Shown here one piece after another: positions 1 through 64,000 of a stretch of 64,000 nt of DNA (within the stretch, counting starts at the first letter, position 1; each line of letters opens with the position of its first letter). Under the pieces are notes generated by a model. The model did not search any database. It had not been told where the DNA came from and worked only from the letters and a program-made list of their open reading frames with translations. Location: positions 19,943 through 83,942 of the IMG/VR virus record IMGVR_UViG_3300028399_000005; one strand, given 5' to 3'. The position numbers and the translations under genes were made by a program. This stretch comes from a virus.

Positions 1-71
1 GCGCGGATGACGCGCTCATAGTCTTCAAGAAGTATAATGCTTATGAAATACCCTCTGCTTGCGGATATCAT
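1..71 (-). CDS. partial hypothetical protein running off the window edge (MISASRGYFISIILLEDYERVIR...)
   Basis: ATG at 71 lies ~25 nt downstream of a variant of the conserved promoter (acacaatgtttaaata, 72-109); frame is open to the edge. Confidence 0.35.
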   Translation of the reverse strand, partial: MISASRGYFISIILLEDYERVIR

Positions 72-124
72 ATGTCTATTATACTCATTGTAATATTTAA
101 ACATTGTGTAATATTACGAAGGGA

Positions 125-487
125 TTAGTCGAGTCCTCTCTTGAGCTCGACTTCGATCATGCTTCTGATCCCTCGTCCGAGGAGCTTTCGAATGCGAGGA
201 TCGGACGCTTCTTTCCCGCGAGCGAACATGTGGCGCCCAGGCACCCAGCGACCACCAACGGACATGTGCCCGTACTCGACGTAGGGTGCGTACTCGACGT
301 TCGTGCCGACGAAGCCCTCAATATTGTTGTCCCGCGTTAGGATCGGCCCACGCTTTGTTATCGACGAACGCAGGCGACCCGTGTCGACGGGCGTTCTTAT
401 CACTATTTGGCGTTGTAGCTCTTCGAGAGCACTGTCGAACTGTCTTAATAATTCCCGCAAGAACCTTCTTTCGTCAAAAACGGTCAT
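125..487 (-). CDS. HK97 gp10-like neck/tail-completion protein
   Basis: RTPVDTGRLRSSI...VGTNVEYAPYVEYG motifs typical of the HK97-gp10 family; start reassigned to MTVFDERR. Confidence 0.8.
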   Translation of the reverse strand: MTVFDERRFLRELLRQFDSALEELQRQIVIRTPVDTGRLRSSITKRGPILTRDNNIEGFVGTNVEYAPYVEYGHMSVGGRWVPGRHMFARGKEASDPRIRKLLGRGIRSMIEVELKRGLD

Positions 488-571
488 TCTCGCTATGAAA
501 AACGAAGTTATGAATAATAAGTCTATCGAAGAAAAAAACGGCGGGGAATCGGGCAAAAATCGCTCTTAGAA

Positions 572-1129
572 TCAAAAATAGATCACGAACTTGGAGAGTT
601 CGTGGTCGATGAGATAGTAGTGGAACTCACTTCTGTTCTCATCGATCTCGAGCTCGGCGTAAAGCACGTCCTTGATGACTCTTGCGAGCCATAGTCTGTG
701 CTTGGGAGATCCTCTTCTGATCGAGCCAGCGATCTTGATCCTCAACCCGAGGCTTCTAACTCTTGGACTGTTGATATAATCGTTGTCGTCAAGCGACTCG
801 AAGCTCATGTCGGCCATAAGACCGCCATGCTCGAGGTCGCGGGCACCGTCGAAGTAGACGTGGTAAGCGTAGTACGGCTCATAGTCGTCGTCGTAGCTAT
901 AGTCATCAACGGCGGAGTAGTCGATCTCCTTGATGTTGTTTAGGCTGGCACTGGGGTCGATTCTCGCCATGAGAGAGCTTGCGAATCTTAGCGCTCTCTC
1001 CTTGTTCGCGTCGGAGAAGAGGTAATAACCTACCTCTCCGTCGATATTGACTATATGGACGGGGTCGCCCCCGTCCTCAGACATCACGATAAGTGATATG
1101 TCAAGTCCCTTGTGGAATAATCCTATCAT
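572..1129 (-). CDS. hypothetical acidic protein with its own conserved promoter
   Basis: Open frame; leaderless ATG directly after the CCACAACC-TATA motif (1130-1168). Confidence 0.65.
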   Translation of the reverse strand: MIGLFHKGLDISLIVMSEDGGDPVHIVNIDGEVGYYLFSDANKERALRFASSLMARIDPSASLNNIKEIDYSAVDDYSYDDDYEPYYAYHVYFDGARDLEHGGLMADMSFESLDDNDYINSPRVRSLGLRIKIAGSIRRGSPKHRLWLARVIKDVLYAELEIDENRSEFHYYLIDHELSKFVIYF

Positions 1130-1168
1130 CAAGAAAGTATAGGAAGTGATAATATAAAAAGGTTGTGG
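1130..1168 (-). promoter_or_regulatory. class-1 (putative early) promoter CCACAACC-TTTTTATA
   Basis: Reverse complement reads ccacaacctttttatattatcacttcctatactttcttgATG; motif recurs window-wide. Confidence 0.8.
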
Positions 1169-1188
1169 TCTATATGTGTTTTTCCCGA

Positions 1189-2805
1189 TCAAATGAGTGG
1201 GGCGATGAATAGAACAACGGTCTTCCCATCGAGGGAGCCCGCCTCATCGCCGTCATCGCCATCTCCGAAAAGATCGTCGGCGCTCTCCTTTCTCGGAATC
1301 TCCCATGCAACGCCCATGATCGCAGTGTCCTTCAAGTCGGCGTCCGTATCAGCCAAACCAGGGGTCTCCGTGTAGCAAATGAAGGTCTTCGACGGGGCGA
1401 CGCCGACTCGCTTCCAGACCTCGAACAGCGAGCTCGTGAAAATATGGCGATCAAAAAAGATAGACTTCGAAGAATCGGGGTAGCGGAAATACTGGAAATA
1501 CGCAAAAGGCAGTTCAAGGATTTCTGCGACGAAGTACTCCTCGACGACGTCCTTGAAACGCAACCAGTCGTTTTCTTTCCCAAGAGAGTAATCCCAGAGA
1601 CTGCTCTCTTCGAGAGGCAGAACGAAGTCTTGCCATCGCTCTTTTGGGTCGAAAGTTGAAAGGGCGTTTTCGAACGCCAAAAAAACCGTAGTATCCCCGA
1701 AAGTGTGTTTTGCGTGAATTTGCACGTTGTCAAACCGTTTGCGAATACTTTCTAAAACATCATCGAGCTTTTTTGACAACACAACAACGCTCGAAACGTT
1801 GTCCGCCGAGTAAAAGCTCTTAAACTCGACCGCCCCGCCTAAGAACATAAATTGTTGAATAATGAAAGCCCTTGAGGACGGCTTGAGGTTCGTATTGCAC
1901 CAAATATGCTCGTTGATCACTCGGGGGAACGTCCGAGACAAGCTCTCATAGAAATCGAAGACCGTGCTCACGGGCTTTCCCTTGACAGCCTTGGCCTTCG
2001 CCCGATTGAAAGCATTGAGCGTCGGGAACGTCGTGTATTTCTTTTGTTTGAATGATGTTGCTTTCGTTTCTAAGAAAAGCCGTAGCAACCAGTCCAACGC
2101 CTCGATCTGGTCTCTTTCTTCGTTTGGAGCTGGGAAGAACTCATCGACGAGCGAGGACATCTTCATCTCGTAGTCAGCTTCTCGCCGAATCGCCTTCGTG
2201 CCGTGGAACGCCCTCGAAACAACGGTACCACGAATGTTTGCAGGCGAGTGGCGCAACGCAACACCGAGAGCTCTGAACGGTTTCTTGTCTTCCTTGATGC
2301 TCGCGAGCAATTTGCGAGCGGAGTGCATCGTGTCGTTCGAACCAGCGAGCATGAAGTCAAGAGCGACGAGGTTCAGAGCGTGCTTGTCCGCAAACGCCTT
2401 GAGGATGATGGCGCTCTTTGATACGAAAACGCCGAACCCTTGCTCGAGCTGTTGCTTGTCGTCGTCATCCAGCTCTTGTTCTTTCTCTTCTCGCTTCTTC
2501 CAACGCTTCTTGAGAAATATCATGACGAGCTTCTCGAAGTCAAGGTCGTAGAACTTGCGCAACCCGTCCTCAATCCACGCGCTGTCTGGGTCGAGGGCGC
2601 ATCGTTTGATCGCAATGTCGAACATCTTGAACAAGTCGAACAGCAAGGCAAAAACGACTTCGTCTTCGTGTTTTTGGATCAGCCGAACCTCGTCGGCGAA
2701 CGTTGGTTTCTTCCTCGAGGCGTCTCGCAAGGCGTCCTTGTAGGTTTGGAGCAAGGATCGAAGGTCTTGAGACGCCCGATCAAGGTATGGTTCTATCGTT
2801 GCCAT
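1189..2805 (-). CDS. hypothetical protein (538 aa)
   Basis: Long ORF with genome-like codon usage; no recognised motif. Confidence 0.7.
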   Translation of the reverse strand: MATIEPYLDRASQDLRSLLQTYKDALRDASRKKPTFADEVRLIQKHEDEVVFALLFDLFKMFDIAIKRCALDPDSAWIEDGLRKFYDLDFEKLVMIFLKKRWKKREEKEQELDDDDKQQLEQGFGVFVSKSAIILKAFADKHALNLVALDFMLAGSNDTMHSARKLLASIKEDKKPFRALGVALRHSPANIRGTVVSRAFHGTKAIRREADYEMKMSSLVDEFFPAPNEERDQIEALDWLLRLFLETKATSFKQKKYTTFPTLNAFNRAKAKAVKGKPVSTVFDFYESLSRTFPRVINEHIWCNTNLKPSSRAFIIQQFMFLGGAVEFKSFYSADNVSSVVVLSKKLDDVLESIRKRFDNVQIHAKHTFGDTTVFLAFENALSTFDPKERWQDFVLPLEESSLWDYSLGKENDWLRFKDVVEEYFVAEILELPFAYFQYFRYPDSSKSIFFDRHIFTSSLFEVWKRVGVAPSKTFICYTETPGLADTDADLKDTAIMGVAWEIPRKESADDLFGDGDDGDEAGSLDGKTVVLFIAPLI

Positions 2806-2845
2806 CGTCGAGGATTCGAAGCGATCGCTTAAAAACCGAACTAAA

Positions 2846-2855
2846 CGTTATAACG
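2846..2855. promoter_or_regulatory. CGTTATAACG palindromic operator between divergent TATA boxes
   Basis: Perfect 10-bp palindrome with AT-rich TATA-like boxes on both sides; recurs in many intergenic regions. Confidence 0.75.
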
Positions 2856-2893
2856 ATGCCTCATTATTATATAAGCGATTGTGGGATAGAACA

Positions 2894-3193
2894 ATGATAG
2901 CTATGCTCGTACGAATATACGTTTTCGCAGGAATCACTTACGGTGAGGAAGAACACATCAAGACGCTGGTTCGAGAAAACATTGTTTCTCGTTCCAAGAA
3001 GTTCAAGCGAAACAAGCTCGCTATTCGTGCCACGCGAGAAGAAACATACGCGTTGTTCGAGTTCGACATCGTGCGCTACGATGACTACAAGCCTGGGTTG
3101 CAACGAATCAAGTATGCACTCGAAAAGGACGGCTATAACGTCATGATCGAGCTCTTTAGCAAGCGGGACAACACCGTCGTGCGAAGGCTTTGA
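2894..3193 (+). CDS. small hypothetical protein upstream of polB
   Basis: ORF after TATA box ttatataa; in operon arrangement with polB. Confidence 0.6.
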   Translation: MIAMLVRIYVFAGITYGEEEHIKTLVRENIVSRSKKFKRNKLAIRATREETYALFEFDIVRYDDYKPGLQRIKYALEKDGYNVMIELFSKRDNTVVRRL

Positions 3194-3205
3194 CAAGGTG
3201 GTACC

Positions 3206-5782
3206 GTGGCGAGAAAGCTTCCCTACCCGTTGTACAAAGTTCTGCGCATAGACCACGACGAAACGGACGAAGCGGGGCTCGTGATAAGTGCTTTGCGGGA
3301 AGACGGTACGAGAGTGCGTTTCTTCGTCAAGAACTTCAAGCGCTACTCGTTCGTCAAGAAAAGCGACTATGAACGCCTCGGGATCGGTCGATACATCGGG
3401 AACAACGATCTCCCCGTGGTCGTCGAAGAGGAAGGATTTAGGTTCCTTCTCGACGGCGAAGAAGTATATACGCTCAAAACACGCAAACCCGTCGTCCTCT
3501 CAAAAATGAAGGAAAGGTTCGGTGCGGACGTAATACACCAAGCGGACGTGCTCTACCCGACGGCGTTCATGGTCTGGATCGGGCTCAAGCGGTTCTTCTA
3601 CCTCGAGAACGCCGCGTTGCTCGCAATGATGGGCGACGACCACGGCTCGGAAATAGACTACCGCCAGATAAAGCCTGTAGCGGACGAGGACGTCCCAGCG
3701 GAGCGACGATTCATCTTCAAGCACCGCGTCGCCTACGTGGACATCGAGGTCTTGCCGAAAGAAGGCTCGGTCTCGTTCATCGACGTGGAAAAAGCCGAGG
3801 AACCCGTGCACGTTGTGAGCGTGGTGATCCGTGGCGAGGACAAAGACGTCGAACGAGTGTTCCTTCTCACAAGTGATCGTCGGCTCGTCAAGCATGGAAC
3901 GACAATGCGCCACAAGTTCTACGACGTTGATTGCGAGATTCTCTTCGTCGCAAACGAGCGAGAAATGCTTTTGGCCCTCGACAAGACGCTCGCAGAGGTT
4001 ACCGTGGTCTCGTTCTGGAACTTCAAGTTCGACGTGCCGTACTTGACCAAGAGAGCGCAAAAGCTCGGTGTTCGCCTCGATTTCTTGCGGGAAGCGATGA
4101 TCTTCGACGCAATGATCGCTTTCTCGAAGTATCAACGTATAGACAGCTATCAGAAGCTCAAGAGTGTATTTGACTTCTTGCAAAAGTTCCGAGCGTCCGA
4201 GTTCGAGAAATTGCCACCGCAGTTCCGCACGGAAATAGGAAAGCGCTACATCGACGCAAGGCGTTCGCAGTCGGGGTCTTCTGCGATCACGGACGTTCGC
4301 TCGGGGAAAGTAGCCGAATACTTGTTCTACTCGTTCTCGGACGTGCTCGACATGTGGGCGCTCGACGAGGTTTGCGGGACGGACAGCTTCTTAGGGCTCA
4401 TTGACGCCATCGGCCTCGCCGACCCGCTCGACGTTTTCATGCACTCGTCCACGCTCGACCCCGTTCATTTGTTCTTCGCCATGCGCCACAAGGTCGCTTC
4501 CCCGAGCAAGATCCGAGACCGCAAGGAAGAAGTCATCCGCGGGGCGATCGTCTTCGAGCCGAAAGTCGGGTTGCACGAGAACGTGCTCGTGCTCGACATC
4601 TCGCACTACTACCCCTCGATCATTCTCTCGAAGGAAGTCAGCCCCGAGAACGTGCCTGGCAGGGAGAACAACCCTCGCATGTTCGACGGGCAGTTCTTCC
4701 TCGTTGCGTTCATGGAGCGCATGCTCAAGCTACGCTACCACTACGAAGCGTTGCGAGATGCTACCGACGACCCTATTTTGAAGGATCGCTACGCGAAGGA
4801 AGCGTGGCGAGTGAAAACACTCACCTCGGGTGAATGGGGCTACATTGCTTCCGAGAGGAACCGCTACTATGCGGGCCACGTGAAACGAATCATCCTCGAA
4901 GAATCGAGGCGGGGGATCCAGAGAATCGCCGATTTTGTGAAAACGCAAGGCGTTGAGCTCATCGGCGGGGACACCGATTCCGTGTTCGTGCAGATCCTCG
5001 GCGAAGCAACGGTCGAGAGAATCCGCTCGCTCGAGCAAGCTATCAACGCGATGCTTGACGATTATTGCAGAGAGCAAGGATACACTCAAAAGATCAAGCT
5101 CAAGGCGGAAAAGCTCGGCGGGCGAATGCTCATCACGCGCAAGAAGCGCTACGCAATGATGATCGTTTGGAAGCAAGGGGACGCCGAGATCAAGCCCCTC
5201 GAGCAAGGAAAGCTCTACGTCAAGGGGCTCGACCTCGTCCGTGGCGACACCCCGCTCGTGGCAAAACATCTCCAACAAAGAATTCTTGACAAGATACTCA
5301 AAGAGGACGTAGAAAGCGCTCTTTCGTTCTTCGTCGATTATTACCACTCGATCGAGAAAAAGGCTCGAGAACTCCGAAAAAACGGCAAAAACAAGGACAC
5401 CGAGTTCATAGAATCAATCGCTGTTCCGATCAACTTCAAAGCCGAGCTCGAGAGTTACAAGAAAGGAACGTCATTCCATACGTACGCCAAGAGCGCAAGC
5501 GTCTGGAACGAGAGATTCCCAGATGAGCAAATCGGCGCACGGACGAAGTGCTTCGTCGTGTATTTCACGGACACGTACGATCAAGCATATCGTGGCCTCG
5601 ATCGCGTCGTTTTCACGAACTCGGCCCTCGTGGATTGGAGCAAGTTCGAGATCGACGTTCGAAAGCACTTCGAGATCGCCGTGATCCGCAAAGTCTCGCT
5701 CCTCTTCGACAGCGTCGGCTATGACGAGGACAAGCTTCTCTCGCGGATCGCTGGCACCGTGGGAGCGGAAGACTTGTTCTGA
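3206..5782 (+). CDS. polB: family B DNA polymerase with 3'-5' exonuclease domain
   Basis: ExoI YVDIEV, ExoII NFKFDVPYL, motif A DISHYYPSII, motif C GDTDSVFV, KKRY and KGLDLVRGD motifs. Confidence 0.95.
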   Translation: MARKLPYPLYKVLRIDHDETDEAGLVISALREDGTRVRFFVKNFKRYSFVKKSDYERLGIGRYIGNNDLPVVVEEEGFRFLLDGEEVYTLKTRKPVVLSKMKERFGADVIHQADVLYPTAFMVWIGLKRFFYLENAALLAMMGDDHGSEIDYRQIKPVADEDVPAERRFIFKHRVAYVDIEVLPKEGSVSFIDVEKAEEPVHVVSVVIRGEDKDVERVFLLTSDRRLVKHGTTMRHKFYDVDCEILFVANEREMLLALDKTLAEVTVVSFWNFKFDVPYLTKRAQKLGVRLDFLREAMIFDAMIAFSKYQRIDSYQKLKSVFDFLQKFRASEFEKLPPQFRTEIGKRYIDARRSQSGSSAITDVRSGKVAEYLFYSFSDVLDMWALDEVCGTDSFLGLIDAIGLADPLDVFMHSSTLDPVHLFFAMRHKVASPSKIRDRKEEVIRGAIVFEPKVGLHENVLVLDISHYYPSIILSKEVSPENVPGRENNPRMFDGQFFLVAFMERMLKLRYHYEALRDATDDPILKDRYAKEAWRVKTLTSGEWGYIASERNRYYAGHVKRIILEESRRGIQRIADFVKTQGVELIGGDTDSVFVQILGEATVERIRSLEQAINAMLDDYCREQGYTQKIKLKAEKLGGRMLITRKKRYAMMIVWKQGDAEIKPLEQGKLYVKGLDLVRGDTPLVAKHLQQRILDKILKEDVESALSFFVDYYHSIEKKARELRKNGKNKDTEFIESIAVPINFKAELESYKKGTSFHTYAKSASVWNERFPDEQIGARTKCFVVYFTDTYDQAYRGLDRVVFTNSALVDWSKFEIDVRKHFEIAVIRKVSLLFDSVGYDEDKLLSRIAGTVGAEDLF

Positions 5783-5795
5783 GAGGTAGGTTCAC

Positions 5796-6677
5796 ATGAC
5801 AGAAAAAGAAGGCAACAATGTCGAAATTCCCCGAATAACCCCTGTTTTCGCCCCGTTAGAGCCACTTGACAGCAAGACCCGAACAAAAGATCGGCCAAAA
5901 AGAAAACCCTCGAAAAGACGCAAAAAGCGGGCAATTTCGAGGGCGAAAAAGACCGCCCCGAAAGTAGTCATCACGATCGACGTCCGAGAGCAAGGAGCGT
6001 CGAAAATCCAACATTTCCTACGGTCGAAAGGCTGGGACGTTCGTCTCAAGATGATCCCCGTGGGCGACTATATCGTGGAAAGCGACGAGGGCGAATACGT
6101 CATCATCGAGCGGAAAACCGCCCCCGATTTGTTCCGTTCGCTCATCGATGGTAGACTCGATTTGCAGATCACGGAGCTCGGCGCCCACGAGCACTCGATC
6201 GTGGCGATCGTCGGGAGCGCCTACGATCCTCGGGCGAGCGAGAGCATGCGGAACGGCGAGTTCCCGCAACGAGTGGTCAGCGTCTTGACGAGCTTGGCGG
6301 TACGCGTGCCCGCCACGGGCTGGCGTCCGAGCTTGCTCTTCTTACGTAACGAGAACGACTTCATGCTCTCGCTCGACTACATCGCTCGCTTGCTCCGAGA
6401 CCGCCGTATCTATCGAGAAGAGCCCGCAACGCTCTTTCGGAGCTTGCAGAACCCGAGAAAGTCGATTGACGCGAAAGACCCCCGCCTCGTGCACGCGGTG
6501 CGGGTGCGGATCATCTCGAGCATCCCAGGCATCGGGCGCAACATTGCGAGCGAGATCTTGCATCATTTCGACGGCTCGCTCGAAGCGGTGTTCTCGGCGA
6601 CGGTCGATCAATTGGAAAAAGTGCGTGGAATAGGAGCAAAACGGGCGATGATGATCTGGAACTTTCTTCATTCGTGA
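5796..6677 (+). CDS. ERCC4/XPF (Hef-type) structure-specific nuclease with HhH domain
   Basis: IDVRE, GDYIV, ERKT..DL..SL.DGRL..Q motifs; IPGIG and VRGIG HhH motifs. Confidence 0.92.
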   Translation: MTEKEGNNVEIPRITPVFAPLEPLDSKTRTKDRPKRKPSKRRKKRAISRAKKTAPKVVITIDVREQGASKIQHFLRSKGWDVRLKMIPVGDYIVESDEGEYVIIERKTAPDLFRSLIDGRLDLQITELGAHEHSIVAIVGSAYDPRASESMRNGEFPQRVVSVLTSLAVRVPATGWRPSLLFLRNENDFMLSLDYIARLLRDRRIYREEPATLFRSLQNPRKSIDAKDPRLVHAVRVRIISSIPGIGRNIASEILHHFDGSLEAVFSATVDQLEKVRGIGAKRAMMIWNFLHS

Positions 6678-6709
6678 AAAAGTGCGGGCGGGGAAGTTTT
6701 TTGTTCTTT

Positions 6710-7666
6710 TTACCAAGTTGCGTCTTCGAACTCTTCGGCGATTACGAAGAGATCGGCGGTTAGGTCAGTAAAGGCATAGAACATACCGTATTCCTCGATT
6801 GCCTCGTCGACACGGGCGACGTATTCTGCGACGAGTTCATCGTCGTCGGATTCCTTGTTGAAGAACTTGATGAGTTCTTCTTTGATTAGTTTCTTGAATT
6901 TCTTGAAAGCGTCGAAGTCGGGGTCGGTGTAGAAAACGTATCTGCGCCCCCATGGGGTGTTGCTCTCATAAGGGTCTTCGCTTGCGTCGACGGTCTTGAT
7001 GAGACCAGCCTCTTCTAAGACGTCGACCATGGGGATGCTGTCGTGGATGGAGATGACTTCGGTGCCTGTCTCGATGTCGTAGTCGGAGTCCGCAAACCCC
7101 ATGTAGTGCTCACATGGGATGAAGACTCCTTCCCAGACTGTATTGGGAGTTCCGTCGTCGTGGTACCCAATTATTTCTTGGCGGGTGTCATACAATGGTT
7201 CTTTGCACACTGGACAGTAAATGTTCGGCGCAGAGCCATTCTTGAGAAGTCCGTCAAAAGGCTTATAACCCTCGAGTGAGGGATTCTCTCGGAGTTCGTG
7301 GATGATGAACTCCCATATTATTCTAACTCGCAACCTCTTTCCAATGTTCTTCGCCCTGGCGATGGGATGATTTGTGTATTCTCTTTCCCATCCCAGGGGG
7401 TTTTGATGGGTTGCGAGGTAGAAATGTAGGTATTCATTGATGGCGATCTCGTGGCATGTTGCCACTTTATGAAAAGTGTTGAGGTTCGCCACGAAATCGG
7501 AAAGGTCGCGATCGAGCTCGATTGCGGTCTTGATCACGCGCAGAAGGTATTCGTGCGCGTGCTTGTAGTAGAGAGGCACAAGAGCCTCTCGGGCGTATCT
7601 CTTTAGTTTTTTAATTGATGGGGCGATTTGTTTTAATTGTTCGAGCGGTGGCATTTTCTTTGTCAT
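6710..7666 (-). CDS. hypothetical protein with CxxC motif and own conserved promoter
   Basis: Leaderless ATG after CCACAACC-TATA motif (7667-7705); CPVC and CEH motifs. Confidence 0.7.
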   Translation of the reverse strand: MTKKMPPLEQLKQIAPSIKKLKRYAREALVPLYYKHAHEYLLRVIKTAIELDRDLSDFVANLNTFHKVATCHEIAINEYLHFYLATHQNPLGWEREYTNHPIARAKNIGKRLRVRIIWEFIIHELRENPSLEGYKPFDGLLKNGSAPNIYCPVCKEPLYDTRQEIIGYHDDGTPNTVWEGVFIPCEHYMGFADSDYDIETGTEVISIHDSIPMVDVLEEAGLIKTVDASEDPYESNTPWGRRYVFYTDPDFDAFKKFKKLIKEELIKFFNKESDDDELVAEYVARVDEAIEEYGMFYAFTDLTADLFVIAEEFEDATW

Positions 7667-7705
7667 CAATATAATATAGGAAGTGATAATATATAAAGGT
7701 TGTGG
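7667..7705 (-). promoter_or_regulatory. class-1 promoter
   Basis: ccacaacctttatatattatcacttcctatattatattgATG on the minus strand. Confidence 0.85.
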
Positions 7706-7789
7706 TAAAGACATGTTTTGATCCTTCTTTGGATGTATAATAGCGATAGTTTTTTATAAAGGTGGTTGGAATATGAGTATGAGAAGAAT

Positions 7790-7910
7790 GGGGCAGTAGC
7801 TCAGCCTGGGAGAGCGCGCGAGTAAAGCCCCCTTGCGCGCGCCACTCTGCGCACAGCAGATTGAGGGGGCCTCAGTGTAGTCGCGGGTTCAAATCCCGCC
7901 TGCTCCACCA
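7790..7910 (+). tRNA. tRNA-Ala-like RNA with expanded, non-canonical anticodon domain
   Basis: Acceptor GGGGCAG/CTGCTCC (G3-U70), A73, encoded CCA, D arm GCTC-AGCCTGGGA-GAGC, T arm GCGGG-TTCAAAT-CCCGC; upstream TTTATAAA and downstream T7; ~60 nt occupy the anticodon arm position. Confidence 0.85.
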
Positions 7911-8447
7911 CTTTTTTTGTGAAACAAGCCTAAACCCCGCCATCGTCTCGATGAGGTAACTTCTCGTCGGTTTTCTTTGTGCAGATAACAATATTTTCGC
8001 AATTCTTTCTCGGATTCTTGCACTGCCCGAATGACTACGAAAAAAATGGCACTACAAGTATCCAGAACATACTTCAGGATTTTTTCGATTTTTCGGGGCA
8101 AAAACCCGAACTTTTTCGTTGAAAAAATCAGTTTCCAAGACAAAAAGTATAATTTCACGATTAAGATTTTCAAAAAACTTAATGATTTACCTCAGTTTCC
8201 TATGAAAAGTATATCTTGAATACTCGAGCATATGTTTCATGGCGTGATACAAGCTATTGCAACAGAAATAATTATCGCCATTTCTTCTCGCATGTTTCAA
8301 GACCCGTGATACAAATATGAACTTAGAAAACAGTTCGGAACGTATCGAAAACAAAGAAGTCGAATAGCATGGCAGGATCCTACACAAGTTATGCATTTTT
8401 TCATATTCGCGCGCTCCGCACTTGTACTTACAAAATATTTCTTGTTA

Positions 8448-8486
8448 CCACAACCTTTATATATTTCTCATTCCTATAGTATATTG
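8448..8486 (+). promoter_or_regulatory. class-1 promoter
   Basis: ccacaacctttatatatttctcattcctatagtatattgATG. Confidence 0.85.
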
Positions 8487-8960
8487 ATGACTGGACAAAC
8501 AACTCTTGAAGAGTTTGCTCTTCGCCTCATCCCCGTGGGCGAAGAGATCGAAGTTGTTGTGAAAAAAGACGGGAAAGTAGTCGACTATGTCCCCGTCTTT
8601 CGAAAAGATAAAGCGAATTTCGTCCTCGGCACGTTCGAGGGTGTCGTCGAAGTCGAAGGCAAAACACCGCGCCAGGCGTTAAACGCGGTCAAACGTACAC
8701 TCAAACAAACCTATGGCATTGTCAAATCGCGACGCAGACTACACACCGTCGACGTATCCCTCGAGCAGAGAGTCCTCGACTATATCGGGGACTACGACGA
8801 GTGGGTGCTCGTCTTCGACATATACGAACGCTACGATGTCGGGGTCTCGGAACTCATCGACGCTATTAAGAAGCTACACGAACAAGGAAGAATCGACGTG
8901 GCGGGCGGAATAACACCCCCGCCGATCCCAGCGAGCATGGCGCTCATCCGAAGAATCTAA
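8487..8960 (+). CDS. hypothetical protein with N-terminal PIP-box-like motif and possible C-terminal wHTH
   Basis: MTGQTTLEEF resembles the archaeal QxxLxxF PIP box; leaderless start. Confidence 0.65.
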   Translation: MTGQTTLEEFALRLIPVGEEIEVVVKKDGKVVDYVPVFRKDKANFVLGTFEGVVEVEGKTPRQALNAVKRTLKQTYGIVKSRRRLHTVDVSLEQRVLDYIGDYDEWVLVFDIYERYDVGVSELIDAIKKLHEQGRIDVAGGITPPPIPASMALIRRI

Positions 8961-8966
8961 ACCCTC

Positions 8967-11900
8967 TTACTTCCCGCCTTCTGTTTTTTCTTCTGGCTCG
9001 CAATCACAAAGCGAGTATGCTATCGCAACCGCCTGTTCTCTGCTCATCCGCGGGTTCTCTTCAAGAATTATAGGGATCTTGCGAGAAACGCAGTCATCAA
9101 CGCTCTCGTTGCGCCGACGCTCGCAACGCTTCTTCTTTTTGGCGCTTTCTTTGGCTTTCTCGGCCCAGGCGTCATAGTACTTGGCGAACTCTCGAAGGAT
9201 CGCCTCGTCGCTCACGCTCTCGTGGATTCTGAGCACGGAGCGGAGCAACGAAGCAAGCGCGCTAAAAAGACGCTTGGATCGCTCGAGCTCGCCTTGCGAA
9301 GCATAGGAGCGAGCGGTCTCTGCGACCTCGACGACGATCGGCAAAGCGCTCTCCGCGGGGATCGGCGCCGTGGGCGTGCTTTGCGGATTCTCGAGCCCCT
9401 CGATCTTCGCGATCATCGTGCAACGACAATTCGGATGGATCGGCGGGCGGTTCTCCAAGTCCTTGATCGAGTACTCCGTCCCGTGCAAGGGCTCGCAGAT
9501 CGGGCACACCCGCTCGTCTCGCCAGGCGAGGAAGATCCATTCCTTGATGCCCGCCCGTTCCATTGCTCGTTGTTTCGAGAGATTCGAAGCGAACAAGACC
9601 TCGGTGCGGGCGATGGTCTGTGCACGCTTCGTGGGGACGTCCGCCACGCGGGAAATTCTTCGGGCGATTTTGGGAATGCCTTCGCCAGCCTTGATGCCTT
9701 CTATGATCTCGTAGCGCAACTGTTGCTCGATGTCGAACGACACGGAGTCCGCAACGAGCAGTTTCCGCGTCTCGAGGATCTTTACGGCGTCCTCGTCGAC
9801 AACGTCGAAAACGTCTGGGAGTTCTTGAATGACGGGTTTGCCGTTCTCGTCGATCACGAGGCTGACGCCGAGGACGAGCGCCTTGTCCAAGAACTCGTCA
9901 AGGACGTCTTGGAGCTCTTGCTCGACCCGTTGCACGAACTGTCGAATGTCTGGATCGTCCCGAATGCGGATGTATGCTTGTTCCTCATCCATGCTTGCGT
10001 AGCGCGTGGCGAGCTTCTTGTCAATGCCGAGCTCTTGGCGAAGTTGCGCTATTTTTCGACGAATCGCCCTGGAAAATGCCAAGACGAGCGTTTTTATGCC
10101 CCTTAGTGCTCTGCGTAACAGTTCCGATCTGTTCTCGATCTTGGCGACGTTTCGGCGCTTTTTCTTGACCGTTTTCGGCTTGCTACGGTGCTTGTTCTTG
10201 GCTACCCGTTCCTTCGGTCGCCACTCGCTGATATAGAACGACGACGGCAATAATTCGTCGCTCGAAAGGGCTGGGGCGATCCCTTGCTTCTCGAGCAAGT
10301 CCGCGTAGTAGTTGAGCTTCTGATAGCTCCAACGCGGGAATCGTTGGCGGAGCACGCGCATGATCTGTTTTCGCTCCGAAGTGATTGTTTTCTCGACGAG
10401 GGCTTTTTTGAGCCATGCCTCGATCTTCTTTGCGAATTTGCGCTGGTCTTGAGCGTTCGGATCATCGGGCTTCGCTTCCTCGCCTTCGTCGTCCTCTTGC
10501 TCCTCAATGTTTTCTTCGTCGAGCTCGTCGCCTTGTTGCGAATCTTCATCATTGTTTTCATCGCTCGGTTCTTCTTGGCCAGGCGTTTCTACGACCTCGT
10601 AATCGGGGAGCCCGAAGAGCTCGGGGTCTCGCTGGATCGCTTCTTGGAGCCAAATGTTGAGGTCGAACGGGGCGTTGCCCCAAGGGACGGGGTCGAGCCC
10701 GAGCTCAGTTCTGACCTCGTTCACGGTGATCAAGCCCGAGCGAAGTTTTTGCGAGATCACGGACTGCTTGCGGAGCTCTTCCTCGGCTTCCTCGTCAATG
10801 ATCCATCGAAACTGCACGCGCTTCTCGTCGTCGAACTCGGGAATTATTTCCCTGTTGATGAGTTCCTCGAGGTGCTTGAGCAACGGTTTGATCGTCGCTC
10901 GGCGCATGACGTGCTTTTGCTCGTAGCCCACGGCTTTGTTCACGGTGTCCGTGAGCCCGAGCTCGGACGGCGTGATGAGGAAAGCACTCATGACAATCCG
11001 TTGGAAGAACTCGAGCTCGTCGAGGAGCATGATCTCCTTGCGGGAAAACGTGAGCGGGATAAATTTAAGGTCTCCCTCGCTGTCCGCACCGACTACGGGG
11101 AGCTTGTACGGTTGTCCTTCGACTTCCGACTTCCACATGTCTCGGAACGTCTCGAATTGTTCGAGCGAGCCGAAAATCGCAATGATTCCTTGCGGGATGT
11201 CGCCCTTGTCGTGGAACTTCTCAACGTTCTCGACGATCCGCACGAGCGACTCGACGACTTGTTTCACGCTTTGGAGCGGAGACCAGCCGTAGAGCGAATA
11301 CGTCGTGTCGTGGCGGGCTATCCAGACAATCTCCCTGTTCGAGAAAAACTCGATCTTGCCTCGGAAAGGATTCAGTTGCCAATAACCGATGACGACGCCG
11401 TTCGCGTCGACTTGCTTGACGAACGTTGCCCCGTCCACGGCGAACAATTCTTTCAACAGTCCAGCGGGGGCGTCGAGCGGGACGTATTGGATCGTGGTCT
11501 GCGCACTCTCGGTCTCGAGCGCCTTGTAAGCCCGAGGGTCGAAGTTCTTGACGATAACACCTTGGTCGAGTGTGAGCAAGTCATAGATCCCCTTGCGCAA
11601 GACTTCTTTCAAGCTCTCTTCGTTGGCGTTCACGGTCTCGAAGAACTGCGTGATCTCTTCGATCAGATCGGCGGTCTTCGCAGAATCGTCGAGCGGGTTC
11701 GTCGGCACGATCTCGTACGGAAAGCTCAAGACCTCGTTGATGATCAAGCTCGTGCACCGTTGCACCCAGACCGAGCCCGCAAGCGCCCGCAAGTTCGCAT
11801 GGTCGACGAATTGCTTCGCCGAGACGCCGAGCTGGGACGCCATTCGCCCGATCGCTTGCTTTCGGCTGACGTTTGCGAACTGCTCGGACACAAGGGACTC

Positions 11901-12041
11901 CGACATTGGTTCCACGCCAAAGATCGTGCCGAGATTGAAAATGAACTTCGAAACGTCGCTAACGTCGTCCTTCCCGTTCGTCGGGACGGGCTTCGTCTGC
12001 GCTTTCTCGGCTTGGGCTTGGGCGGGTTCTTCTTCGCTCAT
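8967..12041 (-). CDS. portal protein fused to MuF (SPP1 gp7-like) minor head domain
   Basis: Portal motifs (YGWSPL, PQGII, AFLITPSELG, SGLITVNEVRTELGLDP), acidic linker, then MuF motifs RAQTIARTE, DERVCPIC, PPIHPNCRC. Confidence 0.9.
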   Translation of the reverse strand: MSEEEPAQAQAEKAQTKPVPTNGKDDVSDVSKFIFNLGTIFGVEPMSESLVSEQFANVSRKQAIGRMASQLGVSAKQFVDHANLRALAGSVWVQRCTSLIINEVLSFPYEIVPTNPLDDSAKTADLIEEITQFFETVNANEESLKEVLRKGIYDLLTLDQGVIVKNFDPRAYKALETESAQTTIQYVPLDAPAGLLKELFAVDGATFVKQVDANGVVIGYWQLNPFRGKIEFFSNREIVWIARHDTTYSLYGWSPLQSVKQVVESLVRIVENVEKFHDKGDIPQGIIAIFGSLEQFETFRDMWKSEVEGQPYKLPVVGADSEGDLKFIPLTFSRKEIMLLDELEFFQRIVMSAFLITPSELGLTDTVNKAVGYEQKHVMRRATIKPLLKHLEELINREIIPEFDDEKRVQFRWIIDEEAEEELRKQSVISQKLRSGLITVNEVRTELGLDPVPWGNAPFDLNIWLQEAIQRDPELFGLPDYEVVETPGQEEPSDENNDEDSQQGDELDEENIEEQEDDEGEEAKPDDPNAQDQRKFAKKIEAWLKKALVEKTITSERKQIMRVLRQRFPRWSYQKLNYYADLLEKQGIAPALSSDELLPSSFYISEWRPKERVAKNKHRSKPKTVKKKRRNVAKIENRSELLRRALRGIKTLVLAFSRAIRRKIAQLRQELGIDKKLATRYASMDEEQAYIRIRDDPDIRQFVQRVEQELQDVLDEFLDKALVLGVSLVIDENGKPVIQELPDVFDVVDEDAVKILETRKLLVADSVSFDIEQQLRYEIIEGIKAGEGIPKIARRISRVADVPTKRAQTIARTEVLFASNLSKQRAMERAGIKEWIFLAWRDERVCPICEPLHGTEYSIKDLENRPPIHPNCRCTMIAKIEGLENPQSTPTAPIPAESALPIVVEVAETARSYASQGELERSKRLFSALASLLRSVLRIHESVSDEAILREFAKYYDAWAEKAKESAKKKKRCERRRNESVDDCVSRKIPIILEENPRMSREQAVAIAYSLCDCEPEEKTEGGK

Positions 12042-12068
12042 TTCGAATCATCTCTCTCGGGCGGGTTA

Positions 12069-12599
12069 TTATTTTTTCGAGTCGCTCGGTAGCTTCTTGC
12101 TCGCCTTCTTCGCAATTGCGACGAGTTCTTGGTGCGGGGCGGGTGGCTCTTTCACGACTTTCGGCGCTTTCGACGGAGCCTTGCGTTTCGGCTTTTCTTT
12201 CGCCTTCTTCGGCTTATCTTTCTTCTCTTCCTTCTTTTCTTCTGGCTCGGGTTCTTCCACGTCCGTTTCGTCCGTCTTCGAGGGTTCCGCCGTCTTGACG
12301 CCGTCGCCGTATTTTCGGCGCAAATCGTAGCGTTCTTTTCGTGTCTGCCCGTCGGGGTGCTTGCAGGCGAGATTCGTGCACCACACGGAAATCTCGACCC
12401 ATGATTTCTTCGCCTTAGGGTCGTGGAAAAACTCAACGCCCGTAATCATCTTGTTGCCCGTGCAACCCTTCGCGTCGCACGAGAACTTCCGATGTGAAAC
12501 CATCGGGATCATGGTGCTGGCGTAGTAATGATCGTAACTCTGCCCTGGCACTCGGGATCGTGTAAAACCATACGTTTTGTTTTCTTTCTTGTTGCTCAT
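12069..12599 (-). CDS. Cys-containing protein with Lys/Glu/Pro-rich tail
   Basis: CDAKGC and CTNLAC motifs; co-oriented with the portal gene. Confidence 0.6.
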   Translation of the reverse strand: MSNKKENKTYGFTRSRVPGQSYDHYYASTMIPMVSHRKFSCDAKGCTGNKMITGVEFFHDPKAKKSWVEISVWCTNLACKHPDGQTRKERYDLRRKYGDGVKTAEPSKTDETDVEEPEPEEKKEEKKDKPKKAKEKPKRKAPSKAPKVVKEPPAPHQELVAIAKKASKKLPSDSKK

Positions 12600-13054
12600 T
12601 CTAATCGCTCCTTTTTGCTTTCACGGATTCTTGCGCTGGTCTCTTGCTGGTGCAACCATGCCACGAACTCTGGGAGCAGTTCCTCGTGCCTCTCCGCGAG
12701 GAACGCCACGACGTTCTCCGCCGTGATGATCGCCTCGTTCTCTTGAACGTTCTCGGCGTCTTGGTCTTCTTGACCGTAGCGGATAAGGATCAGCGAGGTC
12801 TGGCGGATCTCTCGGATCAAGTCGAGCGCCATGCGGAGATTCTGCGGTTTCGAGTAATCCGCGGTCATCTCGATCTTTGCGAGCATCTCGGTAAGGCTTC
12901 GCAAGATGACCCTATTGATGTCGAGGACATTGTTCGTGCGCTCGATCAGCGTTGCGATGTTCGTCTGCACTGGGAGGTCGATGGCGGGCTCTGGCTGTTG
13001 CTTCCCTGGCGGGCTGGTGTCTTCGAAAAAATCGTCGAAATCGTCAGCGCTCAT
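12596..13054 (-). CDS. helical hypothetical protein (possible small terminase or head-module protein)
   Basis: ORF two genes upstream of portal; function inferred from position only. Confidence 0.5.
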   Translation of the reverse strand: MSADDFDDFFEDTSPPGKQQPEPAIDLPVQTNIATLIERTNNVLDINRVILRSLTEMLAKIEMTADYSKPQNLRMALDLIREIRQTSLILIRYGQEDQDAENVQENEAIITAENVVAFLAERHEELLPEFVAWLHQQETSARIRESKKERLE

Positions 13055-13132
13055 TATATCGTTCAACTATATAAAGAAAAAACTATATAATAGTAATGAT
13101 AAAATGGCGGGAGAGGAAAAAAGATAGCCGTG

Positions 13133-14452
13133 CTACAAGTAGCCGAGCTGTTTTTCGGCGGAGAACAAGCCGAACACCCGTTTTCTGTGTTTCTGGCGCA
13201 GACCGAGCATCTTCCGAGCGAAGTCTTGGAGCGAGAACCCAGCGTTGGCTTCCTTCTCCGCGTCGCCGAGAAAATCGAACAAGATCTTGCTAAACGGCGA
13301 CCCTTCCACGGCGAGAGCGAACGCTTTCCGTTGCTCATCGGCGGGGGCTTGGTTCTTCCGATTAACGCCTTCCTTGAACGCTTGCACCGCCTTCTCGTAC
13401 ATTACGCCGACAAGCGTCTCAACCTCGGCGTATCGTTGTTTCACGGCGTCGCCGAAGTTCGTGTGCACGATCTCGTAGAAATCTCTGCTCCCCTCGGCGA
13501 GGTCTCGCAGAATCGCCTCGAACATCTCGAACCCGCTCTGCTGGCGCACTCTCGAGAGCAAGAAGAACTCTTCCTTCTTGATTTTTAAACGGTTTCCGTT
13601 CGCGTCCCTCGCAACGAACCCCTCTTCGTCTTTCTCTAAGTCTCCGAGCAACTCGAGGGCGTAGTTGATGTTGTCGGCTGGTATGCGTCTCGGTCTCAGT
13701 GCGCCGATCATGCCAGCGACGCCGTCGAGTGTGTTTGCCTTCGTGATCTCCGCCCTGTAAGACTCGTTCTGGCCCGCAACGCGCATCGTGAGCAACGCCG
13801 TTTGGTGCTTGTCGTAGCGAGTAACGAGGCTGTGGCGACTCCAGTGCGGGAACATGACCTCGAAAGCGTAGGTGAATCGCTTGCTCAAGAGATCGTCGAG
13901 CTGGTCAAGGCTGACGTCGAGCGCCGTCAAGAAACCGTCGACGAAATCGATGTCGGCGGGGATCTTGTTCCGCGTGGCGAAAACCCAATCACCACAGTAG
14001 TAGAAAACGTTGAGTAATGTACCATCGAACTTCGTCTCGAGCCACGCCCGCTCCCAATCGAAGTCGACGTGGCGCCCTTCTTCCTCGTTGTAATTGAAGA
14101 ACCGAGGGAAGGCGAGGGCTACATAGTTGCCCTTGGCGTCCACGACGAGCCCGCGCATGACTTGGAACAGGGGTTCTCGGCGCACGAGCCTCGTCAGCCC
14201 AAGATTCGTGTTGAGTTTCATGGTCTGGCGGTAGTTGAGCAAGAACAAGTCCTTCTCGGGGTGTTGCCGAACGTTGATGCCAAAGATGAAAGCATCGAGA
14301 TAGTCCTCGGCGTAGTATCTGCGCCCCTCGTGGTAGTACATGTTGCCGTCCCGCTCGTCGAACACCGAGACCTTGCGCTTGGGGAAGGCTTTCTTCTCGA
14401 CGAGGCGGGCGAGCATCTCGTACTGCAACATTTCTTCGATCTTGTCTGTCAT
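13133..14452 (-). CDS. T4 Rnl1-like RNA ligase
   Basis: RGLVVD, AFPRFFNYNE, motif I KFDGT, FE, EGFV and RLKIK nucleotidyltransferase motifs. Confidence 0.88.
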   Translation of the reverse strand: MTDKIEEMLQYEMLARLVEKKAFPKRKVSVFDERDGNMYYHEGRRYYAEDYLDAFIFGINVRQHPEKDLFLLNYRQTMKLNTNLGLTRLVRREPLFQVMRGLVVDAKGNYVALAFPRFFNYNEEEGRHVDFDWERAWLETKFDGTLLNVFYYCGDWVFATRNKIPADIDFVDGFLTALDVSLDQLDDLLSKRFTYAFEVMFPHWSRHSLVTRYDKHQTALLTMRVAGQNESYRAEITKANTLDGVAGMIGALRPRRIPADNINYALELLGDLEKDEEGFVARDANGNRLKIKKEEFFLLSRVRQQSGFEMFEAILRDLAEGSRDFYEIVHTNFGDAVKQRYAEVETLVGVMYEKAVQAFKEGVNRKNQAPADEQRKAFALAVEGSPFSKILFDFLGDAEKEANAGFSLQDFARKMLGLRQKHRKRVFGLFSAEKQLGYL

Positions 14453-14515
14453 TATTGAAAAATACGTATAAAAAATATATAAGAATTGTGTGATGTTGGA
14501 ACAAGGCGGGAGAAG

Positions 14516-15347
14516 CTACCATTCGCCGAGCTCCTTTTCGATCCGCTCCCTCGCCATGTCGACGTATTCTTGCTTGACGTCGATCCCGATGAACAATGCG
14601 CCTCGTCTCACGGCACAGGCGCCGACGGTACCGCTACCCATGAACGGGTCGAGCACTGTGGCTTCTACCGCAAACTCGCTCCCGCAACCACATGACGGCT
14701 CGTAGCGGGCGAGGACTCGTTGTTTCTTGAGACTTTCAAGAATGTTCCTCTTCGTTACCGAAGGGTCTTGCGCCAAGTGCTTCTCGTACTCCTTCAAAGC
14801 AACACCGCCGTATTTTTCGACGTCTCCGTCGTCTCCCACGATCCGCTTGTATTCGTAAACGGGGACGAAGGGCGCCTGGCAGTGCGAGCACACGAACGGC
14901 GGTAGCGAGGTCGCCATGATTTTCTCGACGAGTTTCTCGGGGAAAACAGCCACGTGCGCTCCCTTGTAAGAAGCCGTGGGGATGACCCAAGTGCTCCGTC
15001 CGAGGCGCTTAGGCTTCGCAACCAAGGCTTTGCCCTTGTAGTAATACTTCGAACTCAGCTCTTCGTAGAACGTCGCATAGTAATACTTGGGTTGTTTCAC
15101 GAACATGGTTACAATTGTTCGAATCAGTTTTCGTTCCGTCGTAGAACACTGGCTCTGTTCCGTAGGAGCGCAGTCCATAGTACGGTGGCGATGTTACGAC
15201 GAGGTGCACGTTCTTACCGTCTTTTTTTAGTTTTCTTAATTCTTCCAAGGCGTGCCCACGAATGAGTTTCGTTTTTGGGTTTTTCTCAATGCGTAGCCTC
15301 GATCTTCGTGAAATCGCTTCTTCCTCTGATAAAAATGGTCTCCCCAT
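14516..15347 (-). pseudogene. N4/N6 DNA methyltransferase, split with apparent internal deletion
   Basis: TSPPYYGLR is in one frame (to ~15110); HVAVFPEKL and [10 protein letters not shown] are in another; the usual central region is missing. Confidence 0.7.
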
Positions 15348-15416
15348 GGATAAGAAAAGAAACAACTAAAAATAAAAAACAAGCGAGGCGTTATAACGCC
15401 TGCTAAAAAGAGCACA

Positions 15417-16286
15417 CTACTTCTTCGCGTTTTTGACGATTCGCATGAGGTTGTCCTCGGTCTTGTGCGGATCGTAGGCGACGCGCACGAGCAAAACCCT
15501 ATTGTTCCGCCATGTTTTTGGAACGACGACGTGCGCCCCGCTCGAGAATTTCTTGACCTCGGCTTCCTTGATCTCGATGTCGGGGAGCATCTTGTGCCCC
15601 CGTTCCTTGAAGTACTTGCGGATCTTCTCATCAACGCCGTCCCGAATGATTGAGGAAAGCCAGATCCGCACCGCTCGCTCCGTCTCATAGATCGCGTAGA
15701 ACGCAATGTCGAGGTCGAACACGTCCGTGTAGGCGATCGCTCTCACGATAGGGAGTGAGTATCGCTTGCTAAGGATGAGCAACGTCATGTCTCGGTAGTT
15801 CTTGTCGCCAGAGAATTCCACATAGTCCGCTATCATGCGCTCCAATACTGTGTTCGCAATGTTCGGGAAAACGTCGAACCCTATCTCCTTGATGATCTTT
15901 TCCACTTTTTCGTAGGCGTGGCGCCTGAAGTCCTCGTAGTACCTCGGCGAGTCCTCGAGCTTGTTGAGGATCGCAGAGACGAGATCGACCCCCCACGTTT
16001 GCAAGAAATTGCCCTCTCCTTCGACGACCATGACTATGTTGCCGTCTTTGTCATAGACTTCGAGTTCTCGGCGCCAAGCGTCGAACTTGATAGTTTTTGC
16101 ATAGACTGGGAGAGTGTATTGCTCGATGAAGTCGTCTTGATCGGCTTCGTCCTCGATAGTTTCGAGGACGTCCTCAAGCGCCTCGAGGTATATTTTATTG
16201 GGGATGTGGAATTTCCTTCCAGACAATTTAGAGTCTCCGAGTCGCATCATGCCTCGCTTTAGCCATCCCTTCGGATTCTCCATCAT
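15417..16286 (-). CDS. protein with C-terminal DUF2080/AbrB-like DNA-binding domain
   Basis: C-terminal EVKKFSSGAHVVVPKTWRNNRVLLVRV; SD GAGGTGA before the start. Confidence 0.65.
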   Translation of the reverse strand: MMENPKGWLKRGMMRLGDSKLSGRKFHIPNKIYLEALEDVLETIEDEADQDDFIEQYTLPVYAKTIKFDAWRRELEVYDKDGNIVMVVEGEGNFLQTWGVDLVSAILNKLEDSPRYYEDFRRHAYEKVEKIIKEIGFDVFPNIANTVLERMIADYVEFSGDKNYRDMTLLILSKRYSLPIVRAIAYTDVFDLDIAFYAIYETERAVRIWLSSIIRDGVDEKIRKYFKERGHKMLPDIEIKEAEVKKFSSGAHVVVPKTWRNNRVLLVRVAYDPHKTEDNLMRIVKNAKK

Positions 16287-16648
16287 GCATTCACCTCTTT
16301 CTTGGGTTGATACCAGAAGCGGAAATAATGCATTAAATATTCGGCAAAAGGCTCTTCCAAGAACTTTGCAAGCATTTGGTCGAATGACTCTTTTCGCCAT
16401 TCGATGTTGGCGATTCGTTGTCTGTGAATGTACACCCGTGCGGGGTGCGCTTGCCCGCAGTGAGCGCACTCAAGCAACGCTGGGACGTAAATGTAGCTTC
16501 GACGGAGTTTCGGCGGTGTCGGCACGTAGTCATGGAAGCGGTATACTTGCCTCGTTTTGCCGAGAAACGTCGTCTTGAGCTCTACAAGCTCGCCTGTCGC
16601 CCCGCAAGGGGGCGTAGCTCTGAGTTGAAAAACGTCATAACTCATCAT
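16283..16648 (-). CDS. small Zn-binding hypothetical protein
   Basis: CC and CAHC motifs; overlaps the start of the next gene. Confidence 0.6.
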   Translation of the reverse strand: MMSYDVFQLRATPPCGATGELVELKTTFLGKTRQVYRFHDYVPTPPKLRRSYIYVPALLECAHCGQAHPARVYIHRQRIANIEWRKESFDQMLAKFLEEPFAEYLMHYFRFWYQPKKEVNA

Positions 16649-16743
16649 ATATATGTATATATATGCGATATATAACTATTTTTGTTTATTAAAACAATGG
16701 ATGAGCTGGGGGTCTCTTCGCGGTTAAGTGGGGTATGTCTTTA

Positions 16744-16789
16744 TCACAACCTTTATATAATACTGTTTCCTATATTATATTGAGGAAAC
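16744..16789 (+). promoter_or_regulatory. class-1 promoter
   Basis: tcacaacctttatataatactgtttcctatattatattg. Confidence 0.8.
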
Positions 16790-17089
16790 ATGTATAAGCG
16801 AGCAAAGATCGATTACGGAAAGATTGACGAATTCAACATGAGCCCCGTCGAAGAAATAATCATCGACGAGCTCAAGGACTTCGGCTTCGAGACGGCGTAC
16901 TACGAAGACGCCGTTTTCACGAAGAACGAACGCGGACAGCTCGTCATCCGCGTTCCGAAATTTAACGAGCTCTATGACTCCAAGAACTTAATCGCCCTCA
17001 AACTAATTCAGAAGTTCTTAGAGGACGCACGCATCTACAGCAGGCTCGTCTCAATCCAAGACGAATTCCAACTCGTCTTCGAACAGTAA
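16790..17089 (+). CDS. hypothetical protein
   Basis: ORF after class-1 promoter, followed by a pyrimidine-rich terminator. Confidence 0.7.
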   Translation: MYKRAKIDYGKIDEFNMSPVEEIIIDELKDFGFETAYYEDAVFTKNERGQLVIRVPKFNELYDSKNLIALKLIQKFLEDARIYSRLVSIQDEFQLVFEQ

Positions 17090-17122
17090 TAGCCATACTT
17101 CTCCTTCTTCTTTTCTCCGTTT

Positions 17123-18148
17123 TTAGCCCGTTTTTCGCATTCTTTTCAACGCATGCTTCTTCTCGAGCCACTCGCGGGTCTTACGAACGTGGTACGCCGT
17201 AATTTCTTGCTTGAAGTCAAGCCAGCGAAGGTACGAGAAAAGCTCGACGATCTCGTGCTCCGTCAGCCCCGCTTCGAGAAGGAAAGCCGTTGCGCTCACC
17301 CTCGCCTGGTGGTCGGGGTTCAACGCGGAGATCCGTTTCACGAGCGTTTTCGGCATTACTCGCCCAAAGAAACGAAGAACAGCTTCTCGAGACGTTTTCT
17401 CCTCGAAATCGAGCATTGCTACTTGTTTCTGCTCTAAAGCGACGTTCGAAATCTCGACAGAGCGGGTTTCCTCGATTTCGAAAGCGTACCCCTCGTACTC
17501 GTTCACGAGCTTTCCCAGCGAGACTTTGCTCCCCGCCCCACACGGCGCGACGAAATCGTCGATGTCCTCGACGTTCGTCGTGAGAAAATCAATGAAAGAA
17601 ACAGATTCTTCGATTTGTGTATTCGTCGCCACGTAACAAAAACTGTTCGTGTCGTAGCGGTACGTCCCTGGGATGCGCGTCAAGCGTCGTAAGTCCCCGT
17701 GCACGTGCGGGTCGGCGCTTTCGAGCTCGAGCTTCGCCACGATCCCGTTCTGCGCTTGCAACACGCTCGAGACCACGCTCGACATGTTCTGGGGGTTCAC
17801 GAGCACGGGTTCGAGAGAGACATAGACGTGGAATCCTTTCTTCCCCGAGAAAACGACAAAGTGTTCGACTCCTTGCTCGTGCAACTCCGCGTCGAGCATT
17901 TTCATGTCCCGATACGCGCTCGCACCGTCGAGGTCGAAAAAAAGTTTGTCCACGACGATCTCGGGGTAGGAATACACAGAAACGAACTTCGGGCTCTTGT
18001 GCGGGCTTTTCGCCACGAGCTCAAGGATCTGCTTCTGCGAAGAAACGGGGTATGGTAACCTTGCAGGGAAGCCGACTTCCCGCCGTTGTGTTTTCGAAGT
18101 TGGAAAAAGCGCCTTGAGGGCGTTCTTGAGGTGTTCCCGCAAGATCAT
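17123..18148 (-). CDS. archaeo-eukaryotic primase (PriS) with C-terminal PriL/PriX-like helical domain
   Basis: LFFDLDG, FSGKKGFHVY, DLRRLTRIPGT; C-terminal HQARV...DFKQEITAYHV. Confidence 0.88.
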   Translation of the reverse strand: MILREHLKNALKALFPTSKTQRREVGFPARLPYPVSSQKQILELVAKSPHKSPKFVSVYSYPEIVVDKLFFDLDGASAYRDMKMLDAELHEQGVEHFVVFSGKKGFHVYVSLEPVLVNPQNMSSVVSSVLQAQNGIVAKLELESADPHVHGDLRRLTRIPGTYRYDTNSFCYVATNTQIEESVSFIDFLTTNVEDIDDFVAPCGAGSKVSLGKLVNEYEGYAFEIEETRSVEISNVALEQKQVAMLDFEEKTSREAVLRFFGRVMPKTLVKRISALNPDHQARVSATAFLLEAGLTEHEIVELFSYLRWLDFKQEITAYHVRKTREWLEKKHALKRMRKTG

Positions 18149-18807
18149 CTCATCACCTCGACGCGTTGCTTCTTCGAGAGCGCAATGAATTCGGCGAGCC
18201 TCTCGCTGAGAAAATGCTCCCAATTGCGGGCAAGACTGTGATATATGATCTTGAAGTCCCGTCCATGAGCGTCCTTCTTCGGGGTGATATATACGTGTAG
18301 CGCGTGAGCAACTTCATGAAGGATCGTGTCGACGATCTCGTACGCTTTTGTTGTAGCGATCCTACCACTTTTGAACGAGTTTACGTAGATTTTGATCATT
18401 GATTCGGCGGGATCGTTGAAATGTTGACCGTAGTATGGTTTTTTCTCCAAAGAAAACTCTATCGGGAGCGCCAGGCTGGCCGATCTTACGGCACAAAATC
18501 GCGGGTCGTGGAAGAAATGCTCGAACATCGTCATCGCGAAGATTCGGGGGAGCGGGATTAGGGCGATTTTTACGAGCGACGGTAGCCGTTCGATCGCCCC
18601 GCGAAACTCGATCGCTACTCTTAGCCACTTGAAGGGGAAGAACTCAACGTTGATTGATCGCCCGTCGTCGCTTATCTCGATTTTCTCATGATACGGTTCG
18701 AACGTTTTTTTCAAGAAGTCCGTCGGTTTTAGCCCGAGTCTTCGTTTCCATTCTTCATGTTCGTATGGCGTGAAACACTTCATTGGGCTACGTTTCGTGG
18801 CGATCAA
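18145..18807 (-). CDS. SprT-like zinc metalloprotease
   Basis: TILHEVAHA and AHGRDFK motifs. Confidence 0.75.
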   Translation of the reverse strand: MIATKRSPMKCFTPYEHEEWKRRLGLKPTDFLKKTFEPYHEKIEISDDGRSINVEFFPFKWLRVAIEFRGAIERLPSLVKIALIPLPRIFAMTMFEHFFHDPRFCAVRSASLALPIEFSLEKKPYYGQHFNDPAESMIKIYVNSFKSGRIATTKAYEIVDTILHEVAHALHVYITPKKDAHGRDFKIIYHSLARNWEHFLSERLAEFIALSKKQRVEVMR

Positions 18808-18849
18808 TAAAAAAATAATCGCTCGTTAGAACGGAAGGGCGGAAATAGC

Positions 18850-19305
18850 TTAGATTGCGTCGTAAACGACGAATTCCACGAAATTGCTTCCTTCGAGCCT
18901 GTGAACCAGTATTGCTGGGTTCTCGATCTTCGCCCTCGCAAAAGCGTCGCTATACATGAATCGGAACACTTCGAGCAACGCAAAATCAACGACCCGCTTG
19001 TATCGTTGGTACAACGTTATGAACATGTCTTTGACGACGTTGATGTCTGGGATGTCGTGAATGCGCGGTAGCGCAAGAACCTCGAACGAGCTTGGGCGCA
19101 CCCGAACCTCGCTCTGGAACATGAAGAACATCAAGAGCCAGTCTATGACGAATTTTTTGTGGTTGAAGACATGCTCTGCTTCTTGCAAGTAGTACAACTG
19201 ACTGACGGTTCGTATCCCTTCGATCTCGTCCGCAAACTTCTCGTCTATTAGTTTCCTTACTTCTTTCTCAATTTCGTCGAGCGATTGAAGTTTCCTTTTT
19301 GTCAT
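18850..19305 (-). CDS. hypothetical protein
   Basis: ORF preceded by TATA box and CGTTAGAACG-type operator (19346-19355). Confidence 0.65.
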   Translation of the reverse strand: MTKRKLQSLDEIEKEVRKLIDEKFADEIEGIRTVSQLYYLQEAEHVFNHKKFVIDWLLMFFMFQSEVRVRPSSFEVLALPRIHDIPDINVVKDMFITLYQRYKRVVDFALLEVFRFMYSDAFARAKIENPAILVHRLEGSNFVEFVVYDAI

Positions 19306-19367
19306 ACTTGAAAAAAGCGAGGATATAATAAAAAAGATTGCCCGCCGTTCTAACGGCGAGGGCGTTG

Positions 19368-20291
19368 CTACTCTGCCAAAGAAGAAGGATTAGAAGGAGG
19401 CAACATGGCTGTGATCTGTGTCGGGGGCAACGTAGCGCCGTTCACGATCTCGCTGTTGGCCCAGAAACGGATATTGTTAATAGTTTCTTTTTCTTCGTAC
19501 ACAACACCTATAAAATTGAATTCTGGCGCGACAATGGTCTTCAACGCACCTTCTACGTATGGTGCCCGTATGAATTCGGAATATGCTATTGGGGGGAAAC
19601 CAGCGCTTTCACCGAGTTGCTTGAGCTCGCCTGTAGTAACGGTGTGGGCGACTACGTCGTTTCTGAGGATGCTCTCTTGCGTGATGTTGTAATCCGCGCC
19701 GAGAGAGATCTGCCCCTTGAAATCAACACCCAAGATTAGGTTCGCGTTCTTGTTTGGGAGCCAGGGACTGAAGTCGGCGGACACAACCTCAAAGACGAAC
19801 CATGGGAATCTCTCGTAAATAGACCTTGGGAGAAGAAATGGTTCTATACGAGTTTGCGAGAACTTGCTCGGGCGTAGGTCTTCGACGGAGCGCAACGCAA
19901 CAATGATGTAGCGGTCGGGGCGTTCCGCGTCCGAGATCTTCAAGAATCCTTCTTTTTCCACTGCGAACTCAATGATCTCTGCGTCCCGCATCGCTTTCTT
20001 GAAGAAATCGTAGGCGTCGCTGGTCTTGAAGGCGATGTCTATGCAGTCCCCTTCGAGGGAGCTGGGATCTTCGGGGGCGTCGAGCTCTATCGGGAACTCG
20101 AGGGTCTCGGCGACTTCTTGCGGGGCGAAACCCAAGAGCAAGAGATCCACAAGGTTTGCGTTCGTCGCGAGGATACCGTTCTTCGTGAGCTTTAGGAGCA
20201 ACACGGGGTCTCCGATCCTCAAGAACGCCTCGGTTGTGTTGTAGGGTAGCGAGAACCGCAACCCTTCCAGGGAGAGTTCTTGTTCTATCAT
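19368..20291 (-). CDS. probable divergent PCNA-like sliding clamp
   Basis: N-terminal pattern (LKLTKNGILAT...VDLLLLGF...IAFKTSDAYDFFKKA...FLKISD) echoes PCNA; size fits; an RFC-like gene is present. Confidence 0.45.
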   Translation of the reverse strand: MIEQELSLEGLRFSLPYNTTEAFLRIGDPVLLLKLTKNGILATNANLVDLLLLGFAPQEVAETLEFPIELDAPEDPSSLEGDCIDIAFKTSDAYDFFKKAMRDAEIIEFAVEKEGFLKISDAERPDRYIIVALRSVEDLRPSKFSQTRIEPFLLPRSIYERFPWFVFEVVSADFSPWLPNKNANLILGVDFKGQISLGADYNITQESILRNDVVAHTVTTGELKQLGESAGFPPIAYSEFIRAPYVEGALKTIVAPEFNFIGVVYEEKETINNIRFWANSEIVNGATLPPTQITAMLPPSNPSSLAE

Positions 20292-20401
20292 GCGTTTTGT
20301 TCTTCCGAGGGGAGAAATAAAAACGCAACGTCCCGTTATAACGAAGAGACCGAGCGATAAAAAGGAAAGGCGGGGAAGGGAGCTCGTCGGCGAGGGTGCG
20401 A

Positions 20402-20959
20402 TCAATCGAGTGGCTCAAGGTAGTAGTCCACAACGTGCCCCCCGCTCGGGGTGGCGTTGTAGCCTACCTTGACAGCATCGGGGTTTTGCGGGGCATTGAT
20501 GACGGTCTTGTGCGATGTGAACTTCGAGCGGTACGGCTTGATAACGTAGTGCGGAGCGTCATTTTCGTCGGCGAATCTTGGCTCTCGGACGGAGATGACG
20601 GTAACAACGTCGTCGTCGGCAGGCTCTGGCTTGTAGGCGAGGACTTGGTTCTCGCTCATTCTCGTGCTCGAACAGACGGTGCTGAGTACTTGCGCTTTCT
20701 TGGTGTAGCTTAGGCGGACTTGTTGGTTCACGTAGATCGTTACGGGCACGGCTTCCCCGCGCATCAGTGCTTCGACTATGCTTTCGTCCTCAAATTTGAA
20801 GACTGGCCCAGCTCTGACGGCATAGCCTTGTTTTACATAGTACTTGTTCCCGCTCGCTTTGACGAGCTCGAGCGACGGGTCGAGCGATAAGACGCAATCG
20901 ACCCTTCGTTTGGTTCTCTTTGTTTGTTTGGTTCGATTTCTTACTTCATCTATGTTCAT
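20402..20959 (-). CDS. hypothetical protein
   Basis: ORF in overlapping operon. Confidence 0.6.
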   Translation of the reverse strand: MNIDEVRNRTKQTKRTKRRVDCVLSLDPSLELVKASGNKYYVKQGYAVRAGPVFKFEDESIVEALMRGEAVPVTIYVNQQVRLSYTKKAQVLSTVCSSTRMSENQVLAYKPEPADDDVVTVISVREPRFADENDAPHYVIKPYRSKFTSHKTVINAPQNPDAVKVGYNATPSGGHVVDYYLEPLD

Positions 20960-21219
20960 TCTTTACCACCTTTTTCTTTTTCCTTGACGAGTTCGTCCGC
21001 TTGTTTGATGAAACGGCGGAGTTTCTCGTCGACAGAAGCGTAATACTCGAGTGTTTCTCTCGAGATTTCGTACGCCTCGTTGGCGTCATCGTTGAGGCTT
21101 GCAATAGCCTCGCCGATCTCTTCCTCTGTACCATAAATGTAGTACAGAGTGGCGTCGCTGAGGACGATCTTGCCGTCCTCAATGGGGTGCTTGCATAGGA
21201 ACGCTAGTCGTTTACTCAT
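20956..21219 (-). CDS. small hypothetical protein (MSKRLAFLCK...)
   Basis: Start after SD GGTGAG; stop overlaps the next ATG. Confidence 0.6.
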   Translation of the reverse strand: MSKRLAFLCKHPIEDGKIVLSDATLYYIYGTEEEIGEAIASLNDDANEAYEISRETLEYYASVDEKLRRFIKQADELVKEKEKGGKE

Positions 21220-21245
21220 TTTCGACTCACCTTTCCGCTCTATCT

Positions 21246-21809
21246 CTAAAACTTGAAATAATAGAGGTAGAGGTTGTTCGTCATGGGCACGTGCACGTTT
21301 CGGAAGAACACGCGCAAGAACCGCTCGGTTACTCGCGTGCTCATCCCGAGGTGCAACGCGATGTTCCTTCTCGTGGGGACTCCGTCGAACGACCGAACCC
21401 TTTCGAGAAGGCTCACAAAGAAGCCAGGGGACATGCTGGCTGTTGCATGCTCCTTGATGGCTTCGATGATCATTTTCTTCCGCCCAGAGTAATTGATTGT
21501 AAAAACTCTGGGAGAAAGTTGGTAGTAGCGTGGGTTGTTGCGTAGCATCTTCTTGGCGGTTACGTGGCTGACTCCCTTCTTCTTCGCGTACCAACTTGCG
21601 GAGAAAACGAAGATAGAAGGGATAGAGTGGATCGTCTCGTTGCAGACCTCTGCCCAGCGGATCTTGAGGTACTGAGCTGAGAGGTAGAACGAACGCGGTA
21701 TTGTTGAGTAGAAGACCCTATACTGCCTGTTTTTTACTTTTATCGTTTTCACGGGCTCGCGGTGGCGCTTGTACGCCAGAGTCTGTTTTTCGTCTCGTGG
21801 TATGATCAT
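21246..21809 (-). CDS. putative DNA-binding (wHTH-like) protein
   Basis: Basic protein with PTRRNIALHLGMSTRVTERFL HTH-like segment; class-1 promoter at 21810-21849. Confidence 0.55.
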   Translation of the reverse strand: MIIPRDEKQTLAYKRHREPVKTIKVKNRQYRVFYSTIPRSFYLSAQYLKIRWAEVCNETIHSIPSIFVFSASWYAKKKGVSHVTAKKMLRNNPRYYQLSPRVFTINYSGRKKMIIEAIKEHATASMSPGFFVSLLERVRSFDGVPTRRNIALHLGMSTRVTERFLRVFFRNVHVPMTNNLYLYYFKF

Positions 21810-21920
21810 CAATTACATTATTACACATTGTATTATTTAAAGGTTGTGGTAATAAGATGTTGTCCGCCCGTCGTTATAACGGTTCTTCAATCTTTTATTA
21901 TCGGCGGCGAAAAGATACCC

Positions 21921-23900
21921 ATGAACGAACAAGACGAATCATTCGACCCAGAGAAAGTAGTAGCGAAAATTCTCGATCTTGCGCCGAAAACAGTCCTCAT
22001 CATGGGAAAGATCGGCGAGGACGAAAGAAAGGCGCTTGAGCGCCACATCAAGGAAGAATTCAAGAAGAGCGCCGAAAAGGAGAACGCCCACGCAGAACTA
22101 CTCGGTTTCGCGGACTACTACGGACGGCACCAAAAATACGAAAAAACGAAGAAAGCATTCGGCGACCGAATCGTCGAAGCCCTTGACAGAATCGCAACAA
22201 ACCAAATAGTCGACATTCTCGAAGTGTACCGCCCATTGTTGCTCTCGAAATATTACAACTTTACGCACTTGAACAAAAAAATAGACGGGAGGATCGCAGA
22301 CATTCTCGTCCCCACGAATTTCGAGCGAGTCTTTCTATCTACACTGTTCGTCGGCGAAATAACGCACTTGGCAACAGGCGCCGAGCTCGTGGGGAGTATT
22401 TCCCGTCCAGACCTCGAATTCAAGGCGAAAGAAAGCGATTTCGACGTTCGGGCGTTTTCCACGCACGAACTCACGTTCGCAACGGCGGTCGGTTTCACGC
22501 TCGAAAAAGTGTTCAAGCGTTTGCTCGCACGCGTTACGCAAACGGCGTATGAGAACGACGTGCCAAACGTCGTGGCGACCGTTGATCGGTTCGTAGCGTC
22601 GATTAAAGGACGAGAACTCTTGCTCGAGCTCGTCGAAGACCCTGGCTTCGACTTGCAAGTGCGGGAATGGGAGAGCCTCGGAATGCTCGATGAGTCAGTC
22701 ATCGATCCTCGAGAAGCCGTCCGCGAGCACGCCCTTCAAGAACCGACGGCGTCTTTCCGAACGTTGTTCTTGCCCTTCGACTCAAGGTTTTTCTCCCGCG
22801 AGAACAAACAACGCATGCTCGACCTCTTCGAGCATGATAAAGACGGTGCTGTCCTCGTCGGCGATAGCTACGTGGCCTTGCGCGTGCTTGCGGATGACGC
22901 TACCATTAACAAGAGCTTCGTCCAGACCATTTTCATCGATCCGCCGTTCAACAAGCCGAACGAGGCGAACTACAAGTATAGCGTCAAGATCGGCGACGAC
23001 GTCTGGATTGCCATGCTCCGCTCAAGGCTTCGGCTCGCAAGGGAGCTCTTGCACGAGACGGGCTCGATCTTCGTTCGATGCGACTATGAGGGCTCTCACT
23101 ACGTCCACCTTCTTCTCGACGAGATTTTCGGCAAGAAGAATTTCCGCAACGAAATCGTCGTCAAGCGCTCGAACCGCATCAAGAGCCCGACGTCTCGCTT
23201 CTTGTCGTGGCACGACGTTGTGTTCTTCTATGCGAAAAGAGCGGACAGAGCTTTTTTCAAAGAGCTTGTCGTCGATGAAGAGGCACGCAATGGCTGGCGG
23301 GGAATGGACATGCCAGGCGATTCTTACGAGGTCGTCCCCTCGGGGCTCGAGTCATTATTCGAGCCGTGGATGCTTGAGAAAGACTCTTATGAACAGACAG
23401 TTACTCGTGCGAGGCTGTTCTTCGGAAAACCTATCATGCCCCCGCCAGGGCGCAGATTCCCTTCCCAAGCAAAAATCAACGAAGAGATCGAGAAGGGCAA
23501 TATTCGCTTTTCTCGCTCGGGGCGCCCGTTGATCCGCAAGCGTGGCTACAAGGTGCTTACCGACGATTGGACGGACATTTTCGGCTACAAGAACCGCTTC
23601 GGGTTCACGACGGAGAACAGCGAGGAACTGCTACGACGCGTGATCATGGCAACTTCGAAGGAAGAGGACGTTGTGCTCGACTTTTTCGCTGGTAGCGGGA
23701 CGACCCTTGCCGTGGCGCACAAGCTCGGGCGAAAATGGGTCGGCGTAGAAATCAACGACCACGCTTTCGAGGTGCTCATCCCCCGCATGAAGAAAGTGCT
23801 GTTCTACGACGAAGGAGAGATCAGCTCGTTGAAAGAAGTCAGAGAAAAATACAACAAACGCCGAGCTGGCGGGGTCTTCTACTATTACTCTTATGAATAG
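21921..23900 (+). CDS. beta-class adenine DNA methyltransferase (Mod-like) with long N-terminal extension
   Basis: IFIDPPFN, KNFRNEIV, VLDFFAGSGTTLAVAHKLGRKWVGVE. Confidence 0.9.
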   Translation: MNEQDESFDPEKVVAKILDLAPKTVLIMGKIGEDERKALERHIKEEFKKSAEKENAHAELLGFADYYGRHQKYEKTKKAFGDRIVEALDRIATNQIVDILEVYRPLLLSKYYNFTHLNKKIDGRIADILVPTNFERVFLSTLFVGEITHLATGAELVGSISRPDLEFKAKESDFDVRAFSTHELTFATAVGFTLEKVFKRLLARVTQTAYENDVPNVVATVDRFVASIKGRELLLELVEDPGFDLQVREWESLGMLDESVIDPREAVREHALQEPTASFRTLFLPFDSRFFSRENKQRMLDLFEHDKDGAVLVGDSYVALRVLADDATINKSFVQTIFIDPPFNKPNEANYKYSVKIGDDVWIAMLRSRLRLARELLHETGSIFVRCDYEGSHYVHLLLDEIFGKKNFRNEIVVKRSNRIKSPTSRFLSWHDVVFFYAKRADRAFFKELVVDEEARNGWRGMDMPGDSYEVVPSGLESLFEPWMLEKDSYEQTVTRARLFFGKPIMPPPGRRFPSQAKINEEIEKGNIRFSRSGRPLIRKRGYKVLTDDWTDIFGYKNRFGFTTENSEELLRRVIMATSKEEDVVLDFFAGSGTTLAVAHKLGRKWVGVEINDHAFEVLIPRMKKVLFYDEGEISSLKEVREKYNKRRAGGVFYYYSYE

Positions 23901-24658
23901 CGCTTTTTGGGTTTGCCGACCACTCGGTCTCGCCATAAAAACAGCCCGCTCGTTTCCTTGCTCCCGAAGTGGTTGAACTCGCTGTCGAAAAACGTCGAGA
24001 GACGGGCGTTCTCCCATCCACCGTTGATTCTGGCGAGCTTTTCATAGACGGACGGCACGGGGACATCGTGCTCGACAATGTAGGCCCAGACGTCTTTCGC
24101 CGTCCACTCGGCGATCGGGAACGCCGTGTCCGTGAACCCGCTCTTTTTCGGTTCTATCCACGTTCCCGTGCGTCGCTTCGCCTCGGCGATCCGCGCTCGG
24201 CGCTTCTGGGACTCTTGGGATCGTAGACCGAGGAAACAGACGTCCCAGCCGTGGCGTTTCACGGCTTCCGACAAACGGGGGAAAAACGGCGATTTAGCGA
24301 TGTGTGATTCTCTTGCGGACGGTTTATCGCCCCCAGGCCTTTTCTCGTAACTATGGCGAGAAAAAGGGGCAATCTGGTCAATTCCTTGCAAGATCTCTTT
24401 CTCGATCCAACGGGGGATCAACCATTCGCCGTAGTCCCAGTGGCGAACCCAGACGTCCCTCTTGTACTGGACGACGAGATGGAGCATCGCCATGGAGTCC
24501 TTCCCGCCAGAGACGGCGACATAGGGGTTTTGATAGCTCGCCAAGACTCGGCGAATGAACGAGCGGGACGTGGCTACCTTGCGCCGATACTCCGACGTGT
24601 TCGTGTGTAGGAGAAAGCCAGCGATGACGGGTTTCGGCATGAATTTGGACGGTTTCAT
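23891..24658 (-). CDS. cysH: CysH/PAPS-reductase-like protein of type IV-B CRISPR-Cas
   Basis: VAVSGGKDS PP-loop, GLRSQES..R, PIAEWTAKDVWAYI; last gene of the csf operon. Confidence 0.88.
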   Translation of the reverse strand: MKPSKFMPKPVIAGFLLHTNTSEYRRKVATSRSFIRRVLASYQNPYVAVSGGKDSMAMLHLVVQYKRDVWVRHWDYGEWLIPRWIEKEILQGIDQIAPFSRHSYEKRPGGDKPSARESHIAKSPFFPRLSEAVKRHGWDVCFLGLRSQESQKRRARIAEAKRRTGTWIEPKKSGFTDTAFPIAEWTAKDVWAYIVEHDVPVPSVYEKLARINGGWENARLSTFFDSEFNHFGSKETSGLFLWRDRVVGKPKKRYS

Positions 24659-25449
24659 TGCGCAAGACCTATTTTTTGCTTTACTTGGGCGGAGAGCTCG
24701 CACTTTGCGCCGACGGGGACGCACGCGTCGATGTTTCGTCTGTCCCAGTACGGCGGTTTCCAGGCGAGGTAGGCGAAGTCGTCGTATTCGTCGCAGTAGC
24801 GCGTCGGGATGGGTCGTAGCGCTTCTTTTGTTTTCGGGTTCCAGAAGCTCGCCTTGTCGGGGTTTGGCTTGATCTCGACATGGCTGACTTCGCCGAAGCC
24901 GTAGGCGGTCTTTTTCCCGAGCCCCGTAACGTGTGCTATGAGCGATAGCAAGGAGTAGGGCTTCGCCTCGACGAAGACGTCGGCGTATCGGGCGGAAATG
25001 TAGGGGATTCTGATCGAGTAGTTCTTGAACGTCCCAGAGCCGAGGCTGATCTTGCTCTTCTTCCCGCCGATCTTGTGGGCGTCTGGCTCGTGGAAGCGTT
25101 TGTAAACATACTCGATGTTCGCCCGCTCCTCGACGTTGATGAGCTTCCCGTCGGCGTCCTTGAATAGGATGACAGAGGAGTGATAGAAGTACGTTTGGCG
25201 GATTGGCATGGGCAACGCTCGGACGCGCTTTCCGAGGGGGTCGTTCGAGGGGAGCATGTAGTAGTCTTGCCCGAGGGTGAGGCGGAGCAACATGTGCGCC
25301 ACGAGCCCGTCGAAGTTGATCCACGGGTGCGTGATCATGACGGGCGCTTTCAAGTGGAACCGCACGAGGACGTGCGCCCACTCTTCGCCTTTGAGCGTGG
25401 CGTAGTACTCCGTCGGCGTGTCCGCGAGCAAGTATTGCCGTAGGAACAT
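24655..25449 (-). CDS. csf3: type IV Cas5 (Csf3) RAMP
   Basis: INFDGLVAH, SGTFKNY, Gly-loop GLGKKTAYGFGEV, LRPIP, PPYW. Confidence 0.88.
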   Translation of the reverse strand: MFLRQYLLADTPTEYYATLKGEEWAHVLVRFHLKAPVMITHPWINFDGLVAHMLLRLTLGQDYYMLPSNDPLGKRVRALPMPIRQTYFYHSSVILFKDADGKLINVEERANIEYVYKRFHEPDAHKIGGKKSKISLGSGTFKNYSIRIPYISARYADVFVEAKPYSLLSLIAHVTGLGKKTAYGFGEVSHVEIKPNPDKASFWNPKTKEALRPIPTRYCDEYDDFAYLAWKPPYWDRRNIDACVPVGAKCELSAQVKQKIGLAQ

Positions 25450-25453
25450 AGCG

Positions 25454-26344
25454 TCATCCCTTCTTCTTGAACGATGAGAAATCGATTTTCTGGGCATCAA
25501 TCGCCTGCAAGAGCGCCAAGATGTCGTCTTGATTTTCTTCGACGAATCTTAGATACGTTTCTTCTTTTCCGAGTGCGCTCAAGGCAGTCTTGTCGTAGTC
25601 TGGACGCAACGCGCCGAGCCCGATGCTTGACTTCCCGCCGACGTAGCAATTGTTCTCCCAGATTCGGAACGCTCTTCGGAAGAACGCTTCTTCGACGGGC
25701 GTGGGGTCTTCGAGGACGAAAGCGTGCGTCAGCCTCGTGCCAGGGATCAAGACCTCGTATTCGACGAGCATTTGTTGTGCTTGTTCGCCTTCGTCCCGCT
25801 CGGCTCTGAGCTCGTCTTTGCGGGTCTGGTAAGTGTCGCTCATGAGCTCGTGGAAACTGAATTCGGCGCCCCTAACCGTTGAAGGGTCGAACGTGATCCC
25901 TTCGAGCTCCTTGCAGATCGGGAAAGCGTTCATGACCTTGAGCTTTCCCGTGAACGCTTGGTTGAGGAAGGACGAGCCGAAAACACTAATGGGGGGCAAG
26001 AGGTATCGGATGGTCTTCCTCGCTTCGAGGTTGAGCGTCCCGCTGTCCTTCGAGGACACTTTCTCGAGGTTCCCGCCCGAGTAGAAAAAGTGGTAGAGTC
26101 TGGCGGTCTCGAATCGGTGTCTTTGGCCCTCTCTGTAGCCCACGAGGTCGAGGAAGTCCTTCATGACGAGGCGTCGCAGGCGCCCTCTGATTGCATTTCC
26201 GCTGATGTAGGGCACTTCTTGGATCCCCTTGTTCGTGATCATTTCGATTCTTCGGAACCCGATCGTGGATCCCGTTTTTTCGTTCCCGCCGTGGTGGACG
26301 GGGGAAAGAGCTGTCAATATTCCGCTGATTTTAATTGTCTTCAT
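25454..26344 (-). CDS. csf2: type IV Cas7 (Csf2) backbone subunit
   Basis: TALSPVHHG, VPYISGNAIRGRLRR, YEVLIPGT, VGGKSSIGLG. Confidence 0.92.
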   Translation of the reverse strand: MKTIKISGILTALSPVHHGGNEKTGSTIGFRRIEMITNKGIQEVPYISGNAIRGRLRRLVMKDFLDLVGYREGQRHRFETARLYHFFYSGGNLEKVSSKDSGTLNLEARKTIRYLLPPISVFGSSFLNQAFTGKLKVMNAFPICKELEGITFDPSTVRGAEFSFHELMSDTYQTRKDELRAERDEGEQAQQMLVEYEVLIPGTRLTHAFVLEDPTPVEEAFFRRAFRIWENNCYVGGKSSIGLGALRPDYDKTALSALGKEETYLRFVEENQDDILALLQAIDAQKIDFSSFKKKG

Positions 26345-26370
26345 TCTTTTTTTCTCAACTCCTTTTGTTC

Positions 26371-26706
26371 TTACTTTTCATGGCACGAGCAATAGCAACC
26401 GAAGGCTTTGTAGCTCACGTTGCATCGCTCGGTGCATCTTCTGTCCGAGTGATGGCGAAACTCGAACTTTTTCTTGAGCGTCCACTTGACCTTTCTCGGC
26501 GAGTAGCCTACCGAGAAAAGCCCTTCGTGGGTCTTTTCTGTGGCAACGATCTCTTGGAAAAGCTCGTATTTCTCGAGCTCGCCGACGAGCGAGGAGACAA
26601 CTTCCCGCAAGCGGTTCGTGATCTCGCTCGCCACGATTTGGGCGAGGAATACAAGATCGTCCCGTGATTCTTCGCCGTGCATTGTTTCTTCCGTTTCTTC
26701 CGTCAT
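26371..26706 (-). CDS. extra ORF inside the type IV-B operon with Cys/His-rich C-terminus
   Basis: HHSDRRCTERC...CYCSCHEK; ATG overlaps the cas11 stop. Confidence 0.6.
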   Translation of the reverse strand: MTEETEETMHGEESRDDLVFLAQIVASEITNRLREVVSSLVGELEKYELFQEIVATEKTHEGLFSVGYSPRKVKWTLKKKFEFRHHSDRRCTERCNVSYKAFGCYCSCHEK

Positions 26707-27131
26707 TCTTCATCATCCTTTGCTTTTCGTTGCTTTTCCTTCCGCTTCTCGCGTAGCAACTGCGAGTATCTTCGAGCGAGCATCACGCAGAGCTGGGACT
26801 CCGTGCGGACGGTGTCGAGGAACTCGTCGGCGTATTTCTCCGCCTCGAGGATGAGCTCTGGCTCATCATGGAGCGCTTGGATGCTCAGCTGGTTGCAGAG
26901 CTTGTTCACGAACTTTGCAACGGTCGGCTTGCGGGAAGAGTTCTTGATTCTGTGCTCGAAAATGTCCGTGGCGATCTTGGACGTGCTCATCTGGTGCCAG
27001 TTCACTTGGTAGTAGACCCTTCCGAGAAGGGCGGAGATGAGCTCGTACACTCGCTTTTTTCTTGGCGAGACCCACGAGAGGTCTTGGCCTGGCAATATTT
27101 CTTCGAGGCTAAAAGTAGATTTCTGCGCCAT
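26703..27131 (-). CDS. cas11: Cas11-like small subunit
   Basis: Small helical protein (VNW...DIFEHRIKNSS...FVNKLCNQL) between csf1 and csf2. Confidence 0.7.
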   Translation of the reverse strand: MAQKSTFSLEEILPGQDLSWVSPRKKRVYELISALLGRVYYQVNWHQMSTSKIATDIFEHRIKNSSRKPTVAKFVNKLCNQLSIQALHDEPELILEAEKYADEFLDTVRTESQLCVMLARRYSQLLREKRKEKQRKAKDDEE

Positions 27132-27879
27132 AGACTTCGCCTTCTTCTTCTTTCTTTCGTTTTTTCGATTGCTTCTCGGGCTTCTTAGTATCTTTGCGGA
27201 GCGTCTTCATGGTCGTGAGCTTCTTCGGCGTATCCGTGCACTTGACGACGAGCTCCCAGGCGGGGTTCCCCGCGAACTTCTTCGCCTCGTAGTAGTGCTG
27301 TATCGCCCCGACCTCGACGAGCGTCTCGATGATCGAGCTGTTGGTCTCGAGCGTTTCGAGGCGCTTCTTCCCGAAAAATGGCATGAGCGCGTCGACGAGT
27401 CCCGTGATTTTCTCGTAGCTTCGTGGCGTGAACCGTGCGACGTCTTCTTCGAAGATCACGACGAATCTGTTGATTGACCCCTCGTTCGACGGCGTGTTGA
27501 TGGCGAACGGGTTCACGATCCATCCGTGCTTCTTGAAGCTCTTCGTTACGAAGATTGCGAAGGGCTCGTTTCGAGCGAGCGCTTCGGTGAGGACGTCCCG
27601 AAACTCGTTGAACTTGAACGCCTTGAACCTTGCGGGGGAAACAACCCAGTTCGTTTTTCGGACTGTCGCTTCTTTGAGCGCCCCCGCACAAAAAACGCAG
27701 AGCCCGTGGCCCGCTTTCAAGTGCTGGAATCCCGTGAAATTGCCCGAGACTACTCTCTTGATGTCCACGAGCTCGTCGACGGTCTCCATGCAAATATAGC
27801 ACCTACCGTGGTGCTTTTCGCCCGAGATTGGCTCGATCATTTTTGCTTGTGCGAGCAGGCGTGGTATTGTGAGAATCAT
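27109..27879 (-). CDS. csf1: Csf1 (Cas8-like) large subunit
   Basis: CYIC...LCVFC Zn motif, EPFAIFVTKSFKKHGW; first gene of the csf operon. Confidence 0.8.
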   Translation of the reverse strand: MILTIPRLLAQAKMIEPISGEKHHGRCYICMETVDELVDIKRVVSGNFTGFQHLKAGHGLCVFCAGALKEATVRKTNWVVSPARFKAFKFNEFRDVLTEALARNEPFAIFVTKSFKKHGWIVNPFAINTPSNEGSINRFVVIFEEDVARFTPRSYEKITGLVDALMPFFGKKRLETLETNSSIIETLVEVGAIQHYYEAKKFAGNPAWELVVKCTDTPKKLTTMKTLRKDTKKPEKQSKKRKKEEEGEVYGAEIYF

Positions 27880-27928
27880 CAAGCAATCGACGATTTATCG
27901 AGAATCGCTGTATAATAGCCTTGCTCGC

Positions 27929-27973
27929 CGTTATAACGATACTTTTCTTTCTTTAGGTGAACTTGTTATAACG
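27929..27973. promoter_or_regulatory. two CGTTATAACG-type operators serving divergent promoters (csf operon and small ORF)
   Basis: cgttataacg at 27929-27938 and tgttataacg at 27964-27973, each ~11-12 bp from a TATA-like box. Confidence 0.7.
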
Positions 27974-28014
27974 AGGCGAAAATCGTTTAAGAATCGGGCG
28001 GAAAACATACAAAT

Positions 28015-28140
28015 ATGAAGATCGAAAAACTATCAAGATACTTTAGAAAAACAGAAGCGCGCCAGAGACCCATGAGCGGTTTTCAGAAGCACGTTCGCGC
28101 GTTCCGTCGTTTCCGATTTCGTGCGGTCATGTCTTCATAG
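28015..28140 (+). CDS. small Arg-rich peptide (41 aa), not in ORF track
   Basis: MKIEKLSRYFRKTEARQRPMSGFQKHVRAFRRFRFRAVMSS; ATG ~25 nt after tttaag box. Confidence 0.45.
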   Translation: MKIEKLSRYFRKTEARQRPMSGFQKHVRAFRRFRFRAVMSS

Positions 28141-28144
28141 GCGA

Positions 28145-28216
28145 AGTAGGCAAAGAAAGGAAAAAAGGGCGGAGCAGAGCTCCGAAAGGCAAAGGCGGAG
28201 AGGAAGCGGTAGGCGC
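28145..28216 (-). terminator. cassette A 3' element: CU-hexamers, CGGAGC-TCT-GCTCCG hairpin and pyrimidine tract
   Basis: Homologous element at 28535-28608. Confidence 0.6.
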
Positions 28217-28348
28217 TCAGAGCTCGAGGTTGTCGAAGAATTCGCTAAATAAGACCGCTAAGAGCTCATCGTCGAACTCTGACAGCGCCTTCGCTTCGTA
28301 AAGCTTTGAAGAATTGTCGTCTTTTGAGAAGTTGTCGTTCTCGCTCAT
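28217..28348 (-). CDS. small acidic protein, cassette A (43 aa)
   Basis: ATG after the conserved leader and promoter. Confidence 0.55.
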   Translation of the reverse strand: MSENDNFSKDDNSSKLYEAKALSEFDDELLAVLFSEFFDNLEL

Positions 28349-28402
28349 GGTACATCCCTGTCGTCGGGCGGGTCTCCTTCCCCCTTGCGGGGGTAACCCA
28401 CC
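28349..28402 (-). ncRNA. conserved structured 5' leader, copy A
   Basis: GGUGGGU-UA-CCCCC-GCAA-GGGGG-AAGGAG-ACCCGCC-CGACGAC. Confidence 0.7.
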
Positions 28403-28534
28403 AATATAATATAGGAAGGAGAAATATAAAAAGGTTGTGGTAAAGGTAATCAATATGTTTGTATTTTTCTGATAAAAAATAAGAGAAACTTGGCAGGCGG
28501 TTTATTACAAAAAAATGACAAAAAATAGCGCGAC

Positions 28535-28608
28535 GGAAGCGGTAGCAAAGAAAGAAAAGAAGGGGCGAAGCAAAGCTCCGCAAAGTTAGGAAGGCAAAGT
28601 TGAAGGGC
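28535..28608 (-). terminator. cassette B 3' element: CGGAGC-TTT-GCTTCG hairpin and pyrimidine tract
   Basis: Homologous to 28145-28216. Confidence 0.6.
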
Positions 28609-29016
28609 TTATAAGTCCAGTTTTCTACCGTATGCTTCGAGGAGCGCCGTAAGCTCCAAATCTATTAGGCCTCTCTCATTTGAGAGGAAGCCCAATAGAT
28701 TCAAGGTATGGCGGGCGTCTAAGAAGTCGTCCACCTTCGATCGGAAGGCGATCCGAAGGAAGGTATAGACGATGTGGTAGGCGAGGTCTCGGGCGGTCAT
28801 GCCCTTCGTCTCATAGACCGCTTGTGCGAGCTCGAAGGCTCTCACAATGGTCTCGTTCATCTCGGCTTCGAACTCTTCTGGATTCATGCGTTGCGATAGC
28901 GCAGACGCAATGAAGTCCTGGAAGAGCCCGTCTATTTCGTTCAAAGCGTGCTCGTCTATCGGGGCGTCGCCCGATAATGGACGGACACGCTTAGCGTCGA
29001 ACGTTTCGTCTGCCAT
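28609..29016 (-). CDS. hypothetical protein, cassette B
   Basis: MADETFDAK start after the conserved leader. Confidence 0.65.
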   Translation of the reverse strand: MADETFDAKRVRPLSGDAPIDEHALNEIDGLFQDFIASALSQRMNPEEFEAEMNETIVRAFELAQAVYETKGMTARDLAYHIVYTFLRIAFRSKVDDFLDARHTLNLLGFLSNERGLIDLELTALLEAYGRKLDL

Positions 29017-29071
29017 AGTCCATCTCTCCGTCGTCGGGTGGTGTTCCTTCCCCGCATGGGGGTGCACCACC
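29017..29071 (-). ncRNA. conserved structured 5' leader, copy B
   Basis: GGUGGUG-CA-CCCC-CAUGC-GGGG-AAGGAA-CACCACC-CGACGAC. Confidence 0.7.
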
Positions 29072-29394
29072 AATATAATATAGGAAGTGGTAATATATAA
29101 ACTTTGTGGGAAATTGGTAGATAATTGCACTCTAAAAGTGTTGCGAGGAGCAAGAAAACGAATCTCGCCTGTCCGCCCGCTGGGGGTGGCGGGTGTTTAC
29201 GTCAATCAAACGTCTATTCTTTTAGACAAGCGACTGATTGGGGTACTATTTACGCCAATTTGAAAAGTTGCTAATTAATAAAGGAATTAATTAACAAAAC
29301 TTGCAGGGAATTCTGCGTGCGGAAAAATATAATCATTAAAAAACGGCGATCGATCGAATCAAGGAAAGAAGAAGGCGAAGAAAGGCGGGGTTTG

Positions 29395-29796
29395 TCAAAG
29401 GTTGTTATAAACTATCTCGAGCGCTCTTCGGATTGTGAGTGTCTTCGGTGGGCGCTTGTAAGGGGCGTAGCCGACGTCCCATACGAGCGTCCCTCGAATG
29501 CTAACCCGTGCACTCCCCTCGAAGAGGAGCTCGTCGTCTGGACTGTACGCCTTGACAACGATGTCGTGCACGGTAACGCTGTATTCCGTGCCAGGCCATG
29601 GTCTGCCCTTGTAGCGCTCGACTTCTACAAGGGCGATCTCGAGCCGTACCGAGCCCTTGTTCGAGTCCACGAAAAGCGTGAGCTCGTCAAGGGCGTCGTA
29701 GTCGTCGCGTAATACGAGGGCTACCCCCTCGAAGCCGTTCCCAGCCACGAAGGAGTAGCCCTTCAACTTAGAGTTATAGGCTAACTTCATTCTCAT
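29395..29796 (-). CDS. hypothetical protein, cassette C
   Basis: MRMKLAYN start after the conserved leader, with GGTGA SD. Confidence 0.65.
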   Translation of the reverse strand: MRMKLAYNSKLKGYSFVAGNGFEGVALVLRDDYDALDELTLFVDSNKGSVRLEIALVEVERYKGRPWPGTEYSVTVHDIVVKAYSPDDELLFEGSARVSIRGTLVWDVGYAPYKRPPKTLTIRRALEIVYNNL

Positions 29797-29848
29797 AGTA
29801 TCACCGTCGCCGAGCGAGTCTCCTTCCCCCATAAGGGGGTAACCCGCT
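29797..29848 (-). ncRNA. conserved structured 5' leader, copy C
   Basis: AGCGGGU-UA-CCCCC-UUAU-GGGGG-AAGGAG-ACUCGCU-CGGCGAC. Confidence 0.7.
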
Positions 29849-29952
29849 AATATAATATACGCAACGGTAATATATAAGTTTTGTGGGAATTTGGTTAGAA
29901 GATGCGTAAAAAATATGAAAAAAATGTGCAAAAATATGAAGCATAAATCATG

Positions 29953-30309
29953 CTAAGAATGATGACGAACGCCTTGTTCGCGAAGGTCGTCGATGACCTC
30001 GGCAAGCATCTCTTGAGCCTCGTCGATGGTCGCAAGCATCCCTTCGAGGACGGCGAACTCGTCGAGCTCGGGGTTCCCAGAAAAGACGCGAACCCAAGGA
30101 ACGACGGGCATCATGACGAAATCGTCGTAGCGCAGAACTGCGATGACTTTCTCAGTCGTCTTGTCCTTGACCGTAGCGGTCTTCGCAGTGCGTTCGTACT
30201 CTATAATTACCCTGTCAAATTCCTCAACAGCATCGAGCGCTTGGTATATCCTATCTATAACGACATTGCTAATGTCGAACGACGATTCTATATAGATCTG
30301 TTTCATCAT
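29953..30309 (-). CDS. acidic hypothetical protein
   Basis: ORF after variant promoter ccacaaagtttttgta (30310-30347). Confidence 0.65.
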   Translation of the reverse strand: MMKQIYIESSFDISNVVIDRIYQALDAVEEFDRVIIEYERTAKTATVKDKTTEKVIAVLRYDDFVMMPVVPWVRVFSGNPELDEFAVLEGMLATIDEAQEMLAEVIDDLREQGVRHHS

Positions 30310-30412
30310 GACTAATAATACCAGCCCAGAATACAAAAACTTTGTGGAATTTAAAACCAGCTATAAGAGAACACCACAAAATCTAAATATTTCAACTTCG
30401 CATAGTATATTG

Positions 30413-30931
30413 ATGAAGACCAGATTACTATCCAAGGGCGGATGGCGTATCCACGTCGTCGCCATGAAAATACTTGAAGAATTCATGCCACGCACGATCC
30501 CTTGCCCCGCGTGCGGACAAGGGGAAGCAACGCTCGACCCAGACTTCTCGGGCGAACGCCCTACCGTAGCGTACGCCCACGAGGGCCACAAGACCACAAC
30601 TGACGTTTTCGACGACGGTCTCAAACAAAAATTCGAGACCGCCCGCGAGCTGTTCCGCGAGCTACGGCTCGCCTCGCTGGCGGACGTGTTCGAGCTCACC
30701 GAAAAACAAACCCGAGCACTCGAAAAACTCGTCAAAGAAGAGTTTCTCCGACATGTAGCCGACGGGGGCTTTCGAGGGTTCTCCGAGAGGAACGGCCCGA
30801 TCGACCGCCACTATCTCAGAGCGTTGCGCAAGAAAGGGCTCTTGCGCCACGAAAACGGTAAATACTTGACTAAGGACTGGGTCGCCACGTACGTGGTCGT
30901 CTTCGGAGTGGAATCCCCGATCGGGCTCTGA
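30413..30931 (+). CDS. Zn-ribbon plus wHTH-like hypothetical protein
   Basis: CPACG motif; YLRALRKKGLL; promoter variant ccacaaaatctaaata at 30374. Confidence 0.6.
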   Translation: MKTRLLSKGGWRIHVVAMKILEEFMPRTIPCPACGQGEATLDPDFSGERPTVAYAHEGHKTTTDVFDDGLKQKFETARELFRELRLASLADVFELTEKQTRALEKLVKEEFLRHVADGGFRGFSERNGPIDRHYLRALRKKGLLRHENGKYLTKDWVATYVVVFGVESPIGL

Positions 30932-30951
30932 CGCGTCGACAGGCGGTGTAC

Positions 30952-31750
30952 TATTTTTTTCATATTTTTCGCGTTATTTTTCATATTCTTTTCATTTTTT
31001 AATTCCTATCGAGAAGGTCTGAATCTATTAAATTCTAAAGAATCGATGATTATTTTTTATTTTTCAATGGGGGGTGCGATAGGCATAATTATGTTCCTCG
31101 AGAATCTACGAAGCGCCGAAACTCGGAAAAACAGCAACAAGAGATTTTTTTGACTTTTTCGCGTTATTTTTCACATTCTTTTCAATTTCTAAAATTGTTT
31201 CTTACGCTTTGAACCCTTTAAATTTTGGATTTCCCATGATTATTTTTTATTTTTCAGTACCCCCTGCGATAGGCATGCCCCATTGGTGCCCCCTATAATA
31301 ATATAATATAGGGTACAGGCAGTGGCGGTTTCGGGAATAGTTTGGAATCATATACTTTAGTATATGATATATAATTAAGAATAAGAATCTGGGTTGATTC
31401 TAACCTATCGTATATAGTATTGAAAATAATAAAAAAATAATAAGAAAATAGTAAAAAATGAAAAATTAGAAGCCCTTGTAGGCATTTAGAAAACTGAAAA
31501 TAATGTGAAAAATAACGCGAAATATTGAAAAAAATAAACTTGGAATATAGGGTATGATTTTTGCTTTTTTCTTAGTTTTTTAGGGTTTCAGGCTTTGGTA
31601 TTAGGAATCAAGAATCTATACGCGATCGCGGGGGGTACTGAAAAATAAAAAATAATCGTCGATTCTTTGGAGTCATGAGTTGAGCGTTGTGTTTATTGCG
31701 ATTCATGATTCTGAAAAAAATGCGCGAAAAAAGGTAAAAAATTTTAAAAA
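30952..31750. repeat. AT-rich symmetric region with two direct and two inverted ~130-bp repeats; putative replication origin
   Basis: tttttcgcgttatttttca...gattattttttatttttca...gcgat at ~30955-31086 and ~31147-31276; inverted copies at ~31408-31535 and ~31625-31745; central palindromes. Confidence 0.7.
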
Positions 31751-31940
31751 ATCGTTTGTGCGGTCGAGGGGCTGTCTTCTCAAAACTCGGGGCTGTAGTC
31801 GCGAAAAACAAGAGATTGGCGGGGCGAGTTTTCGGCGACCCGCGATTGATTGTGGGAAACACGAACATCTACGGACGCTCCGAAACCTCGTTCTAACAAC
31901 TCGTAACCGTTTTTTAAGCGGTTTTCGAGAGTAGCACAGA

Positions 31941-32489
31941 ATGATGCTCGATAATGCAAGACTCGATGAAATGATTAGAAGAGCCCGTGAACGGCGGGAA
32001 AAGCGAGAAAAAGCGATACTGCAAGAAATAACGCGCAACGCGAGGACGCCACGGTTCTTCCCCGTTGCCGAGCGCCACATTGGCGAGGGCCTCAAGCGGG
32101 AGTTCTTGAACTCCGCAGAAGCTCGGAAGATGCCTCGCACGCTTATCGACCTCGTGGAAAACGTTGCCCCCTCGGCGAAGCCGATTTTTTCAAAGTACAC
32201 GCTCAGCATTCGCCCGCTCCCGAAGTGGATCGGGGAGCGCAACTGGCAGGCGCTGACGAAGTACTACAAGCAGTGGTGGTTCGAGTGGCGGGACAGAATC
32301 TGGCTCTTCCATGCGGGGAGCAGTGCGTTGCAGTTGCGGGACGTCTATCGTCTCGAGGTCGTGGCGGAGCACGAGAGGCTCCCGATCGGCGGGATTTTGT
32401 TGCTCGAGCTCTATCGCATGGGGCGCCCCGCCCGCAAGTACTGCAACAAGAAAGGAATCCCGTACTATGATTATTTGACACTTCCGTGA
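31941..32489 (+). CDS. hypothetical basic protein
   Basis: ORF after cgttctaaca operator (31889) and ttttttaag box. Confidence 0.65.
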   Translation: MMLDNARLDEMIRRARERREKREKAILQEITRNARTPRFFPVAERHIGEGLKREFLNSAEARKMPRTLIDLVENVAPSAKPIFSKYTLSIRPLPKWIGERNWQALTKYYKQWWFEWRDRIWLFHAGSSALQLRDVYRLEVVAEHERLPIGGILLLELYRMGRPARKYCNKKGIPYYDYLTLP

Positions 32490-32581
32490 AAACGGGAAAA
32501 TAATATGTTTTTTTTAGTCGCTCGTTAGAACGATAATAAACGCTATTATAATTTCTGTTTAAAAACGCATTTTGGTGAGAA

Positions 32582-33734
32582 ATGGGAATCCGATTCATTC
32601 CAAAAAAAGAATGTGATGTGGGTTTAGCTCGAAATGGAGTATTGGACTTCGGTAAAAAGAAACTTCCTACTCCCTTTCTTTGGTTTGGCTTATCAAATCG
32701 AGAATCTGTAGTTTTTCAAAAAACAGTATTTGAAAGTGCGATGATCGAAGGAATCATGGCAAATGCATACGACCTTATGTTTCAAGATAGGACTGGCTCT
32801 CGAACTGAAATGGTCAAAGAATTGTCTCGCTCAGGGCTCGTAGTAAAATGTGATAGCGGGGGTTACCAAATACTTAAGAGAGGGAAAAAAATCGATCGAT
32901 CCAAAGTTCTGAGGTTTCAAGAAGATTTGAATTGCGATTTGATGGTTCAACTCGATTATCCCATATTAGGTTCTGATCCTCGAGAACTTAAGAAAAAACA
33001 TATTGATAAAACCCTCAATAATCTGGAATATGCTTTGAAAACAGCTAATCGTCCAGAAAGAATTGTTCCAACTATTCATGGACACGATTCCGAGTTATTG
33101 CGTTATCAAGCAAAAAAAAATTACAGATCTCCTTGGCGAAACCCCGCCTATTATTAGTGTTGGTTCTTTGGTTCCTCTACTTTTTAATTCAAAAGGAGCA
33201 AAAGGGGTTGGAGGTAAAGCAAAAGCTTTGGAAGTTATAAGGATTGTTCGAAAACTTTTTCCAAAAACAATGATTCATGCTCTCGGTATTGGGGGCGCTC
33301 TTACATATCTCGCTATATATTTTGGCGCAGATAGTTTCGATAACAACGGTTGGATACAAAAAACTGGTTTCGGCGTAATTCAAGTTCCTGGATCATCGGA
33401 TCGGTTTCTTGGAACCCCGCCGAATGGCAGAAAGAAAATTGATACTGACGAAATAGCCTATCATAGATGGCTTGAATGTGTGTGCCCAGCTTGTAGGAGT
33501 TCTTCTAATAGAAGTGTATTCATTGGACGAGATGAGAGCGCAAGGCTAAATCGAGGAATACATAACGCCTATACATTTCAAGCGGAAATTTGGAGAGTAA
33601 GGAGATATATCCATGAAGGCCAATATATCAACTTTATAAAAGAGAGAATGAAAAATTCTATATATTTGCGGATTTTACAAGAGGAATTAAATCGTAACGA
33701 TCATGAAAAAATATTTAACGATGTGTGGTTTTAG
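32582..33734 (+). pseudogene. tRNA-guanine transglycosylase (TGT/DpdA-like) gene interrupted by a +1 frameshift in an A9 tract
   Basis: LPTP, DSGGYQ and QLDYP in the first ORF; HALG, GADSFD and CVCPAC..H in the second; A9 at 33112-33120; visibly AT-richer than its neighbours. Confidence 0.8.
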
Positions 33735-33835
33735 ACCGAGAAACTGTTCAGTTTATTTAGATACTATGATCCAAATATGAAGAATTTTTAGCGTTTTTTT
33801 AGTAGATCGTTAGAACGAGACCTTACGTTTTTATT

Positions 33836-34744
33836 GTGTCGCCACGAATAGCCGAAAGAATGTTTTCGAAACAAGCAGTAGTCCTCGACGTTCACGACGA
33901 GATCCGCGAGAAGCTCAAGCGGATCTATCAAGAGTTTTATCCGCCAGTGCTCCTTGACGGACAGCCAGGCGCTGGGAAGACGTTCCTCGCCAAGCGAGTG
34001 GCGCAAGAACTCGGGTACGACCTTATCGAGGTGAACGCCTCGATGAACACGACGCAAGCGCAGATCGACCGCCTCAAGGACATCGCCTCGATCCAACGCG
34101 ACGAGCCGACAGTGCTCTTGCTCGACGAGATCGAGTCCACGTTCACGAGCGAGGAGATCGCCGATCTCGTGGACTTCGTTGCGATGAATGGGCGAGCGAA
34201 CAAGATCATGCTCGTGGCGACGGCGAACAACGCCTGGCGATTGTCGAACGCTATCCGCGAGAAGTTCTCCGTCATCAAGCTCCGACAGCCCACGTTGCGC
34301 GAGGTTCGCTCGGCGCTCAAGAAAGCGCGGGTCAGCCTCGACGGGCAGTTCATCACCCGCGATTTGCGCCAGCTCGTCCGATCCATAGAGCTTCAGAAAA
34401 GGGGCATATTGCCCCGAGAATCGACGGACGCGACGTTCGCCGTATCTTTTTCCACGGTTTCGGATTTCGTCGCAGGATCGATCGAAAAACGGCAAAATAT
34501 CATGGACGACGGGAAGCTTTATCGTCTGCGCCCCGCGATCGAGAAGTGGCTTGTTTACAACGCCCTCGCCGAGACTATCATGAAGAAGCACACGATCGAG
34601 TGGCACGAGACGCTCGAGCTGTTGTCGCTCTACGACGCCCTCGGGCGCAACAAGAACGTGCTCTTGACGCTCCCTCGCTTCTCGATCGGGTTCGGCGAGC
34701 TAAAGCACCCGACGCAACTTTTTAGGCAAGGCAAGAATCAATAG
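33836..34744 (+). CDS. RFC-like clamp-loader AAA+ ATPase
   Basis: GQPGAGKT, ELGYDLIEVNAS, LLLDEIE, ATANN. Confidence 0.82.
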   Translation: MSPRIAERMFSKQAVVLDVHDEIREKLKRIYQEFYPPVLLDGQPGAGKTFLAKRVAQELGYDLIEVNASMNTTQAQIDRLKDIASIQRDEPTVLLLDEIESTFTSEEIADLVDFVAMNGRANKIMLVATANNAWRLSNAIREKFSVIKLRQPTLREVRSALKKARVSLDGQFITRDLRQLVRSIELQKRGILPRESTDATFAVSFSTVSDFVAGSIEKRQNIMDDGKLYRLRPAIEKWLVYNALAETIMKKHTIEWHETLELLSLYDALGRNKNVLLTLPRFSIGFGELKHPTQLFRQGKNQ

Positions 34745-34885
34745 ACAATGGGGTCGTAATTTCGTGATAGCGTTCGATTTCCGCCCGATTCTTCGACGAA
34801 AAATATTTTTCCGACCAATTCTTCGTTCGGCGAAGAACTCACAAAGAATCGCAAAAAATCGCACAAAAACAAGGAGTGAATAAAA

Positions 34886-36343
34886 ATGACGAAAAATAAG
34901 AGCAAACGAAAAAAAGTAGTCAAAAACACGGAGACGCAAAACACTCGCACGTATTCGGACGTGCGCCGAATCAACGACGAGGAGATGCGGAAGATCCTCG
35001 AGGGCGTCGGGATGACGCCCCGCCACGAGGACGAGTGGTTGCGCGTGGCACGGCGCCACGAGATATTGAACGAGGGCGTAGAGCTTTTCATGAGTACTTC
35101 GGACATGAGTCCGAAGATCGCCGTTACGGCGACGCTCATGAGCCTCGCCTCGATGACCCGTCGAGAGCAACGCGTCGTCGTCATGCAAGGGTCGCCACAT
35201 CTCAACCTCTGGGCGACCGTGATCGGGATCTCGGGATGGGCTCGGAAGACGACCGCCGAGAAGATCTTGACGAAGCTCGTGAAAGAAGCGGAAGGGGAGT
35301 TTCTCCCCGCAAATTTCACGCCAGAAGCCATCATCTCGCACCTCTCGAAGAAGGCGCAAGGGCTTATCGTGAAAGACGAGATCTCGGGGCTCATAAAGGC
35401 GTTCCGCAAAGACCACAACGCGGATCTTCCCGAGGTGCTGAGCGAGATCTACGAGTGCAAGGATCGCGTCGAGCGCCACACGATCAGCCGAGGGCTCGAA
35501 GTCGTCGAGAACGCCTACGTGAACTGGTGGGGCGGGACAGCCGTGCACTACATCCGCCTGTTGCGGGACGATGACTGGAACCAAGGGTTCATGCATCGTT
35601 GGATCTATTGCCTCGACATCGACCTCATGCAGAAGAAAGTGCGCCCGCTGGTTTTCACGTCCGCCGAGCTCGACACCCGCATTCAAGACTTTGCGCAGAC
35701 CTTGAAGAAGGTGCGGGAAGTCCCCGTCGAGACGCTTATCCCCGCCGAGAAGACGAAGAAGTTCAAGACGCTCGAGCAAGAAAGCTTCGAAAAAGCGAAG
35801 CAGTACTATTCTCGGGACATTTTCGACATTGCGCACCCGTACTTTGCCAGGGTGCCGATCACGACGCTCAAGATAGCGGGGATCTTGCAAGTAGCAGACC
35901 TCGCTGGGAAGGGGAGCACGCTCGAACAGTTCGTCATCACGCCCGAGATCATGGACTTGGCGAGCGACCTCATGCGCTTGTACTTGCAAGAATTCGAAGC
36001 CCTCGTGGCGATCTTCAAGCGGACGGCGATCAGCGCACCGCCGACGACGGATCGGCGCAACCTCGGGTACTTCATCGAGACGCTCCGAAGCCTTGGGGGC
36101 GTTGCGAGGCAACAAGAGCTCCTCACGGCGCTCGGTTTTTCCTATGCGAAGTACCAGAAGCTCCTCGACACGCTCGTCGAGCGGGGGGACGTGGACGTCG
36201 GAAGGGTCGCAATTTCGGATCAGAAAGGAGCACCGCCCCGCCTCATCTGGCTCCGTTCCTATGCCTCGAACCTCGGCGACGCCGAGCAACTGTGGGTCGA
36301 GACGAAGGAGCTCCGAGACAAGGCATTGCGGGTCAAGAGTTGA
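34886..36343 (+). CDS. DUF3987-like P-loop protein (putative replicative helicase) with C-terminal wHTH
   Basis: HLNLWATVIGISGWARKTT, TPEA, KDEISG, QGFMHRW. Confidence 0.65.
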   Translation: MTKNKSKRKKVVKNTETQNTRTYSDVRRINDEEMRKILEGVGMTPRHEDEWLRVARRHEILNEGVELFMSTSDMSPKIAVTATLMSLASMTRREQRVVVMQGSPHLNLWATVIGISGWARKTTAEKILTKLVKEAEGEFLPANFTPEAIISHLSKKAQGLIVKDEISGLIKAFRKDHNADLPEVLSEIYECKDRVERHTISRGLEVVENAYVNWWGGTAVHYIRLLRDDDWNQGFMHRWIYCLDIDLMQKKVRPLVFTSAELDTRIQDFAQTLKKVREVPVETLIPAEKTKKFKTLEQESFEKAKQYYSRDIFDIAHPYFARVPITTLKIAGILQVADLAGKGSTLEQFVITPEIMDLASDLMRLYLQEFEALVAIFKRTAISAPPTTDRRNLGYFIETLRSLGGVARQQELLTALGFSYAKYQKLLDTLVERGDVDVGRVAISDQKGAPPRLIWLRSYASNLGDAEQLWVETKELRDKALRVKS

Positions 36344-36396
36344 TTCGTTACAACGCCCCGCTTTCTTTTTATATTATTGCTAATCGTTTTTCAATC

Positions 36397-37323
36397 ATGG
36401 AACACTTGGTTTTTCATGCGGAAGAAAAAGACGGAAACGTCCGTTACCGATCAACGAAACGAAACGACGTCGGGTCTCTCCGCACCACGGAAATGCGGAA
36501 CACAGTCCTCGTTGGCTCGTTCACCCAGACGGCGATTCCGATCGAGTGTCTTGAGCTAACGCCTCTTATTTCGGAACGATTGCATTATCACTTGGAATTG
36601 TGTAATTGCGAAGAGATGGCGCCAGAATATGGGCCACCTTATATTCTCGAACGAAACTACAGCGAGGGCTACGTCAAAGCAATGTGGCGGGACGATTTTT
36701 GCGTAAACTGCAAAGCGGTCTTTCATTCGTTGGAAGACATCAAAGACCCGCTCTATGGTAATCCTTCGTTGCTCTTCGTGATCATCTACTACGATCCCGA
36801 TTCGAAGAAGACCGAGCTCGTCATCACGCGCCAATATTTCCGTTATTTGGCGTTCGACATCATGCGAAGAAAGAACCTTGCGAGAGACCAGCTAAAAGTC
36901 GTCATGGCGACGAGATGGTTCTACGTCAAGAAACCGATCCTCGAACTTGAATTTCTCTTCGACGGCAACATTGAGAAAGACTTGTTCGACTACGGCGGAG
37001 ACGATATGTTCGATGACCTCACAAAGAAGAAGTTCGAGGAAAGCACGTTTTCCTACGTGCGCTACGTCGGAAAGCGACCGATGGGGCAAACCGAGACGTT
37101 GGAACTGTCATTCCAAGAGTTATTAGACGAAATAAAAAAGTGCGACCTTGGAACGATGTTTTATCACAGGGAGTTTTTCTTGCATTACGGCGGGCAAAAA
37201 ATCCCCGCAAGGAAAACATTTGCATACGTCCCCGTTTCTGCGTACTTGAACGCAAAAGAGCTCGAAGCGGGCTATCGCTTTACGAAAAGACCGCGTAGAG
37301 CAGTTTTGTCTGTCGTCCCTTGA
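36397..37323 (+). CDS. hypothetical protein
   Basis: Start MEHLVF after cgttacaacg operator (36346) and tttttata box. Confidence 0.7.
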   Translation: MEHLVFHAEEKDGNVRYRSTKRNDVGSLRTTEMRNTVLVGSFTQTAIPIECLELTPLISERLHYHLELCNCEEMAPEYGPPYILERNYSEGYVKAMWRDDFCVNCKAVFHSLEDIKDPLYGNPSLLFVIIYYDPDSKKTELVITRQYFRYLAFDIMRRKNLARDQLKVVMATRWFYVKKPILELEFLFDGNIEKDLFDYGGDDMFDDLTKKKFEESTFSYVRYVGKRPMGQTETLELSFQELLDEIKKCDLGTMFYHREFFLHYGGQKIPARKTFAYVPVSAYLNAKELEAGYRFTKRPRRAVLSVVP

Positions 37324-37383
37324 CTCCCTTGATGGTTAAAGTGAGTAAAAAGTCGGTTTAGTAAAAGCAAATAATTAAAAAAG

Positions 37384-37508
37384 TGGCGGTGCTCGCGAGC
37401 CTCGCACTCGCTCTCCTTTTCGGGCAGAGCCACCTTCTGCCCTATCCGCTTCCCCCGCGTGGTGGCTTGGGCGGGTTTCACGGAAAGGAGCGGGCTATTC
37501 CCAGCACC
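37384..37508 (-). ncRNA. 125-nt tRNA-like RNA with CCA end and kissing-loop domain
   Basis: 5' GGUGCU pairs with 3' AGCACC-G-CCA; T-arm-like GCGAG-UGCGAGG-CUCGC; BRE/TATA cgaaaaacatataa ~24 nt upstream; CTTTTTT downstream. Confidence 0.75.
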
Positions 37509-37647
37509 ATGTTTATGTATTATCCCCCTCTATTATATGTTTTTCGGTATTTAAAAATTTTATGCTCCATTTGTCTCATTATAACGCTGAGCAATCATTT
37601 AATATGGCGGTACCGAGGCAAGAGACAAACGATTCGAGGTTCTGTGA

Positions 37648-37812
37648 ATGAAAACAACAGTCATAAAAGAAATCCCAGACCCTTGCCCGATTACGGGAAT
37701 AAACTGCTTTACGAAGAGAATTGCAAGCTCAGCGGACATATACATCGACAGGGGCTGTCCAGTTCTGGCTGACGACAAAAACTGTGATTACGTCATCCGA
37801 GAAGACAAATAG
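37648..37812 (+). CDS. small 4-Cys protein (54 aa), not in ORF track
   Basis: MKTTVIKEIPDPCPITGINC...GCPVLADDKNCDYVIREDK; GAGGT SD. Confidence 0.5.
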   Translation: MKTTVIKEIPDPCPITGINCFTKRIASSADIYIDRGCPVLADDKNCDYVIREDK

Positions 37813-37913
37813 TTCCCCATAGTGTTTTCCTTTTTGTTATAACAAAAACCGTTTCTCGTTATAACGGGAAATAATCATTTAATAACTCGTATTCAACATT
37901 TGGATTGATCCAC

Positions 37914-38957
37914 ATGACAAGCGAAGGAGACTTTTTTGCCATGGTAGAAAAGAAGAGCGAATCTAAAAAGGAGCCCGCCAAGGCACCCGCCGAGGCAAAC
38001 CAAGCGCAACCCCCCGCTTCGGCGGAACCAAAGCCCGCGGTCGCTCCGCAGACGACAGCACAAGCAGAGCTCTCGCTCTCGCAAGAGCTCATGGAAGACT
38101 TGCGTAACAAAGCAATAGAATTCGGCATTGATTTCACGGAAGTCGTGAAAATCGCCCAGTCAATCCTTGCAGACCCAGCGCTACAAGCACAAAGCCCCAA
38201 GCTCCGAGACCGCCTCGTGGCTGTGAACGTCAAAGTGCGCCTGCAACAAAAGCAAAAAACAAAGCAAATACCATTCTTGCTAATCGGGAAGGACAAGAAC
38301 TACTGGAAATCGAGCGGGAACATCTCTGGGAACGCCTACGGCATTTTTACAATCGAAGAGAACGGCGAGACCTCGCACTACCTCGGCAGAATCTCGCTCA
38401 ACGGCGAGGACGTCGAGAAACTCAACAAAGCCATCCTACTCGCACGGTACACCCCCTACGTCGAAATCCCCGAGAAGCGGGACAACGGGACGAACTTCCT
38501 CGTGGCGTTCTCAAACGAGCTGACCGATTTCGAAAATCCAGAGGTCTTGTCCATCTCTTATCCAGACTTGCTTGAGCGAGCCCTCGGGATCAGCCTCGCC
38601 TACAAGATCGAGGGCGAGGGCGGGTGCGGTCTCTCCGCCCTAAACGACAAGGGCTACCCGCTCCCATACGACCTCAAGGCGCTCTTAGTCATTGCTCAAA
38701 GCCCCCGCAAGATCGCTTCCACGCCCGACGACCTAAGCGTGAAAATCTCTACCCATGTGGCGACCGCCTTCTCGCTCGAGGGCGACGAGCAGATCCAACT
38801 ATGGATTCCAGACTTCCCAGAGTTCTTGAACTACGCACCCCTCAAGGAGCCATTGCTCGTGCTCGGCACTATCGCCGAGAGGCGCAAGAAGAACCAGTAC
38901 AGCGACGAGAACTACGTGATGAACGTCATCGCCGTCGTCCCACTGAGCGACTATTAG
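37914..38957 (+). CDS. putative ssDNA-binding/recombination protein
   Basis: Beta-rich OB-like segments; directly upstream of the Sak4-like ATPase; call is largely positional. Confidence 0.45.
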   Translation: MTSEGDFFAMVEKKSESKKEPAKAPAEANQAQPPASAEPKPAVAPQTTAQAELSLSQELMEDLRNKAIEFGIDFTEVVKIAQSILADPALQAQSPKLRDRLVAVNVKVRLQQKQKTKQIPFLLIGKDKNYWKSSGNISGNAYGIFTIEENGETSHYLGRISLNGEDVEKLNKAILLARYTPYVEIPEKRDNGTNFLVAFSNELTDFENPEVLSISYPDLLERALGISLAYKIEGEGGCGLSALNDKGYPLPYDLKALLVIAQSPRKIASTPDDLSVKISTHVATAFSLEGDEQIQLWIPDFPEFLNYAPLKEPLLVLGTIAERRKKNQYSDENYVMNVIAVVPLSDY

Positions 38958-38973
38958 TGTCGCCCGCGGAGGT

Positions 38974-39963
38974 GTGAGTGTGTCGAAAAAGCCCCAAGAA
39001 AGCGAGGGAGACTTCTTCTCGGCGATCGCCCCAGTGAAAAAGCCTGGGAGCACTTCGTCGGCGAGCGAAGCCCCCTCGCAACCCCCAGCCCAGACGGCGG
39101 TCGTTGCCACGCCCGCGAGCAAGGAACTACGAAAGCAAGCGATCCGAGACGAAGTAAGGACGGCGAAGCAACGAATCCGTGCCGAGCACGCACCGCCAGA
39201 AGGCCCGTCGCTGTTCCCCGTCCCCAAGCGGGCGACGATCACGATCTACGGCGCCAAGGGAAGCTCGAAGACCATGCTCTCGACCTACATCGCCCTTGCG
39301 TCGAGCAAGGGAAAGATCCTCATCATCACGTTCGAGACAACCGCCACGCGCAACACGATCGACCAGTTCTTCGACAAGTTCAAGGACAGAATCGACGTCT
39401 TAAGCCTTGACAGGCTCTTCGACTTCAATGACTCCGACGAAATGCTCAAGACCATGAGCGTCGCCGTGGACACGATCCTTGACGAGCTCCGAACCGCCGA
39501 GCAGAACCCCTACTCGTGGGTCATCCTCGAGGGCTTGCAAGAACTCAACCAAGTCGCCGAGGGCAAGATGCGCTACATGAACCAGCTCACCGCCTATCAA
39601 GGCGTCAAGAATCGCAACCTCTGGAAGGAGCGAAAGCTCTACCTCACGCAGATCTACAAGGCAATGCACCGAGCTTCGAAGAACGGCGTTATTTTCACGA
39701 GCCAAGAAGTAACGATCGAGGACGAGGACGGCAATCGGAAAGAGCCCGCATGGTACGGGATCATCAAGGAGCAGACGGACATCACAATCGAGACGAGGAA
39801 GAAAGTGGACTTTGGCTTGCAAGACTCGCAAGTGCGGTTTTTCGCAATCATACGGGACGACAAGATCACGGGCAAAACGGGGCAATGCGAGGTAACGAAC
39901 AAACCACAGGCGATCGTGGAATGGTTCCGTTCGGCGCAGAAGCCGTTCGAAATCGTGCTCTGA
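38974..39963 (+). CDS. RecA-fold AAA_24/Sak4-like ATPase
   Basis: TITIYGAKGSSKT Walker A, WVILEG Walker B, VIFTSQE. Confidence 0.7.
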   Translation: MSVSKKPQESEGDFFSAIAPVKKPGSTSSASEAPSQPPAQTAVVATPASKELRKQAIRDEVRTAKQRIRAEHAPPEGPSLFPVPKRATITIYGAKGSSKTMLSTYIALASSKGKILIITFETTATRNTIDQFFDKFKDRIDVLSLDRLFDFNDSDEMLKTMSVAVDTILDELRTAEQNPYSWVILEGLQELNQVAEGKMRYMNQLTAYQGVKNRNLWKERKLYLTQIYKAMHRASKNGVIFTSQEVTIEDEDGNRKEPAWYGIIKEQTDITIETRKKVDFGLQDSQVRFFAIIRDDKITGKTGQCEVTNKPQAIVEWFRSAQKPFEIVL

Positions 39964-39973
39964 GGTGTGCGCC

Positions 39974-40219
39974 ATGGTCTGGTACTACGTGAACTGCCGA
40001 AAATGCGGGGTCAAATGGGTCGGCACTGAAAGGCAGAAGGACGACGAAGTCGCCCGCCACGAAAAACTGGCGAAGTACGGGCTTTGCAAGCCCAAGAACT
40101 TGAAGGTCGAAGTCTGGAAGTGCGAGCGGTGCGGAGAACCGTACCGTCCGACTCTCAGCCCGCTGGTAACGTGCAAAAAGTGCTCTTCTCAAGCAAATAA
40201 ACATTACTTGAAGAAATGA
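39974..40219 (+). CDS. small Zn-finger protein
   Basis: CRKC, CERC and CKKC motifs. Confidence 0.65.
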   Translation: MVWYYVNCRKCGVKWVGTERQKDDEVARHEKLAKYGLCKPKNLKVEVWKCERCGEPYRPTLSPLVTCKKCSSQANKHYLKK

Positions 40220-40236
40220 AAAGGTGATGAAAGAAA

Positions 40237-40674
40237 ATGCAATATGTCCCACAGTCTTATTTCGCAACGCCTGCGGACAGAATGCTCGAGCTTTATGAAT
40301 ACCAGCTCTGGCTCAAGGAACGCCTCACCAAGCACGAGTGCGCTATTTGCAACGGCCCGATCACGTTCGACACGTTCTACGTAACGCTCGACTCTGCGAA
40401 AGCCGTCAGCGTCGAGCTTGCGTTCCGCTTCCTAACCTCGCACGTCGAGCCACAGCGATACGACCTTGTTCTTTGCAAGCGTTGCTTCAACGAGACCAGA
40501 AAGGCAGTCCTCGACAAGATAGCCGTTCTTCGCCGAGAAAGCGAGAAAACGAAGCACCTCAATGATTACCTTAGGACGACGAAAAAGAGCCTCGAATCCG
40601 CTCAAAAATACCTCGAAATGAAGCTCGAAGAAATCAAGGAAGAGAAAGAGCAAAAAGCAGAGAACGACGACTAA
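40237..40674 (+). CDS. Zn-finger plus coiled-coil protein
   Basis: CAIC and CKRC motifs; charged C-terminal helix. Confidence 0.65.
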   Translation: MQYVPQSYFATPADRMLELYEYQLWLKERLTKHECAICNGPITFDTFYVTLDSAKAVSVELAFRFLTSHVEPQRYDLVLCKRCFNETRKAVLDKIAVLRRESEKTKHLNDYLRTTKKSLESAQKYLEMKLEEIKEEKEQKAENDD

Positions 40675-40697
40675 AACTAAAGAAACGAGGTGATAAC

Positions 40698-40799
40698 GTG
40701 AACGAAGTAGACGAGGACTTGATTCTAAGAATAATACTGTTTTTAAACATAATCTTCTGGTTCGCGATCGGAGTGATACAAAGCGAGAAGAGACGATGA
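40698..40799 (+). CDS. 33-aa single-TM peptide, not in ORF track
   Basis: GAGGTGA SD, GTG start; MNEVDEDLILRIILFLNIIFWFAIGVIQSEKRR. Confidence 0.5.
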   Translation: MNEVDEDLILRIILFLNIIFWFAIGVIQSEKRR

Positions 40800-40823
40800 T
40801 GTAGTTGTTGAAGACCCGTCTCA

Positions 40824-41402
40824 TTAGTAAACCGTGTGGACAAGCCAGCGCCTGTATGGTTTCAAGAACTCCTTGAGGTCGTCGGGCAAGAGCTCTTTCT
40901 CCGTGAACGAGACGCTCGCATCGGCGAGCTTCAACGAGTCCGCCCCGCCCGTGTGCTGGTGCGCCCGAAGCCTTTCGTAGAGGCGCACCACGATTTCTAT
41001 GATCACGTTTTTAACGGCGTCGGGGACGGTTTCCCCGCCCCACGTGTAGACGATTTCGACGTTCTGATTGCCGTCCTTGATTCTGCCATCCTTGAACTTT
41101 ATCTTGCCCGTTTGCTTGTACACGTAATAGTCCGTGCCTTCCGTGAGCGTTTTCGTCCCGACCTTGATGTTCGTAACGCTCGAGATCGGGGCGTAGCGGG
41201 TGTAGTAGTAAACCCTGGAAGAATCGCCGTCCCATTTCTCGGTCTCCGTCGTGAGCGAGTTCCACTTGCGCCGACAAAACGTGTCCACGGCGCCCTCGAC
41301 CCGCACGATCATGTCGTTTACGGCAGTCTGGTCGTTCGAATCGAGCGTTACGCCGAGCCTTGTCTGGACTTCTATTACTGTAACATATCTTGGGGTCGCC
41401 AT
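40824..41402 (-). CDS. head-tail connector/adaptor (gp6/SPP1 gp15-like)
   Basis: YVTVIEVQTRLG, VDTFCRR, VEIVYTWGGETVPDAVK, LKPYRR. Confidence 0.8.
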   Translation of the reverse strand: MATPRYVTVIEVQTRLGVTLDSNDQTAVNDMIVRVEGAVDTFCRRKWNSLTTETEKWDGDSSRVYYYTRYAPISSVTNIKVGTKTLTEGTDYYVYKQTGKIKFKDGRIKDGNQNVEIVYTWGGETVPDAVKNVIIEIVVRLYERLRAHQHTGGADSLKLADASVSFTEKELLPDDLKEFLKPYRRWLVHTVY

Positions 41403-41499
41403 GCTATGTAGTATAGCGTCGCGAGAATTTATAGTTTTATGCTTTTAAATGAGCGACTACAAAATGGAAGAAAAAGAAAGGAGAGGAAACGAGGAAACC

Positions 41500-41856
41500 T
41501 TAGCTTGCGACGAGGTCTCGGAGCGGGATTCTGTAAACACTGAACCCGCCATGTCTCTTCCACGGGTTGAAGTAATACCCGTGGCTCTCGGGCGACTCAC
41601 GCCAGGGCGGGAGATAGACCTCGTACATGTTTCGCTTTAGGTTCTCGGGTAGGTGCGGGAAGGGTTTCCGTGAGGAAATAACCCACATTCCGCGCTTCTT
41701 GTCATGGAGCACCTTCCCTCGGATTCCGAGGGAACGATTAAGCTCTCGAAGCTTATTCAGATATATTTCAACGGAAGGGGGCATGTCCTTCCGAATCCAC
41801 AGCGGACTCTTTTTAGAGCCCAGATTTAGATAGACGTCATACATTACTGGGTGCAT
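41500..41856 (-). CDS. hypothetical protein
   Basis: Leaderless ATG after variant promoter gcacaattcttatata (41857-41895). Confidence 0.65.
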   Translation of the reverse strand: MHPVMYDVYLNLGSKKSPLWIRKDMPPSVEIYLNKLRELNRSLGIRGKVLHDKKRGMWVISSRKPFPHLPENLKRNMYEVYLPPWRESPESHGYYFNPWKRHGGFSVYRIPLRDLVAS

Positions 41857-41978
41857 CAAAATACTATACGCACCACTAATATATAAGAATTGTGCTTCTT
41901 CTACGATTGTGCGTTATAACGGTGGGGATGGTTTTTATTGAGTGTATTGCAAACGAAAAACGAGGAAGTGATGTTTTA

Positions 41979-42206
41979 ATGCAGAGAGGCAGAATCTTGT
42001 GTCCAAAGCACTTGAAGGTTTTCCAGGCGGAGAAGAACGGTGTAACCGTCCGCTATGGCTATTATGCGGGGTATTTCCACGCCGACATCATGCGTTGCCC
42101 CGTCGAGGACTGCGACATGCGGGTCATCACGGGGCTCGGCGAAGAAATCTTCGACCCAGACTTCGAGCCCGAGATAAGCCCCACAAAACCTTATCTAAAC
42201 GATTGA
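41979..42206 (+). CDS. small Zn-binding protein
   Basis: CPKH and CPVEDC motifs; cgttataacg operator at 41912-41921. Confidence 0.55.
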   Translation: MQRGRILCPKHLKVFQAEKNGVTVRYGYYAGYFHADIMRCPVEDCDMRVITGLGEEIFDPDFEPEISPTKPYLND

Positions 42207-42284
42207 TCCTCGCCCGTTTTTTTTTTGCATGCGTTTATCACAACCTTTATATATTTCTCCTTCCTATATTATATTAGAGGAAGT

Positions 42285-42884
42285 ATGAGAGCGGGAAGAT
42301 TTATATCGAGCCAAGAAGTTATCGCCCTAACGCGGGGCGCAATCAGCCCCATCAACGATAGAGATGGGGTTTACTTCTTCATCGAACCTCAATCGGTCGT
42401 TGAGCTTAGCTTGCACACGAGGCATTTCCTCGTGGTCGCCGAGCTCGACGAATATCGACAAACAATAGCCTCTTACGTCAGAGACGTTTTCAGAGGCGAG
42501 GACATCTGGGAGCAAACAGATGAGGTCGTTGCCCCCCAATACGACCTTTCCGCCGTCAGAGCCATTTACTTGAGCGCAAATGTCATCGTTGCGCTCGTCG
42601 AAGAATATGGCTACATGACGAACAGCATCATCGAATTCGCCCAGCAACACTACGAGAGAGCCTTACAACAGCTCTCTCAAATCGAAGAGCCAACGTCTGT
42701 TGAGATCAGCCTCGAGCTCTTCTATGCGCTCGAAGAGCTGATCGAGAATGGCATCGAAGTCCAGTTCGTTGATAACTGGGCCGTTTCAGAAGCCTTCGCA
42801 GTCAGTATGAACAGGCTTCTGAACTTTGACGGACTCGACGAGAACGAGGCGCTGATCGACAGATTCATGAGCTTGATAGAATAA
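42285..42884 (+). CDS. acidic hypothetical protein
   Basis: Class-1 promoter at 42238-42276; pyrimidine terminator downstream. Confidence 0.7.
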   Translation: MRAGRFISSQEVIALTRGAISPINDRDGVYFFIEPQSVVELSLHTRHFLVVAELDEYRQTIASYVRDVFRGEDIWEQTDEVVAPQYDLSAVRAIYLSANVIVALVEEYGYMTNSIIEFAQQHYERALQQLSQIEEPTSVEISLELFYALEELIENGIEVQFVDNWAVSEAFAVSMNRLLNFDGLDENEALIDRFMSLIE

Positions 42885-42922
42885 AAGCCCCTCGCCCTAT
42901 CCTTCTTTTTTCCAACCTTCGA

Positions 42923-43957
42923 TCAAAGATGTTCTTGCTTCTTGATTCGATCAGCGATGGGTATTAGTGCGCCGAACGCCATGGCGAAGTAGGTTTGCCA
43001 CGTAAATCCTAAAAAACCATTCTTTTCTTCGCTCCCAGCGCCAAACACGACGGCTTCTTGGACGGAGTAGCTCTTGAGCTCGCGCTCGATCACGTCGGTC
43101 GCCTGTGCGAGCTTCTGCCCAGCAAAGGCGCCGAGTTCGACCGAGCGAAGCGACGCCCCGCGATCGTTCAACCCCAGCGAAGGAACGAAGTAGCGCACGA
43201 TCTTCTCGGAAATAGGAAGACCAATGCCCAAGGCGTAGGTTCGCTGTATCTCCATGATCTTGGTGTTTAGCTCGACGGGACGGCCATACCCGCGGATGAC
43301 GACCGTCAGCGCCTTCATGCTCACGGTCGCCGTGAGGTTCACCGCCTGCACGCTCGTCCCGTTGTATGTCGTGGTGAACTCCGCCGAGGGGACGTAGTTA
43401 ATGCGGAAGTTCGCAATCACGGTAACATTGGTATTCGTAGGATCGACGGACTGGTCAATGATGAAGTCCATTGCGACCTCGACGGGCTCTTGGTTCACGA
43501 CAGCGACGGACGGGGACTGCCCCATGGTGTAGAGGTTGTACGCATACGTGCCAGTGTCATTCGCTACCGTGGCGAAGCTCGCGTCGAGCGTTGCGAGCCC
43601 GCTCTGGTAGAGCAAGAAAGCTCCCCGTTGCGACAAAAGCACATGCTCGAGCGTGAAATTGGTTATGGCGACACGCAACGTGTAGCCGTCGTCAGTTACT
43701 GCTTCGGCGCCGAGGAAGAACAAAGAATCGTTCGTGCTCACTTCGACTTGAAAGGCGTTGAGCTGGTTCGGATTGGCATAGTCTGGGCGCCCATCGTACG
43801 AGGCGAGCACGGAGTAGCTCGTGCCGTCCGTGAACACCCAGTTGTCGTTCACGTTGATCTTGACGATCTGGGCGCCTGCTCCCGCAAGGAGCGAGGTGCC
43901 CATGATCACCAATAAGAAGGCGAGTAGCCACAATTTGTTGAACTTTGAAATTGTCAT
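42923..43957 (-). CDS. secreted surface protein with C-terminal GF-TM-basic sorting signal
   Basis: N-terminal signal peptide, several N-x-S/T sequons, C-terminal GFLGF-hydrophobic-RIKK. Confidence 0.7.
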   Translation of the reverse strand: MTISKFNKLWLLAFLLVIMGTSLLAGAGAQIVKINVNDNWVFTDGTSYSVLASYDGRPDYANPNQLNAFQVEVSTNDSLFFLGAEAVTDDGYTLRVAITNFTLEHVLLSQRGAFLLYQSGLATLDASFATVANDTGTYAYNLYTMGQSPSVAVVNQEPVEVAMDFIIDQSVDPTNTNVTVIANFRINYVPSAEFTTTYNGTSVQAVNLTATVSMKALTVVIRGYGRPVELNTKIMEIQRTYALGIGLPISEKIVRYFVPSLGLNDRGASLRSVELGAFAGQKLAQATDVIERELKSYSVQEAVVFGAGSEEKNGFLGFTWQTYFAMAFGALIPIADRIKKQEHL

Positions 43958-44030
43958 CGTTTATCTATTATGCTAATGAGAATATATTAAGTTATTTCTA
44001 ATTCACATATTGGAAATGTGCCCAAAATCG

Positions 44031-44711
44031 TTAATCAAAGTAATCGTTCTTGAGCTTTTCGATAAGAAGAGAGTCGAAGCGCTCCGTAAAGAACTCGAAG
44101 ATATTCCGCAAGCTGGTCGCAATGACGCTGTGCAACGGAGCATCCATCTTGCGCCAGAACGGTTTCTCATAGAACCACGCCATGTTGTACCTCATCGCTA
44201 CCTTCGAGAACAGATTGCCGTCTTGCGAAACGACGTTAAGTATTGAGTGATAATATGCTTGTTTGTGCGGAGAACCGCCGAGAATATGGACTCGATCGAA
44301 CTCTATGTAATAATTAACGTGGAGCGTTTTCTCCGAATATTTCGTCGGCATAGGGAAACCCGCAATGTACCCATAGTCGTTGATTAATTCGCATGGTACT
44401 GAGGCGACCTTAGGAACCACGATCACGTTTTCGGCATACTTTGAGACTTCTCTCGCTTGGTCAAGAACCTCGTCGATTTGTTCCTCGCGCTCGATGTCCC
44501 GCACAACGGCGTACTTCGGGCGCACGCGCTTGACAACGTTCAAGAAGCGCTCGTAGTCGTGGTTCTTGAAGTCCACGTCGACGAACTCGGGCTTGAACGA
44601 GCTCGGTATCGGGTGATCCTCGCGTATGCCAGGCAAGAAACCTATCTTTACCGCCATGCTATAGAAGGGCTCTTTGTGTGAGAAAATAAGATCGAGTTTT
44701 CTCTTTGGCAC
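44031..44711 (-). CDS. DUF6610-like / TGT-related TIM-barrel protein
   Basis: FVDVDF, PKYAVVRDI, VIVVPK, RVHILGGSPHKQ, SQDGN motifs. Confidence 0.5.
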   Translation of the reverse strand: MPKRKLDLIFSHKEPFYSMAVKIGFLPGIREDHPIPSSFKPEFVDVDFKNHDYERFLNVVKRVRPKYAVVRDIEREEQIDEVLDQAREVSKYAENVIVVPKVASVPCELINDYGYIAGFPMPTKYSEKTLHVNYYIEFDRVHILGGSPHKQAYYHSILNVVSQDGNLFSKVAMRYNMAWFYEKPFWRKMDAPLHSVIATSLRNIFEFFTERFDSLLIEKLKNDYFD

Positions 44712-44725
44712 CTATCCCCCCTCGA

Positions 44726-45358
44726 TTAGACGGAATATTTCGCAAGGACGGCGGAGCACTCCGCGCAGAAGTCAAGCACGGAGTCTATGTCCCCGACGTC
44801 GTAGAGTGGCTTGAACAGGCAGTCCGCGTTTGTGCAGTGCCCGTCGTTCAAGCCAGGGCGGGACAGCGCATTGAGCACGATGTGCGCCGTCTCGTGGCGC
44901 CAGAGTTTCACGATTTGCTCTTCCGTCAAGCCGTGCGTCGAGACGACGAGACCTCTGTTCTGCAAGTGCATCCCGAAAACGTCGACCCACTCGTGCAAGA
45001 ACCCCTCTCCGATCGAGAGATCCTTGATCGAGATCGGCGCTGTCAGTGGTCTGTTCGTCAGCACCGCCACCCGCCCCGAAAACGTAGGAAAAGCAGAGAC
45101 TACTTTTTCAAGTGCGTCGAGGACGAAGAGGCTCGCCTCGATCCGTTTCTCAGCGCCACGCTCGACGAACACGTATTGCGAGCGCCTGGCGAGCGGGTCT
45201 GTAGAGAAACCTTCGTGTTCGTCTTTTTCGGCGAACACGACGGGAAGCTCGTACGGGAGCACCCGCTCAATTTGTGCGAGCGCATGGTTCGGCGTGGCGA
45301 GAATTGCGTCGATCGTTGTTTTCGGGATCGCTGGGTCATGAAGCAACCATAGTTTCAT
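44726..45358 (-). CDS. archaemetzincin-like zinc metalloprotease
   Basis: HETAH...HCTNADCLF...FCAEC. Confidence 0.65.
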   Translation of the reverse strand: MKLWLLHDPAIPKTTIDAILATPNHALAQIERVLPYELPVVFAEKDEHEGFSTDPLARRSQYVFVERGAEKRIEASLFVLDALEKVVSAFPTFSGRVAVLTNRPLTAPISIKDLSIGEGFLHEWVDVFGMHLQNRGLVVSTHGLTEEQIVKLWRHETAHIVLNALSRPGLNDGHCTNADCLFKPLYDVGDIDSVLDFCAECSAVLAKYSV

Positions 45359-47447
45359 TCTTTATCATTCCTTTCATTTTTCTGTTCTCGATTTCGAGTG
45401 CGAGAAGGCGCAGTTCGAGCTCGTGGACTCGGTTCATGAGCAAGGCGACGTCCGTGCCTACGTTCGCCATGACGGGGACGGAGACGTGGCGTCGTTCATG
45501 CGGGCGGATTTGCTTCCGCAAGACGTCAAGAAGCGGGTTCCCAGAGAACGAAGTGTGCGAAACATCATAGTAAAGATAATCAGAGGCGACTATATAGAGA
45601 TGATAGTTCGTTGTGCTCGTATTCCCTATAAGGCCCAGACCGTCGTTAATCGAGTATAAATAATAATTTGCAGTGGTACCTCCTTCCGCAGACATTTCTA
45701 TTACCGCGGAAGTAGATGGCCAATGGCGGAAGCGCAAGTCATTCGATCCAGACCTATCCCAGACGACGTAGGTTCCGTCCCCGTTGAAAATTAAGTCCGT
45801 CCCATTGACAAACTGCATCGATGTTGCTGATAGGGTAATCATATCTGTCCCAGAGGTATTCTGGAATCCCGTCAGACCTCTGATTCTTTGCGTATTCGCA
45901 TCAATCAGCCCATAGAAACGAGACGTAGTAGAGTCCCTGTCAAAACCCATGTGGACGTAAGTAGTTGTAGCATTGAATGTAGCAATTAATAACTCGTTGT
46001 CATAGATCGAATTGTTGAAGTTAATTATACTGGCGTTCTTCCAACTCCCAGCGCCAGCGTTTGCATAGCTCCCGACCATGAAGAGACCCCCGCCATAAGT
46101 GTTGTCGTTGTGCTCTCCGAGTAGGATTCCCGTGTTGTTATTCCCCGCTTGAGTATAGTCTGGGGCTGTCGTGATGAGCACCATTGGGGCGTACGTCCCC
46201 GTCTGGTTCTGGAAGTAGAACGTAGTGTGGCCGTCGCCCAGATAGATCTTGTCTTTGTTAGCGTCAGTACCGCTATTGGTTCTCACAAGTTGTAAGTCCT
46301 CATCGTAGGAACCTATTACCCCGCTATTGACGATGACTCGCTTGTCGAAGTAGAATCTTGCTCTGTCCGTATAGAAATGACACCACGAAGCGTTTCGAGG
46401 GCCAATATTGACATACCCATAAGTAGTCTGAACCAGCAACGCCCCGCTTGTTAGACCAATATTTACTCTCGAAGTCGATGACGGAACGGCGGGAGCGGTG
46501 TCCATTGATATATAGCCGACATCAACGATGTTCCCGCTCGTGTCTATCTGGAATTTCCACGCGCTGGCGGTACTGTTCCAAATTCCAAATAAAATATTTG
46601 ATGCGGGCTTGTACATCCAATAAATCTTGTCATATCCACTCGGTGCGAACCGTAACTGGTCTTGAGATGCTGTCGTTTGCAAATAACTTGTTAGCCGAAG
46701 GCTCCAATCGTCCAGATCGAAGTAAGCGCCTTCCGTGATGTCGGCATGCGTGGTCGGCGCACCCGCACTGTTGATCTTCCCAAATGAGATCCTTCTGTTA
46801 GCTTGGTTCGGGCCGTAGATCATGGTCGCCCAATCACCCGTCGTTCCCGAGGAATTCCAAAGCATAATCCCATAAGAGACGTTCCCGCCAGTGTCATAGA
46901 CAGCGATTCTATGGTCGAATGTGTCCCCAGCGTTGTTGTTGAGAAGAATTGTCTTTGCATCTCTTAAAACGTAATTATTAAGATATGCGTCTCTCAAGAA
47001 GTGTATTGTAAAATCGCTCGCTTGAAGCTTGAAGATGTCGGTACTCCCAAAGCGAAAGATAAGGTCTTTTAGTACGCCCGCGCCAGCAAGCCACTGGCTC
47101 ACGACCCATGCGTCAATTGTGTAACTATACCCTACATCGAAATATGAAAGATCCCCGCTCGACGCTCCCGTTTTCTTGAAAACTCGAAGGCTTCTAACAC
47201 TACGAGAGATAGCCGAAGAGTCCGCATCGAGATCGTAATATCCGCCGTTTTCAACAGCGTACCCGCTCATGTTGAGATTCTGTGTGGCGATGTGGTTCCC
47301 GAGGTTGTCCACGGAGCCACTTTGCACGAAGTTGATTACTTCGTTGATCTTGTTGATGATCTCGTTGATTTTCTGCTTTTTCTGCCCGTCGCTCGTGTGG
47401 TGCCCGTCCCACCACGCCTGGACTTGCGAGAGCGTCGCAATGGACAT
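45336..47447 (-). CDS. tail fibre / receptor-binding protein
   Basis: G/S/T/N-rich beta segments, C-terminal coiled coil, end of tail operon, AT-richer core. Confidence 0.7.
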   Translation of the reverse strand: MSIATLSQVQAWWDGHHTSDGQKKQKINEIINKINEVINFVQSGSVDNLGNHIATQNLNMSGYAVENGGYYDLDADSSAISRSVRSLRVFKKTGASSGDLSYFDVGYSYTIDAWVVSQWLAGAGVLKDLIFRFGSTDIFKLQASDFTIHFLRDAYLNNYVLRDAKTILLNNNAGDTFDHRIAVYDTGGNVSYGIMLWNSSGTTGDWATMIYGPNQANRRISFGKINSAGAPTTHADITEGAYFDLDDWSLRLTSYLQTTASQDQLRFAPSGYDKIYWMYKPASNILFGIWNSTASAWKFQIDTSGNIVDVGYISMDTAPAVPSSTSRVNIGLTSGALLVQTTYGYVNIGPRNASWCHFYTDRARFYFDKRVIVNSGVIGSYDEDLQLVRTNSGTDANKDKIYLGDGHTTFYFQNQTGTYAPMVLITTAPDYTQAGNNNTGILLGEHNDNTYGGGLFMVGSYANAGAGSWKNASIINFNNSIYDNELLIATFNATTTYVHMGFDRDSTTSRFYGLIDANTQRIRGLTGFQNTSGTDMITLSATSMQFVNGTDLIFNGDGTYVVWDRSGSNDLRFRHWPSTSAVIEMSAEGGTTANYYLYSINDGLGLIGNTSTTNYHLYIVASDYLYYDVSHTSFSGNPLLDVLRKQIRPHERRHVSVPVMANVGTDVALLMNRVHELELRLLALEIENRKMKGMIKNETMVAS

Positions 47448-47461
47448 TCCGAATCACCTCG

Positions 47462-47857
47462 TTACTTTTCTTGCTTCTGCCCTTCCGTTTGCTTCTTCGC
47501 CTCTTGCTGGGCTTGTTTGATCGCCTGCCCACGCCCGTAGGACACCGCCCGCTCGAAGAGCGCTGGGTGCACGTGGTTGTGGACGCGTTGCTTTGTTTCC
47601 GTTGCGAGTCTAAAGAGCTCGCTGGTCTGCGTTTTCAAGGTCTCGAGCTCCTCGCTTATGAGGTCGAAGTTCATGCCGAGCGATCGTTGCATTTCTTGCA
47701 CGCTCTGAGCGAGTTGCAAGACTTGCTCGCCGAGCGTGGTTACGTTTTTCTCGAGTTCGGCGATCCTTTCACGGATGGGTTTTTCTTGTTGCGGGGGTTT
47801 CCCGTTCTGGTTTTCTTCTTGGCGCAATTTCTGCGTTTTTTGTTGTTTCTGAGACAT
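47462..47857 (-). CDS. Gln-rich coiled-coil protein in tail module
   Basis: Heptad-like RIAELEKNVTTLGEQV segment. Confidence 0.6.
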   Translation of the reverse strand: MSQKQQKTQKLRQEENQNGKPPQQEKPIRERIAELEKNVTTLGEQVLQLAQSVQEMQRSLGMNFDLISEELETLKTQTSELFRLATETKQRVHNHVHPALFERAVSYGRGQAIKQAQQEAKKQTEGQKQEK

Positions 47858-47890
47858 TCTTATATCACTTCCTCTTTATTGATTGAGTAT

Positions 47891-49318
47891 TTAGTTATAC
47901 ATTAAGGCGGTCTCTATCCGCCCCGAGATCGAGACTGGCCCGTCAGCGTAAGTTGCTCGTAGGTAGAGTTCGATCTTGAACGTCCCGTCGCCGAAGGAGA
48001 CGTTGTTGAAGAACTCGTCGTAAAGCCCCGTTGCGCTCACGCTCTTGTAGCCCGAGTCATAGACGTTCGACCCGCTCGTGATGACGACTCGGTACTCTGT
48101 CGTTCCGCCCACGGCGTCCACGGCTGTGATGTTCACCCGAACCGTGATCCAGTAATCGCTCCGAGTGAAAACGGTTTGGAAAAGCCCCGTGGTGTTCACG
48201 ACGGCGACGCTTTGTACATCAGCACCGATCCCAGTGCTCTTCGAGGCGGTGATCGTCGACCCAGGCCCCATGAAGAGGATCGCTCGCCATTCTTGGACGG
48301 TCTTGCCCGAGCTATCGAGTGTTACGTCGCCGAGAAGGGACTTGTTCTTCCACTTCGATGTTGCGCCGTCGTAGAACAAGAGCTGGTTCGCCGAGGGCGA
48401 GGCAATGTCCACGTCTGGGTGGTCGGTGCTCGCAAGGTTGTGTTGCTGGTTGTGATGATCGTTCGCCCCGATCCCCGTGAGGCTCGAGTGAGCGACGGTT
48501 CCCGACCCATCGACGCCGTCGTGTGCGTGGGCTTTCGGATGATGGTCGTCCGTCCCAATGCCAGAAAGCGACGAGTGCGCTACTTTCTTCGAGTTCGTGC
48601 CGTCATGGTCGTGCCCGCCCACGGAGTCGAAGGACAGCTTGCTTTCGGCAATGCCTGCGGACGCGTTCACGTGCGAGTCCGAGATCGCCCCGCTTGCGAT
48701 CTTTGTCGAGTCCACTGCCCCGCTCGCAAGCTCGGCGTTGCCGACCGCCCCGCTCGCTATCTTCGTGGCGTCCACGGCGTCGTTCGCGATCTTTGCCGTC
48801 GTTACGGCGCCGTCGGCGATCGCTGACGTCCTTACCGCGCTTGCCTTGATCCGTTCCGCCACGATCGTGGACATGAAGATCCTACAGTCTCGAATGTCGG
48901 ACGACGAGATAGAAGTCGTTGTCGGCGTGAGAAGGATCGTTGCGAGCAAGACGGTGTTCTCGGGAAGGTCTGGGGGGACGGGGTTTGCCGACTCCGTGCC
49001 TTGGATCACCGCGCCGTTCGGGTTCGTGCTGTTTATCACGATGATGTCGTATCGGTTGTCCGTGGTCGGCGCCGTGAGCGTGAGCTGTTGCTGTGTTGTG
49101 ATTTCGAGCACCGTCCCGTCGGCGAGCTGGGCTTTCCCCGTGCCGATAAGGACGGTCATGTCCGCTGGGCTGTTCGGCGAGACGGCGAGCTCGTTCGCAT
49201 AGCCGTAGATGACGCCGTTCCCATAGTTTCGGGCGAGCATGGCGTTTATGTACGCGTCCATGACGACGTCGTCCCTATCGTATTCGAAGCCCTTTGTCCA
49301 AAGCGTTCCCGTAGGCAT
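47891..49318 (-). CDS. tail fibre/baseplate-upper protein
   Basis: RYDIIVI, PVPPDLP..VLLATI, DCRIF N-terminal domain; 10-aa repeats (DGAVTTAKIA); HxH metal knots. Confidence 0.78.
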   Translation of the reverse strand: MPTGTLWTKGFEYDRDDVVMDAYINAMLARNYGNGVIYGYANELAVSPNSPADMTVLIGTGKAQLADGTVLEITTQQQLTLTAPTTDNRYDIIVINSTNPNGAVIQGTESANPVPPDLPENTVLLATILLTPTTTSISSSDIRDCRIFMSTIVAERIKASAVRTSAIADGAVTTAKIANDAVDATKIASGAVGNAELASGAVDSTKIASGAISDSHVNASAGIAESKLSFDSVGGHDHDGTNSKKVAHSSLSGIGTDDHHPKAHAHDGVDGSGTVAHSSLTGIGANDHHNQQHNLASTDHPDVDIASPSANQLLFYDGATSKWKNKSLLGDVTLDSSGKTVQEWRAILFMGPGSTITASKSTGIGADVQSVAVVNTTGLFQTVFTRSDYWITVRVNITAVDAVGGTTEYRVVITSGSNVYDSGYKSVSATGLYDEFFNNVSFGDGTFKIELYLRATYADGPVSISGRIETALMYN

Positions 49319-49320
49319 TG

Positions 49321-49494
49321 CTACTCATCTCCGTTCTTGTCGCTGTTGCAGGCGTGAGGCTCTATTCTCAACATGATCTTTTTCGAACCGAGATAGTTTA
49401 GTCCTTCTCGGATGTGCAAGTTTGCGTTGCATTGCTCGCATTTTGCGAATATTTCTACCCGTATTTCGGTCTTTTTCTCCAATGAGAACATCAT
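49321..49494 (-). CDS. small CxxC protein
   Basis: CEQC and HAC motifs; overlaps the upstream stop. Confidence 0.45.
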   Translation of the reverse strand: MMFSLEKKTEIRVEIFAKCEQCNANLHIREGLNYLGSKKIMLRIEPHACNSDKNGDE

Positions 49495-49622
49495 GTGAAC
49501 CACCTTTCCACTGCGAGTCTGAACAAGACGTAGAGCAACGCTATCATTACCGCCGAGGCAAAAATCGGCGTTAGCTCGTTGAAATCGTCTTGCCAGCTTT
49601 CTTTTTTGTTGCTTTCTTTCAT
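49491..49622 (-). CDS. 43-aa single-TM peptide, not in ORF track
   Basis: MKESNKKESWQDDFNELTPIFASAVMIALLYVLFRLAVERWFT; GGTGG SD. Confidence 0.5.
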   Translation of the reverse strand: MKESNKKESWQDDFNELTPIFASAVMIALLYVLFRLAVERWFT

Positions 49623-49630
49623 GAAACCAC

Positions 49631-51205
49631 CTATTTGTTTTCGAACTTGATCGTGATCGTGAGGCGCAGTTCCTCACTGCTCGATTTCACGAGGTCGGCG
49701 ATCACCGCCCTGGCGATCATTGTTCCCGAACCGCCCGTTGTCGAGTTGAAAAGACCGACTTCTCGCAGAGTGCCGACGCCTTCGCTCGCAAGGAGCGTCG
49801 AGACGTACTTTACTTCCCCAGCGGTCGCCGTCGCTTGCGGGTAGCCCGCGTCGAGGGCTTTACGTGCGATCTCGTTCCCGAGCGCCGTGTCCGTTTGTTG
49901 CACGGGGGTGTTGTTGTCCCCCACGGCGATAGCGTTCGGCTCCGTGGGCGGGGTGAGATTTGCGAACCGATCGCGGATCAAGTTCAAGCCAGTATCTACT
50001 ATTGTCATGCTATACACACCTACTTGTTCGAAGTTTGTTTGCACGAGGTTCTCGATCTTGGCGCTCTCTATCAAGAAGTTCGTTTCTATGAGGGAAGCGC
50101 CAGAGACCGTCCGTCGCTCGATCGTGAGTGTAGCGCTCACGGCGACGGTCTCGAGGACGTCTTCGAGTTTCGTCGGGGTAACGCTCGAATCTCTGTCCCG
50201 TGCGTCCACGCTCGAGAGACGCTCGATTTCTTGGGCGAGGATGTCCGCAACGCTCATGGACAGCTCCGCCATTTCGAGCACGGTCGTGAACGGCGAGAAG
50301 TAGTGCTTCGTGGCGATGATTAAGTATTGAGCGTTCGAGATCCCCTCGCTCGCCACGGTTACGCGGACGATCTGCCCAGGCTTTAAGTCCTCGTAGCCGA
50401 GCAGTTTCACGACGCCCCGCTCAATGGGGTTCTTTGTCTTGCGGAGCTCGTAGTCCGCCCGTTGGATCGCTTCGTCGATCGTCTCTATCGAAGGGTCTCG
50501 AATCTCGTACTCGATGGCGCCGTATTTTGCCACGCTGTCCCCGTCCCGCCTCACGATGTAGATCCCGCCCGACCCGTCTGGTTGCTTCGGCTTTCCAAAA
50601 ACGTGGATGACGTTCTTCATGCGCGTTCCGTCGCTCGGAAACTCGTAGCCGATGAACCCCGCCGTGGTGCCGTAGATAAGCGTCTTCCCGCTGTCGGAGT
50701 ACCCCTCGGGTTCGAAGTGTAGGTCTTTGTTCTCGTCGACGTACCACGTGTAGCCCTCGGATTTGGCAAGCCTTTTGATAGCGCTCGCCACGCTCTCGCC
50801 TTGGATTGTAAACGTCGAATAGACGAAGCTCGTTGCCTGGACGTTCGTTGCGGTGAGCTCTGGGACGTAGTTCGTGATGAGGTCTTGCACGATCTGCGAA
50901 GCGGTCTGGGACGAATATGTCTTCGTTACGAGGCGGGAAAAAACGAGCGCCGAGTAGTCCCTTCCCTCGAGCAAGATGATCTTGTTTTCTTGCTTCGAGA
51001 AACGTTCGAGAAAGCCCCGAATGATCGTCGTGCCGTTCCGTTCGAGCTTAATGTCGTCCTTATAAGCGAGCGAAGAAAAAAGCGTCCCGTCCGTGTCGAT
51101 GACGACGATTTTGAACTCGCCCATGCCGTTCGTTACGATTTTGCGCACTTCGAACGAGTCGATCCGTCCTTTTGCCACGGAGTTGATGTAGAGCGTCAAT
51201 ACCAT
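49631..51205 (-). CDS. baseplate hub / tail tip protein
   Basis: LEGRDY, WYVDENKDLHF, SVAKYG, LKPGQIVRV; C-terminal IAVG...TALGNE..LREVGLFN domain. Confidence 0.78.
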   Translation of the reverse strand: MVLTLYINSVAKGRIDSFEVRKIVTNGMGEFKIVVIDTDGTLFSSLAYKDDIKLERNGTTIIRGFLERFSKQENKIILLEGRDYSALVFSRLVTKTYSSQTASQIVQDLITNYVPELTATNVQATSFVYSTFTIQGESVASAIKRLAKSEGYTWYVDENKDLHFEPEGYSDSGKTLIYGTTAGFIGYEFPSDGTRMKNVIHVFGKPKQPDGSGGIYIVRRDGDSVAKYGAIEYEIRDPSIETIDEAIQRADYELRKTKNPIERGVVKLLGYEDLKPGQIVRVTVASEGISNAQYLIIATKHYFSPFTTVLEMAELSMSVADILAQEIERLSSVDARDRDSSVTPTKLEDVLETVAVSATLTIERRTVSGASLIETNFLIESAKIENLVQTNFEQVGVYSMTIVDTGLNLIRDRFANLTPPTEPNAIAVGDNNTPVQQTDTALGNEIARKALDAGYPQATATAGEVKYVSTLLASEGVGTLREVGLFNSTTGGSGTMIARAVIADLVKSSSEELRLTITIKFENK

Positions 51206-51222
51206 TGTTTTTTCTCACCCGT

Positions 51223-51663
51223 TTACGGCGGTAGTGTGCCGATCTTGAAACCGAGCTGGAAATAGACCTCATCGGTCATTCCTTCGCCCATGTCGAACGT
51301 TATTTTCCCGACAACGCCTTGGAACGTCCTCGTAACGTCGGGAAATTGAAGTTCAAGGCTCATGAGCCCGTCGTCCTCAGTCCCACGATATTTATGCAAG
51401 TTGCTTATGAGCGTGAATACTTGTTGTTGCACGGGCGTGATTCCCAACCCGTCGTAGTCGCCCGTCTTCATGTAGCCCTCGATTTGAAGAGTCTCGACAG
51501 ATCGCCCGACCGATATAACCATGGCGTTGTTAGCCCCAGGATTCGGTGTTTGTTTCACATCGATGTCTATAGTCGGCTTGACGAGTTTTATTGTATTGAA
51601 GTAAGCTGTGTACTGCCCGCCAGAGAATGAGAACGTCAGTTTTCCTCTGTATTCATCTACCAT
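51223..51663 (-). CDS. distal tail (Dit-like) protein
   Basis: Beta-rich protein located between tape measure and hub. Confidence 0.6.
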   Translation of the reverse strand: MVDEYRGKLTFSFSGGQYTAYFNTIKLVKPTIDIDVKQTPNPGANNAMVISVGRSVETLQIEGYMKTGDYDGLGITPVQQQVFTLISNLHKYRGTEDDGLMSLELQFPDVTRTFQGVVGKITFDMGEGMTDEVYFQLGFKIGTLPP

Positions 51664-51664
51664 C

Positions 51665-52999
51665 TCAGAACACCCCTATTCTGCCACGAAGACTATCGGT
51701 GATTCGGCGGACGACTTCTTCGGCGATCAGATCAATTTGCGACGCACCAGAGACGTTGAACTCGAACGGGAACGAAATATTGTTCGTGATCGTCGTCTGA
51801 GAGAGATTAGCGCCTGGGGTCTGGCTTATGAGCGGTGTCGCCACTACTTGCGCCATAGAGCCCGTGAGATCCTCGAAACGGCGAGAAAACCCGCCAGCGT
51901 ATTGCTCAGCCATGTGCTTGCCCCATGTCGGGATCTCGCGCAGAGGCCCTTCCTTCGGAAGCGAGAAACCTAAGACGTCTTCGATTTTTTCAGCGACGTC
52001 TTTTGCCGTTTCTTTTGCTTTGTCCGCCATTTGCTTGATGCCCTCGATGAACTGTTCGATCAAATGTTTTCCCCATTCGAGCGCGCTGTCTGCCAAGTCT
52101 TTAAAAATGTCAGCGATGCCCTTTGCTACCGTTTTTATGGCGTCGACTATTTTCGACCCTATTGTCGTGCCGATCTCGAGAAGGCCGTTCCAAAAAGTGT
52201 ACCAACCTTGAGCTACGGTGTCGCTCAGCCAGACGATCGCCTTCCAGATCCCTTTGAGGAACGCCCAGAACGCCTTGGTGAAAGCGTCTCGCCACTTGAG
52301 GTATGTAGTGATGATTGTGGAAAGCGCCTTTCCTACTCTATCGGCGACCCACTCCATTTCGTCGCCGAAGTTCTTCGAGAACCATTTTGTGATCTTATCC
52401 CAGTTCTTGATGACTAAGATCACGACGAGGATGACGGCTATGATCCCGAGGATTATGAGGATCACGGGGGCGCCAGCGATGGTAACCCCGAGGAGCGCTG
52501 TTGCGACGCTTGAGAGGTAGCCAGCCAGAGCGATGAGCCCTGGGCCGAGGACGACGATAACCGACCATAACGAGCCGAACAGTGAAATCATTAGCGACAA
52601 GAGCGGTAGCACGATGATGAGCACCGCGATGAAGGTCTGGACGGGCTTCGGTAGTTTTTGGAACACATCGACCATGATCGTTACTACTTCAACGAGCACT
52701 TTGAAAATAGGCACGAGACGATCTCCGAGCGTGCGGGCGAGCTCTTCGAACTGGACGCCCATGAGCTGTAGCTGGGCGTTGAGCCCTGGACTCGCTATCG
52801 CCATTGCAAAGAACGCCCCCGTTGCCACGAACGCAACGGTTCTGAAAACATCCATGGCTCGCTCCTTGTATTTTTTGAGGGCTTTGTCGTTTTTGCGGAT
52901 CTCTTTGTAATTCGCAATGAGAGCGTCCTTTGCTTTCCGCATGCTTGCGAGGAACCCGCTCGTGATCGCCTGTAGCTTCGCTTGTAGTAGGAATACCAT
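51665..52999 (-). CDS. tape measure protein
   Basis: Hydrophobic segments, KNWDKI, periodic W/F, PKEGPL motif; follows the chaperone genes. Confidence 0.82.
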   Translation of the reverse strand: MVFLLQAKLQAITSGFLASMRKAKDALIANYKEIRKNDKALKKYKERAMDVFRTVAFVATGAFFAMAIASPGLNAQLQLMGVQFEELARTLGDRLVPIFKVLVEVVTIMVDVFQKLPKPVQTFIAVLIIVLPLLSLMISLFGSLWSVIVVLGPGLIALAGYLSSVATALLGVTIAGAPVILIILGIIAVILVVILVIKNWDKITKWFSKNFGDEMEWVADRVGKALSTIITTYLKWRDAFTKAFWAFLKGIWKAIVWLSDTVAQGWYTFWNGLLEIGTTIGSKIVDAIKTVAKGIADIFKDLADSALEWGKHLIEQFIEGIKQMADKAKETAKDVAEKIEDVLGFSLPKEGPLREIPTWGKHMAEQYAGGFSRRFEDLTGSMAQVVATPLISQTPGANLSQTTITNNISFPFEFNVSGASQIDLIAEEVVRRITDSLRGRIGVF

Positions 53000-53001
53000 T
53001 T

Positions 53002-53627
53002 TTAGATACCTCTGTGTTTCGCGTGGCTTGCTTGCTCTTGTAGTGCCTTCGCCTCGCCCCGCATGATGGCGAGCATAATTTGCACGTCGTCCACGGGCAA
53101 TTCGTCGACTTGCGCATACGTAAGCCCGTAACGTCGAGCGATCTGGTCTCGCCGAATGAGGTACGAGATGTACCTATTTTGTTGCGAGTCCTTGAGCGAG
53201 GCTTTGGATCTTGCAGAGAGCACGTAAGCCACCGTTTCTATTTTTTTTCGAGTTCTCCTCTGATCTCGGGAAGCATTTCTTGGAAGAGCATTTCCGCCAC
53301 GATCGGATCAAGCATCTCGACGTATTCGTCGTCCACTTGCACGCCGTCTGGCGTTCGGACGATGTTCTTGCGGAGCTGGCGCTCCATGAAGGCGATGAAC
53401 TTCTTCGCGTCGACGGCTCCTTGTAGGATGCCTTGCTCGAGCTTCGTGCTGTCCTTGACGACGTCGAACATGAACTCGTTGAAGTCCTTCCAGTTCATTG
53501 TCTTGACGATCCACTCGTGCTTGACGCCATCGATTTCGACGATGGCTTTCTTGAGGCGCCCTCGAGCGCCGATAAAATTCTTGGTCTGCTCGGGGGCGGG
53601 ACGGGGTTGTGTTGCTTCTACTGTCAT
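53002..53627 (-). CDS. tail assembly chaperone pair (G 53238-53627; GT via -1 frameshift to 53002)
   Basis: GAA AAA AAA TAG at 53249-53238; downstream ORF lies in the -1 frame; located between tail tube and TMP. Confidence 0.78.
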
Positions 53628-53638
53628 GTTTTGATCAC

Positions 53639-54565
53639 CTACCAGGCGGTTGAGACGTTGTTCGTAACGACGACGGTCGGCAGTCCTTCGGGGATGAACT
53701 CGAGCTCGAAATTGAATAAGTCCGTATCGATCGAATATTCAATTGGGAGCTCTGCGAGCTTAACCTTCGAGTACGTGATGACGACTTTTTCGTTAGCAGA
53801 TTTTTGCAAAGTCAGAACGAGGGGCACGGCGCTCTCGTTCGTGAAAATGTCGAGGATGTCCACGCCTTCGTTGCGGATCGTCAGCTTGATTCGGTCGTCG
53901 ATCTTTTTCGCTCGATAATTAAGTGGCTTCTTCGAACTTATCCCGCGCAGAGGTTCAAGCGCCCGAGAAACAGTCCATTCGAAGCTCTGCACTCGGTCGC
54001 CTATGTCGACGGAATTAAGCGACAGAGAAGAGCTATGCAAGATATACGGCTCGGTCGAGTCATCGGATTGAATCGTTGCGGGCGTCGTATTCTTGGTCTG
54101 GTCGTTACCGAACATTGTTAGAGTGGCGACAATTGGTGCGTTGAGTTCGCCACTTAGTGTCAAAACGTCGACTTTGCACCCCGTAACAATTATCGAGTAG
54201 ATCGAGGGGTCGATGATCCCTTCGAGCGTCATCGACGGGGGGTCAGCGAGCCAGTCCAGTGTATGCGTGTATGGCCCAGTTCCCGAAACTGTGTCCTTTC
54301 CGAGGACGTATTTCAAGAAGCGCCAATTTTGGACTTCGAATTCTGCTTCCACCGTGTGTTGTTCTTTTGTGAGCGAGACGAACTTTCTCGCCTTGCTCGC
54401 CACGCCTGCACCGATGGAATATCCCTCGATCGCTTCTTTCTTCAAAGAGATCGATGCTCGTTGCAGAGCGCCGAGGGAAAAGTCCCCCGTTCCAGGGTCT
54501 GTTCCGTAGGCGCTTTCTTCTCGTGCGTTCAAACCGCCGATTTCGGGGTCTATAATGGTTACCAT
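53639..54565 (-). CDS. major tail tube protein
   Basis: EESAYGTDP, GPYTHTL, PSMTLE, TGCKVDVLTLS motifs. Confidence 0.82.
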   Translation of the reverse strand: MVTIIDPEIGGLNAREESAYGTDPGTGDFSLGALQRASISLKKEAIEGYSIGAGVASKARKFVSLTKEQHTVEAEFEVQNWRFLKYVLGKDTVSGTGPYTHTLDWLADPPSMTLEGIIDPSIYSIIVTGCKVDVLTLSGELNAPIVATLTMFGNDQTKNTTPATIQSDDSTEPYILHSSSLSLNSVDIGDRVQSFEWTVSRALEPLRGISSKKPLNYRAKKIDDRIKLTIRNEGVDILDIFTNESAVPLVLTLQKSANEKVVITYSKVKLAELPIEYSIDTDLFNFELEFIPEGLPTVVVTNNVSTAW

Positions 54566-54590
54566 TCAATCACCTTGTCATTTTTTTGTT

Positions 54591-55076
54591 TCATGAAACA
54601 TATACCTTGAAAAACGCTTGGACGGTGCGCATGCGGATCTTCGTTCCCGCCACTTCCATCTTTCGGGTGGTCGTAACGCCACGGATGAAAGAAGCGGTCG
54701 GGTGCATGCCCCAAGAAATGAGTGCGTTTTTTTGCGAGCGCAAGGCCTTGAGCACGTCTTGGGTAACAGTGTCGAGCTGTGGGGCTGTTTTCGCAAGGAC
54801 GTGGATGTCTGCGAAAACGCTGTAGCCTGTCGGCTGGGTCGAACCGAGACCGATGGGTGCGCCGTTGTCGAGCAAGACTTCGACGACGAGCTGTGGCGGG
54901 TAGATCTCGGTGTCTGGGAAAACTGTGCTCACGAACTTTTTCTGCGCCGAAGAAGGTCTCGTCGCAGAGATCGGGTCTGAAACGTTTGCCTCGAGCAAGT
55001 ACGCCAGATTCTTGGTGATTTGAGAAATAAGATTAGTTTCATTTACGGCTCCTTGTTTGCCACTCCAAAGACTCAT
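54591..55076 (-). CDS. tail terminator-like protein
   Basis: FPDTEIYPPQLVV, DIHVLA; directly upstream of tail tube. Confidence 0.62.
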   Translation of the reverse strand: MSLWSGKQGAVNETNLISQITKNLAYLLEANVSDPISATRPSSAQKKFVSTVFPDTEIYPPQLVVEVLLDNGAPIGLGSTQPTGYSVFADIHVLAKTAPQLDTVTQDVLKALRSQKNALISWGMHPTASFIRGVTTTRKMEVAGTKIRMRTVQAFFKVYVS

Positions 55077-55084
55077 TTCTGTTC

Positions 55085-55133
55085 AACCGTCGCAAGGTTT
55101 TTCGAGTGATCGCCACGCCGTCGCAAGGCGTGG
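55085..55133 (-). promoter_or_regulatory. twin hairpins with identical UUGCGAC loops in the tail-operon 5' UTR
   Basis: CCACGCC-TTGCGAC-GGCGTGG and AACC-TTGCGAC-GGTT on the minus strand. Confidence 0.6.
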
Positions 55134-55310
55134 TCTTTGTTCTCAAAAAAAGAAAGGGGGGTAAGCTATTTAAAACAGTTTTTCTTTTATCGGTCAGATT
55201 CTTCGCCTATCGTTCCGAGAAACTACCCGCCTCGGTGTTGTTCGAATGAAGAAATAAAAAGAAATACTATGACGGTGATCGAGGAATAGAAGCGAAAACG
55301 TGATCAGAAA

Positions 55311-55595
55311 ATGGTAGAAATACTGCAGTGCGTTGTTTTTCGGGTGCTTGAGAGCAACCTACAAGACGAGATCAACTCGCGAATAATCGAAATCTGCGAC
55401 GAGCACGGCTTTGGGCACGAAGGGATCAAACAAGTGCAGATAGTTCCCGTGCAAAACTCGCAGGCGTTGCAACCAGAAATAGTCTTCGACCCAGAAGTGG
55501 AACTCGAGCAAGAATACCTCGTAGCGATCTACTACGTCGTGCCCGCGATGATCACGAGAAACAAAACAACAAGTACTACCCAACCATCCCAATGA
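55311..55595 (+). CDS. hypothetical protein
   Basis: ORF with genome-like codon usage. Confidence 0.5.
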   Translation: MVEILQCVVFRVLESNLQDEINSRIIEICDEHGFGHEGIKQVQIVPVQNSQALQPEIVFDPEVELEQEYLVAIYYVVPAMITRNKTTSTTQPSQ

Positions 55596-55905
55596 TGGCT
55601 ATTTTTGCTGACGACCCCGACGCGCCCCCTTGTCCGAAGAGCTTCATTCTCTTCCAGACGGCACCAGAATACGTGAGGCGCACCGTGGCGTTAGCGCCCA
55701 CGGAACCAGTGTCGTAATTCTCGAAAACAGCGGAATCGTCGATCGACACTTGCACCTCGTAGGTGAGCGTGTCGGCGGTCAGATTCACGATCACGATTTC
55801 CACGGCGTAGCAGTGCCCTGTCTCGACCCATGCGGGAGTGATCGCTCCCTTCGTTGCGGGAAACGTCGCATTAGTGTTAGTGAACAGAACGGTTGATTTC
55901 TTCAT
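55576..55905 (-). CDS. small beta-rich protein, possibly virion-associated
   Basis: Composition and position among structural genes. Confidence 0.55.
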   Translation of the reverse strand: MKKSTVLFTNTNATFPATKGAITPAWVETGHCYAVEIVIVNLTADTLTYEVQVSIDDSAVFENYDTGSVGANATVRLTYSGAVWKRMKLFGQGGASGSSAKIAIIGMVG

Positions 55906-55948
55906 TGTTCTTATTTTGAGGGGCGATATTAAAAAAGGTTTTAGCTAC

Positions 55949-56578
55949 TTAGCTAAATAATTCGTTACTGCTGATGATCGGCGGGGGCACATAGAGATCG
56001 CAAGTATCGATTTCTACGTCGAGTCTCAAGCATGCCTTGTACGTTGAGTAGCTCCCAGCGAACGGGTCTAAGACCTTCGTCGCTCGGCAGAAGCGGAGAA
56101 GCTTCGTGATGAGGCTCACTGGTTTTGCAAGGGCGATTTCTCCCTTAGGGGGGTCATGCTCCTCGGTCTCGAACATGCCGATCTTTAGGTCTGGCTTCGC
56201 TCCGCCCCACGAATCTATCATGATGTATTCCGTGTTCCGCAAGATATAGCCACCGAGCCCCCCGTAGCTTCGACCCTTGTACCCGGCGTCCCATCGCTTG
56301 TTCGAGAATCTGATCCAGAAGCCTCTCGGGGCTCGCTTCTTGACGATTTCTCTTTCGAGCTCCTCAAGGTATTGTTTCGAGATCGTCAGGCGATAGATAA
56401 TATTAAAGGCATTCTTCCATCGGTAATTCGCTTTTTTCTTCGTATTAGACCCATAAATATCTACTTTGTTAGAGTAAATATTGTCCTCAGGCAAGTATGG
56501 CGGGTCAAAGATAATGCAGTCCCAGCCACCTTCGAGACGGCGGACGAACTCGAGGGCGTCTTCTTGAACGGCTATCAT
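55949..56578 (-). CDS. compact N6/N4 DNA methyltransferase
   Basis: CIIFDPPY, KPVSLITKLL, VLDPFAGS. Confidence 0.8.
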   Translation of the reverse strand: MIAVQEDALEFVRRLEGGWDCIIFDPPYLPEDNIYSNKVDIYGSNTKKKANYRWKNAFNIIYRLTISKQYLEELEREIVKKRAPRGFWIRFSNKRWDAGYKGRSYGGLGGYILRNTEYIMIDSWGGAKPDLKIGMFETEEHDPPKGEIALAKPVSLITKLLRFCRATKVLDPFAGSYSTYKACLRLDVEIDTCDLYVPPPIISSNELFS

Positions 56579-56644
56579 GTGGCAGAATAAAGCGTTTGAG
56601 TATTTATCTTGTTTTGCTCGTTATAATGCCCGAGAGCATAACTT

Positions 56645-57049
56645 CTACGTGAACGGGTTCCCCTCGGGGAGTTCTTGCAAGAACACTTTGTTGAGCGTCG
56701 CACGATCGACCAGAACGTCGTCCTTGTCGATCCTCACAACGCGATAGAACTTTCCGTCCCACTCGACGATGTCCCCGTCGACGCCTTCTCGAATGTCCGC
56801 AACGTCGGACGAGCGCATAAAGACAACCATGTACTCGGAGACGTCCGTGCCCTCGGGAGCGTCGTTTAGCTGGGGTTTGTCGCTCCGTCTTGCGCCGATA
56901 AACATCTTTCCGCTCGTCTGCGTCCACGTCGAATTTGCGAAGTCAATGTTGTTGTAGTCGTCGAGGACAATGGCTGACAGGCGATGAATCGTGATGCTCT
57001 TCCCTACCTTGTCGATGAAATTGTCCCAAGTAGGCTTTGGTAAACTCAT
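56645..57049 (-). CDS. head-closure (SPP1 gp16-like) protein
   Basis: GKSITIHR...GDIVEWDGKFYRV pattern. Confidence 0.6.
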   Translation of the reverse strand: MSLPKPTWDNFIDKVGKSITIHRLSAIVLDDYNNIDFANSTWTQTSGKMFIGARRSDKPQLNDAPEGTDVSEYMVVFMRSSDVADIREGVDGDIVEWDGKFYRVVRIDKDDVLVDRATLNKVFLQELPEGNPFT

Positions 57050-57135
57050 CGTTTACGATTATGCGCCGAGGCTTATTAATAGTTAGCTTCGAGCGGTAAA
57101 AAAGTGAGGCGGGGATTTGGCGAGGAAGAACGGGT

Positions 57136-57450
57136 CTAATCGAAAAAGTCTTCTGCTCCCTCGGTGCTCCTCTTGCGTTTTTTCCCATTCTTGTTCCCGA
57201 GGTGGTACTTCGTAGAGCCCGCAATGAAGGGTTGAGCGTCCCATTCGTTGCGTTCTCTTCGTAATGAGATGACGATTTGTTGCGTGATCGGGTCGAACTC
57301 GAGCTCGACGCTTTCTGGGCGTCCCATTTTTTCGAGCCATGCCCTGGGCAACGTTACGCCATTCACATTCCCAATAGCTATAATCTTTCGCACAACCACA
57401 GTATTCCTTAGTTGCGCTAATTTCTTAAACTTCTGTATCTCGCTGTCCAT
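57136..57450 (-). CDS. AbrB/MazE-like DNA-binding protein
   Basis: RKIIAIGNVNGVTLPRAWLEKMG..VELEF. Confidence 0.75.
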   Translation of the reverse strand: MDSEIQKFKKLAQLRNTVVVRKIIAIGNVNGVTLPRAWLEKMGRPESVELEFDPITQQIVISLRRERNEWDAQPFIAGSTKYHLGNKNGKKRKRSTEGAEDFFD

Positions 57451-57481
57451 TTTTTGTTCACCTTTTCTCCTTGCTTTGTTT

Positions 57482-59134
57482 TCAAGCTTCTTCGCTCGAG
57501 ATCGAGCGGTACTTCGAAATGAAGTACTTTCGGAAGTCCTCTTGCGCCTCGAGGAACGAGGCTTCTTCGCCCGCCTGCCCCGTCATGATGACCGAGATGA
57601 CCTCAATCTTGCGGAACATGAACTCGACGAGTTCTCGGTCAAAATCGCTGTCGACAACCCGTAGAATCGTTGTGAACACTGGGTGGTCGGTCGTCATGCG
57701 GTGCGCCCTCGATTCTGCTTGCAGAAAGTCGCCCGCAGACCACGGCAGATCGTTGAAGATGACGTTCTCGGCGCGTTGAAGGTTGAGCCCCACGCCCCCC
57801 GCGCTCGAGACGATGACGAGCGCGTCCAGGCGCCCCTCGTTGAAGTCCTTGACGTTCTGCGCCCGTTTCTTGCCAGTGATCTTCCCGCTGATCACACCGA
57901 CTCTGACTTTTTTCTCGACGAGCTCGGCGATCCTCGTGGCGACTTGTTCGAAGTCCGTGAAAATCAAGCAAGGCACCGCTTCTTCGACGATCTCGGGAAT
58001 GACCACGGTCTTGTTCATGGCGAGTTGATGTTTGTATCGTTGCAAGTCCCCGATCGAGCCAGAGTAGAGCAAGCCACGGCTCGGGAGCTCGACGCTGACG
58101 TCGAGCACGTGGCGGTTCAGAGACGGGAGCTCTTTTGCGACGTCCTCTGCGTTCACAACTTGCATGTACGGGCGCAACCGATCGTGCAGTTCCTCGAGGT
58201 TCTGGGGCTCTCCGAGTTCGAGCCCGTAGTAGCCCTCATGGGCGCCGTGGTAGCGCTCCATGAATCGCCTGTAGCCCCACGAATACGGGACGAGATAGCG
58301 GTACATGTTGTAAACGTCTTTCGGTTTTCCGAGCGTCGGCGTGCCCGTCATGAACACGACGAGCGCGTGGTATTGTCGAGCGTAGTTCAAGAGATCGAAA
58401 ACACGGCGGGTTTGGAGCGCCTTGTATTCTTTTATCTTGTGCGCCTCGTCGGCGAAGATCCCGATGACCTCGCCGTTGCGGATTGCTTCCTTGAGGCGCC
58501 CCTCGATGCGCGGGTAATGGCCCCGAAACATGGCATAGCTAAAGATGACAACATCGTATTTTAAGGCAGTGTCGACGTTCACCGTGTTCGGAACGCCCTT
58601 GAAGCGCTTTCGGGAAAAAACGATGGAAGACAAGTGCACGCGTTGCGCTTCTTTTGCGACTTGCGGGACGAGCAAGTCTGGGTTCGGCAGAATGTAGATG
58701 ATGCTCCCCCGTCCCTTTTGTTTCTTGTAGAGCGCCCCCGCGCCGAGGGCAGTGATCGTCTTCCCGAGCCCCATCTTGTACGCGAGCAAGAAGCGCTTGT
58801 TTTGCAGAATCTTGTAAACCCCGATTTTCTGGTAGTTTCGGAGCCCTACATCGAAGTCGAAAGGAAGCCTGTTTGCGACTTCGAGGATCTTTCGCTCCTT
58901 AATCGGGCGTATCTTCTCGACGAGAGAGTTCACTGCTTGGGCGACCTCTCGTTCTTCCGCCGAGACGACGCCACGAACCAACGTTTCGTCGTCTCGGAAC
59001 CAGACACGCCTCTGTCCGTCCCAGCGGAAGCCGAGACGCTTCAAAAGTTCTTTTCTTTCGTACGTGTTCCCGTGGGCTTCTATGCGATAGTTGCGCCACG
59101 AGAACACGATATCGCGCCATATTGCTCGCATCAT
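57482..59134 (-). CDS. SNF2-family SF2 helicase
   Basis: LRNYQ, MGLGKT, DEAH, MTGTP, GGVGLNL, QAESRAHR. Confidence 0.9.
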   Translation of the reverse strand: MMRAIWRDIVFSWRNYRIEAHGNTYERKELLKRLGFRWDGQRRVWFRDDETLVRGVVSAEEREVAQAVNSLVEKIRPIKERKILEVANRLPFDFDVGLRNYQKIGVYKILQNKRFLLAYKMGLGKTITALGAGALYKKQKGRGSIIYILPNPDLLVPQVAKEAQRVHLSSIVFSRKRFKGVPNTVNVDTALKYDVVIFSYAMFRGHYPRIEGRLKEAIRNGEVIGIFADEAHKIKEYKALQTRRVFDLLNYARQYHALVVFMTGTPTLGKPKDVYNMYRYLVPYSWGYRRFMERYHGAHEGYYGLELGEPQNLEELHDRLRPYMQVVNAEDVAKELPSLNRHVLDVSVELPSRGLLYSGSIGDLQRYKHQLAMNKTVVIPEIVEEAVPCLIFTDFEQVATRIAELVEKKVRVGVISGKITGKKRAQNVKDFNEGRLDALVIVSSAGGVGLNLQRAENVIFNDLPWSAGDFLQAESRAHRMTTDHPVFTTILRVVDSDFDRELVEFMFRKIEVISVIMTGQAGEEASFLEAQEDFRKYFISKYRSISSEEA

Positions 59135-59202
59135 GTTCTATTCACAATAATGATTGATAATATAAAAGTATAGTGGTTTATAATAACCGTTAAAGAATGT
59201 GG

Positions 59203-59487
59203 TTATACGTAGGCTGTGCTGGTAATCTTGTCGATGTCTTTTGCGCGAATTTTTACGTCTCGCCAGTTGCAGATTCGTAGCTCTTCCCCGCAATCGCATG
59301 TTTCCACGGCGCCTACCTCGTCGTCGTAGTAGATCGGCAGACCGCACAGCGGGCATGCTTCCATCATAGCCCCGCACACGCAGACCAGCCGTATCCAGTA
59401 ATACGATTCGCCGTCCACGGGGTCTGCATACGGGATTACTCGGTCGAGCTTGAAGTCCCCGCAATTCTCGCACTTGAACCCCGTCAT
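59203..59487 (-). CDS. multi-Cys Zn-finger protein
   Basis: CENC, CVC, CPLC and CDC motifs. Confidence 0.65.
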   Translation of the reverse strand: MTGFKCENCGDFKLDRVIPYADPVDGESYYWIRLVCVCGAMMEACPLCGLPIYYDDEVGAVETCDCGEELRICNWRDVKIRAKDIDKITSTAYV

Positions 59488-59837
59488 CAGCTCTGCACCT
59501 CAGCGGACACGTCGAGGAAGTGCAAGACCTCGCGCACGAAGGTCTCGTCCTCGATCAAGTCTTCTGTGTCATAGTTGTCGAGCTCGACGACGCTGATCGG
59601 GAAAGCGAATACGGGGCGCCCCTCGAACAAGACTCTACGGGGCGTCTCGTGCTTCCCAGCGAGGACGAAGCGGACAGGGCGCCGAACGATGATAGGAGCT
59701 CCGCTACGGTCAAGAGGGTAAGATGGCGTCTCGATTTCGTCGTCGATCTCGAAGATCGTCGTGTAGCGGTACTTTCGTTTCTTCGCTTGCTCTGGGAAAA
59801 TGACGCGATCGATGTCTTTCTTGTCGATCCTAAGCAT
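59487..59837 (-). CDS. hypothetical protein
   Basis: GAGGTGA SD before MLRIDKK. Confidence 0.6.
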   Translation of the reverse strand: MLRIDKKDIDRVIFPEQAKKRKYRYTTIFEIDDEIETPSYPLDRSGAPIIVRRPVRFVLAGKHETPRRVLFEGRPVFAFPISVVELDNYDTEDLIEDETFVREVLHFLDVSAEVQS

Positions 59838-60402
59838 CTTTTGTCTCACCTCGCGTTAGAATAATCTTTAAGGGATAGAACGTCTCGTCCTCGGCGATCT
59901 CGAGCGGTTCGAGCGTGTATACCCGACCAACGCGCCACGAGTATTTCTCGAGTGGCTCGCTAAACTCCCGATCGGTAATGACGGGCATGAGGCGCTCTAA
60001 GTCCCCTTGGTTGAAGAAATAGACCACATGGAAGAAGTCCTCGGTATGGCCCTTTGCGTTCATGGCTCGGACGCTTGAGCGCAAGAACGCTTGAAGGTCG
60101 TCGAGGTTCTTTAAGCGGAGCTGATGGAACCTCGGGGCTTTTCGGAGCGAGATTTGCCCGTTGCGCTTCCCAGTACCAGCGATGACCGCTTCTCGTATTT
60201 TCTCGCCGTCTTCGCTTGGCGTCCCGCTGTTCGGCACAACGGAGACGAAACCGAGCCCTCGGTGCATGAGATAGAACTTCTCCGCCTCGGCGATTTTCGC
60301 CTGCAGTTTTCGGCGGAGAGCCGTCAAACTGTGGATAGACATGGGCATTATGGAGAACTGGAAATACTTTACTTGCTTGACACTCTTGGTTTGCTGAGTC
60401 AT
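59830..60402 (-). CDS. hypothetical protein
   Basis: ORF with upstream TATA box. Confidence 0.6.
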   Translation of the reverse strand: MTQQTKSVKQVKYFQFSIMPMSIHSLTALRRKLQAKIAEAEKFYLMHRGLGFVSVVPNSGTPSEDGEKIREAVIAGTGKRNGQISLRKAPRFHQLRLKNLDDLQAFLRSSVRAMNAKGHTEDFFHVVYFFNQGDLERLMPVITDREFSEPLEKYSWRVGRVYTLEPLEIAEDETFYPLKIILTRGETKDA

Positions 60403-60438
60403 CGTTTTAATATAACGTTTATAATATAAAAAGTTAAT

Positions 60439-61327
60439 TCACCGTTCAAACACGTTTTTTGCGACTTTCGCTTGCAAACGAGAGCGCAGGCGTCGTGCGT
60501 CTTCTCGAACTATGATTTCCACGTTGTCGCCCGAGAAAAGACCGAGTTGTTCGTAACCGATTTTCGCTTTCACGGCGTCAATAAGCTCGAGGTCGATCTC
60601 GTAGCCGACCGCTTGCCTTCCGAGGGCGATAGCGGTCTTTACCGTCGTTCCAGAGCCCATGAACGGGTCGAGCACGGTCTCGCCCTTGTGGCTAAAAAGC
60701 GCGATCAACCTATGCGGGATTTCGGCGGGGAACGAGGCGATCCCTTTCTCCAATGCGTTGTTGTTCGGAAGGACGTTCGTTATTCGCCAAACATTGAGAA
60801 ACCATTTTTCCGCCTGGTAGCACTTGACGTCGATCTTCGATGCTTGCTTAACGGCGGGCGGGACTTTCTTGTAGTCGAAATCGCCGTTCTGGAAGACAAG
60901 GATCGATTCTTGCAAGTTATCGGGATAGTAATACATCGGGTACGGATTCTGGACGAGGACACCGCTCCTTCTGCTGATTCGGATGTAGCCCTCTGGCTTG
61001 AGCCACGTGATCCGTTCCCGATAATTGAAACCAGCTTCTATGAAGATCCTCGTAACGTCGGCGACGAGAGGATATTTCCGCCCGTCGACGAGCACGTCGT
61101 CGATCACCAAGGCGACGATCCTTCCCTCGGCGAGCACACGCTTAATCTCTCTCGCCACGTTCCGAATCAGCGCTAAAGAAATCGTCGTAGCTCTCGAAAA
61201 GTCCTGGATAGTCGAACGGGGCGTTGAAGTACGGCGGGGAAGTAACCACGAGGTGCACGCTGTCGTCCTCGATCTCGGGCATGCTTTGAGCGTCGCCGAA
61301 GATCAAACGGTGTTGCAGTGTGCCCAT
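60439..61327 (-). pseudogene. beta-class N4/N6 DNA methyltransferase with a +1 frameshift near 61175
   Basis: VVTSPPYF in 61142-61327; FPAEIP and [11 protein letters not shown] in 60439-61158; removing one T from TTCTTTAGCG restores DDFLALIRNVAREIK. Confidence 0.78.
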
Positions 61328-61331
61328 AGGA

Positions 61332-61655
61332 TCAGTCCTCTTGTTTCGGGGCGGGGCGGTTCTTCCCGAGGGCGAGAAGTAGCTCGGTCATGCGCCGAAC
61401 GATGTCCTTGACGTTCTCGTCGTCGATTGCGAAACCGAGAGCACTCAATATTTGCATGAACGATCGTTCAACGATTTCTCGCTTCGAAGGTCTCTCAATA
61501 ACGAGCGACGCCGAGTCAAAAATTCCCTCGTACGGTTTCAACTTCGTGAACTCTCGGGGCGGGGGCAAAAGCGGTTGCTCGTCCTCGAAGTCCTTCGCCG
61601 TGGTGCTCTCTTGCTTCGTCCAGTCGATGGTTGCTCGTTTTTTTGCGCCTGTCAT
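61332..61655 (-). CDS. hypothetical protein
   Basis: ORF; start at MTGAKK. Confidence 0.5.
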   Translation of the reverse strand: MTGAKKRATIDWTKQESTTAKDFEDEQPLLPPPREFTKLKPYEGIFDSASLVIERPSKREIVERSFMQILSALGFAIDDENVKDIVRRMTELLLALGKNRPAPKQED

Positions 61656-61666
61656 GGAAAACGCCC

Positions 61667-61903
61667 TCAACCATGGATGTGGCAGAACATTTTGAACTGT
61701 GCGAGCCCCGTTTTCTTGCATATGCCGTCGGTGATGATTTGTTCCAAGAACCGCTCCAACGGTAGCTCGTATTTTTCCATTACGAACTCTTCTACTTCGA
61801 CTGGGAGCCGTAAGAAAAGTTTGAGGTCATAGTTCTTTTTCGGCTTCCTCGAGATAAGCCCACTTAGGTCTTTTGGTTTGTCTGGTTTGGATTCTGATTC
61901 CAT
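61667..61903 (-). CDS. small hypothetical protein
   Basis: GGTGG SD before MESESKP. Confidence 0.5.
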   Translation of the reverse strand: MESESKPDKPKDLSGLISRKPKKNYDLKLFLRLPVEVEEFVMEKYELPLERFLEQIITDGICKKTGLAQFKMFCHIHG

Positions 61904-61929
61904 TTGCGCCACCTTGCTTTCTAAGCTCC

Positions 61930-62106
61930 TTATTTTTCCGCTATGCAATCCCCATAAGTATTGTAGGGGTCGAACGCATACTCGCAAATTTCGTTTATCT
62001 TGCACTTGTAGCATGTGATGTCTTCCTTTGTTATTTCGTAGCCACAACATTCGTTCAACGCTTTAACCACTTTTTCGGCTCTTTCTTCAATACTTTCTTT
62101 GATCAT
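61930..62106 (-). CDS. 58-aa Cys-rich protein, not in ORF track
   Basis: MIKESIEER...CYKC...CEYAFDPYNTYGDCIAEK. Confidence 0.55.
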   Translation of the reverse strand: MIKESIEERAEKVVKALNECCGYEITKEDITCYKCKINEICEYAFDPYNTYGDCIAEK

Positions 62107-62180
62107 TTGGCATCTTTTTCAAAATCTCTGATCGACTAAAAAAGCCTTGTGCGCTGTTATAATCCCATGGAGCGAGCGGA

Positions 62181-62445
<265 letters not shown>

Positions 62446-62611
62446 CCCCGCGCACGAATCAATAAACAAAGCAGAGCTAATTTCAATTCTTTGTGGCAAA
62501 ACAGCCCCATTAATCGACGGAAAGATGTTTCCCCGATAAATTGTTCACAAAAAGATAAACGTCCCGAGATCGAGCAAAAAACGGGCAAAAAATAGGAAAG
62601 CGCTTGAGCGC

Positions 62612-63877
62612 TTAGTATTTTTTAACAATAGAGACTCTCTGGATCTTGGTGTTGAAAAACTTGTGGTTGTGCTCTTTCACGGTTGCTCTGATTCGTAGCC
62701 TGTCGCCGATTTCGAGTCTCGAGAGGTCGAAGGGGTTGTTGGTAAACCAGATTAGCTTGTAGCCCTCGTCGGTCTCGAAGCGCACGATGTAGTATGCGCC
62801 CCAGTTGCCCTCGCGTTCCTCGACTTTGCCGAGGGTAACGTCGACCTCGATCCTCTCGCCGATCGGGGCGATGAACTGCCCCTTCTCGAAGCGGGCTTTG
62901 ATCTGTTGTTTTCGCAGTTTTTCTTGTTCTCTCTTGCGTCGGTGTGCCTCTCGTTTTTCGGCGTTCACGATCGTGTCGTAGGCAAACCATGCGACGATCG
63001 GGACGCTTCGGGGGACGGCGATCTCTGCGCCGTCGCTGGCGATGAGGTTGTTGCGGACGTTGTATTCGAAGTCCGTCTTTGGCTTCATGGCTCGGGCTCG
63101 GGCGTAGAGTTGCGCAACGATGTCCTCGATTTCGTGGTGGTTTGCCTTGACAAAGTTATTGAGCTCTTTGTTGATTTGCTGGTTGTCATAGGCGACTTCG
63201 ACGGGTAGGCTGTCGATGACGGTGTTAGTAACGTATTGAAGGTTATAGATTGTTCTCTTGAGGTCTTTCCATTCGATCGAGTCCCCGTTTTCTTGCGCTC
63301 GGTCGAGGGCAAAAAGAGTGATGGCGACGATTTCATAGACAGTGGGGGTCTCGATCTCGTACGTTCCGCCTCGGCTTGAGACGACGCGGGCGTCAGCGTA
63401 GCGAGACCAGTATTCGAGGGACTTTGTTAGATTGATTCCGAAGTATTCCTCGGCGCAGTTCTTACCGAGGACTTTGACATCGCCGTTTTCCTTGAAAACA
63501 AAATATTTGACTCGGCGCCTGTTGGTACCGCACTTGTCGCAACGAACGGGGATTTCCCCCAAGACAACATCGTCATGGCCCTCGGCGATCTTAGAAACTT
63601 GTCTTATGCCTTTTCGGATTGTGATGAGCCCGACGAACTCGACGTTTTCTTTTCCCACGGTAACGTTCCGTGGGATGTTGAATTCATAGATGTCGGTGGT
63701 GATTTCATACACTACCCCAGGCCCGACGGGGTAGGCTACTTTCTGGGTTCCTACTTTCTTCCATGAAAGTTCGAACCCTATTTTCTTCATTTTTCGGGCG
63801 ATTCGCCCGACAAACTCAAAAAAGCTTGATTCTGTTCCGCGGGCGACGCGGACTTTGAGAAAGTTTTGTGTGTTCAT
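62612..63877 (-). CDS. Zn-binding protein with C-terminal OB-fold-like domain
   Basis: CDKCG...GKNC motif; C-terminal GERIEVDV...ATVKEH..TKIQR; class-1 promoter at 63878-63916. Confidence 0.7.
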   Translation of the reverse strand: MNTQNFLKVRVARGTESSFFEFVGRIARKMKKIGFELSWKKVGTQKVAYPVGPGVVYEITTDIYEFNIPRNVTVGKENVEFVGLITIRKGIRQVSKIAEGHDDVVLGEIPVRCDKCGTNRRRVKYFVFKENGDVKVLGKNCAEEYFGINLTKSLEYWSRYADARVVSSRGGTYEIETPTVYEIVAITLFALDRAQENGDSIEWKDLKRTIYNLQYVTNTVIDSLPVEVAYDNQQINKELNNFVKANHHEIEDIVAQLYARARAMKPKTDFEYNVRNNLIASDGAEIAVPRSVPIVAWFAYDTIVNAEKREAHRRKREQEKLRKQQIKARFEKGQFIAPIGERIEVDVTLGKVEEREGNWGAYYIVRFETDEGYKLIWFTNNPFDLSRLEIGDRLRIRATVKEHNHKFFNTKIQRVSIVKKY

Positions 63878-64000
63878 CAATATAATATACGTAAGGATAA
63901 TATAAAAAGGTTGTGGTAGGGAAGTAATAAACAGGCTTAGAGGGATGAAAAAGTTGAGTAGCAATCCATGCAAAGTCGCCATTCTCGCCCGCAGATGGGA

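What the first reader, a model, noticed from the sequence alone, without database searches (positions are those of the whole stretch)
7790..7910. Alanine-identity tRNA whose anticodon arm is replaced by a ~60-nt multi-helix domain
Seen: intact acceptor, D and T arms, G3-U70, A73, encoded CCA, own TATA box and T7 terminator. The anticodon position holds CGC-GAG/CUC-A-GUG, an 8-bp GCCCCCUU/GAGGGGGC stem and an inner UCUGC-GCACA-GCAGA hairpin (alternative UGCGC/GCGCA pairing). A buried CU-UGC-G resembles an Ala anticodon. I could not fit a canonical bulge-helix-bulge intron that yields a normal tRNA. Known: AlaRS charges via G3-U70 regardless of anticodon, the principle behind tmRNA. Inference: an aminoacylatable non-decoding RNA (tmRNA-like, decoy for anticodon nucleases, or Ala donor), or a tRNA with atypical multiple introns.
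Basis: partly seen in the sequence, partly recalled or inferred. Interest (0 to 1): 0.78.

Follow-up and report, generated by a model that had tools for sequence, protein, structure and literature searches.

The report
Anticodon-less alanine tRNA look-alike, archaeal virus
An uncultured tailed virus from a hydrothermal vent carries a gene for an RNA with the complete outer frame of an alanine tRNA but a long rigid hairpin where the codon-reading arm should be, so it probably cannot read codons; its role is untested.

Summary
Window 7790-7910 (+) is the only Rfam tRNA match in the 83,942-base virus record (42.2 bits). It has intact acceptor, D and T arms, G3·U70, A73, encoded CCA, its own TATA-like box and a T7 run. 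Sixty-one bases stand where 17 belong, and they fold into a bulged rod.

I tested the ordinary reading, an archaeal pre-tRNA with protein-spliced introns, with a rule-based bulge-helix-bulge (BHB) solver. It solved 101 of 120 intron-bearing archaeal tRNAs under relaxed rules. For the viral RNA its only relaxed solution gives anticodon AAA and needs a fold 29 kcal/mol worse than the rod. No route gives an alanine anticodon arm.

The best reading, at about 0.45, is a non-decoding, probably alanine-chargeable tRNA mimic. It is untested, because I found no homologue and no RNA data.

The tmRNA idea is not supported. The decoy idea is only inferred, from an Rnl1-family RNA ligase 5 kb away.

This scan has noted similar anticodon-less tRNA look-alikes before on phage DNA. 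I saw more in 63 IMG/VR contigs.

The parts
7753..7760 (+). TATA-like box TTTATAAA, 30 bases upstream of the RNA 5' end. It is distinct from the virus's repeated 'class I' promoter.
   Evidence: Sequence. Alignment with three class I promoter copies shows it is a different promoter. Function as a promoter is inferred.
7790..7910 (+). The whole tRNA-Ala-framed RNA, 121 nt including the encoded CCA.
   Evidence: Rfam RF00005, 42.2 bits (gathering score 29), model positions 1-71. It is the only tRNA match in the 83,942-base record.
7790..7796 (+). Acceptor stem 5' strand. G3 (7792) pairs with U70 (7904).
   Evidence: Sequence. 7 of 7 pairs with 7900-7906.
7799..7815 (+). D arm: 4-bp stem and a 9-nt loop with G18 G19.
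7817..7877 (+). 61-nt rod that takes the place of the 17-nt anticodon arm.
   Evidence: With the cloverleaf enforced, the minimum-energy fold is -54.0 kcal/mol and has this rod.
7823..7826 (+). UAAA bulge on the 5' strand of the rod. A single bulged A lies opposite and further out, at 7874.
7827..7835 (+). 5' strand of the 9-bp C-run/G-run helix, partner 7862-7870. It contains CUUGCG (7832-7837), an alanine-type anticodon-loop sequence that is paired, not exposed.
7846..7860 (+). Apical hairpin (5 bp, loop GCACA). It competes with a GCGC/GCGC pairing at 7839-7852.
   Evidence: suboptimal folds.
7878..7899 (+). Variable region UAGUC (7878-7882) and T arm (7883-7899).
7900..7910 (+). Acceptor 3' strand (7900-7906), A73 (7907) and encoded CCA (7908-7910).
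7912..7918 (+). Run of seven T, a likely archaeal transcription stop.
   Evidence: Sequence. Function is inferred.
13133..14452 (-). Context only: T4 Rnl1-family RNA ligase gene, 5.2 kb away. Any link to the RNA is inferred.
   Evidence: phrog_562 'RNA ligase and tail fiber protein attachment catalyst', E 9.1e-27. Pfam RNA_lig_T4_1 scores 26.8 bits, below its 28.3 cut-off. No PDB sequence match.
37384..37508 (+). Context only: a second tRNA-ended small RNA of the same virus, reported by another agent.
   Evidence: Earlier finding e1-6132533. Sequence read. Not called tRNA by Rfam at gathering score.

Best explanation
This is a virus-encoded small RNA derived from an alanine tRNA.

Inferred steps:
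- It is transcribed from its own TATA promoter to a T-run.
- It is trimmed by the host's tRNA end-processing enzymes, because its acceptor, D and T parts are a complete tRNA frame.
- It can probably be charged with alanine, because alanyl-tRNA synthetase reads G3·U70 and A73 and not the anticodon (established knowledge, recalled).

Shown here: the 17-nt anticodon arm is replaced by a 61-nt bulged rod. The only alanine-type anticodon sequence is locked inside a 9-bp helix. No protein-splicing motif would restore a normal arm. The RNA therefore cannot read codons.

Most likely mechanism (inferred): it works as a tRNA look-alike that occupies a tRNA-binding factor. That factor could be a host tRNA-cutting defence nuclease, a processing or modification enzyme, or the viral Rnl1-type ligase. 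The tRNA frame would supply stability and recognition, and the rod would be the specific or inert part.
For: - The tRNA frame is intact, with alanine identity marks, and it is the only tRNA hit in the record.
- It has its own TATA-like box, different from the virus's repeated promoter, and a T7 run.
- BHB solver, positive controls: strict rules solved 47 of 120 intron-bearing archaeal tRNAs, relaxed 101 of 120, loose 118 of 120.
- BHB solver, viral RNA: 0 strict solutions and 2 relaxed solutions with one product, anticodon AAA with an A31·C39 mismatch. There are 6 loose solutions, all with loops that begin GUAA, and none gives an alanine anticodon.
- The fold needed for the relaxed solution is -24.9 kcal/mol, against -54.0 for the rod at 37 C. 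At 80 C the figures are +7.8 against -12.9.
- 131 formal ways to cut out an Ala(UGC) arm exist. In all of them the 5' intron is 10 nt and forms at most 2 of the 4 central-helix pairs. Known intron lengths are 11-129 nt (PMC4090602, passages).
- A cellular contig in the same sample has a normal 17-nt Ala(GGC) arm between closely similar 5' and 3' parts. The viral insert is therefore a departure from a normal gene.
- tRNA frames with long rods in place of the anticodon loop recur in other viral contigs, for example L175, L177, L198, L227 and L229. Rfam calls these tRNA at 42-56 bits. They also recur in earlier notes of this scan.
- The virus has a T4 Rnl1-family ligase.
Against: - I found no homologue of the RNA, so there is no conservation or covariation evidence.
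- No RNA run holds the locus (see Tried and rejected).
- Fold stability is only modestly above shuffles.
- My solver is a rule set, not tRNAscan-SE or SPLITS. It missed 19 of 120 controls in relaxed mode.
- The host and its splicing endonuclease type are unknown.
- Only 1 of 150 shuffled inserts gave a relaxed solution, so the AAA solution is not trivially chance. I ascribe it to a register shift of the long helix.
- I found no complementarity to viral sequences that would point to a target.
- A similar bold claim on phage DNA partly fell on a later check (e1-2653850).
Confidence: 0.45

Rival explanations
1. It is a true pre-tRNA-Ala(UGC). Its extra 44 bases are removed by atypical splicing, such as very short or nested introns, a host endonuclease of unusually broad specificity, or a viral enzyme together with the Rnl1-type ligase. 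The product would be a decoding tRNA.
For: - CUUGCG sits with 5-bp complementary flanks (GCCCC/GGGGC).
- Positions 32-35 pair with downstream bases, as in the central helix of a canonical-position intron, and a C-G-C stretch follows where the 5' splice bulge would be.
- Multi-intron tRNAs are common in vent Thermoproteota; examples L064 and L076 are.
- A neat formal product CGCGC-CUUGCGC-GCGUG exists.
Against: - There is no 3' bulge, because the central-helix strand runs straight into the stem.
- All 131 formal partitions need a 10-nt 5' intron with at most 2 of 4 central-helix pairs, and many need a 3' intron of 9 nt or less.
- The solver found no route even in loose mode, which solves 118 of 120 controls.
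- The many formal solutions reflect low-complexity GC runs.
Confidence: 0.2
2. It is a captured tRNA-Ala gene inactivated by an insertion or rearrangement in its anticodon arm. That would make it evolutionary debris with no function of its own.
For: - It is a single copy with no homologue found.
- Fold stability is only about 2 sd better than shuffles.
- The body closely resembles a cellular tRNA-Ala in the same sample, which is compatible with recent capture.
Against: - Every stem of the frame is perfectly paired and the conserved tertiary positions are kept: U8, A14, G15-C48, G18 G19, the T loop.
- A dedicated promoter-like box and a T-run are kept in a tightly packed genome.
- The insert continues the anticodon stem coaxially instead of disrupting it.
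- Comparable rod-bearing tRNA frames recur in other viruses.
Confidence: 0.2
3. The tRNA frame is a vehicle. A degenerate bulge-helix-bulge at the base of the rod (UAAA bulge, 3-bp GAG/CUC helix, A bulge) is cut by the splicing endonuclease. This would release a ~50-nt hairpin RNA, possibly circularised, as the active product.
For: - The two bulges lie on opposite strands in the correct topology for a BHB.
- Candidate site S36/S86 scores 3 of 4 central pairs, with a 2-bp outer helix (my reading of the rule; this pair is not in the call's H=4 list).
- Intron-derived functional RNAs are known, such as the C/D box RNA in tRNA-Trp introns (PMC4090602).
Against: - The geometry is 4-nt bulge, 3-bp helix, 1-nt bulge, not 3-4-3.
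- The ligated exons would be a tRNA without an anticodon arm.
- I found no target complementarity for the released hairpin.
Confidence: 0.07
4. It is a tmRNA-like rescue RNA that enters stalled ribosomes and adds alanine.
For: - Alanine identity. The 3' 33 bases are 94% identical to the 3' end of an E. coli ssrA copy in a phage record.
- One frame through the rod is open for 17 codons starting with GCC (my reading).
Against: - ARAGORN in tmRNA mode finds nothing, and Rfam gives no tmRNA match.
- The open frame is almost wholly base-paired, and an open frame of that length is expected by chance in about 4 of 10 cases.
- There are no pseudoknots.
- Archaea have no known tmRNA/SmpB system (recalled).
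- The ssrA similarity is only the shared alanine T arm and acceptor end.
Confidence: 0.02

Closest known systems
Archaeal pre-tRNAs with canonical and non-canonical bulge-helix-bulge introns (Thermoproteales, Desulfurococcales, DPANN). Review: PMC4090602.
   Same: Archaeal-type tRNA frame with extra bases between the D and T arms. Anticodon-loop bases pair with downstream bases. The habitat is one where such genes abound. The 120 comparators are.
   Different: No pair of 3-nt bulges around a 4-bp helix delimits removable segments. No splice route gives a normal arm. The extra bases extend the anticodon stem on both strands.
Anticodon-less tRNA-shaped RNAs of bacteriophages.
   Same: Complete tRNA outer frame, often with encoded CCA, and a hairpin or rod where the anticodon loop should be. 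Viral origin and unknown function.
   Different: No sequence relationship was found. This one is in an archaeal virus with an archaeal promoter. It carries explicit alanine identity marks and keeps a buried alanine anticodon-loop sequence.
tmRNA (SsrA)
   Same: Alanine acceptor end with G3·U70, and no anticodon. The last 33 bases are 94% identical to an ssrA 3' end.
   Different: 121 nt with no pseudoknots and no accessible tag reading frame. Not detected by ARAGORN -m or Rfam. tmRNA has no D-arm/anticodon-arm continuity of this kind (recalled).
YrlA-type Y RNAs with a tRNA-like module (Chen 2014, PMC4201824; named in earlier notes, not read by me)
   Same: A tRNA-like fold whose anticodon-stem equivalent continues into a long helix. 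Proposed roles in RNA repair or as nuclease decoys.
   Different: In YrlA the RNA ends lie in the long helix and the acceptor is closed (recalled). Here the ends are at the acceptor with CCA. No Rfam Y RNA hit, and no Ro60/TROVE gene among the 49 ORFs I scanned.
Engineered 'tRNA scaffold' RNAs (Ponchon and Dardel; recalled)
   Same: A foreign hairpin replaces the anticodon arm. The tRNA frame gives processing and stability.
   Different: Those are man-made. Here a natural gene has that layout.
Phage tRNAs that evade anticodon nucleases through anticodon-loop changes (PMC10264068; I saw only the search listing and the start of the abstract)
   Same: Viral tRNA genes shaped by host tRNA-cutting defences. 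They co-occur with RNA repair enzymes.
   Different: Those tRNAs still decode. This RNA has no accessible anticodon loop.

Membership tests
tRNA (Rfam RF00005) | Cloverleaf frame: acceptor, D and T arms with conserved loop bases, scoring above the gathering score. | tested here: met
   42.2 bits against 29, model positions 1-71.
tRNA (Rfam RF00005) | A 5-bp anticodon stem with a 7-nt loop that exposes an anticodon. | tested here: not met
   59 bases replace 15 model positions. The minimum-energy fold is a closed rod.
Alanine tRNA identity | G3·U70 wobble pair and A73. | tested here: met
   7792·7904 is G·U and 7907 is A. Charging itself is not testable with these tools.
Archaeal BHB-intron pre-tRNA | Each intron is bounded by two 3-nt bulges around a 4-bp helix, or by an hBH/HBh' relaxed form (PMC4090602). 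| tested here: not met
   0 strict solutions. The only relaxed solution needs a fold 29 kcal/mol worse than the rod. Controls: 101 of 120 solved.
Archaeal BHB-intron pre-tRNA | Removal of the introns gives a canonical anticodon arm consistent with the tRNA's identity. | tested here: not met
   Solver products carry AAA, AAC or AAG anticodons with 4 of 5 stem pairs. Routes to an alanine arm all need a 10-nt 5' intron without a central helix.
Archaeal BHB-intron pre-tRNA | Cleavage by splicing endonuclease and ligation by RtcB. | not testable with these tools
   Needs an in vitro assay or RNA sequencing.
tmRNA | tRNA-like domain plus an mRNA-like tag frame and pseudoknots, detected by ARAGORN or Rfam. 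| tested here: not met
   ARAGORN -m finds nothing. No Rfam tmRNA hit at gathering score or at E<=1.
YrlA / Y RNA | Ro60-binding helix formed by the RNA ends, an Rfam match, and a neighbouring Ro60/TROVE gene. | tested here: not met
   No Rfam hit. The ends are at the acceptor. No TROVE domain among the 49 ORFs I scanned. Not all ORFs were scanned.
Viral anticodon-less tRNA-shaped RNAs (informal class) | Viral gene with an intact tRNA frame and a structured insert in place of the anticodon loop or arm. | tested here: met
   Comparable cases.
Viral anticodon-less tRNA-shaped RNAs (informal class) | Conservation of the RNA among related viruses, and a stable transcript. | tested here: inconclusive
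   No relative with the locus could be fetched.

The most novel reading that the evidence does not exclude
An archaeal tailed virus makes an alanine-chargeable tRNA look-alike that cannot decode. This RNA, a second tRNA-ended RNA and a T4 Rnl1-type ligase would form an RNA-level counter-defence. The look-alike would soak up or mislead a host tRNA-targeting nuclease or tRNA-processing enzyme. That would make it the first archaeal-virus member of a large, still undescribed class of viral anticodon-less tRNA mimics.
Probability: 0.15. Interest if true: 0.75.

Novelty: new variant of a known kind. Interest (0 to 1): 0.45.

Why it matters
If the RNA is made and stable, it would show that archaeal viruses use the tRNA frame as a handle for non-decoding RNAs, as bacteriophages do. 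It would also be a clean case, because the alanine identity marks make charging directly testable.

It could point to tRNA-directed defence and counter-defence in hyperthermophilic archaea, where little is known.

There is also a practical lesson. Such genes are missed by default ARAGORN and scored as intron-bearing tRNAs by covariance models. Viral 'tRNA' counts may therefore include RNAs that do not decode.

Tried and rejected
**Homologue searches that found nothing useful**
- Degenerate frame pattern in viral contigs: 0 hits.
- A 23-base stretch of the second RNA in viral contigs: 0 hits.
- A 16-base stretch of the rod in viral contigs: 5 hits, all without tRNA context.
- blastn of the RNA against GenBank phages: only matches to the 3' 30-35 bases.
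- Neighbouring 334-aa protein and the portal protein in viral contigs: no relatives.
- The same 334-aa protein as an alignment in metagenome contigs: 13 loci at 36-55% identity. Rfam found no RNA family in any of the 13 at E<=0.1.
- PolB has one relative, at 48% identity.
- An 82%-identical neighbour protein (P0002, on a 9,960-base contig) and P0007 (on a 56,955-base contig) exist. Their DNA could not be fetched.

**Inner domain and 5' end against cellular genomes**
- The inner domain against 401 genomes of one phylum and 38 of another gave a best E of 0.0116, which is chance level.
- The 5' 27 bases against the same 401 genomes: no match with fewer than 2 mismatches among the matches listed (44 further matches were not shown). 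The host was not identified.

**Sequencing runs**
- No RNA holder was listed.
- Contigs of run X2 did not show a relative's version of the locus. The listing was truncated, and parts without cover are not evidence.

**Other checks**
- Antisense-target idea: k-mer matches of the insert to the viral genome are at chance level.
- K-turn, C/D box and target-site-duplication readings were rejected by eye.
- The class of 63 viral long-insert tRNAs was only surveyed. The BHB solver in relaxed mode solved 15 of the 63. I judged roughly seven by eye to be artefacts of neighbouring tRNAs, and I did not drop them from the count.

**Literature**
- Searches listed no paper describing an anticodon-less tRNA-like RNA in an archaeal virus.
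- I read passages only of PMC4090602 and PMC7824862. For all other papers I saw only the listing and the start of the abstract.
- Supplements were not looked at and may hold lists of viral RNA candidates.

**Tools not run**
- tRNAscan-SE and SPLITS were not available.

Full report
**What is there.** Window 7790-7910 (+) reads as a complete tRNA outer frame.
- The acceptor stem pairs 7 of 7, with G3·U70 at 7792·7904.
- The D arm has a 4-bp stem and G18 G19. The T arm has a 5-bp stem and loop UUCAAAU.
- A73 is at 7907 and an encoded CCA at 7908-7910. One C and then seven T follow, at 7912-7918.
- TTTATAAA lies at 7753-7760, 30 bases upstream. It differs from the 43-base 'class I' promoter that the virus repeats before many genes.
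- Rfam's tRNA model matches end to end at 42.2 bits (gathering score 29). It has to skip 59 bases where 15 anticodon-arm positions belong.
- Default ARAGORN reports nothing in the window. With introns allowed it gives an implausible Cys(ACA) with a long extra arm. In tmRNA mode it gives nothing.

The record is an IMG/VR virus contig of 83,942 bases. It is linear and estimated 77% complete, and this is its only tRNA match.

The genes mark a tailed archaeal-type virus: family B polymerase, ERCC4-HhH nuclease, a portal-MuF fusion, a primase-polymerase, methylases, a SNF2 helicase, a RAMP protein, TGT-like proteins and an HK97 gp10-like tail component. Its portal is under 30% identical to any GenBank phage.

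**The inserted domain.** With the cloverleaf enforced, bases 7817-7877 fold as one coaxial rod, listed from the base outward:
- CGC/GUG;
- a bulged A at 7874;
- GAG/CUC;
- a UAAA bulge at 7823-7826;
- a 7-9-bp C-run/G-run helix;
- an apical part with two competing hairpins.

Stability is only modestly above chance. The whole RNA has z = -2.06, with 4 of 200 shuffles as good. The domain alone has z = -1.85, with 50 of 1000 as good.

CUUGCG (7832-7837), with GCCCC before it and GGGGC further on, looks like an Ala(UGC) anticodon arm. Its first four bases are paired with 7862-7865, as in the central helix of a canonical-position intron. There is no 3' bulge, because that strand runs straight into the stem.

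**Is it a spliced tRNA?** This is the ordinary explanation in a vent archaeal setting, so I tested it with controls. The BHB rule is a 4-bp helix flanked by two 3-nt bulges, with the first two anticodon bases in the helix. Relaxed hBH/HBh' forms are allowed, and known introns are 11-129 nt. The rule is taken from passages of PMC4090602.

I wrote a solver that removes up to three introns in any order, rescanning after each removal. It accepts a product only if it has a 17-nt arm with at least 4 of 5 stem pairs, U33 and a purine at 37.

| Set tested | Strict | Relaxed | Loose |
|---|---|---|---|
| 120 intron-bearing archaeal tRNAs with the same D and T arm words | 47 of 120 | 101 of 120 | 118 of 120 |
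| 150 dinucleotide shuffles of the viral insert | 0 of 150 | 1 of 150 | 53 of 150 |
| The viral RNA (number of solutions) | 0 | 2, one product | 6 |

- The relaxed solution for the viral RNA is a single 44-nt intron at position 40/41. Its product is the arm CGCGA-GUAAAGC-CCGUG, with anticodon AAA and an A31·C39 mismatch.
- The six loose solutions all have loops that begin GUAA.
- None of the solutions gives an alanine anticodon, although the frame is unmistakably alanine.
- The relaxed solution needs the long helix slipped by one register. That fold is -24.9 kcal/mol against -54.0 at 37 C, and +7.8 against -12.9 at 80 C. I regard it as an artefact of a long helix made of C and G runs.
- An exhaustive listing gave 131 formal three-piece ways to assemble a perfect Ala(UGC) arm. 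In every one the 5' intron is 10 nt with at most 2 of 4 central-helix pairs, and many need a 3' intron of 9 nt or less.

Standard protein splicing therefore does not explain the gene. My solver is not tRNAscan-SE or SPLITS, and the host's endonuclease type is unknown.

**Comparison with a normal gene.** In the source sample's contigs, another contig (depth 18.8) matches the viral RNA up to 7815 and again from 7880. Between those points it has 20 bases that read as an ordinary arm with a GGC anticodon. The viral gene is thus a normal alanine tRNA frame with its arm exchanged.

**Relatives and targets.**
- I found no homologue of the RNA in IMG/VR.
- I found none in GenBank phages, where only the shared alanine 3' end matches, including an ssrA 3' end.
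- I found none beside distant homologues of the neighbouring gene in 13 metagenome loci.
- The inner domain matches nothing significant in 439 archaeal genomes sampled.
- It has no above-chance complementarity to the viral genome or to the virus's second tRNA-ended RNA.

Conservation, covariation and expression therefore remain untested.

**Context.** ORF 13133-14452 (-) belongs to the T4 Rnl1 family: phrog_562, E 9.1e-27. Pfam support is just below its cut-off, and there is no PDB sequence match. In T4 this ligase reseals anticodon loops cut by a host nuclease, and phage RNA repair systems are reviewed in PMC7824862 (passages). Another agent reported a second tRNA-ended RNA at 37384-37508.

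**A wider pattern.** A loose frame pattern found 63 IMG/VR loci with 45-75 bases between the D and T stems.
- Several are neighbouring-tRNA artefacts or real intron-bearing tRNAs. L203 and L228 are of giant-virus type, and L220 has a C/D-box-like intron.
- Others keep a perfect frame, often with encoded CCA, and have a long rod where the anticodon loop should be. Examples are L175, L177, L186, L198, L227 and L229.
- Rfam calls ten examined examples tRNA at 42-56 bits, some inside phage tRNA clusters.
- My solver in relaxed mode solves 15 of the 63.

This scan's earlier notes describe similar anticodon-less tRNA look-alikes in many phages. One bold reading among them partly fell on a later check. 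My literature searches found no description of such an RNA in an archaeal virus.

**Verdict.**
- The most likely reading, at about 0.45, is a non-decoding, probably alanine-chargeable tRNA mimic whose frame gives processing and stability. A decoy or sponge role is inferred, not shown.
- The rivals are atypical splicing to a real tRNA-Ala (0.2), an inactivated captured gene (0.2), an excised-hairpin vehicle (0.07) and a tmRNA-like role (0.02).
- It is a new variant, in an archaeal virus and with alanine identity, of a kind already seen in bacteriophages.
- Interest is moderate, because everything beyond the anatomy is untested.

Noticed in passing
L175, L177, L186, L198, L227, L229 and others among L175-L237 (IMG/VR contigs): Many viral contigs carry tRNA frames, often with CCA and some inside tRNA clusters, in which a long perfect hairpin replaces the anticodon loop. 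Rfam scores them as tRNA at 42-56 bits. L207 has G3·U70 and A73 like the target.
   Followed up: partly
window 7815/7880, joint in run X1: A second contig of the source sample (depth 18.8) carries a normal tRNA-Ala(GGC) whose 5' and 3' parts align with the viral RNA. It may come from the host or another vent archaeon.
   Followed up: no
window 13133-14452 (-): T4 Rnl1-family RNA ligase (phrog_562, E 9.1e-27). I recognised no polynucleotide kinase-phosphatase partner among the ORFs scanned.
   Followed up: partly
window 7663-7709, 8445-8487, 16741-16783, 1126-1169, 28402-28443, 29071-29113: A ~43-base promoter element is repeated in both orientations directly before start codons. The tRNA-like gene does not use it.
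   Followed up: partly
window 37384-37508 (+): Second small RNA with a tRNA-like 3' end. Rfam does not call it tRNA at gathering score. Its promoter region differs from that of the target.
   Followed up: partly
window 7889-8173 (-): A 94-codon open frame on the opposite strand ends inside the T arm of the RNA gene. It has no PHROG match and may be spurious.
   Followed up: no
window 7827-7880 (+): One frame through the rod is open for 17 codons, from GCC to a UAG in the variable loop. It is almost wholly base-paired and expected by chance in about 4 of 10 cases, so I give it no weight.
   Followed up: yes
L182, L212, L231 (IMG/VR contigs): tRNA frames with a normal GGA anticodon arm followed by an unusually long (~40-base) extra hairpin before the T arm.
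   Followed up: no

Follow-up and report, generated by a model that had tools for sequence, protein, structure and literature searches.

A type IV-B CRISPR-Cas effector operon with one inserted small gene in a hydrothermal-vent tailed virus

Type IV-B, a CRISPR-Cas subtype still without a known RNA partner or function, is represented in a virus from a hydrothermal vent metagenome by a well-delimited locus. This locus is almost certainly a genuine type IV-B effector module maintained by selection, in which Csf1, Cas11, Csf2, Csf3 and a CysH-like protein (CasCysH) are encoded together with one lineage-specific small gene in a minus-strand operon, whose genes are translationally coupled and which has a control region of its own upstream. 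It lies in a window of 64,000 nucleotides, the whole stretch of DNA analysed, within a linear virus record of 83,942 bases that CheckV rates as 77% complete, and all statements of absence made here for this virus cover these bases. The type IV-B gene set (csf1, cas11, a 111-codon ORF, csf2, csf3 and the cysH-like gene; minus strand, 23891-27879) and its tight or overlapping junctions had been predicted from the bare sequence, and all six reading frames were confirmed; the junctions are either overlaps of 4 to 23 bases or gaps, one of 4 bases and one of 26.

27109-27879, minus strand: csf1, type IV large subunit, 256 aa; ATG at 27879, alternative start TTG at 27882
26703-27131, minus strand: cas11, type IV small subunit, 142 aa; 23-base overlap with csf1
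26371-26706, minus strand: ORF111; its ATGA overlaps the cas11 stop by 4 bases
25454-26344, minus strand: csf2, type IV Cas7 backbone, 296 aa; preceded by a 26-base gap containing AAGGAG
24655-25449, minus strand: csf3, type IV Cas5, 264 aa; ATG at 25449, 4 bases past the csf2 stop (the longest ORF runs from TTG 25500)
23891-24658, minus strand: cysH-like gene (CasCysH), PP-loop ATP-pyrophosphatase family, 255 aa; ATGA overlap on the csf3 stop
21762-23900, plus strand: N6/N4 DNA methyltransferase, 712 aa (Pfam N6_N4_Mtase, 1.4e-37), convergent neighbour; true start probably downstream of 21881

HMM typing bore out the call of a complete type IV-B effector operon that includes cysH, as the PADLOC type IV models matched with E-values from 9.5e-21 to 4e-65: Csf1_0_IV for Csf1 (9.5e-21), Cas11_0_IV for Cas11 (9.2e-24), Csf2_0_IV for residues 1-285 of Csf2 (4e-65; Pfam RAMPs, 7.3e-11) and Csf3_0_IV for Csf3 (1.7e-43; TIGR03116, 1.6e-15). 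The top NCBIfam matches were cas7_csf2 (TIGR03115) for Csf2 and cas5_csf3 (TIGR03116) for Csf3, whose scores of 46.8 and 57.3 bits lie under the curated cut-offs of 130 and 140, respectively. The large subunit is Csf1 and not a Cas10-like HD protein, as indicated by PADLOC, by a conserved CxxC...CxxC zinc-finger motif (C27, C30 and C61 invariant and C64 nearly so in 33 aligned Csf1 sequences) and by PDB profile matches, with E 0.0025 for type IV-A Csf1 (8rc3_G) and only 0.071 for Cas10IVc, over the zinc-finger stretch. Subtype IV-B is assigned because of the gene content. No DinG/RecD helicase was found among the ORFs flanking the operon (the DNA methylase and three small family-less ORFs), and the sole helicase found lies 30 kb away.

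The same operon was found on 42 IMG/VR contigs in one scan, and 170 Csf2 homologues were recovered. The related set (L001-L060) comprises type IV-B operons from viral contigs of IMG/VR, from plasmids and from MAGs; of the 41 viral records searched, 11 reach a completeness of 90% or more. Among the first 51 loci csf2 was present in 51, cas11 in 48, csf1 and csf3 in 47 each and cysH in 44, and the gene order was unchanged in 9 further loci. The relatives resemble the present operon in gene order and differ from it in sequence (Csf2 identity at most 54% in the loci fetched, 58% for protein P0002); none has a gene inserted between cas11 and csf2. A closer variant (X2), from a second vent metagenome of a separate study, shows 141 differences over 2,167 bases (6.5% divergence), and 27 of the 36 differences listed in cysH and csf3 are synonymous. 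The operon is under purifying selection. It is therefore extremely improbable that it is a hitch-hiking or decaying remnant, functionless at present, a reading to which the absence of both array and nuclease and the NCBIfam equivalog scores under cut-off would lend themselves; the frames are all intact, the genes are coupled, synonymous changes prevail in the list, and 60 other loci carry the same operon.

The virus had been called an archaeal tailed virus. The second half of this description stands: portal and Mu_F domains (Phage_portal + Mu_F, Pfam, 8967-12041) together with tape measure, minor tail, baseplate hub and fibre PHROGs identify it as a tailed virus (Caudoviricetes). The first half is likely, by indirect signs, and the host is probably a heat-loving archaeon. 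In a tree of 72 rows, all from loci with IV-B gene content, the sister rows of the Csf2 clade come from Desulfurococcales, Infirmifilum and a Methanocaldococcus plasmid; the contig encodes an ERCC4+HhH nuclease, a family B polymerase and a primase-polymerase; and a TATA-type motif occurs 18-29 bases before starts at 18 sites. Two more of these signs are an Rfam tRNA match that spans 118 bases, which implies an insert, and an AcrIII-1-type ring nuclease resembling STIV B116 (E 2.9e-29). The contig further encodes a Cas4-like nuclease.

The prediction that the window holds no cas1, cas2, cas6 or repeat-spacer array proved true, also for the rest of the record. In the contig there were no exact 18-mers at 40-120 base spacing; a search for repeats of 22 nt or longer, allowing up to 2 mismatches and spacings of 48-95, gave nothing but a heptad tandem at the far end; a repeat search with a maximum distance of 110 revealed nothing CRISPR-like at 23-31 kb; Rfam at the gathering threshold detected no CRISPR repeat families; and Cas_Cas6_C, TIGR01877 (cas6), Cas1 and Cas2 gave 0 matches at E <= 1. 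Neither a canonical array nor cas6 was thus found elsewhere in these 83,942 bases, an estimated 77% of the genome. As the record is linear and incomplete to this degree, an array may lie in the remaining part.

We propose, at a probability of about 0.4 for the mechanism as a whole, a host-crRNA-loaded, nuclease-free Csf complex accompanied by CasCysH modification. The virus itself would supply no guide. Two intertwined filaments, of Csf2 and Cas11, would form on an RNA, with Csf3 and Csf1 as caps, and the RNA would most likely come from the host pool of Cas6-processed crRNAs. Because the complex is without a nuclease, it might keep guides away from the host effectors, as a counter-defence, or employ them for binding to competing elements; CasCysH, a PP-loop protein with no redox cysteine, may act by adenylation or some other modification of the bound nucleic acid or of a ligand.

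Host crRNAs are tentatively favoured as the RNA partner since the closest solved relative of the backbone, the archaeal IV-C1 effector, loads host-array crRNAs. According to Pittman et al. (2026, PMC13676074), this effector, from Pyrococcus abyssi and Thermococcus onnurineus (structures 11fs, 11hc and 11hd in the PDB), is array-less and draws its crRNAs from host arrays located at a distance. It shares the lack of an array with the present locus, belongs to thermophilic archaea, and is the best solved match both of the Csf2 clade profile (Cas7c, 11fs_C, 1.8e-28, 103 bits, vs 2.7e-17, 66 bits, for the mycobacterial IV-B Csf2, 7jhy_e) and of the Cas11 profile of 33 sequences (Cas11c, 11fs_N, E 3.3e-5). 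It is, however, chromosomal and has a Cas10-like HD nuclease as its large subunit, whereas the present locus is viral, with a small Csf1 and a cysH-like gene. The analogy is also weakened by the window's own Csf2, which matches the two structures nearly equally (11fs_C, 7.8e-14, 55.1 bits; 7jhy_e, 6.1e-12, 48.9 bits). The backbone is thus about equally near to the solved IV-B complex and to the solved, host-crRNA-loading IV-C1 effector of Thermococcales, so that established archaeal expression hosts may be usable.

Further observations fall on both sides of host-crRNA loading. In its favour, a Cas6b-like gene (PADLOC 1e-74) lies between csf3 and cysH in two related viral records, and no array was found in their 82 kb and 87 kb, the 87-kb record being 100% complete (CheckV). 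The known anti-CRISPR AcrIII-1 and the Cas4-like nuclease in the same contig fit a counter-defence role; against it, the operon lacks the promoter motif found before AcrIII-1. The 23% of the genome outside the record also counts against host-crRNA loading. In the account of Pinilla-Redondo et al., which likewise speaks against it, a multi-protein crRNA sponge is judged unlikely and type IV-B correlates negatively with host CRISPR systems. The authors who described a Methanoperedens virus with type IV-B also propose counter-defence, through guide-RNA inactivation (bioRxiv 10.1101/2023.08.02.551345).

In other class 1 complexes, the counterparts of Csf1 and Csf3 read the crRNA handle. Both proteins are kept across all clades, Csf1 with its invariant zinc finger, which argues against sequence-unspecific RNA binding, whereby the filament would coat any RNA and act in bulk on host or viral transcripts with no guide function. 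This alternative, which we consider distinctly unlikely, draws on the sole type IV-B complex purified so far, the Csf complex of a Mycobacterium sp. JS623 plasmid (PDB 7JHY; Zhou et al., 2021, PMC7937560). When produced in E. coli, it is reported to have held heterogeneous small non-CRISPR RNAs and not the co-expressed type I-E crRNAs (PMC7937560, PMC8175902), and Csf1 and Csf3 were not resolved in its structure (PMC8175902). This RNA content also counts against host-crRNA loading, but the same review allows that E. coli may have lacked the right RNA. The JS623 complex is of the same subtype by gene content and its Csf2 aligns with residues 11-260 (E 6.1e-12), but it comes from a bacterial plasmid and scores below IV-C1 with the Csf2 clade profile (66 vs 103 bits). 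That the RNA partner and function of type IV-B are unresolved, as the original prediction held, agrees with the literature as represented by PMC7038947 and PMC8175902.

Guides encoded by the virus itself were sought near the operon, the upstream region of which has the following features.

27880-28216, minus strand: upstream control region of the operon, 337 bases
27929-27938 and 27964-27973: two copies of the palindrome CGTTATAACG, in the upstream control region
27989-28004: 16-mer with a second occurrence before the primase gene, in the upstream control region
28170-28184: terminator-like hairpin of the upstream gene, in the upstream control region

The upstream control region folds no better than its shuffles (z -0.56, +0.45), and in the X2 variant 42 of 429 bases here are changed, single-base indels among them. 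The candidates put forward as partners had been three leader hairpins at 28.3-29.9 kb, the element at 29165-29233 and a tRNA-framed RNA at 37384-37508. None recurs in the 60 related loci, where blastn-short gave chance matches of 13 to 15 bases only, nhmmer nothing relevant, and a covariance model the three window copies plus one match at E 0.69; nor was a flanking non-coding element common to different clades found. The hairpins are real and positioned just upstream of the operon, but they are placed as mRNA leaders, with a promoter before and an ATG with an AAGGAG box after. A two-repeat mini-array is described next to the type IV-B genes of Fuxivirus (PMC10848311), and one relative (L038) has two 28-nt repeats 71 bases apart directly upstream of csf1; virus-encoded guides therefore exist in some lineages. 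The present contig is without a mini-array, and loading of its complex with a viral RNA from near the operon is very unlikely.

CasCysH is a clear member of its family (Pfam PAPS_reduct 1.2e-16, 61.7 bits vs a cut-off of 22.5), with PDB profile matches to CysD (1zun_A, 3.8e-16) and to PAPS reductases, and PADLOC links it to DndC, BrxP and QueC. In 35 aligned CysH-like proteins adjoining csf3 the SGGKDS motif is invariant and a conserved cysteine column is absent, in line with the PP-motif without a catalytic cysteine described in the review PMC8175902. These relationships bear on another reading, already raised in PMC7038947 and PMC8175902, in which the Csf ribonucleoprotein would serve as a scaffold or targeting device for CasCysH, marking viral or host DNA or RNA, along with DNA methyltransferases, against restriction-type defences. 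It gains from cysH adjoining csf3 in 44 of 51 loci, from the 712-aa methylase that converges on cysH with its end overlapping the stop by 10 bases, and from many relatives whose csf3-cysH gap is occupied by a gene for an N6/N4 DNA methylase, for a ParB_N protein, for a second PAPS-reductase-like protein of the DUF3440 type, for a GNAT protein or for a PD-(D/E)xK nuclease. The embedded modification genes also speak against host-crRNA loading. We nevertheless regard this reading as rather unlikely: phage genomes often have modification genes side by side anyway, phosphorothioation of the Dnd kind is improbable because the conserved cysteine is absent (the review PMC8175902 agrees), and the need for an RNA-binding filament is left unexplained.

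The novelty implied by the original prediction did not hold, as the locus is not new in kind: type IV-B, array-less or with a mini-array, has been published for two archaeal viruses, and the present locus, which adds an example from a probable thermophile virus, opens the type IV-B question no further than these do. Both were compared by description. Fuxivirus ('Fuxiviridae') is an archaeal virus with a genome of 32 kb, whose hosts are Bathyarchaeia of hot springs (Duan et al., ISME Commun 2024, PMC10848311). Like the present virus it is head-tailed, has csf1, cas11, csf2, csf3 and a cysH-like gene but no adaptation genes, and encodes a Cas4-like nuclease and a stand-alone DNA methylase outside the operon; the present virus is much larger (84 kb seen at 77% completeness), has an additional gene between cas11 and csf2, and shows no counterpart of the mini-array that adjoins the Fuxivirus locus. 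The 41-kb Methanoperedens virus (10.1101/2023.08.02.551345) has csf1-cas11-csf2-csf3-cysH without an array, and differs in host lineage and habitat; a bacterial origin of its Csf1 was inferred by its authors.

What sets the present locus apart is the one additional gene within the operon, ORF111, which is specific to this virus. It is missing in all 60 related loci, none of which has more than 22 bases between cas11 and csf2, and has no match in Pfam, NCBIfam, PADLOC or PHROG families. Its codon score of 0.34 per codon compares with -0.44 and -0.53 for the other two frames. In an extension of the host-crRNA mechanism that seems improbable to us, the captured host crRNAs, or the nucleic acid paired with them, would be adenylated by CasCysH, an enzymatic anti-CRISPR acting on guide RNAs, and ORF111 would be a fifth, lineage-specific subunit fitting the complex to the host crRNA or blocking a host effector. 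The ORF111 product has clustered Cys and His residues at the C-terminus and is predicted to form a long helix at the N-terminus; its only two homologues are P0121 (92%) and P0125 (41%, E 7.7e-9), and C91, C104, C106, C108 and H109 are invariant across both.

[quoted passage not shown] The junctions between these genes were read from the sequence, and they bear out the compact operon described in the original prediction.

27109-27879, minus strand: csf1, from the ORF list and the junction sequences
26703-27131, minus strand: cas11, overlapping csf1 by 23 bases
26371-26706, minus strand: ORF111, of 111 codons, whose ATG overlaps the cas11 stop codon as ATGA
25454-26344, minus strand: csf2, preceded by 26 bases with AAGGAG
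24655-25449, minus strand: csf3, whose ATG lies four bases past the csf2 stop codon (the longest ORF starts at TTG 25500)
23891-24658, minus strand: cysH-like gene (CasCysH), with a second ATGA overlap at its start

The original assignment to type IV-B was also right: the type IV models of PADLOC matched Csf1 (9.5e-21), Cas11 (9.2e-24), Csf2 (4e-65) and Csf3 (1.7e-43). Another RAMP system was considered and rejected, since the type III Csm3 model reached 5e-12 against 4e-65 for Csf2. In Pfam, Csf2 matched RAMPs and the cysH-like product matched PAPS_reduct (61.7 bits, cut-off 22.5), and the top NCBIfam matches were cas7_csf2 and cas5_csf3, both under their curated cut-offs. The PHROGs families of Csf2 (phrog_22746, 1.3e-35) and Csf3 (phrog_34599, 6.3e-8) are both labelled 'unknown function', so type IV-B genes in phage records go unrecognised by this resource.

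The IMG/VR record is a single linear contig of 83,942 bases with a CheckV completeness of 77%, and the window covers its bases 19943-83942. No CRISPR-like array was found in the contig by exact 18-mers, by repeat listing or by Rfam, and a further scan (repeats of 22 nt or longer, two mismatches or fewer, spacing 48-95) returned only a heptad tandem near the contig end. Models for Cas6 (two), Cas1 and Cas2 gave no match at E <= 1 in the 77%-complete contig. The original prediction had named an array plus cas6 elsewhere in the genome as evidence against itself, and neither is present in the 83,942 bases. Near the contig end, at window 62180-62445, two tandem arrays of heptads face each other: AGAAGGT is repeated 11.7 times and ACTTTCT, its complement, 13.9 times. 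Two further genes lie upstream of the window, in coordinates of the whole record (G000:C1):

12543-12830, minus strand: AcrIII-1-type ring nuclease, STIV B116-like (2.9e-29)
9223-9555, plus strand: Cas4-like nuclease domain in a 347-aa frame (2.9e-8)

Type IV-B systems have been described as array-less and cysH-linked, residing on plasmids, occasionally also on prophages, with some of the loci in Archaea; twelve exceptional loci with Cas6 were reported, and crRNA sponge and epigenetic roles were discussed (Pinilla-Redondo et al., PMC7038947). CasCysH was reported to have the PP-motif and to lack the cysteine, and the same hypotheses were listed (Taylor et al., PMC8175902). In its entry for IV-B, the 2025 classification still gives the subtype without nucleases, arrays or a shown mechanism. 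The novelty implied by the original prediction has been overtaken, because the kind of system is already in print twice: Fuxivirus, a 32-kb tailed virus of Bathyarchaeia, carries type IV-B genes, a two-repeat mini-array and Cas4, claimed as the first type IV-B system for an archaeal virus (Duan et al., PMC10848311), and a Methanoperedens virus carries an array-less one (2023 preprint, bioRxiv 10.1101/2023.08.02.551345). The present locus is a further member of this published kind, with a small lineage-specific addition, in a virus that differs from these and is larger.

The closest of 170 Csf2 homologues in a large protein collection has 98% identity, and the second closest 58%. A scan of viral contigs with Csf2 as single protein query gave no match, and an alignment-based scan was required, which yielded 42 IMG/VR, 9 genome and 9 metagenome contigs. 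In the first 51 of these loci, jackhmmer over the ORFs found csf2 in 51, cas11 in 48, csf1 and csf3 in 47 each and cysH in 44, most of the missing genes falling at contig ends; the gene order was identical across these 51 and the last nine. Among the 41 viral records searched whole, 11 were at least 90% complete and 7 had terminal repeats. Only one of 50,697 deposited phage records, Skermania phage SPI1, held a Csf2 relative. A variant of the operon region in a run from a second vent study (X2) differs at 141 positions over 2,167 bases from cysH to csf2; csf1/cas11 carry an in-frame 6-base insertion, and one-base indels occur solely in the non-coding upstream region. Of the 36 differences in cysH and csf3 among the 40 listed (190 further differences lie outside these), 27 are synonymous. 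The DNA occurs in two sequencing runs, each labelled as a hydrothermal vent metagenome, and no RNA run was listed with it.

The carrier is a tailed virus, as marked by a portal with a fused Mu F-like domain and by tape measure, minor tail, baseplate hub and fibre proteins. Its replication genes encode a family B polymerase, an ERCC4+HhH nuclease, primase-polymerase-like proteins and a helicase. The host is likely an archaeon, on indirect evidence from the sequence and from the vent labels of both runs. In the Csf2 tree, the window falls into a well-supported clade of 11 metagenomic rows, and the sister clade includes a Desulfurococcales MAG, Infirmifilum, a Methanocaldococcus plasmid and also an alphaproteobacterial MAG. 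The window contains 13 copies of a TATA-type motif, against 0.09 expected, and the contig 18, mostly 18-29 bases upstream of start codons, a spacing that suggests leaderless archaeal-style transcripts. The Rfam tRNA model match spans 118 bases, which indicates an insert. An AT-rich stretch at window 30000-34000 (GC 0.43, about 0.52 elsewhere), between small-gene cassettes and replication genes, contains repeated boxes (30955-31002 and 31145-31192; 31020-31086 and 31210-31276) and may be an origin region.

The palindrome CGTTATAACG, a likely binding site of a dimeric regulator, has 24 strand-wise matches with at most one mismatch, about 1 being expected. It occurs twice before csf1 (27929-27938 and 27964-27973) and at about ten other intergenic sites, e.g., 2846, 15389, 20334, 21872, 32523, 33808, 37857 and 41912. 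Other copies precede polymerase and methylase genes and stand beside class I promoter motifs. A class I motif directly precedes the AcrIII-1-type gene and was not found before csf1. A promoter class of the operon apart from that of AcrIII-1 was considered, and a clean split into regulons is not supported, since CGTTATAACG also adjoins class I sites, including that of AcrIII-1. The exact 16-mer TTTCCGCCCGATTCTT is present upstream of csf1 (27989-28004, minus strand) and twice before the primase-like gene at 34886 (34778-34793 and 34808-34823, plus strand), with 6 matches at up to three mismatches where 1.5 are expected.

Nearby viral RNAs had been named as candidates for the RNA partner. The region upstream of csf1 (27883-28216) folded no better than shuffles; 29150-29250 and 29250-29394 folded modestly better (z -2.2 and -2.5), and no link was found between these folds and the operon. 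The upstream region, three leaders, the 29165-29233 element and two tRNA-like RNAs were compared with the 60 related loci by blastn-short and nhmmer, and only chance matches of 13 to 15 bases were obtained. For the three leader hairpins, a covariance model with 13 pairs recovered only its own three copies and, in 906,651 bases, one match at E 0.69. All-against-all comparison of the 400-base operon flanks gave matches confined to close clades, none of them to the window. With no recurrence in the 60 loci by any of these searches, which have little power against a viral RNA specific to its host, the proposal is unsupported. The array scan over the same loci found a true repeat-spacer array in L058 (1-235, 5 kb upstream of its operon), two 28-nt repeats 71 bases apart directly upstream of csf1 in L038 (5838-5936), and none in the rest; the L038 pair is possibly a mini-array as in Fuxivirus.

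We favour, by analogy, a loading of the Csf complex with host crRNAs, by which guides could be withheld or re-used. Type IV-C1 systems, without an array, take crRNAs from distant host arrays, also as transplanted modules (PMC13676074). With the Csf2 clade profile, Cas7c of the archaeal IV-C1 (11fs; 1.8e-28, 103 bits) outscored the IV-B Csf2 from Mycobacterium (7jhy; 2.7e-17, 66 bits), although the window Csf2 alone scored close, at 55.1 and 48.9 bits, and the Cas11 profile matched Cas11c of IV-C1. Two relatives, L016 (11575-12273) and L039 (11572-12270), have a Cas6b-like gene between csf3 and cysH (PADLOC 1e-74), and their viral records (G016 and G038; 82 kb and 87 kb, the second rated complete by CheckV) contain no array anywhere; such a gene would most simply process host transcripts. 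The likeness to IV-C1, these array-less Cas6b relatives and the contig's own genes for the AcrIII-1-type ring nuclease and the Cas4-like nuclease together favour the loading of host crRNAs. Evidence against it is the heterogeneous RNA carried by the recombinant mycobacterial complex made in E. coli (Zhou et al., PMC7937560), and type IV-B is negatively correlated with host CRISPR systems (PMC7038947), which also counts against it. Two further observations count against it and keep a role in modification as the main rival: genes for N6/N4 DNA methylase, ParB_N, DUF3440-type PAPS reductase-like, GNAT and PD-(D/E)xK proteins are often found in the operons of relatives (genes between csf3 and cysH: L010-L013, L020, L022, L025, L030, L033 and L058) and a methylase gene converges on cysH in the window.

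The gap between cas11 and csf2 is at most 22 bases in every related locus with both genes and 358 bases here, encoding ORF111, which has no counterpart in any of the 60 loci. Its frame scores 0.34 per codon (-0.44 and -0.53 in other frames), with a GC3 of 0.68 like its neighbours. No family was found in Pfam, NCBIfam, PADLOC or PHROG, and no usable match in the ESM Atlas (Atlas model pLDDT 0.51). The AlphaFold2 model was poor (mean pLDDT 63.7, pTM 0.37), essentially a single long helix (8-56), and complex prediction with Csf2 and Cas11 scored 0.00 (mark 0.32), which bears neither way on binding. Only two homologues exist among 1.84 billion representatives: a word-based search found one with 92% identity, whose contig of 3,345 bases also encodes the 98% Csf2, and exhaustive phmmer found P0125, with 41% identity across residues 32-110 (E 7.7e-9). 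P0125 comes from an ENA contig of 1,894 bases, and among the Cas11 and Csf2 matches listed none was on a contig of this length. The three-sequence alignment found none in viral contigs. The three proteins share a KYEL...LFS.G.SP.K core and C91, C104, C106, C108 and H109, with a conserved C...CxCxCH tail. The position in the operon and the coupling to cas11 suggest that ORF111 may work with the Csf complex. In L052, the closest relative fetched, a GNAT gene (1681-2073) lies between csf1 and cas11.

Follow-up and report, generated by a model that had tools for sequence, protein, structure and literature searches.

A covarying hairpin as putative 5′ leader of three gene cassettes in an archaeal virus

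The window analysed here, a stretch of 64,000 nt (positions 19,943 to 83,942 of the IMG/VR virus record IMGVR_UViG_3300028399_000005), comes from an uncultured archaeal tailed virus and carries three small gene cassettes on its minus strand, next to a type IV-B gene set with the Pfam families RAMPs and PAPS_reduct (Table 1). The 5′ side of csf1 bears two control palindromes, CGTTATAACG, at 27929 and 27964. The cassettes lie 334 nt from csf1, and a terminator-like hairpin as well as these palindromes stand between them and the gene. Each cassette consists of a class-1 promoter, a hairpin of 35–36 nt, a short linker, a Shine-Dalgarno (SD) sequence and an ORF, with the ATG of cassette 1 at position 28348. 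Distances of 669 and 777 nt separate the hairpins, each of which belongs to its own gene unit. Conserved 5′ and 3′ flanks enclose unrelated ORFs in the three units. The cassettes are separate transcription units with terminator-like hairpins of their own, which makes each of them a self-contained expression unit.

Table 1 Features of the cassette locus and its neighbourhood in window coordinates.
Feature	Position	Strand	Details
Type IV-B gene set	23891..27882	(-)	context only, outside the element
CysH-like C-terminus of ORF	23891-25381	(-)	
csf3-like	24655-25500	(-)	
csf2	25454-26344	(-)	PADLOC Csf2 4e-65
111-aa ORF within the IV-B set	26371-26706	(-)	
cas11	26703-27131	(-)	PADLOC Cas11 9.2e-24
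csf1	27109-27882	(-)	PADLOC Csf1 9.5e-21
Terminator-like hairpin and T/C-rich run, 3′ of cassette 1	28170..28184	(-)	homologous to the element after cassette 2
Cassette 1 ORF, 43 aa	28217..28348	(-)	very acidic, orphan; weak SD AGGGAU upstream
Linker, hairpin 1	28360..28366	(-)	CGACGAC; single-stranded, conserved
Hairpin 1 (36 nt)	28367..28402	(-)	GGUGGGU / UA / CCCCC-GCAA-GGGGG / AAGGAG / ACCCGCC
Class-1 promoter, cassette 1	28403..28444	(-)	36/37 consensus positions; BRE-like CCACAACC, TATA TTTTTATA, AT-rich proximal box CTATATTATATT
Terminator-like hairpin and T/C-rich run, 3′ of cassette 2	28565..28581	(-)	
Cassette 2 ORF, 135 aa	28609..29016	(-)	all-helical, orphan; SD GGAGAG
Linker, hairpin 2	29030..29036	(-)	CGACGAC
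Hairpin 2 (35 nt)	29037..29071	(-)	GGUGGUG / CA / CCCC-(C)AUGC-GGGG / AAGGAA / CACCACC
Class-1 promoter, cassette 2	29072..29113	(-)	34/37 consensus positions
Cassette 3 ORF, 133 aa	29395..29796	(-)	beta-rich, orphan; SD GGUGAU
Linker, hairpin 3	29806..29812	(-)	CGGCGAC
Hairpin 3 (36 nt)	29813..29848	(-)	AGCGGGU / UA / CCCCC-UUAU-GGGGG / AAGGAG / ACUCGCU
Class-1 promoter, cassette 3	29849..29890	(-)	30/37 consensus positions

A preliminary description of this DNA had placed an SD and an unrelated ORF behind each hairpin; the SD is present, and the proteins of cassettes 2 and 3 gave a BLASTP E-value of 0.67 against each other. The cassette proteins had no match in Pfam, PADLOC and PHROGs (cassette 1 was queried with one extra N-terminal codon) or among PDB sequences. 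A single homologue, at 93% identity, was found for the cassette 2 protein, and the sole full-length match of the cassette 3 protein was itself. The AF2 models of the two were poor (pLDDT 66 and 48, respectively), and Foldseek searches of the cassette models against the PDB returned nothing at E ≤ 0.001. In public gene calls the ORFs of cassettes 2 and 3 reach into the hairpin, with 153 aa for P0001 and 145 aa for P0123. A coding role of the hairpin was rejected because no peptide is common to the copies. A 1-nt deletion shifts the frame of copy 2 relative to copies 1 and 3, the GUG frame at the 5′ end of copy 1 stops at a UGA overlapping the AUG, and the 5′ end of copy 3 is without a start codon.

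The three hairpins share one fold, with an outer stem of 7–8 bp, an internal loop, an inner stem of 4–5 bp and a 4-nt apical loop, and the coordinates and minus-strand sequences first given for them were all correct. The three copies have in common the YA/AAGGAR internal loop, an inner stem of G/C pairs and the linker CGRCGAC; the apical loop and the downstream ORFs vary, as had been described. The inner stem of hairpin 2 is one base shorter, and the 1-nt deletion of this copy is absorbed there with the fold kept. Predicted folding energies at 37 °C were −22.1 kcal/mol (z −3.1), −16.8 kcal/mol (z −1.8) and −19.1 kcal/mol (z −3.4) for hairpins 1, 2 and 3, and a covariance model scored them at 62.9, 50.7 and 61.7 bits, respectively. 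At 75 °C the predicted energies were −9.0, −6.2 and −6.3 kcal/mol; they stayed negative even at 90 °C, up to which the two-stem fold persists in the prediction. The stretch 3′ of the hairpin that holds the SD and AUG is predicted to be unpaired from 60 °C upwards.

All 21 cells of the outer stem (7 pairs in 3 copies) are standard pairs. Three pair changes are double-sided and two single-sided, which bears out the compensatory changes seen earlier; an exact per-column permutation gave P = 2/81 = 0.025, approximately the limit attainable with three sequences. These pair statistics were taken from window coordinates because the MAFFT alignment and the model derived from it misplace the gap in copy 2. 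The G·U pairs of the outer stem are valid only in the sense (minus-strand) RNA and turn into A-C mismatches on the other strand. The core pattern CCCC-N3-7-GGGGAAGGAR occurred three times in the window, compared with 0.02 expected, a number reached in none of 100 shuffles, and the remainder of the 83,942-nt record held no extra copy. Together with the fold and the Rfam results below, the shuffles and the covariation support the initial view that the three cassettes share, at their 5′ ends, an RNA motif that is structured, covarying and so far undescribed. The copies are three paralogues from one genome and one ~90% relative, and their sequence conservation may partly mirror recent duplication.

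A consensus scan of the whole 83.9-kb record yielded 17 class-1 promoter sites. Eleven of these lead directly into (t)gATG, three into a GAGGAA leader of 5–8 nt and the other three into the hairpin. All three long leaders thus have the hairpin and the 14 leaderless or short-leader ones are without it, in agreement with the earlier statement that the other class-1 genes are leaderless or nearly so. We inferred the transcription start from promoter geometry, that is, from the fixed promoter-to-gATG spacing of the 11 sister promoters. Each hairpin starts at the position where these promoters put the G of gATG, so that +1 is predicted to be the first paired base; on this geometry the same fold does stand at the predicted start site of the class-1 promoter in the three cassettes, as had been proposed. 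There was no RNA run among the matches listed for runs containing this stretch. The leaders would be 54, 55 and 52 nt long in cassettes 1, 2 and 3, whose hairpins end 18, 20 and 16 nt ahead of the ATG. The ribosome binding site lies outside the hairpin, 7–9 nt downstream, and is predicted to be open. The AAGGAR loop has a 5-nt match to the SD consensus of the short leaders of this virus (GAGGAA), but its AGGAG is 26–30 nt away from the AUG, which is too distant for an initiating SD.

The motif is confined, so far, to this virus and one relative of ~90% identity, which is present in run X2 of a second vent study as short contigs that cover all three cassettes piecewise and that have an in-frame 3-nt deletion at 28308 in the cassette 1 ORF. 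In P0001, the 18 residues encoded by hairpin 2 together with the linker match the window translation exactly, which fits conservation without being significant. Run X1, the probable source sample, had, among the matches listed, no piece of another contig on the hairpin alone, a result that says nothing about host repeats. The pattern of core plus linker had no match in IMG/VR, and the promoter end plus core had two loci there, neither of them a true copy: both are small SD-proximal hairpins without the outer stem on contigs bacterial-phage-like in appearance. Core plus linker matched 34 loci in JGI metagenomes, none a true copy (best outer pairing 6/7) and none with an archaeal promoter; several of these represent a repeated soil element. 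Scanning the window with Rfam at gathering thresholds returned only a tRNA at 7790–7907, and a permissive scan of 28200–29950 gave three matches with E-values of 3.4–9.4, none on a hairpin. Searches with Csf2 and the portal protein found no close viral relative in IMG/VR; the tblastn matches of the portal protein to phage records were all below 30% identity, and an XPF search at an overly strict setting returned the query protein plus one further match. A full-text literature search found no paper on shared structured leaders in archaeal viruses. Judged from these searches, the motif appears to be lineage-specific and is so far undescribed, with nothing alike in Rfam.

The most likely role of the hairpin is that of an mRNA leader governing stability or translation. 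Our best explanation, which we put forward tentatively, is that the hairpin acts in cis on three viral mRNAs, all monocistronic, as a lineage-specific 5′ leader that serves as a stabiliser or expression module. The helix would base-pair the 5′ end of the mRNA and thereby shield the three leadered transcripts from 5′-end-dependent decay, and the purine-rich internal loop with its SD-like AGGAG might hold a ribosomal subunit or another factor. The leaderless class-1 mRNAs would have no need of a hairpin because the initiating ribosome occupies their 5′ end. In archaea, aCPSF2 degrades mRNA from 5′ to 3′, and protecting the 5′ end impedes this decay (PMC3792030). A stabiliser should keep its fold at growth temperature and leave the ribosome binding site free, in line with the predicted energies at 75–90 °C and the unpaired leader downstream. 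Its helix should also include the first transcribed nucleotide, with no single-stranded 5′ overhang, as predicted here from the spacing at the 11 sister promoters. The modelled heat stability, with an SD and AUG that open from 60 °C, suits a vent virus. A generic stabiliser needs a stable 5′ helix only, which leaves the invariant YA/AAGGAR and CGRCGAC unexplained, and these point to a specific binding partner. Moreover, the SD-like loop between two helices may not be free for pairing with 16S rRNA. Protection of the mRNA 5′ end by aIF2-gamma has been described for Sulfolobus, and a buried triphosphate end could hinder it.

A close rival, which we regard as somewhat unlikely, is a translational operator, in which a viral or host RNA-binding protein reads the YA/AAGGAR loop and blocks or times the translation of the three genes together. 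Compensated stems, a free apical loop and a fixed internal loop with adjoining G-C pairs form the classical pattern of a protein site. The 18, 20 and 16 nt from hairpin to AUG fit as well, since the hairpin ends 16–20 nt short of the AUG, where the ribosome footprint has its edge, and a protein bound to it could block translation. Archaea provide a precedent in L7Ae, a protein that recognises a k-turn hairpin in the 5′ leader of its own mRNA (PMC6298567; PMC5539422). In the definition given in PMC6298567, a k-turn has a short (usually 3-nt) bulge beside a Watson-Crick C-helix, and the loop resembles its first half: the bulge AAG follows the G-C helix in 3/3 copies and is followed by a G opposite an invariant A, which could form the first tandem pair. 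It is not a standard k-turn, however, as the A at the second tandem position faces a U in copies 1 and 3 and a C in copy 2 instead of a G, and one extra purine (G/A) precedes the covariation-supported outer helix on the bulged strand; shifting the register breaks outer pairs. Also against an operator, the hairpin is very stable alone and leaves the SD uncovered, unlike the l7ae leaders, and the 70 ORFs compared with Pfam, all from the window and including part of those of <100 aa, contained no L7Ae-, Cas6- or other RNA-binding family except the Csf proteins. A functionless relic, copied along in two duplications of one promoter-leader module, is improbable. The adjacent promoter is as conserved as the hairpin, and the motif's restriction to this virus and its one relative would fit such a history. 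Against it, wide divergence of the outer stem and apical loop has left all outer pairs in place, three of them via double changes, and the deletion in copy 2 was taken up in the inner stem with the fold intact.

The preliminary description had tied the motif to the type IV-B operon and offered three options, of which the last, translational control of exchangeable cassettes by an operator or leader, is plausible; its headline, the type IV-B link, is not supported. As a CRISPR-linked RNA, the leader would be a host-repeat mimic that soaks up Cas6 or Cas5/Cas7, or a loading handle of the viral, array-less Csf complex, which would polymerise along the attached mRNA. We consider such Cas-engaging leaders improbable, although several observations would suit them. 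The 35–36 nt are repeat-like in length, csf1 is close by, and repeats processed at the hairpin base have a G/C hairpin followed by a purine-rich tail, to which the form of the present hairpins is similar. They also stand immediately behind strong promoters, like the solitary repeat units dealt with in PMC10651486. The natural guide of type IV-B complexes is given as not known in PMC7937560, and a IV-B locus with a mini-array occurs in one archaeal virus according to PMC10848311. The IV-B complex of a bioRxiv report formed on heterogeneous non-CRISPR RNA. Linkage to csf genes was addressed with a covariance model (R1), which found the motif in 0/41 other Csf2-bearing loci (29 viral and 12 genomic; best non-self E = 0.55), a set that excludes closer Csf2 relatives (47–58% identity). 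The record contains no CRISPR array, and no Rfam family, CRISPR-DR included, matches the hairpins at E ≤ 10. The core pattern occurred at most three times per genome in a sample of 401 genomes from the phylum of a Desulfurococcales MAG, which is no array-like multiplicity, and 0/29 fetched instances from the archaeal genome sample had the full outer stem. Three differing outer-stem sequences disfavour imitation of a single repeat, an SD and ORF come within 16–20 nt of each hairpin without a terminator or predicted RNA end in between, and the cassettes are cut off from csf1 by the terminator-like hairpin and the CGTTATAACG elements. Also improbable is an element at the DNA level, either a transcription-factor operator formed by an inverted repeat at +1 or a cruciform or single-strand hairpin for cassette exchange like integron attC. 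The inverted repeat does overlap the predicted start site, a frequent binding position of archaeal repressors, and shared 5′ and 3′ flanks around unrelated ORFs resemble cassette exchange. However, the half-sites differ among the copies yet stay complementary, which a fixed DNA-binding protein would not need, and the U·G and G·U pairs become A-C mismatches on the opposite strand, so that the symmetry is single-stranded and sense-specific. The 70 scanned ORFs included no recombinase family, and the hairpins lie between promoter and ORF, away from the cassette borders.

To our knowledge, hardly any post-transcriptional control has been mapped in archaeal viruses. In the present virus a single promoter family gives rise to three mRNA classes, with no leader, a short SD leader or a structured leader, which constitutes a clean natural experiment on the effect of 5′ structure on archaeal mRNA. 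A leader that is compact, portable and, by prediction, heat-stable is also a candidate for thermophile expression systems. Were the leaders to engage Cas proteins after all, the virus would blunt host CRISPR immunity while supplying its type IV-B complex with defined RNA partners, and they would be the first natural RNA ligand of type IV-B and the first RNA anti-CRISPR of an archaeal virus. For the type IV-B question the locus calls for caution: a position beside csf genes does not by itself show partnership, and none of the 41 other Csf2-bearing loci examined has the motif.

Among known systems, the mode of action that we propose for the leader is, by analogy, that of the Bacillus 5′ stem-loop and STAB-SD stabilisers. 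The Gram-positive and phage 5′ stabilisers treated in PMC3997798 include the aprE and ermC leader stem-loops, the cryIIIA STAB-SD and the SP82 polypurine stabiliser. As far as they are described there, the likeness consists in a stable stem-loop at the extreme 5′ end, a non-initiating SD-like purine tract upstream of an ordinary ribosome binding site and, as proposed for the hairpin, action in cis on any following ORF. The present hairpin differs in being archaeal-viral and without sequence relation to them, in having its SD-like tract in an internal loop rather than in a free strand, and in that its stabilising effect is a prediction. The archaeal l7ae k-turn leaders (PMC6298567; PMC5539422), in the features covered by these sources, likewise have a 5′-leader hairpin with an asymmetric purine-rich internal loop near the SD and a 3-nt bulge followed by G opposite A; they fold only on protein binding and then occlude the SD, whereas the hairpin is predicted to be stable alone with the SD free, lacks the second tandem G:A pair (A opposite U/C) and has an extra purine. 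With RNA anti-CRISPRs and solitary repeat units, as outlined in PMC10651486, it shares a repeat-length structured RNA behind a strong viral promoter, amid small orphan genes that may have anti-defence roles. What defines such RNAs is likeness to a host CRISPR repeat, which is conjectural for the hairpin and of which Rfam gave none. It differs from them also in its three unlike copies and in being the leader of a protein-coding mRNA instead of a small non-coding RNA. The nearest counterpart of the gene neighbourhood is Fuxivirus, a tailed virus of Bathyarchaeia that, according to the account in PMC10848311, also carries csf1, cas11, csf2, csf3 and cysH-like genes. Its IV-B locus has a true repeat-spacer-repeat mini-array, in contrast to the array-less locus described here, in which spacings of 669 and 777 nt part the repeated hairpins and each sits inside a gene unit.

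The hairpins that head the three cassettes are, judging from their sequence context, most likely leaders of mRNAs and not free RNAs. In each cassette, a 42 nt promoter containing CCACAA, which resembles a BRE, the box TTTATATA and a proximal AT-rich box that ends in ...TATATTATATT is directly followed by the hairpin and then by the linker CGRCGAC, a Shine-Dalgarno (SD) sequence and an ATG. Scanning the entire record with the promoter consensus identified 17 promoters of this virus-wide family (class-1), which are followed directly by (t)gATG in 11 cases, by a GAGGAA leader of 5–8 nt in three and by the hairpin in the remaining three, consistent with the preliminary description of the other class-1 genes as leaderless or nearly so. 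Because the spacing between promoter and gATG is invariant in the 11 leaderless sites, transcription likely starts at the G of gATG, and the same promoter geometry would likely place the start in the cassettes at the base that opens the outer stem. All long-leader class-1 transcripts, and no others of this class, carry the hairpin; it is absent where a ribosome would occupy the 5′ end.

The core pattern CCCC-N3-7-GGGGAAGGAR occurs three times in the window compared with 0.02 expected occurrences, and no further copies were detected elsewhere in the 83,942 nt record. Folded alone, each copy forms the same two-helix hairpin, which is predicted to persist up to 90 °C, with the SD/AUG stretch unpaired from 60 °C. 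Standard pairs occupy 21/21 cells of the outer stem, with double-sided changes in three pairs, single-sided changes in two and no change in two; the exact permutation probability of 2/81 is near the best attainable with three sequences. These observations bear out the preliminary description of the three hairpins as real and accurately delineated. Since U.G and G.U pairs occur, the symmetry of the outer stem is valid in the sense RNA only. Invariant elements comprise the inner stem, AAGGA, CG-CGAC and the 5′-loop A; copy 2 has lost one inner-stem base and retains the fold. Positions 8 and 29 pair as U.G in two copies (1 and 3) and place C opposite A in copy 2, and the apical loops have nothing in common.

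Features in the window (bases 19943–83942 of the record) and on two further contigs
Feature	Position	Description
Hairpin 1 (minus strand)	28367-28402	-22.1 kcal/mol; z versus shuffles -3.1
Hairpin 2 (minus strand)	29037-29071	-16.8 kcal/mol; z -1.8
Hairpin 3 (minus strand)	29813-29848	-19.1 kcal/mol; z -3.4
Cassette 1 product	ATG at 28348	43 aa, acidic
Cassette 2 product		135 aa, helical
Cassette 3 product		133 aa, beta-rich
Public gene call, cassette 2	28609-29070	153 versus 135 aa; start is a GTG in the outer stem
Public gene call, cassette 3	29395-29832	145 versus 133 aa; start is an ATG in the apical loop
Spacer between cassette 3 and the cassette 2 promoter	29114-29394	AT-rich, non-coding, unusually long (~280 nt); contains G/C hairpin CCCGCC...GGCGGG
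Type IV-B gene set	23891-27882	
ORF in the cas11-csf2 interval	26371-26706	111 aa; acidic N-terminus, Cys/His-rich C-terminus
Stretch within csf1	27621-27642	22 nt, 82% identity to hairpin 1 core (28376-28397), same strand, including an exact 11-mer
CGTTATAACG copies	27929-27938, 27964-27973	
TGT (queuine/archaeosine tRNA-ribosyltransferase family) gene	32582-33734	two overlapping ORFs matching the N- and C-terminal profile halves
tRNA by Rfam	7790-7907	118 nt, 42.2 bits; none by ARAGORN
Module on contigs L004 and L005	8500-8580 and 1190-1270	terminator, TATATATT, small CCCC/GGGG hairpin, AAGGAAGGAG, ATG

The three cassettes, all on the minus strand, are by their layout self-contained promoter-leader-ORF-terminator units, with homologous terminator-like hairpins bearing T/C-rich tails at the ends of cassettes 1 and 2. 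The proteins of cassettes 2 and 3 are unrelated to each other, and no families, solved structures or folds matched the cassette proteins. The hairpin was also considered as a coding peptide and rejected, because a one-base deletion shifts the frame among the three copies, which share neither a start codon nor a reading frame. Public gene calls extending into two of the hairpins are likely over-extensions, the gene callers probably having been misled by open frames.

The linear IMG/VR record (completeness estimate 77%) encodes a portal fused to a Mu-F-like domain, tail tube, baseplate hub, head-tail connector and an HK97-gp10-like protein, as well as a family-B DNA polymerase, primase, XPF-type nuclease, SNF2 helicase, methylases and a split TGT. 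This gene content, together with archaeal-type promoters, identifies a tailed archaeal virus. The TGT split may reflect a frameshift or programmed shift, and the tRNA match may represent a tRNA-like gene that is aberrant or carries an intron. The stretch is present in only two sequencing runs, both from hydrothermal-vent metagenomes; a single ~90% identical virus from a second vent study possesses the same three cassettes, with the hairpin 2 region the same as far as readable.

Scanning IMG/VR and JGI metagenomes for the pattern yielded no true copies, and Rfam contains no similar family. Of 401 genomes from the phylum to which a Desulfurococcales MAG belongs, 63 contained the core pattern, 1–3 times each and never array-like, and none of the 29 instances fetched had the outer stem. 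By sequence, the hairpin is an undescribed motif restricted to one viral lineage, and a literature search found no published shared leader of this kind in archaeal viruses. Two ~65 kb viral contigs from one metagenome (L004 and L005) have a common module ahead of different genes that looks like a bacterial-phage expression module, its likeness limited to the inner half of the motif. Five contigs from one soil metagenome (L007, L009, L020, L021, L033) carry near-identical copies of a longer palindrome (...CCTTCCCCCATCRAGGGGGAAGG...) whose flanks are conserved, probably a REP-like repeat.

Csf1, Cas11, Csf2 and a CysH-like domain were confirmed beside the cassettes, and no CRISPR array was found in the 83,942 nt record; PMC10848311 already describes tailed archaeal viruses with type IV-B gene sets. 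The proposed link of the hairpin to these genes found no support. Csf2 relatives numbered 170, and an alignment of 13 relatives retrieved 29 viral and 12 genomic loci with flanks of at most 10 kb per side, closer relatives (47–58% identity) lying outside this set. A covariance model built from the three hairpins recovered only its training sequences and none in the 41 other loci (next best E = 1.9 and 0.55), and scanning the 29 viral loci with a structure descriptor revealed nothing resembling the hairpin. Moreover, the cassettes are set apart from the type IV-B genes by a terminator-like hairpin after cassette 1, two CGTTATAACG copies just upstream of csf1 and a distance of 334 nt. This palindrome (≤1 mismatch; 15 matches versus 1.8 expected in the window) marks a further class of promoters or operators that differs from class-1. 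The 111-aa ORF has no match to Pfam, PADLOC or PHROGs families. The likeness of the csf1-internal stretch to hairpin 1 may be chance; being on the same strand, it is unable to pair with the leader.

A CRISPR-linked role of the hairpin is possible but improbable; for RNA anti-CRISPRs, PMC10651486 gives likeness to a CRISPR repeat as the defining feature. The motif is of modest interest, which would become high only on proof that the RNA engages Cas or Csf proteins. A translational operator, in which the hairpin is the site of a specific protein, is a close rival to the mRNA leader with a protective fold, because such a site would explain the fixed loop and linker equally well and the end of the hairpin coincides with the edge of the ribosome footprint. 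No RNA-binding protein candidates were seen among the 70 ORFs scanned. A standard k-turn, as defined in PMC6298567, was rejected since it would require a second G:A pair, which the hairpin lacks.

For the leader reading, two features point to the mechanism: the tie of the hairpin to long leaders, and its predicted fold, in which the 5′ end is buried and the ribosome binding site stays unobstructed. The AGGAG of the internal loop, 26–30 nt from the AUG, could by analogy serve as a STAB-SD-like part. The hairpin is a new example of a structured 5′ leader, a broad class. A matching 5′-to-3′ decay route, from which a 5′ hairpin may protect, exists in archaea according to PMC3792030.
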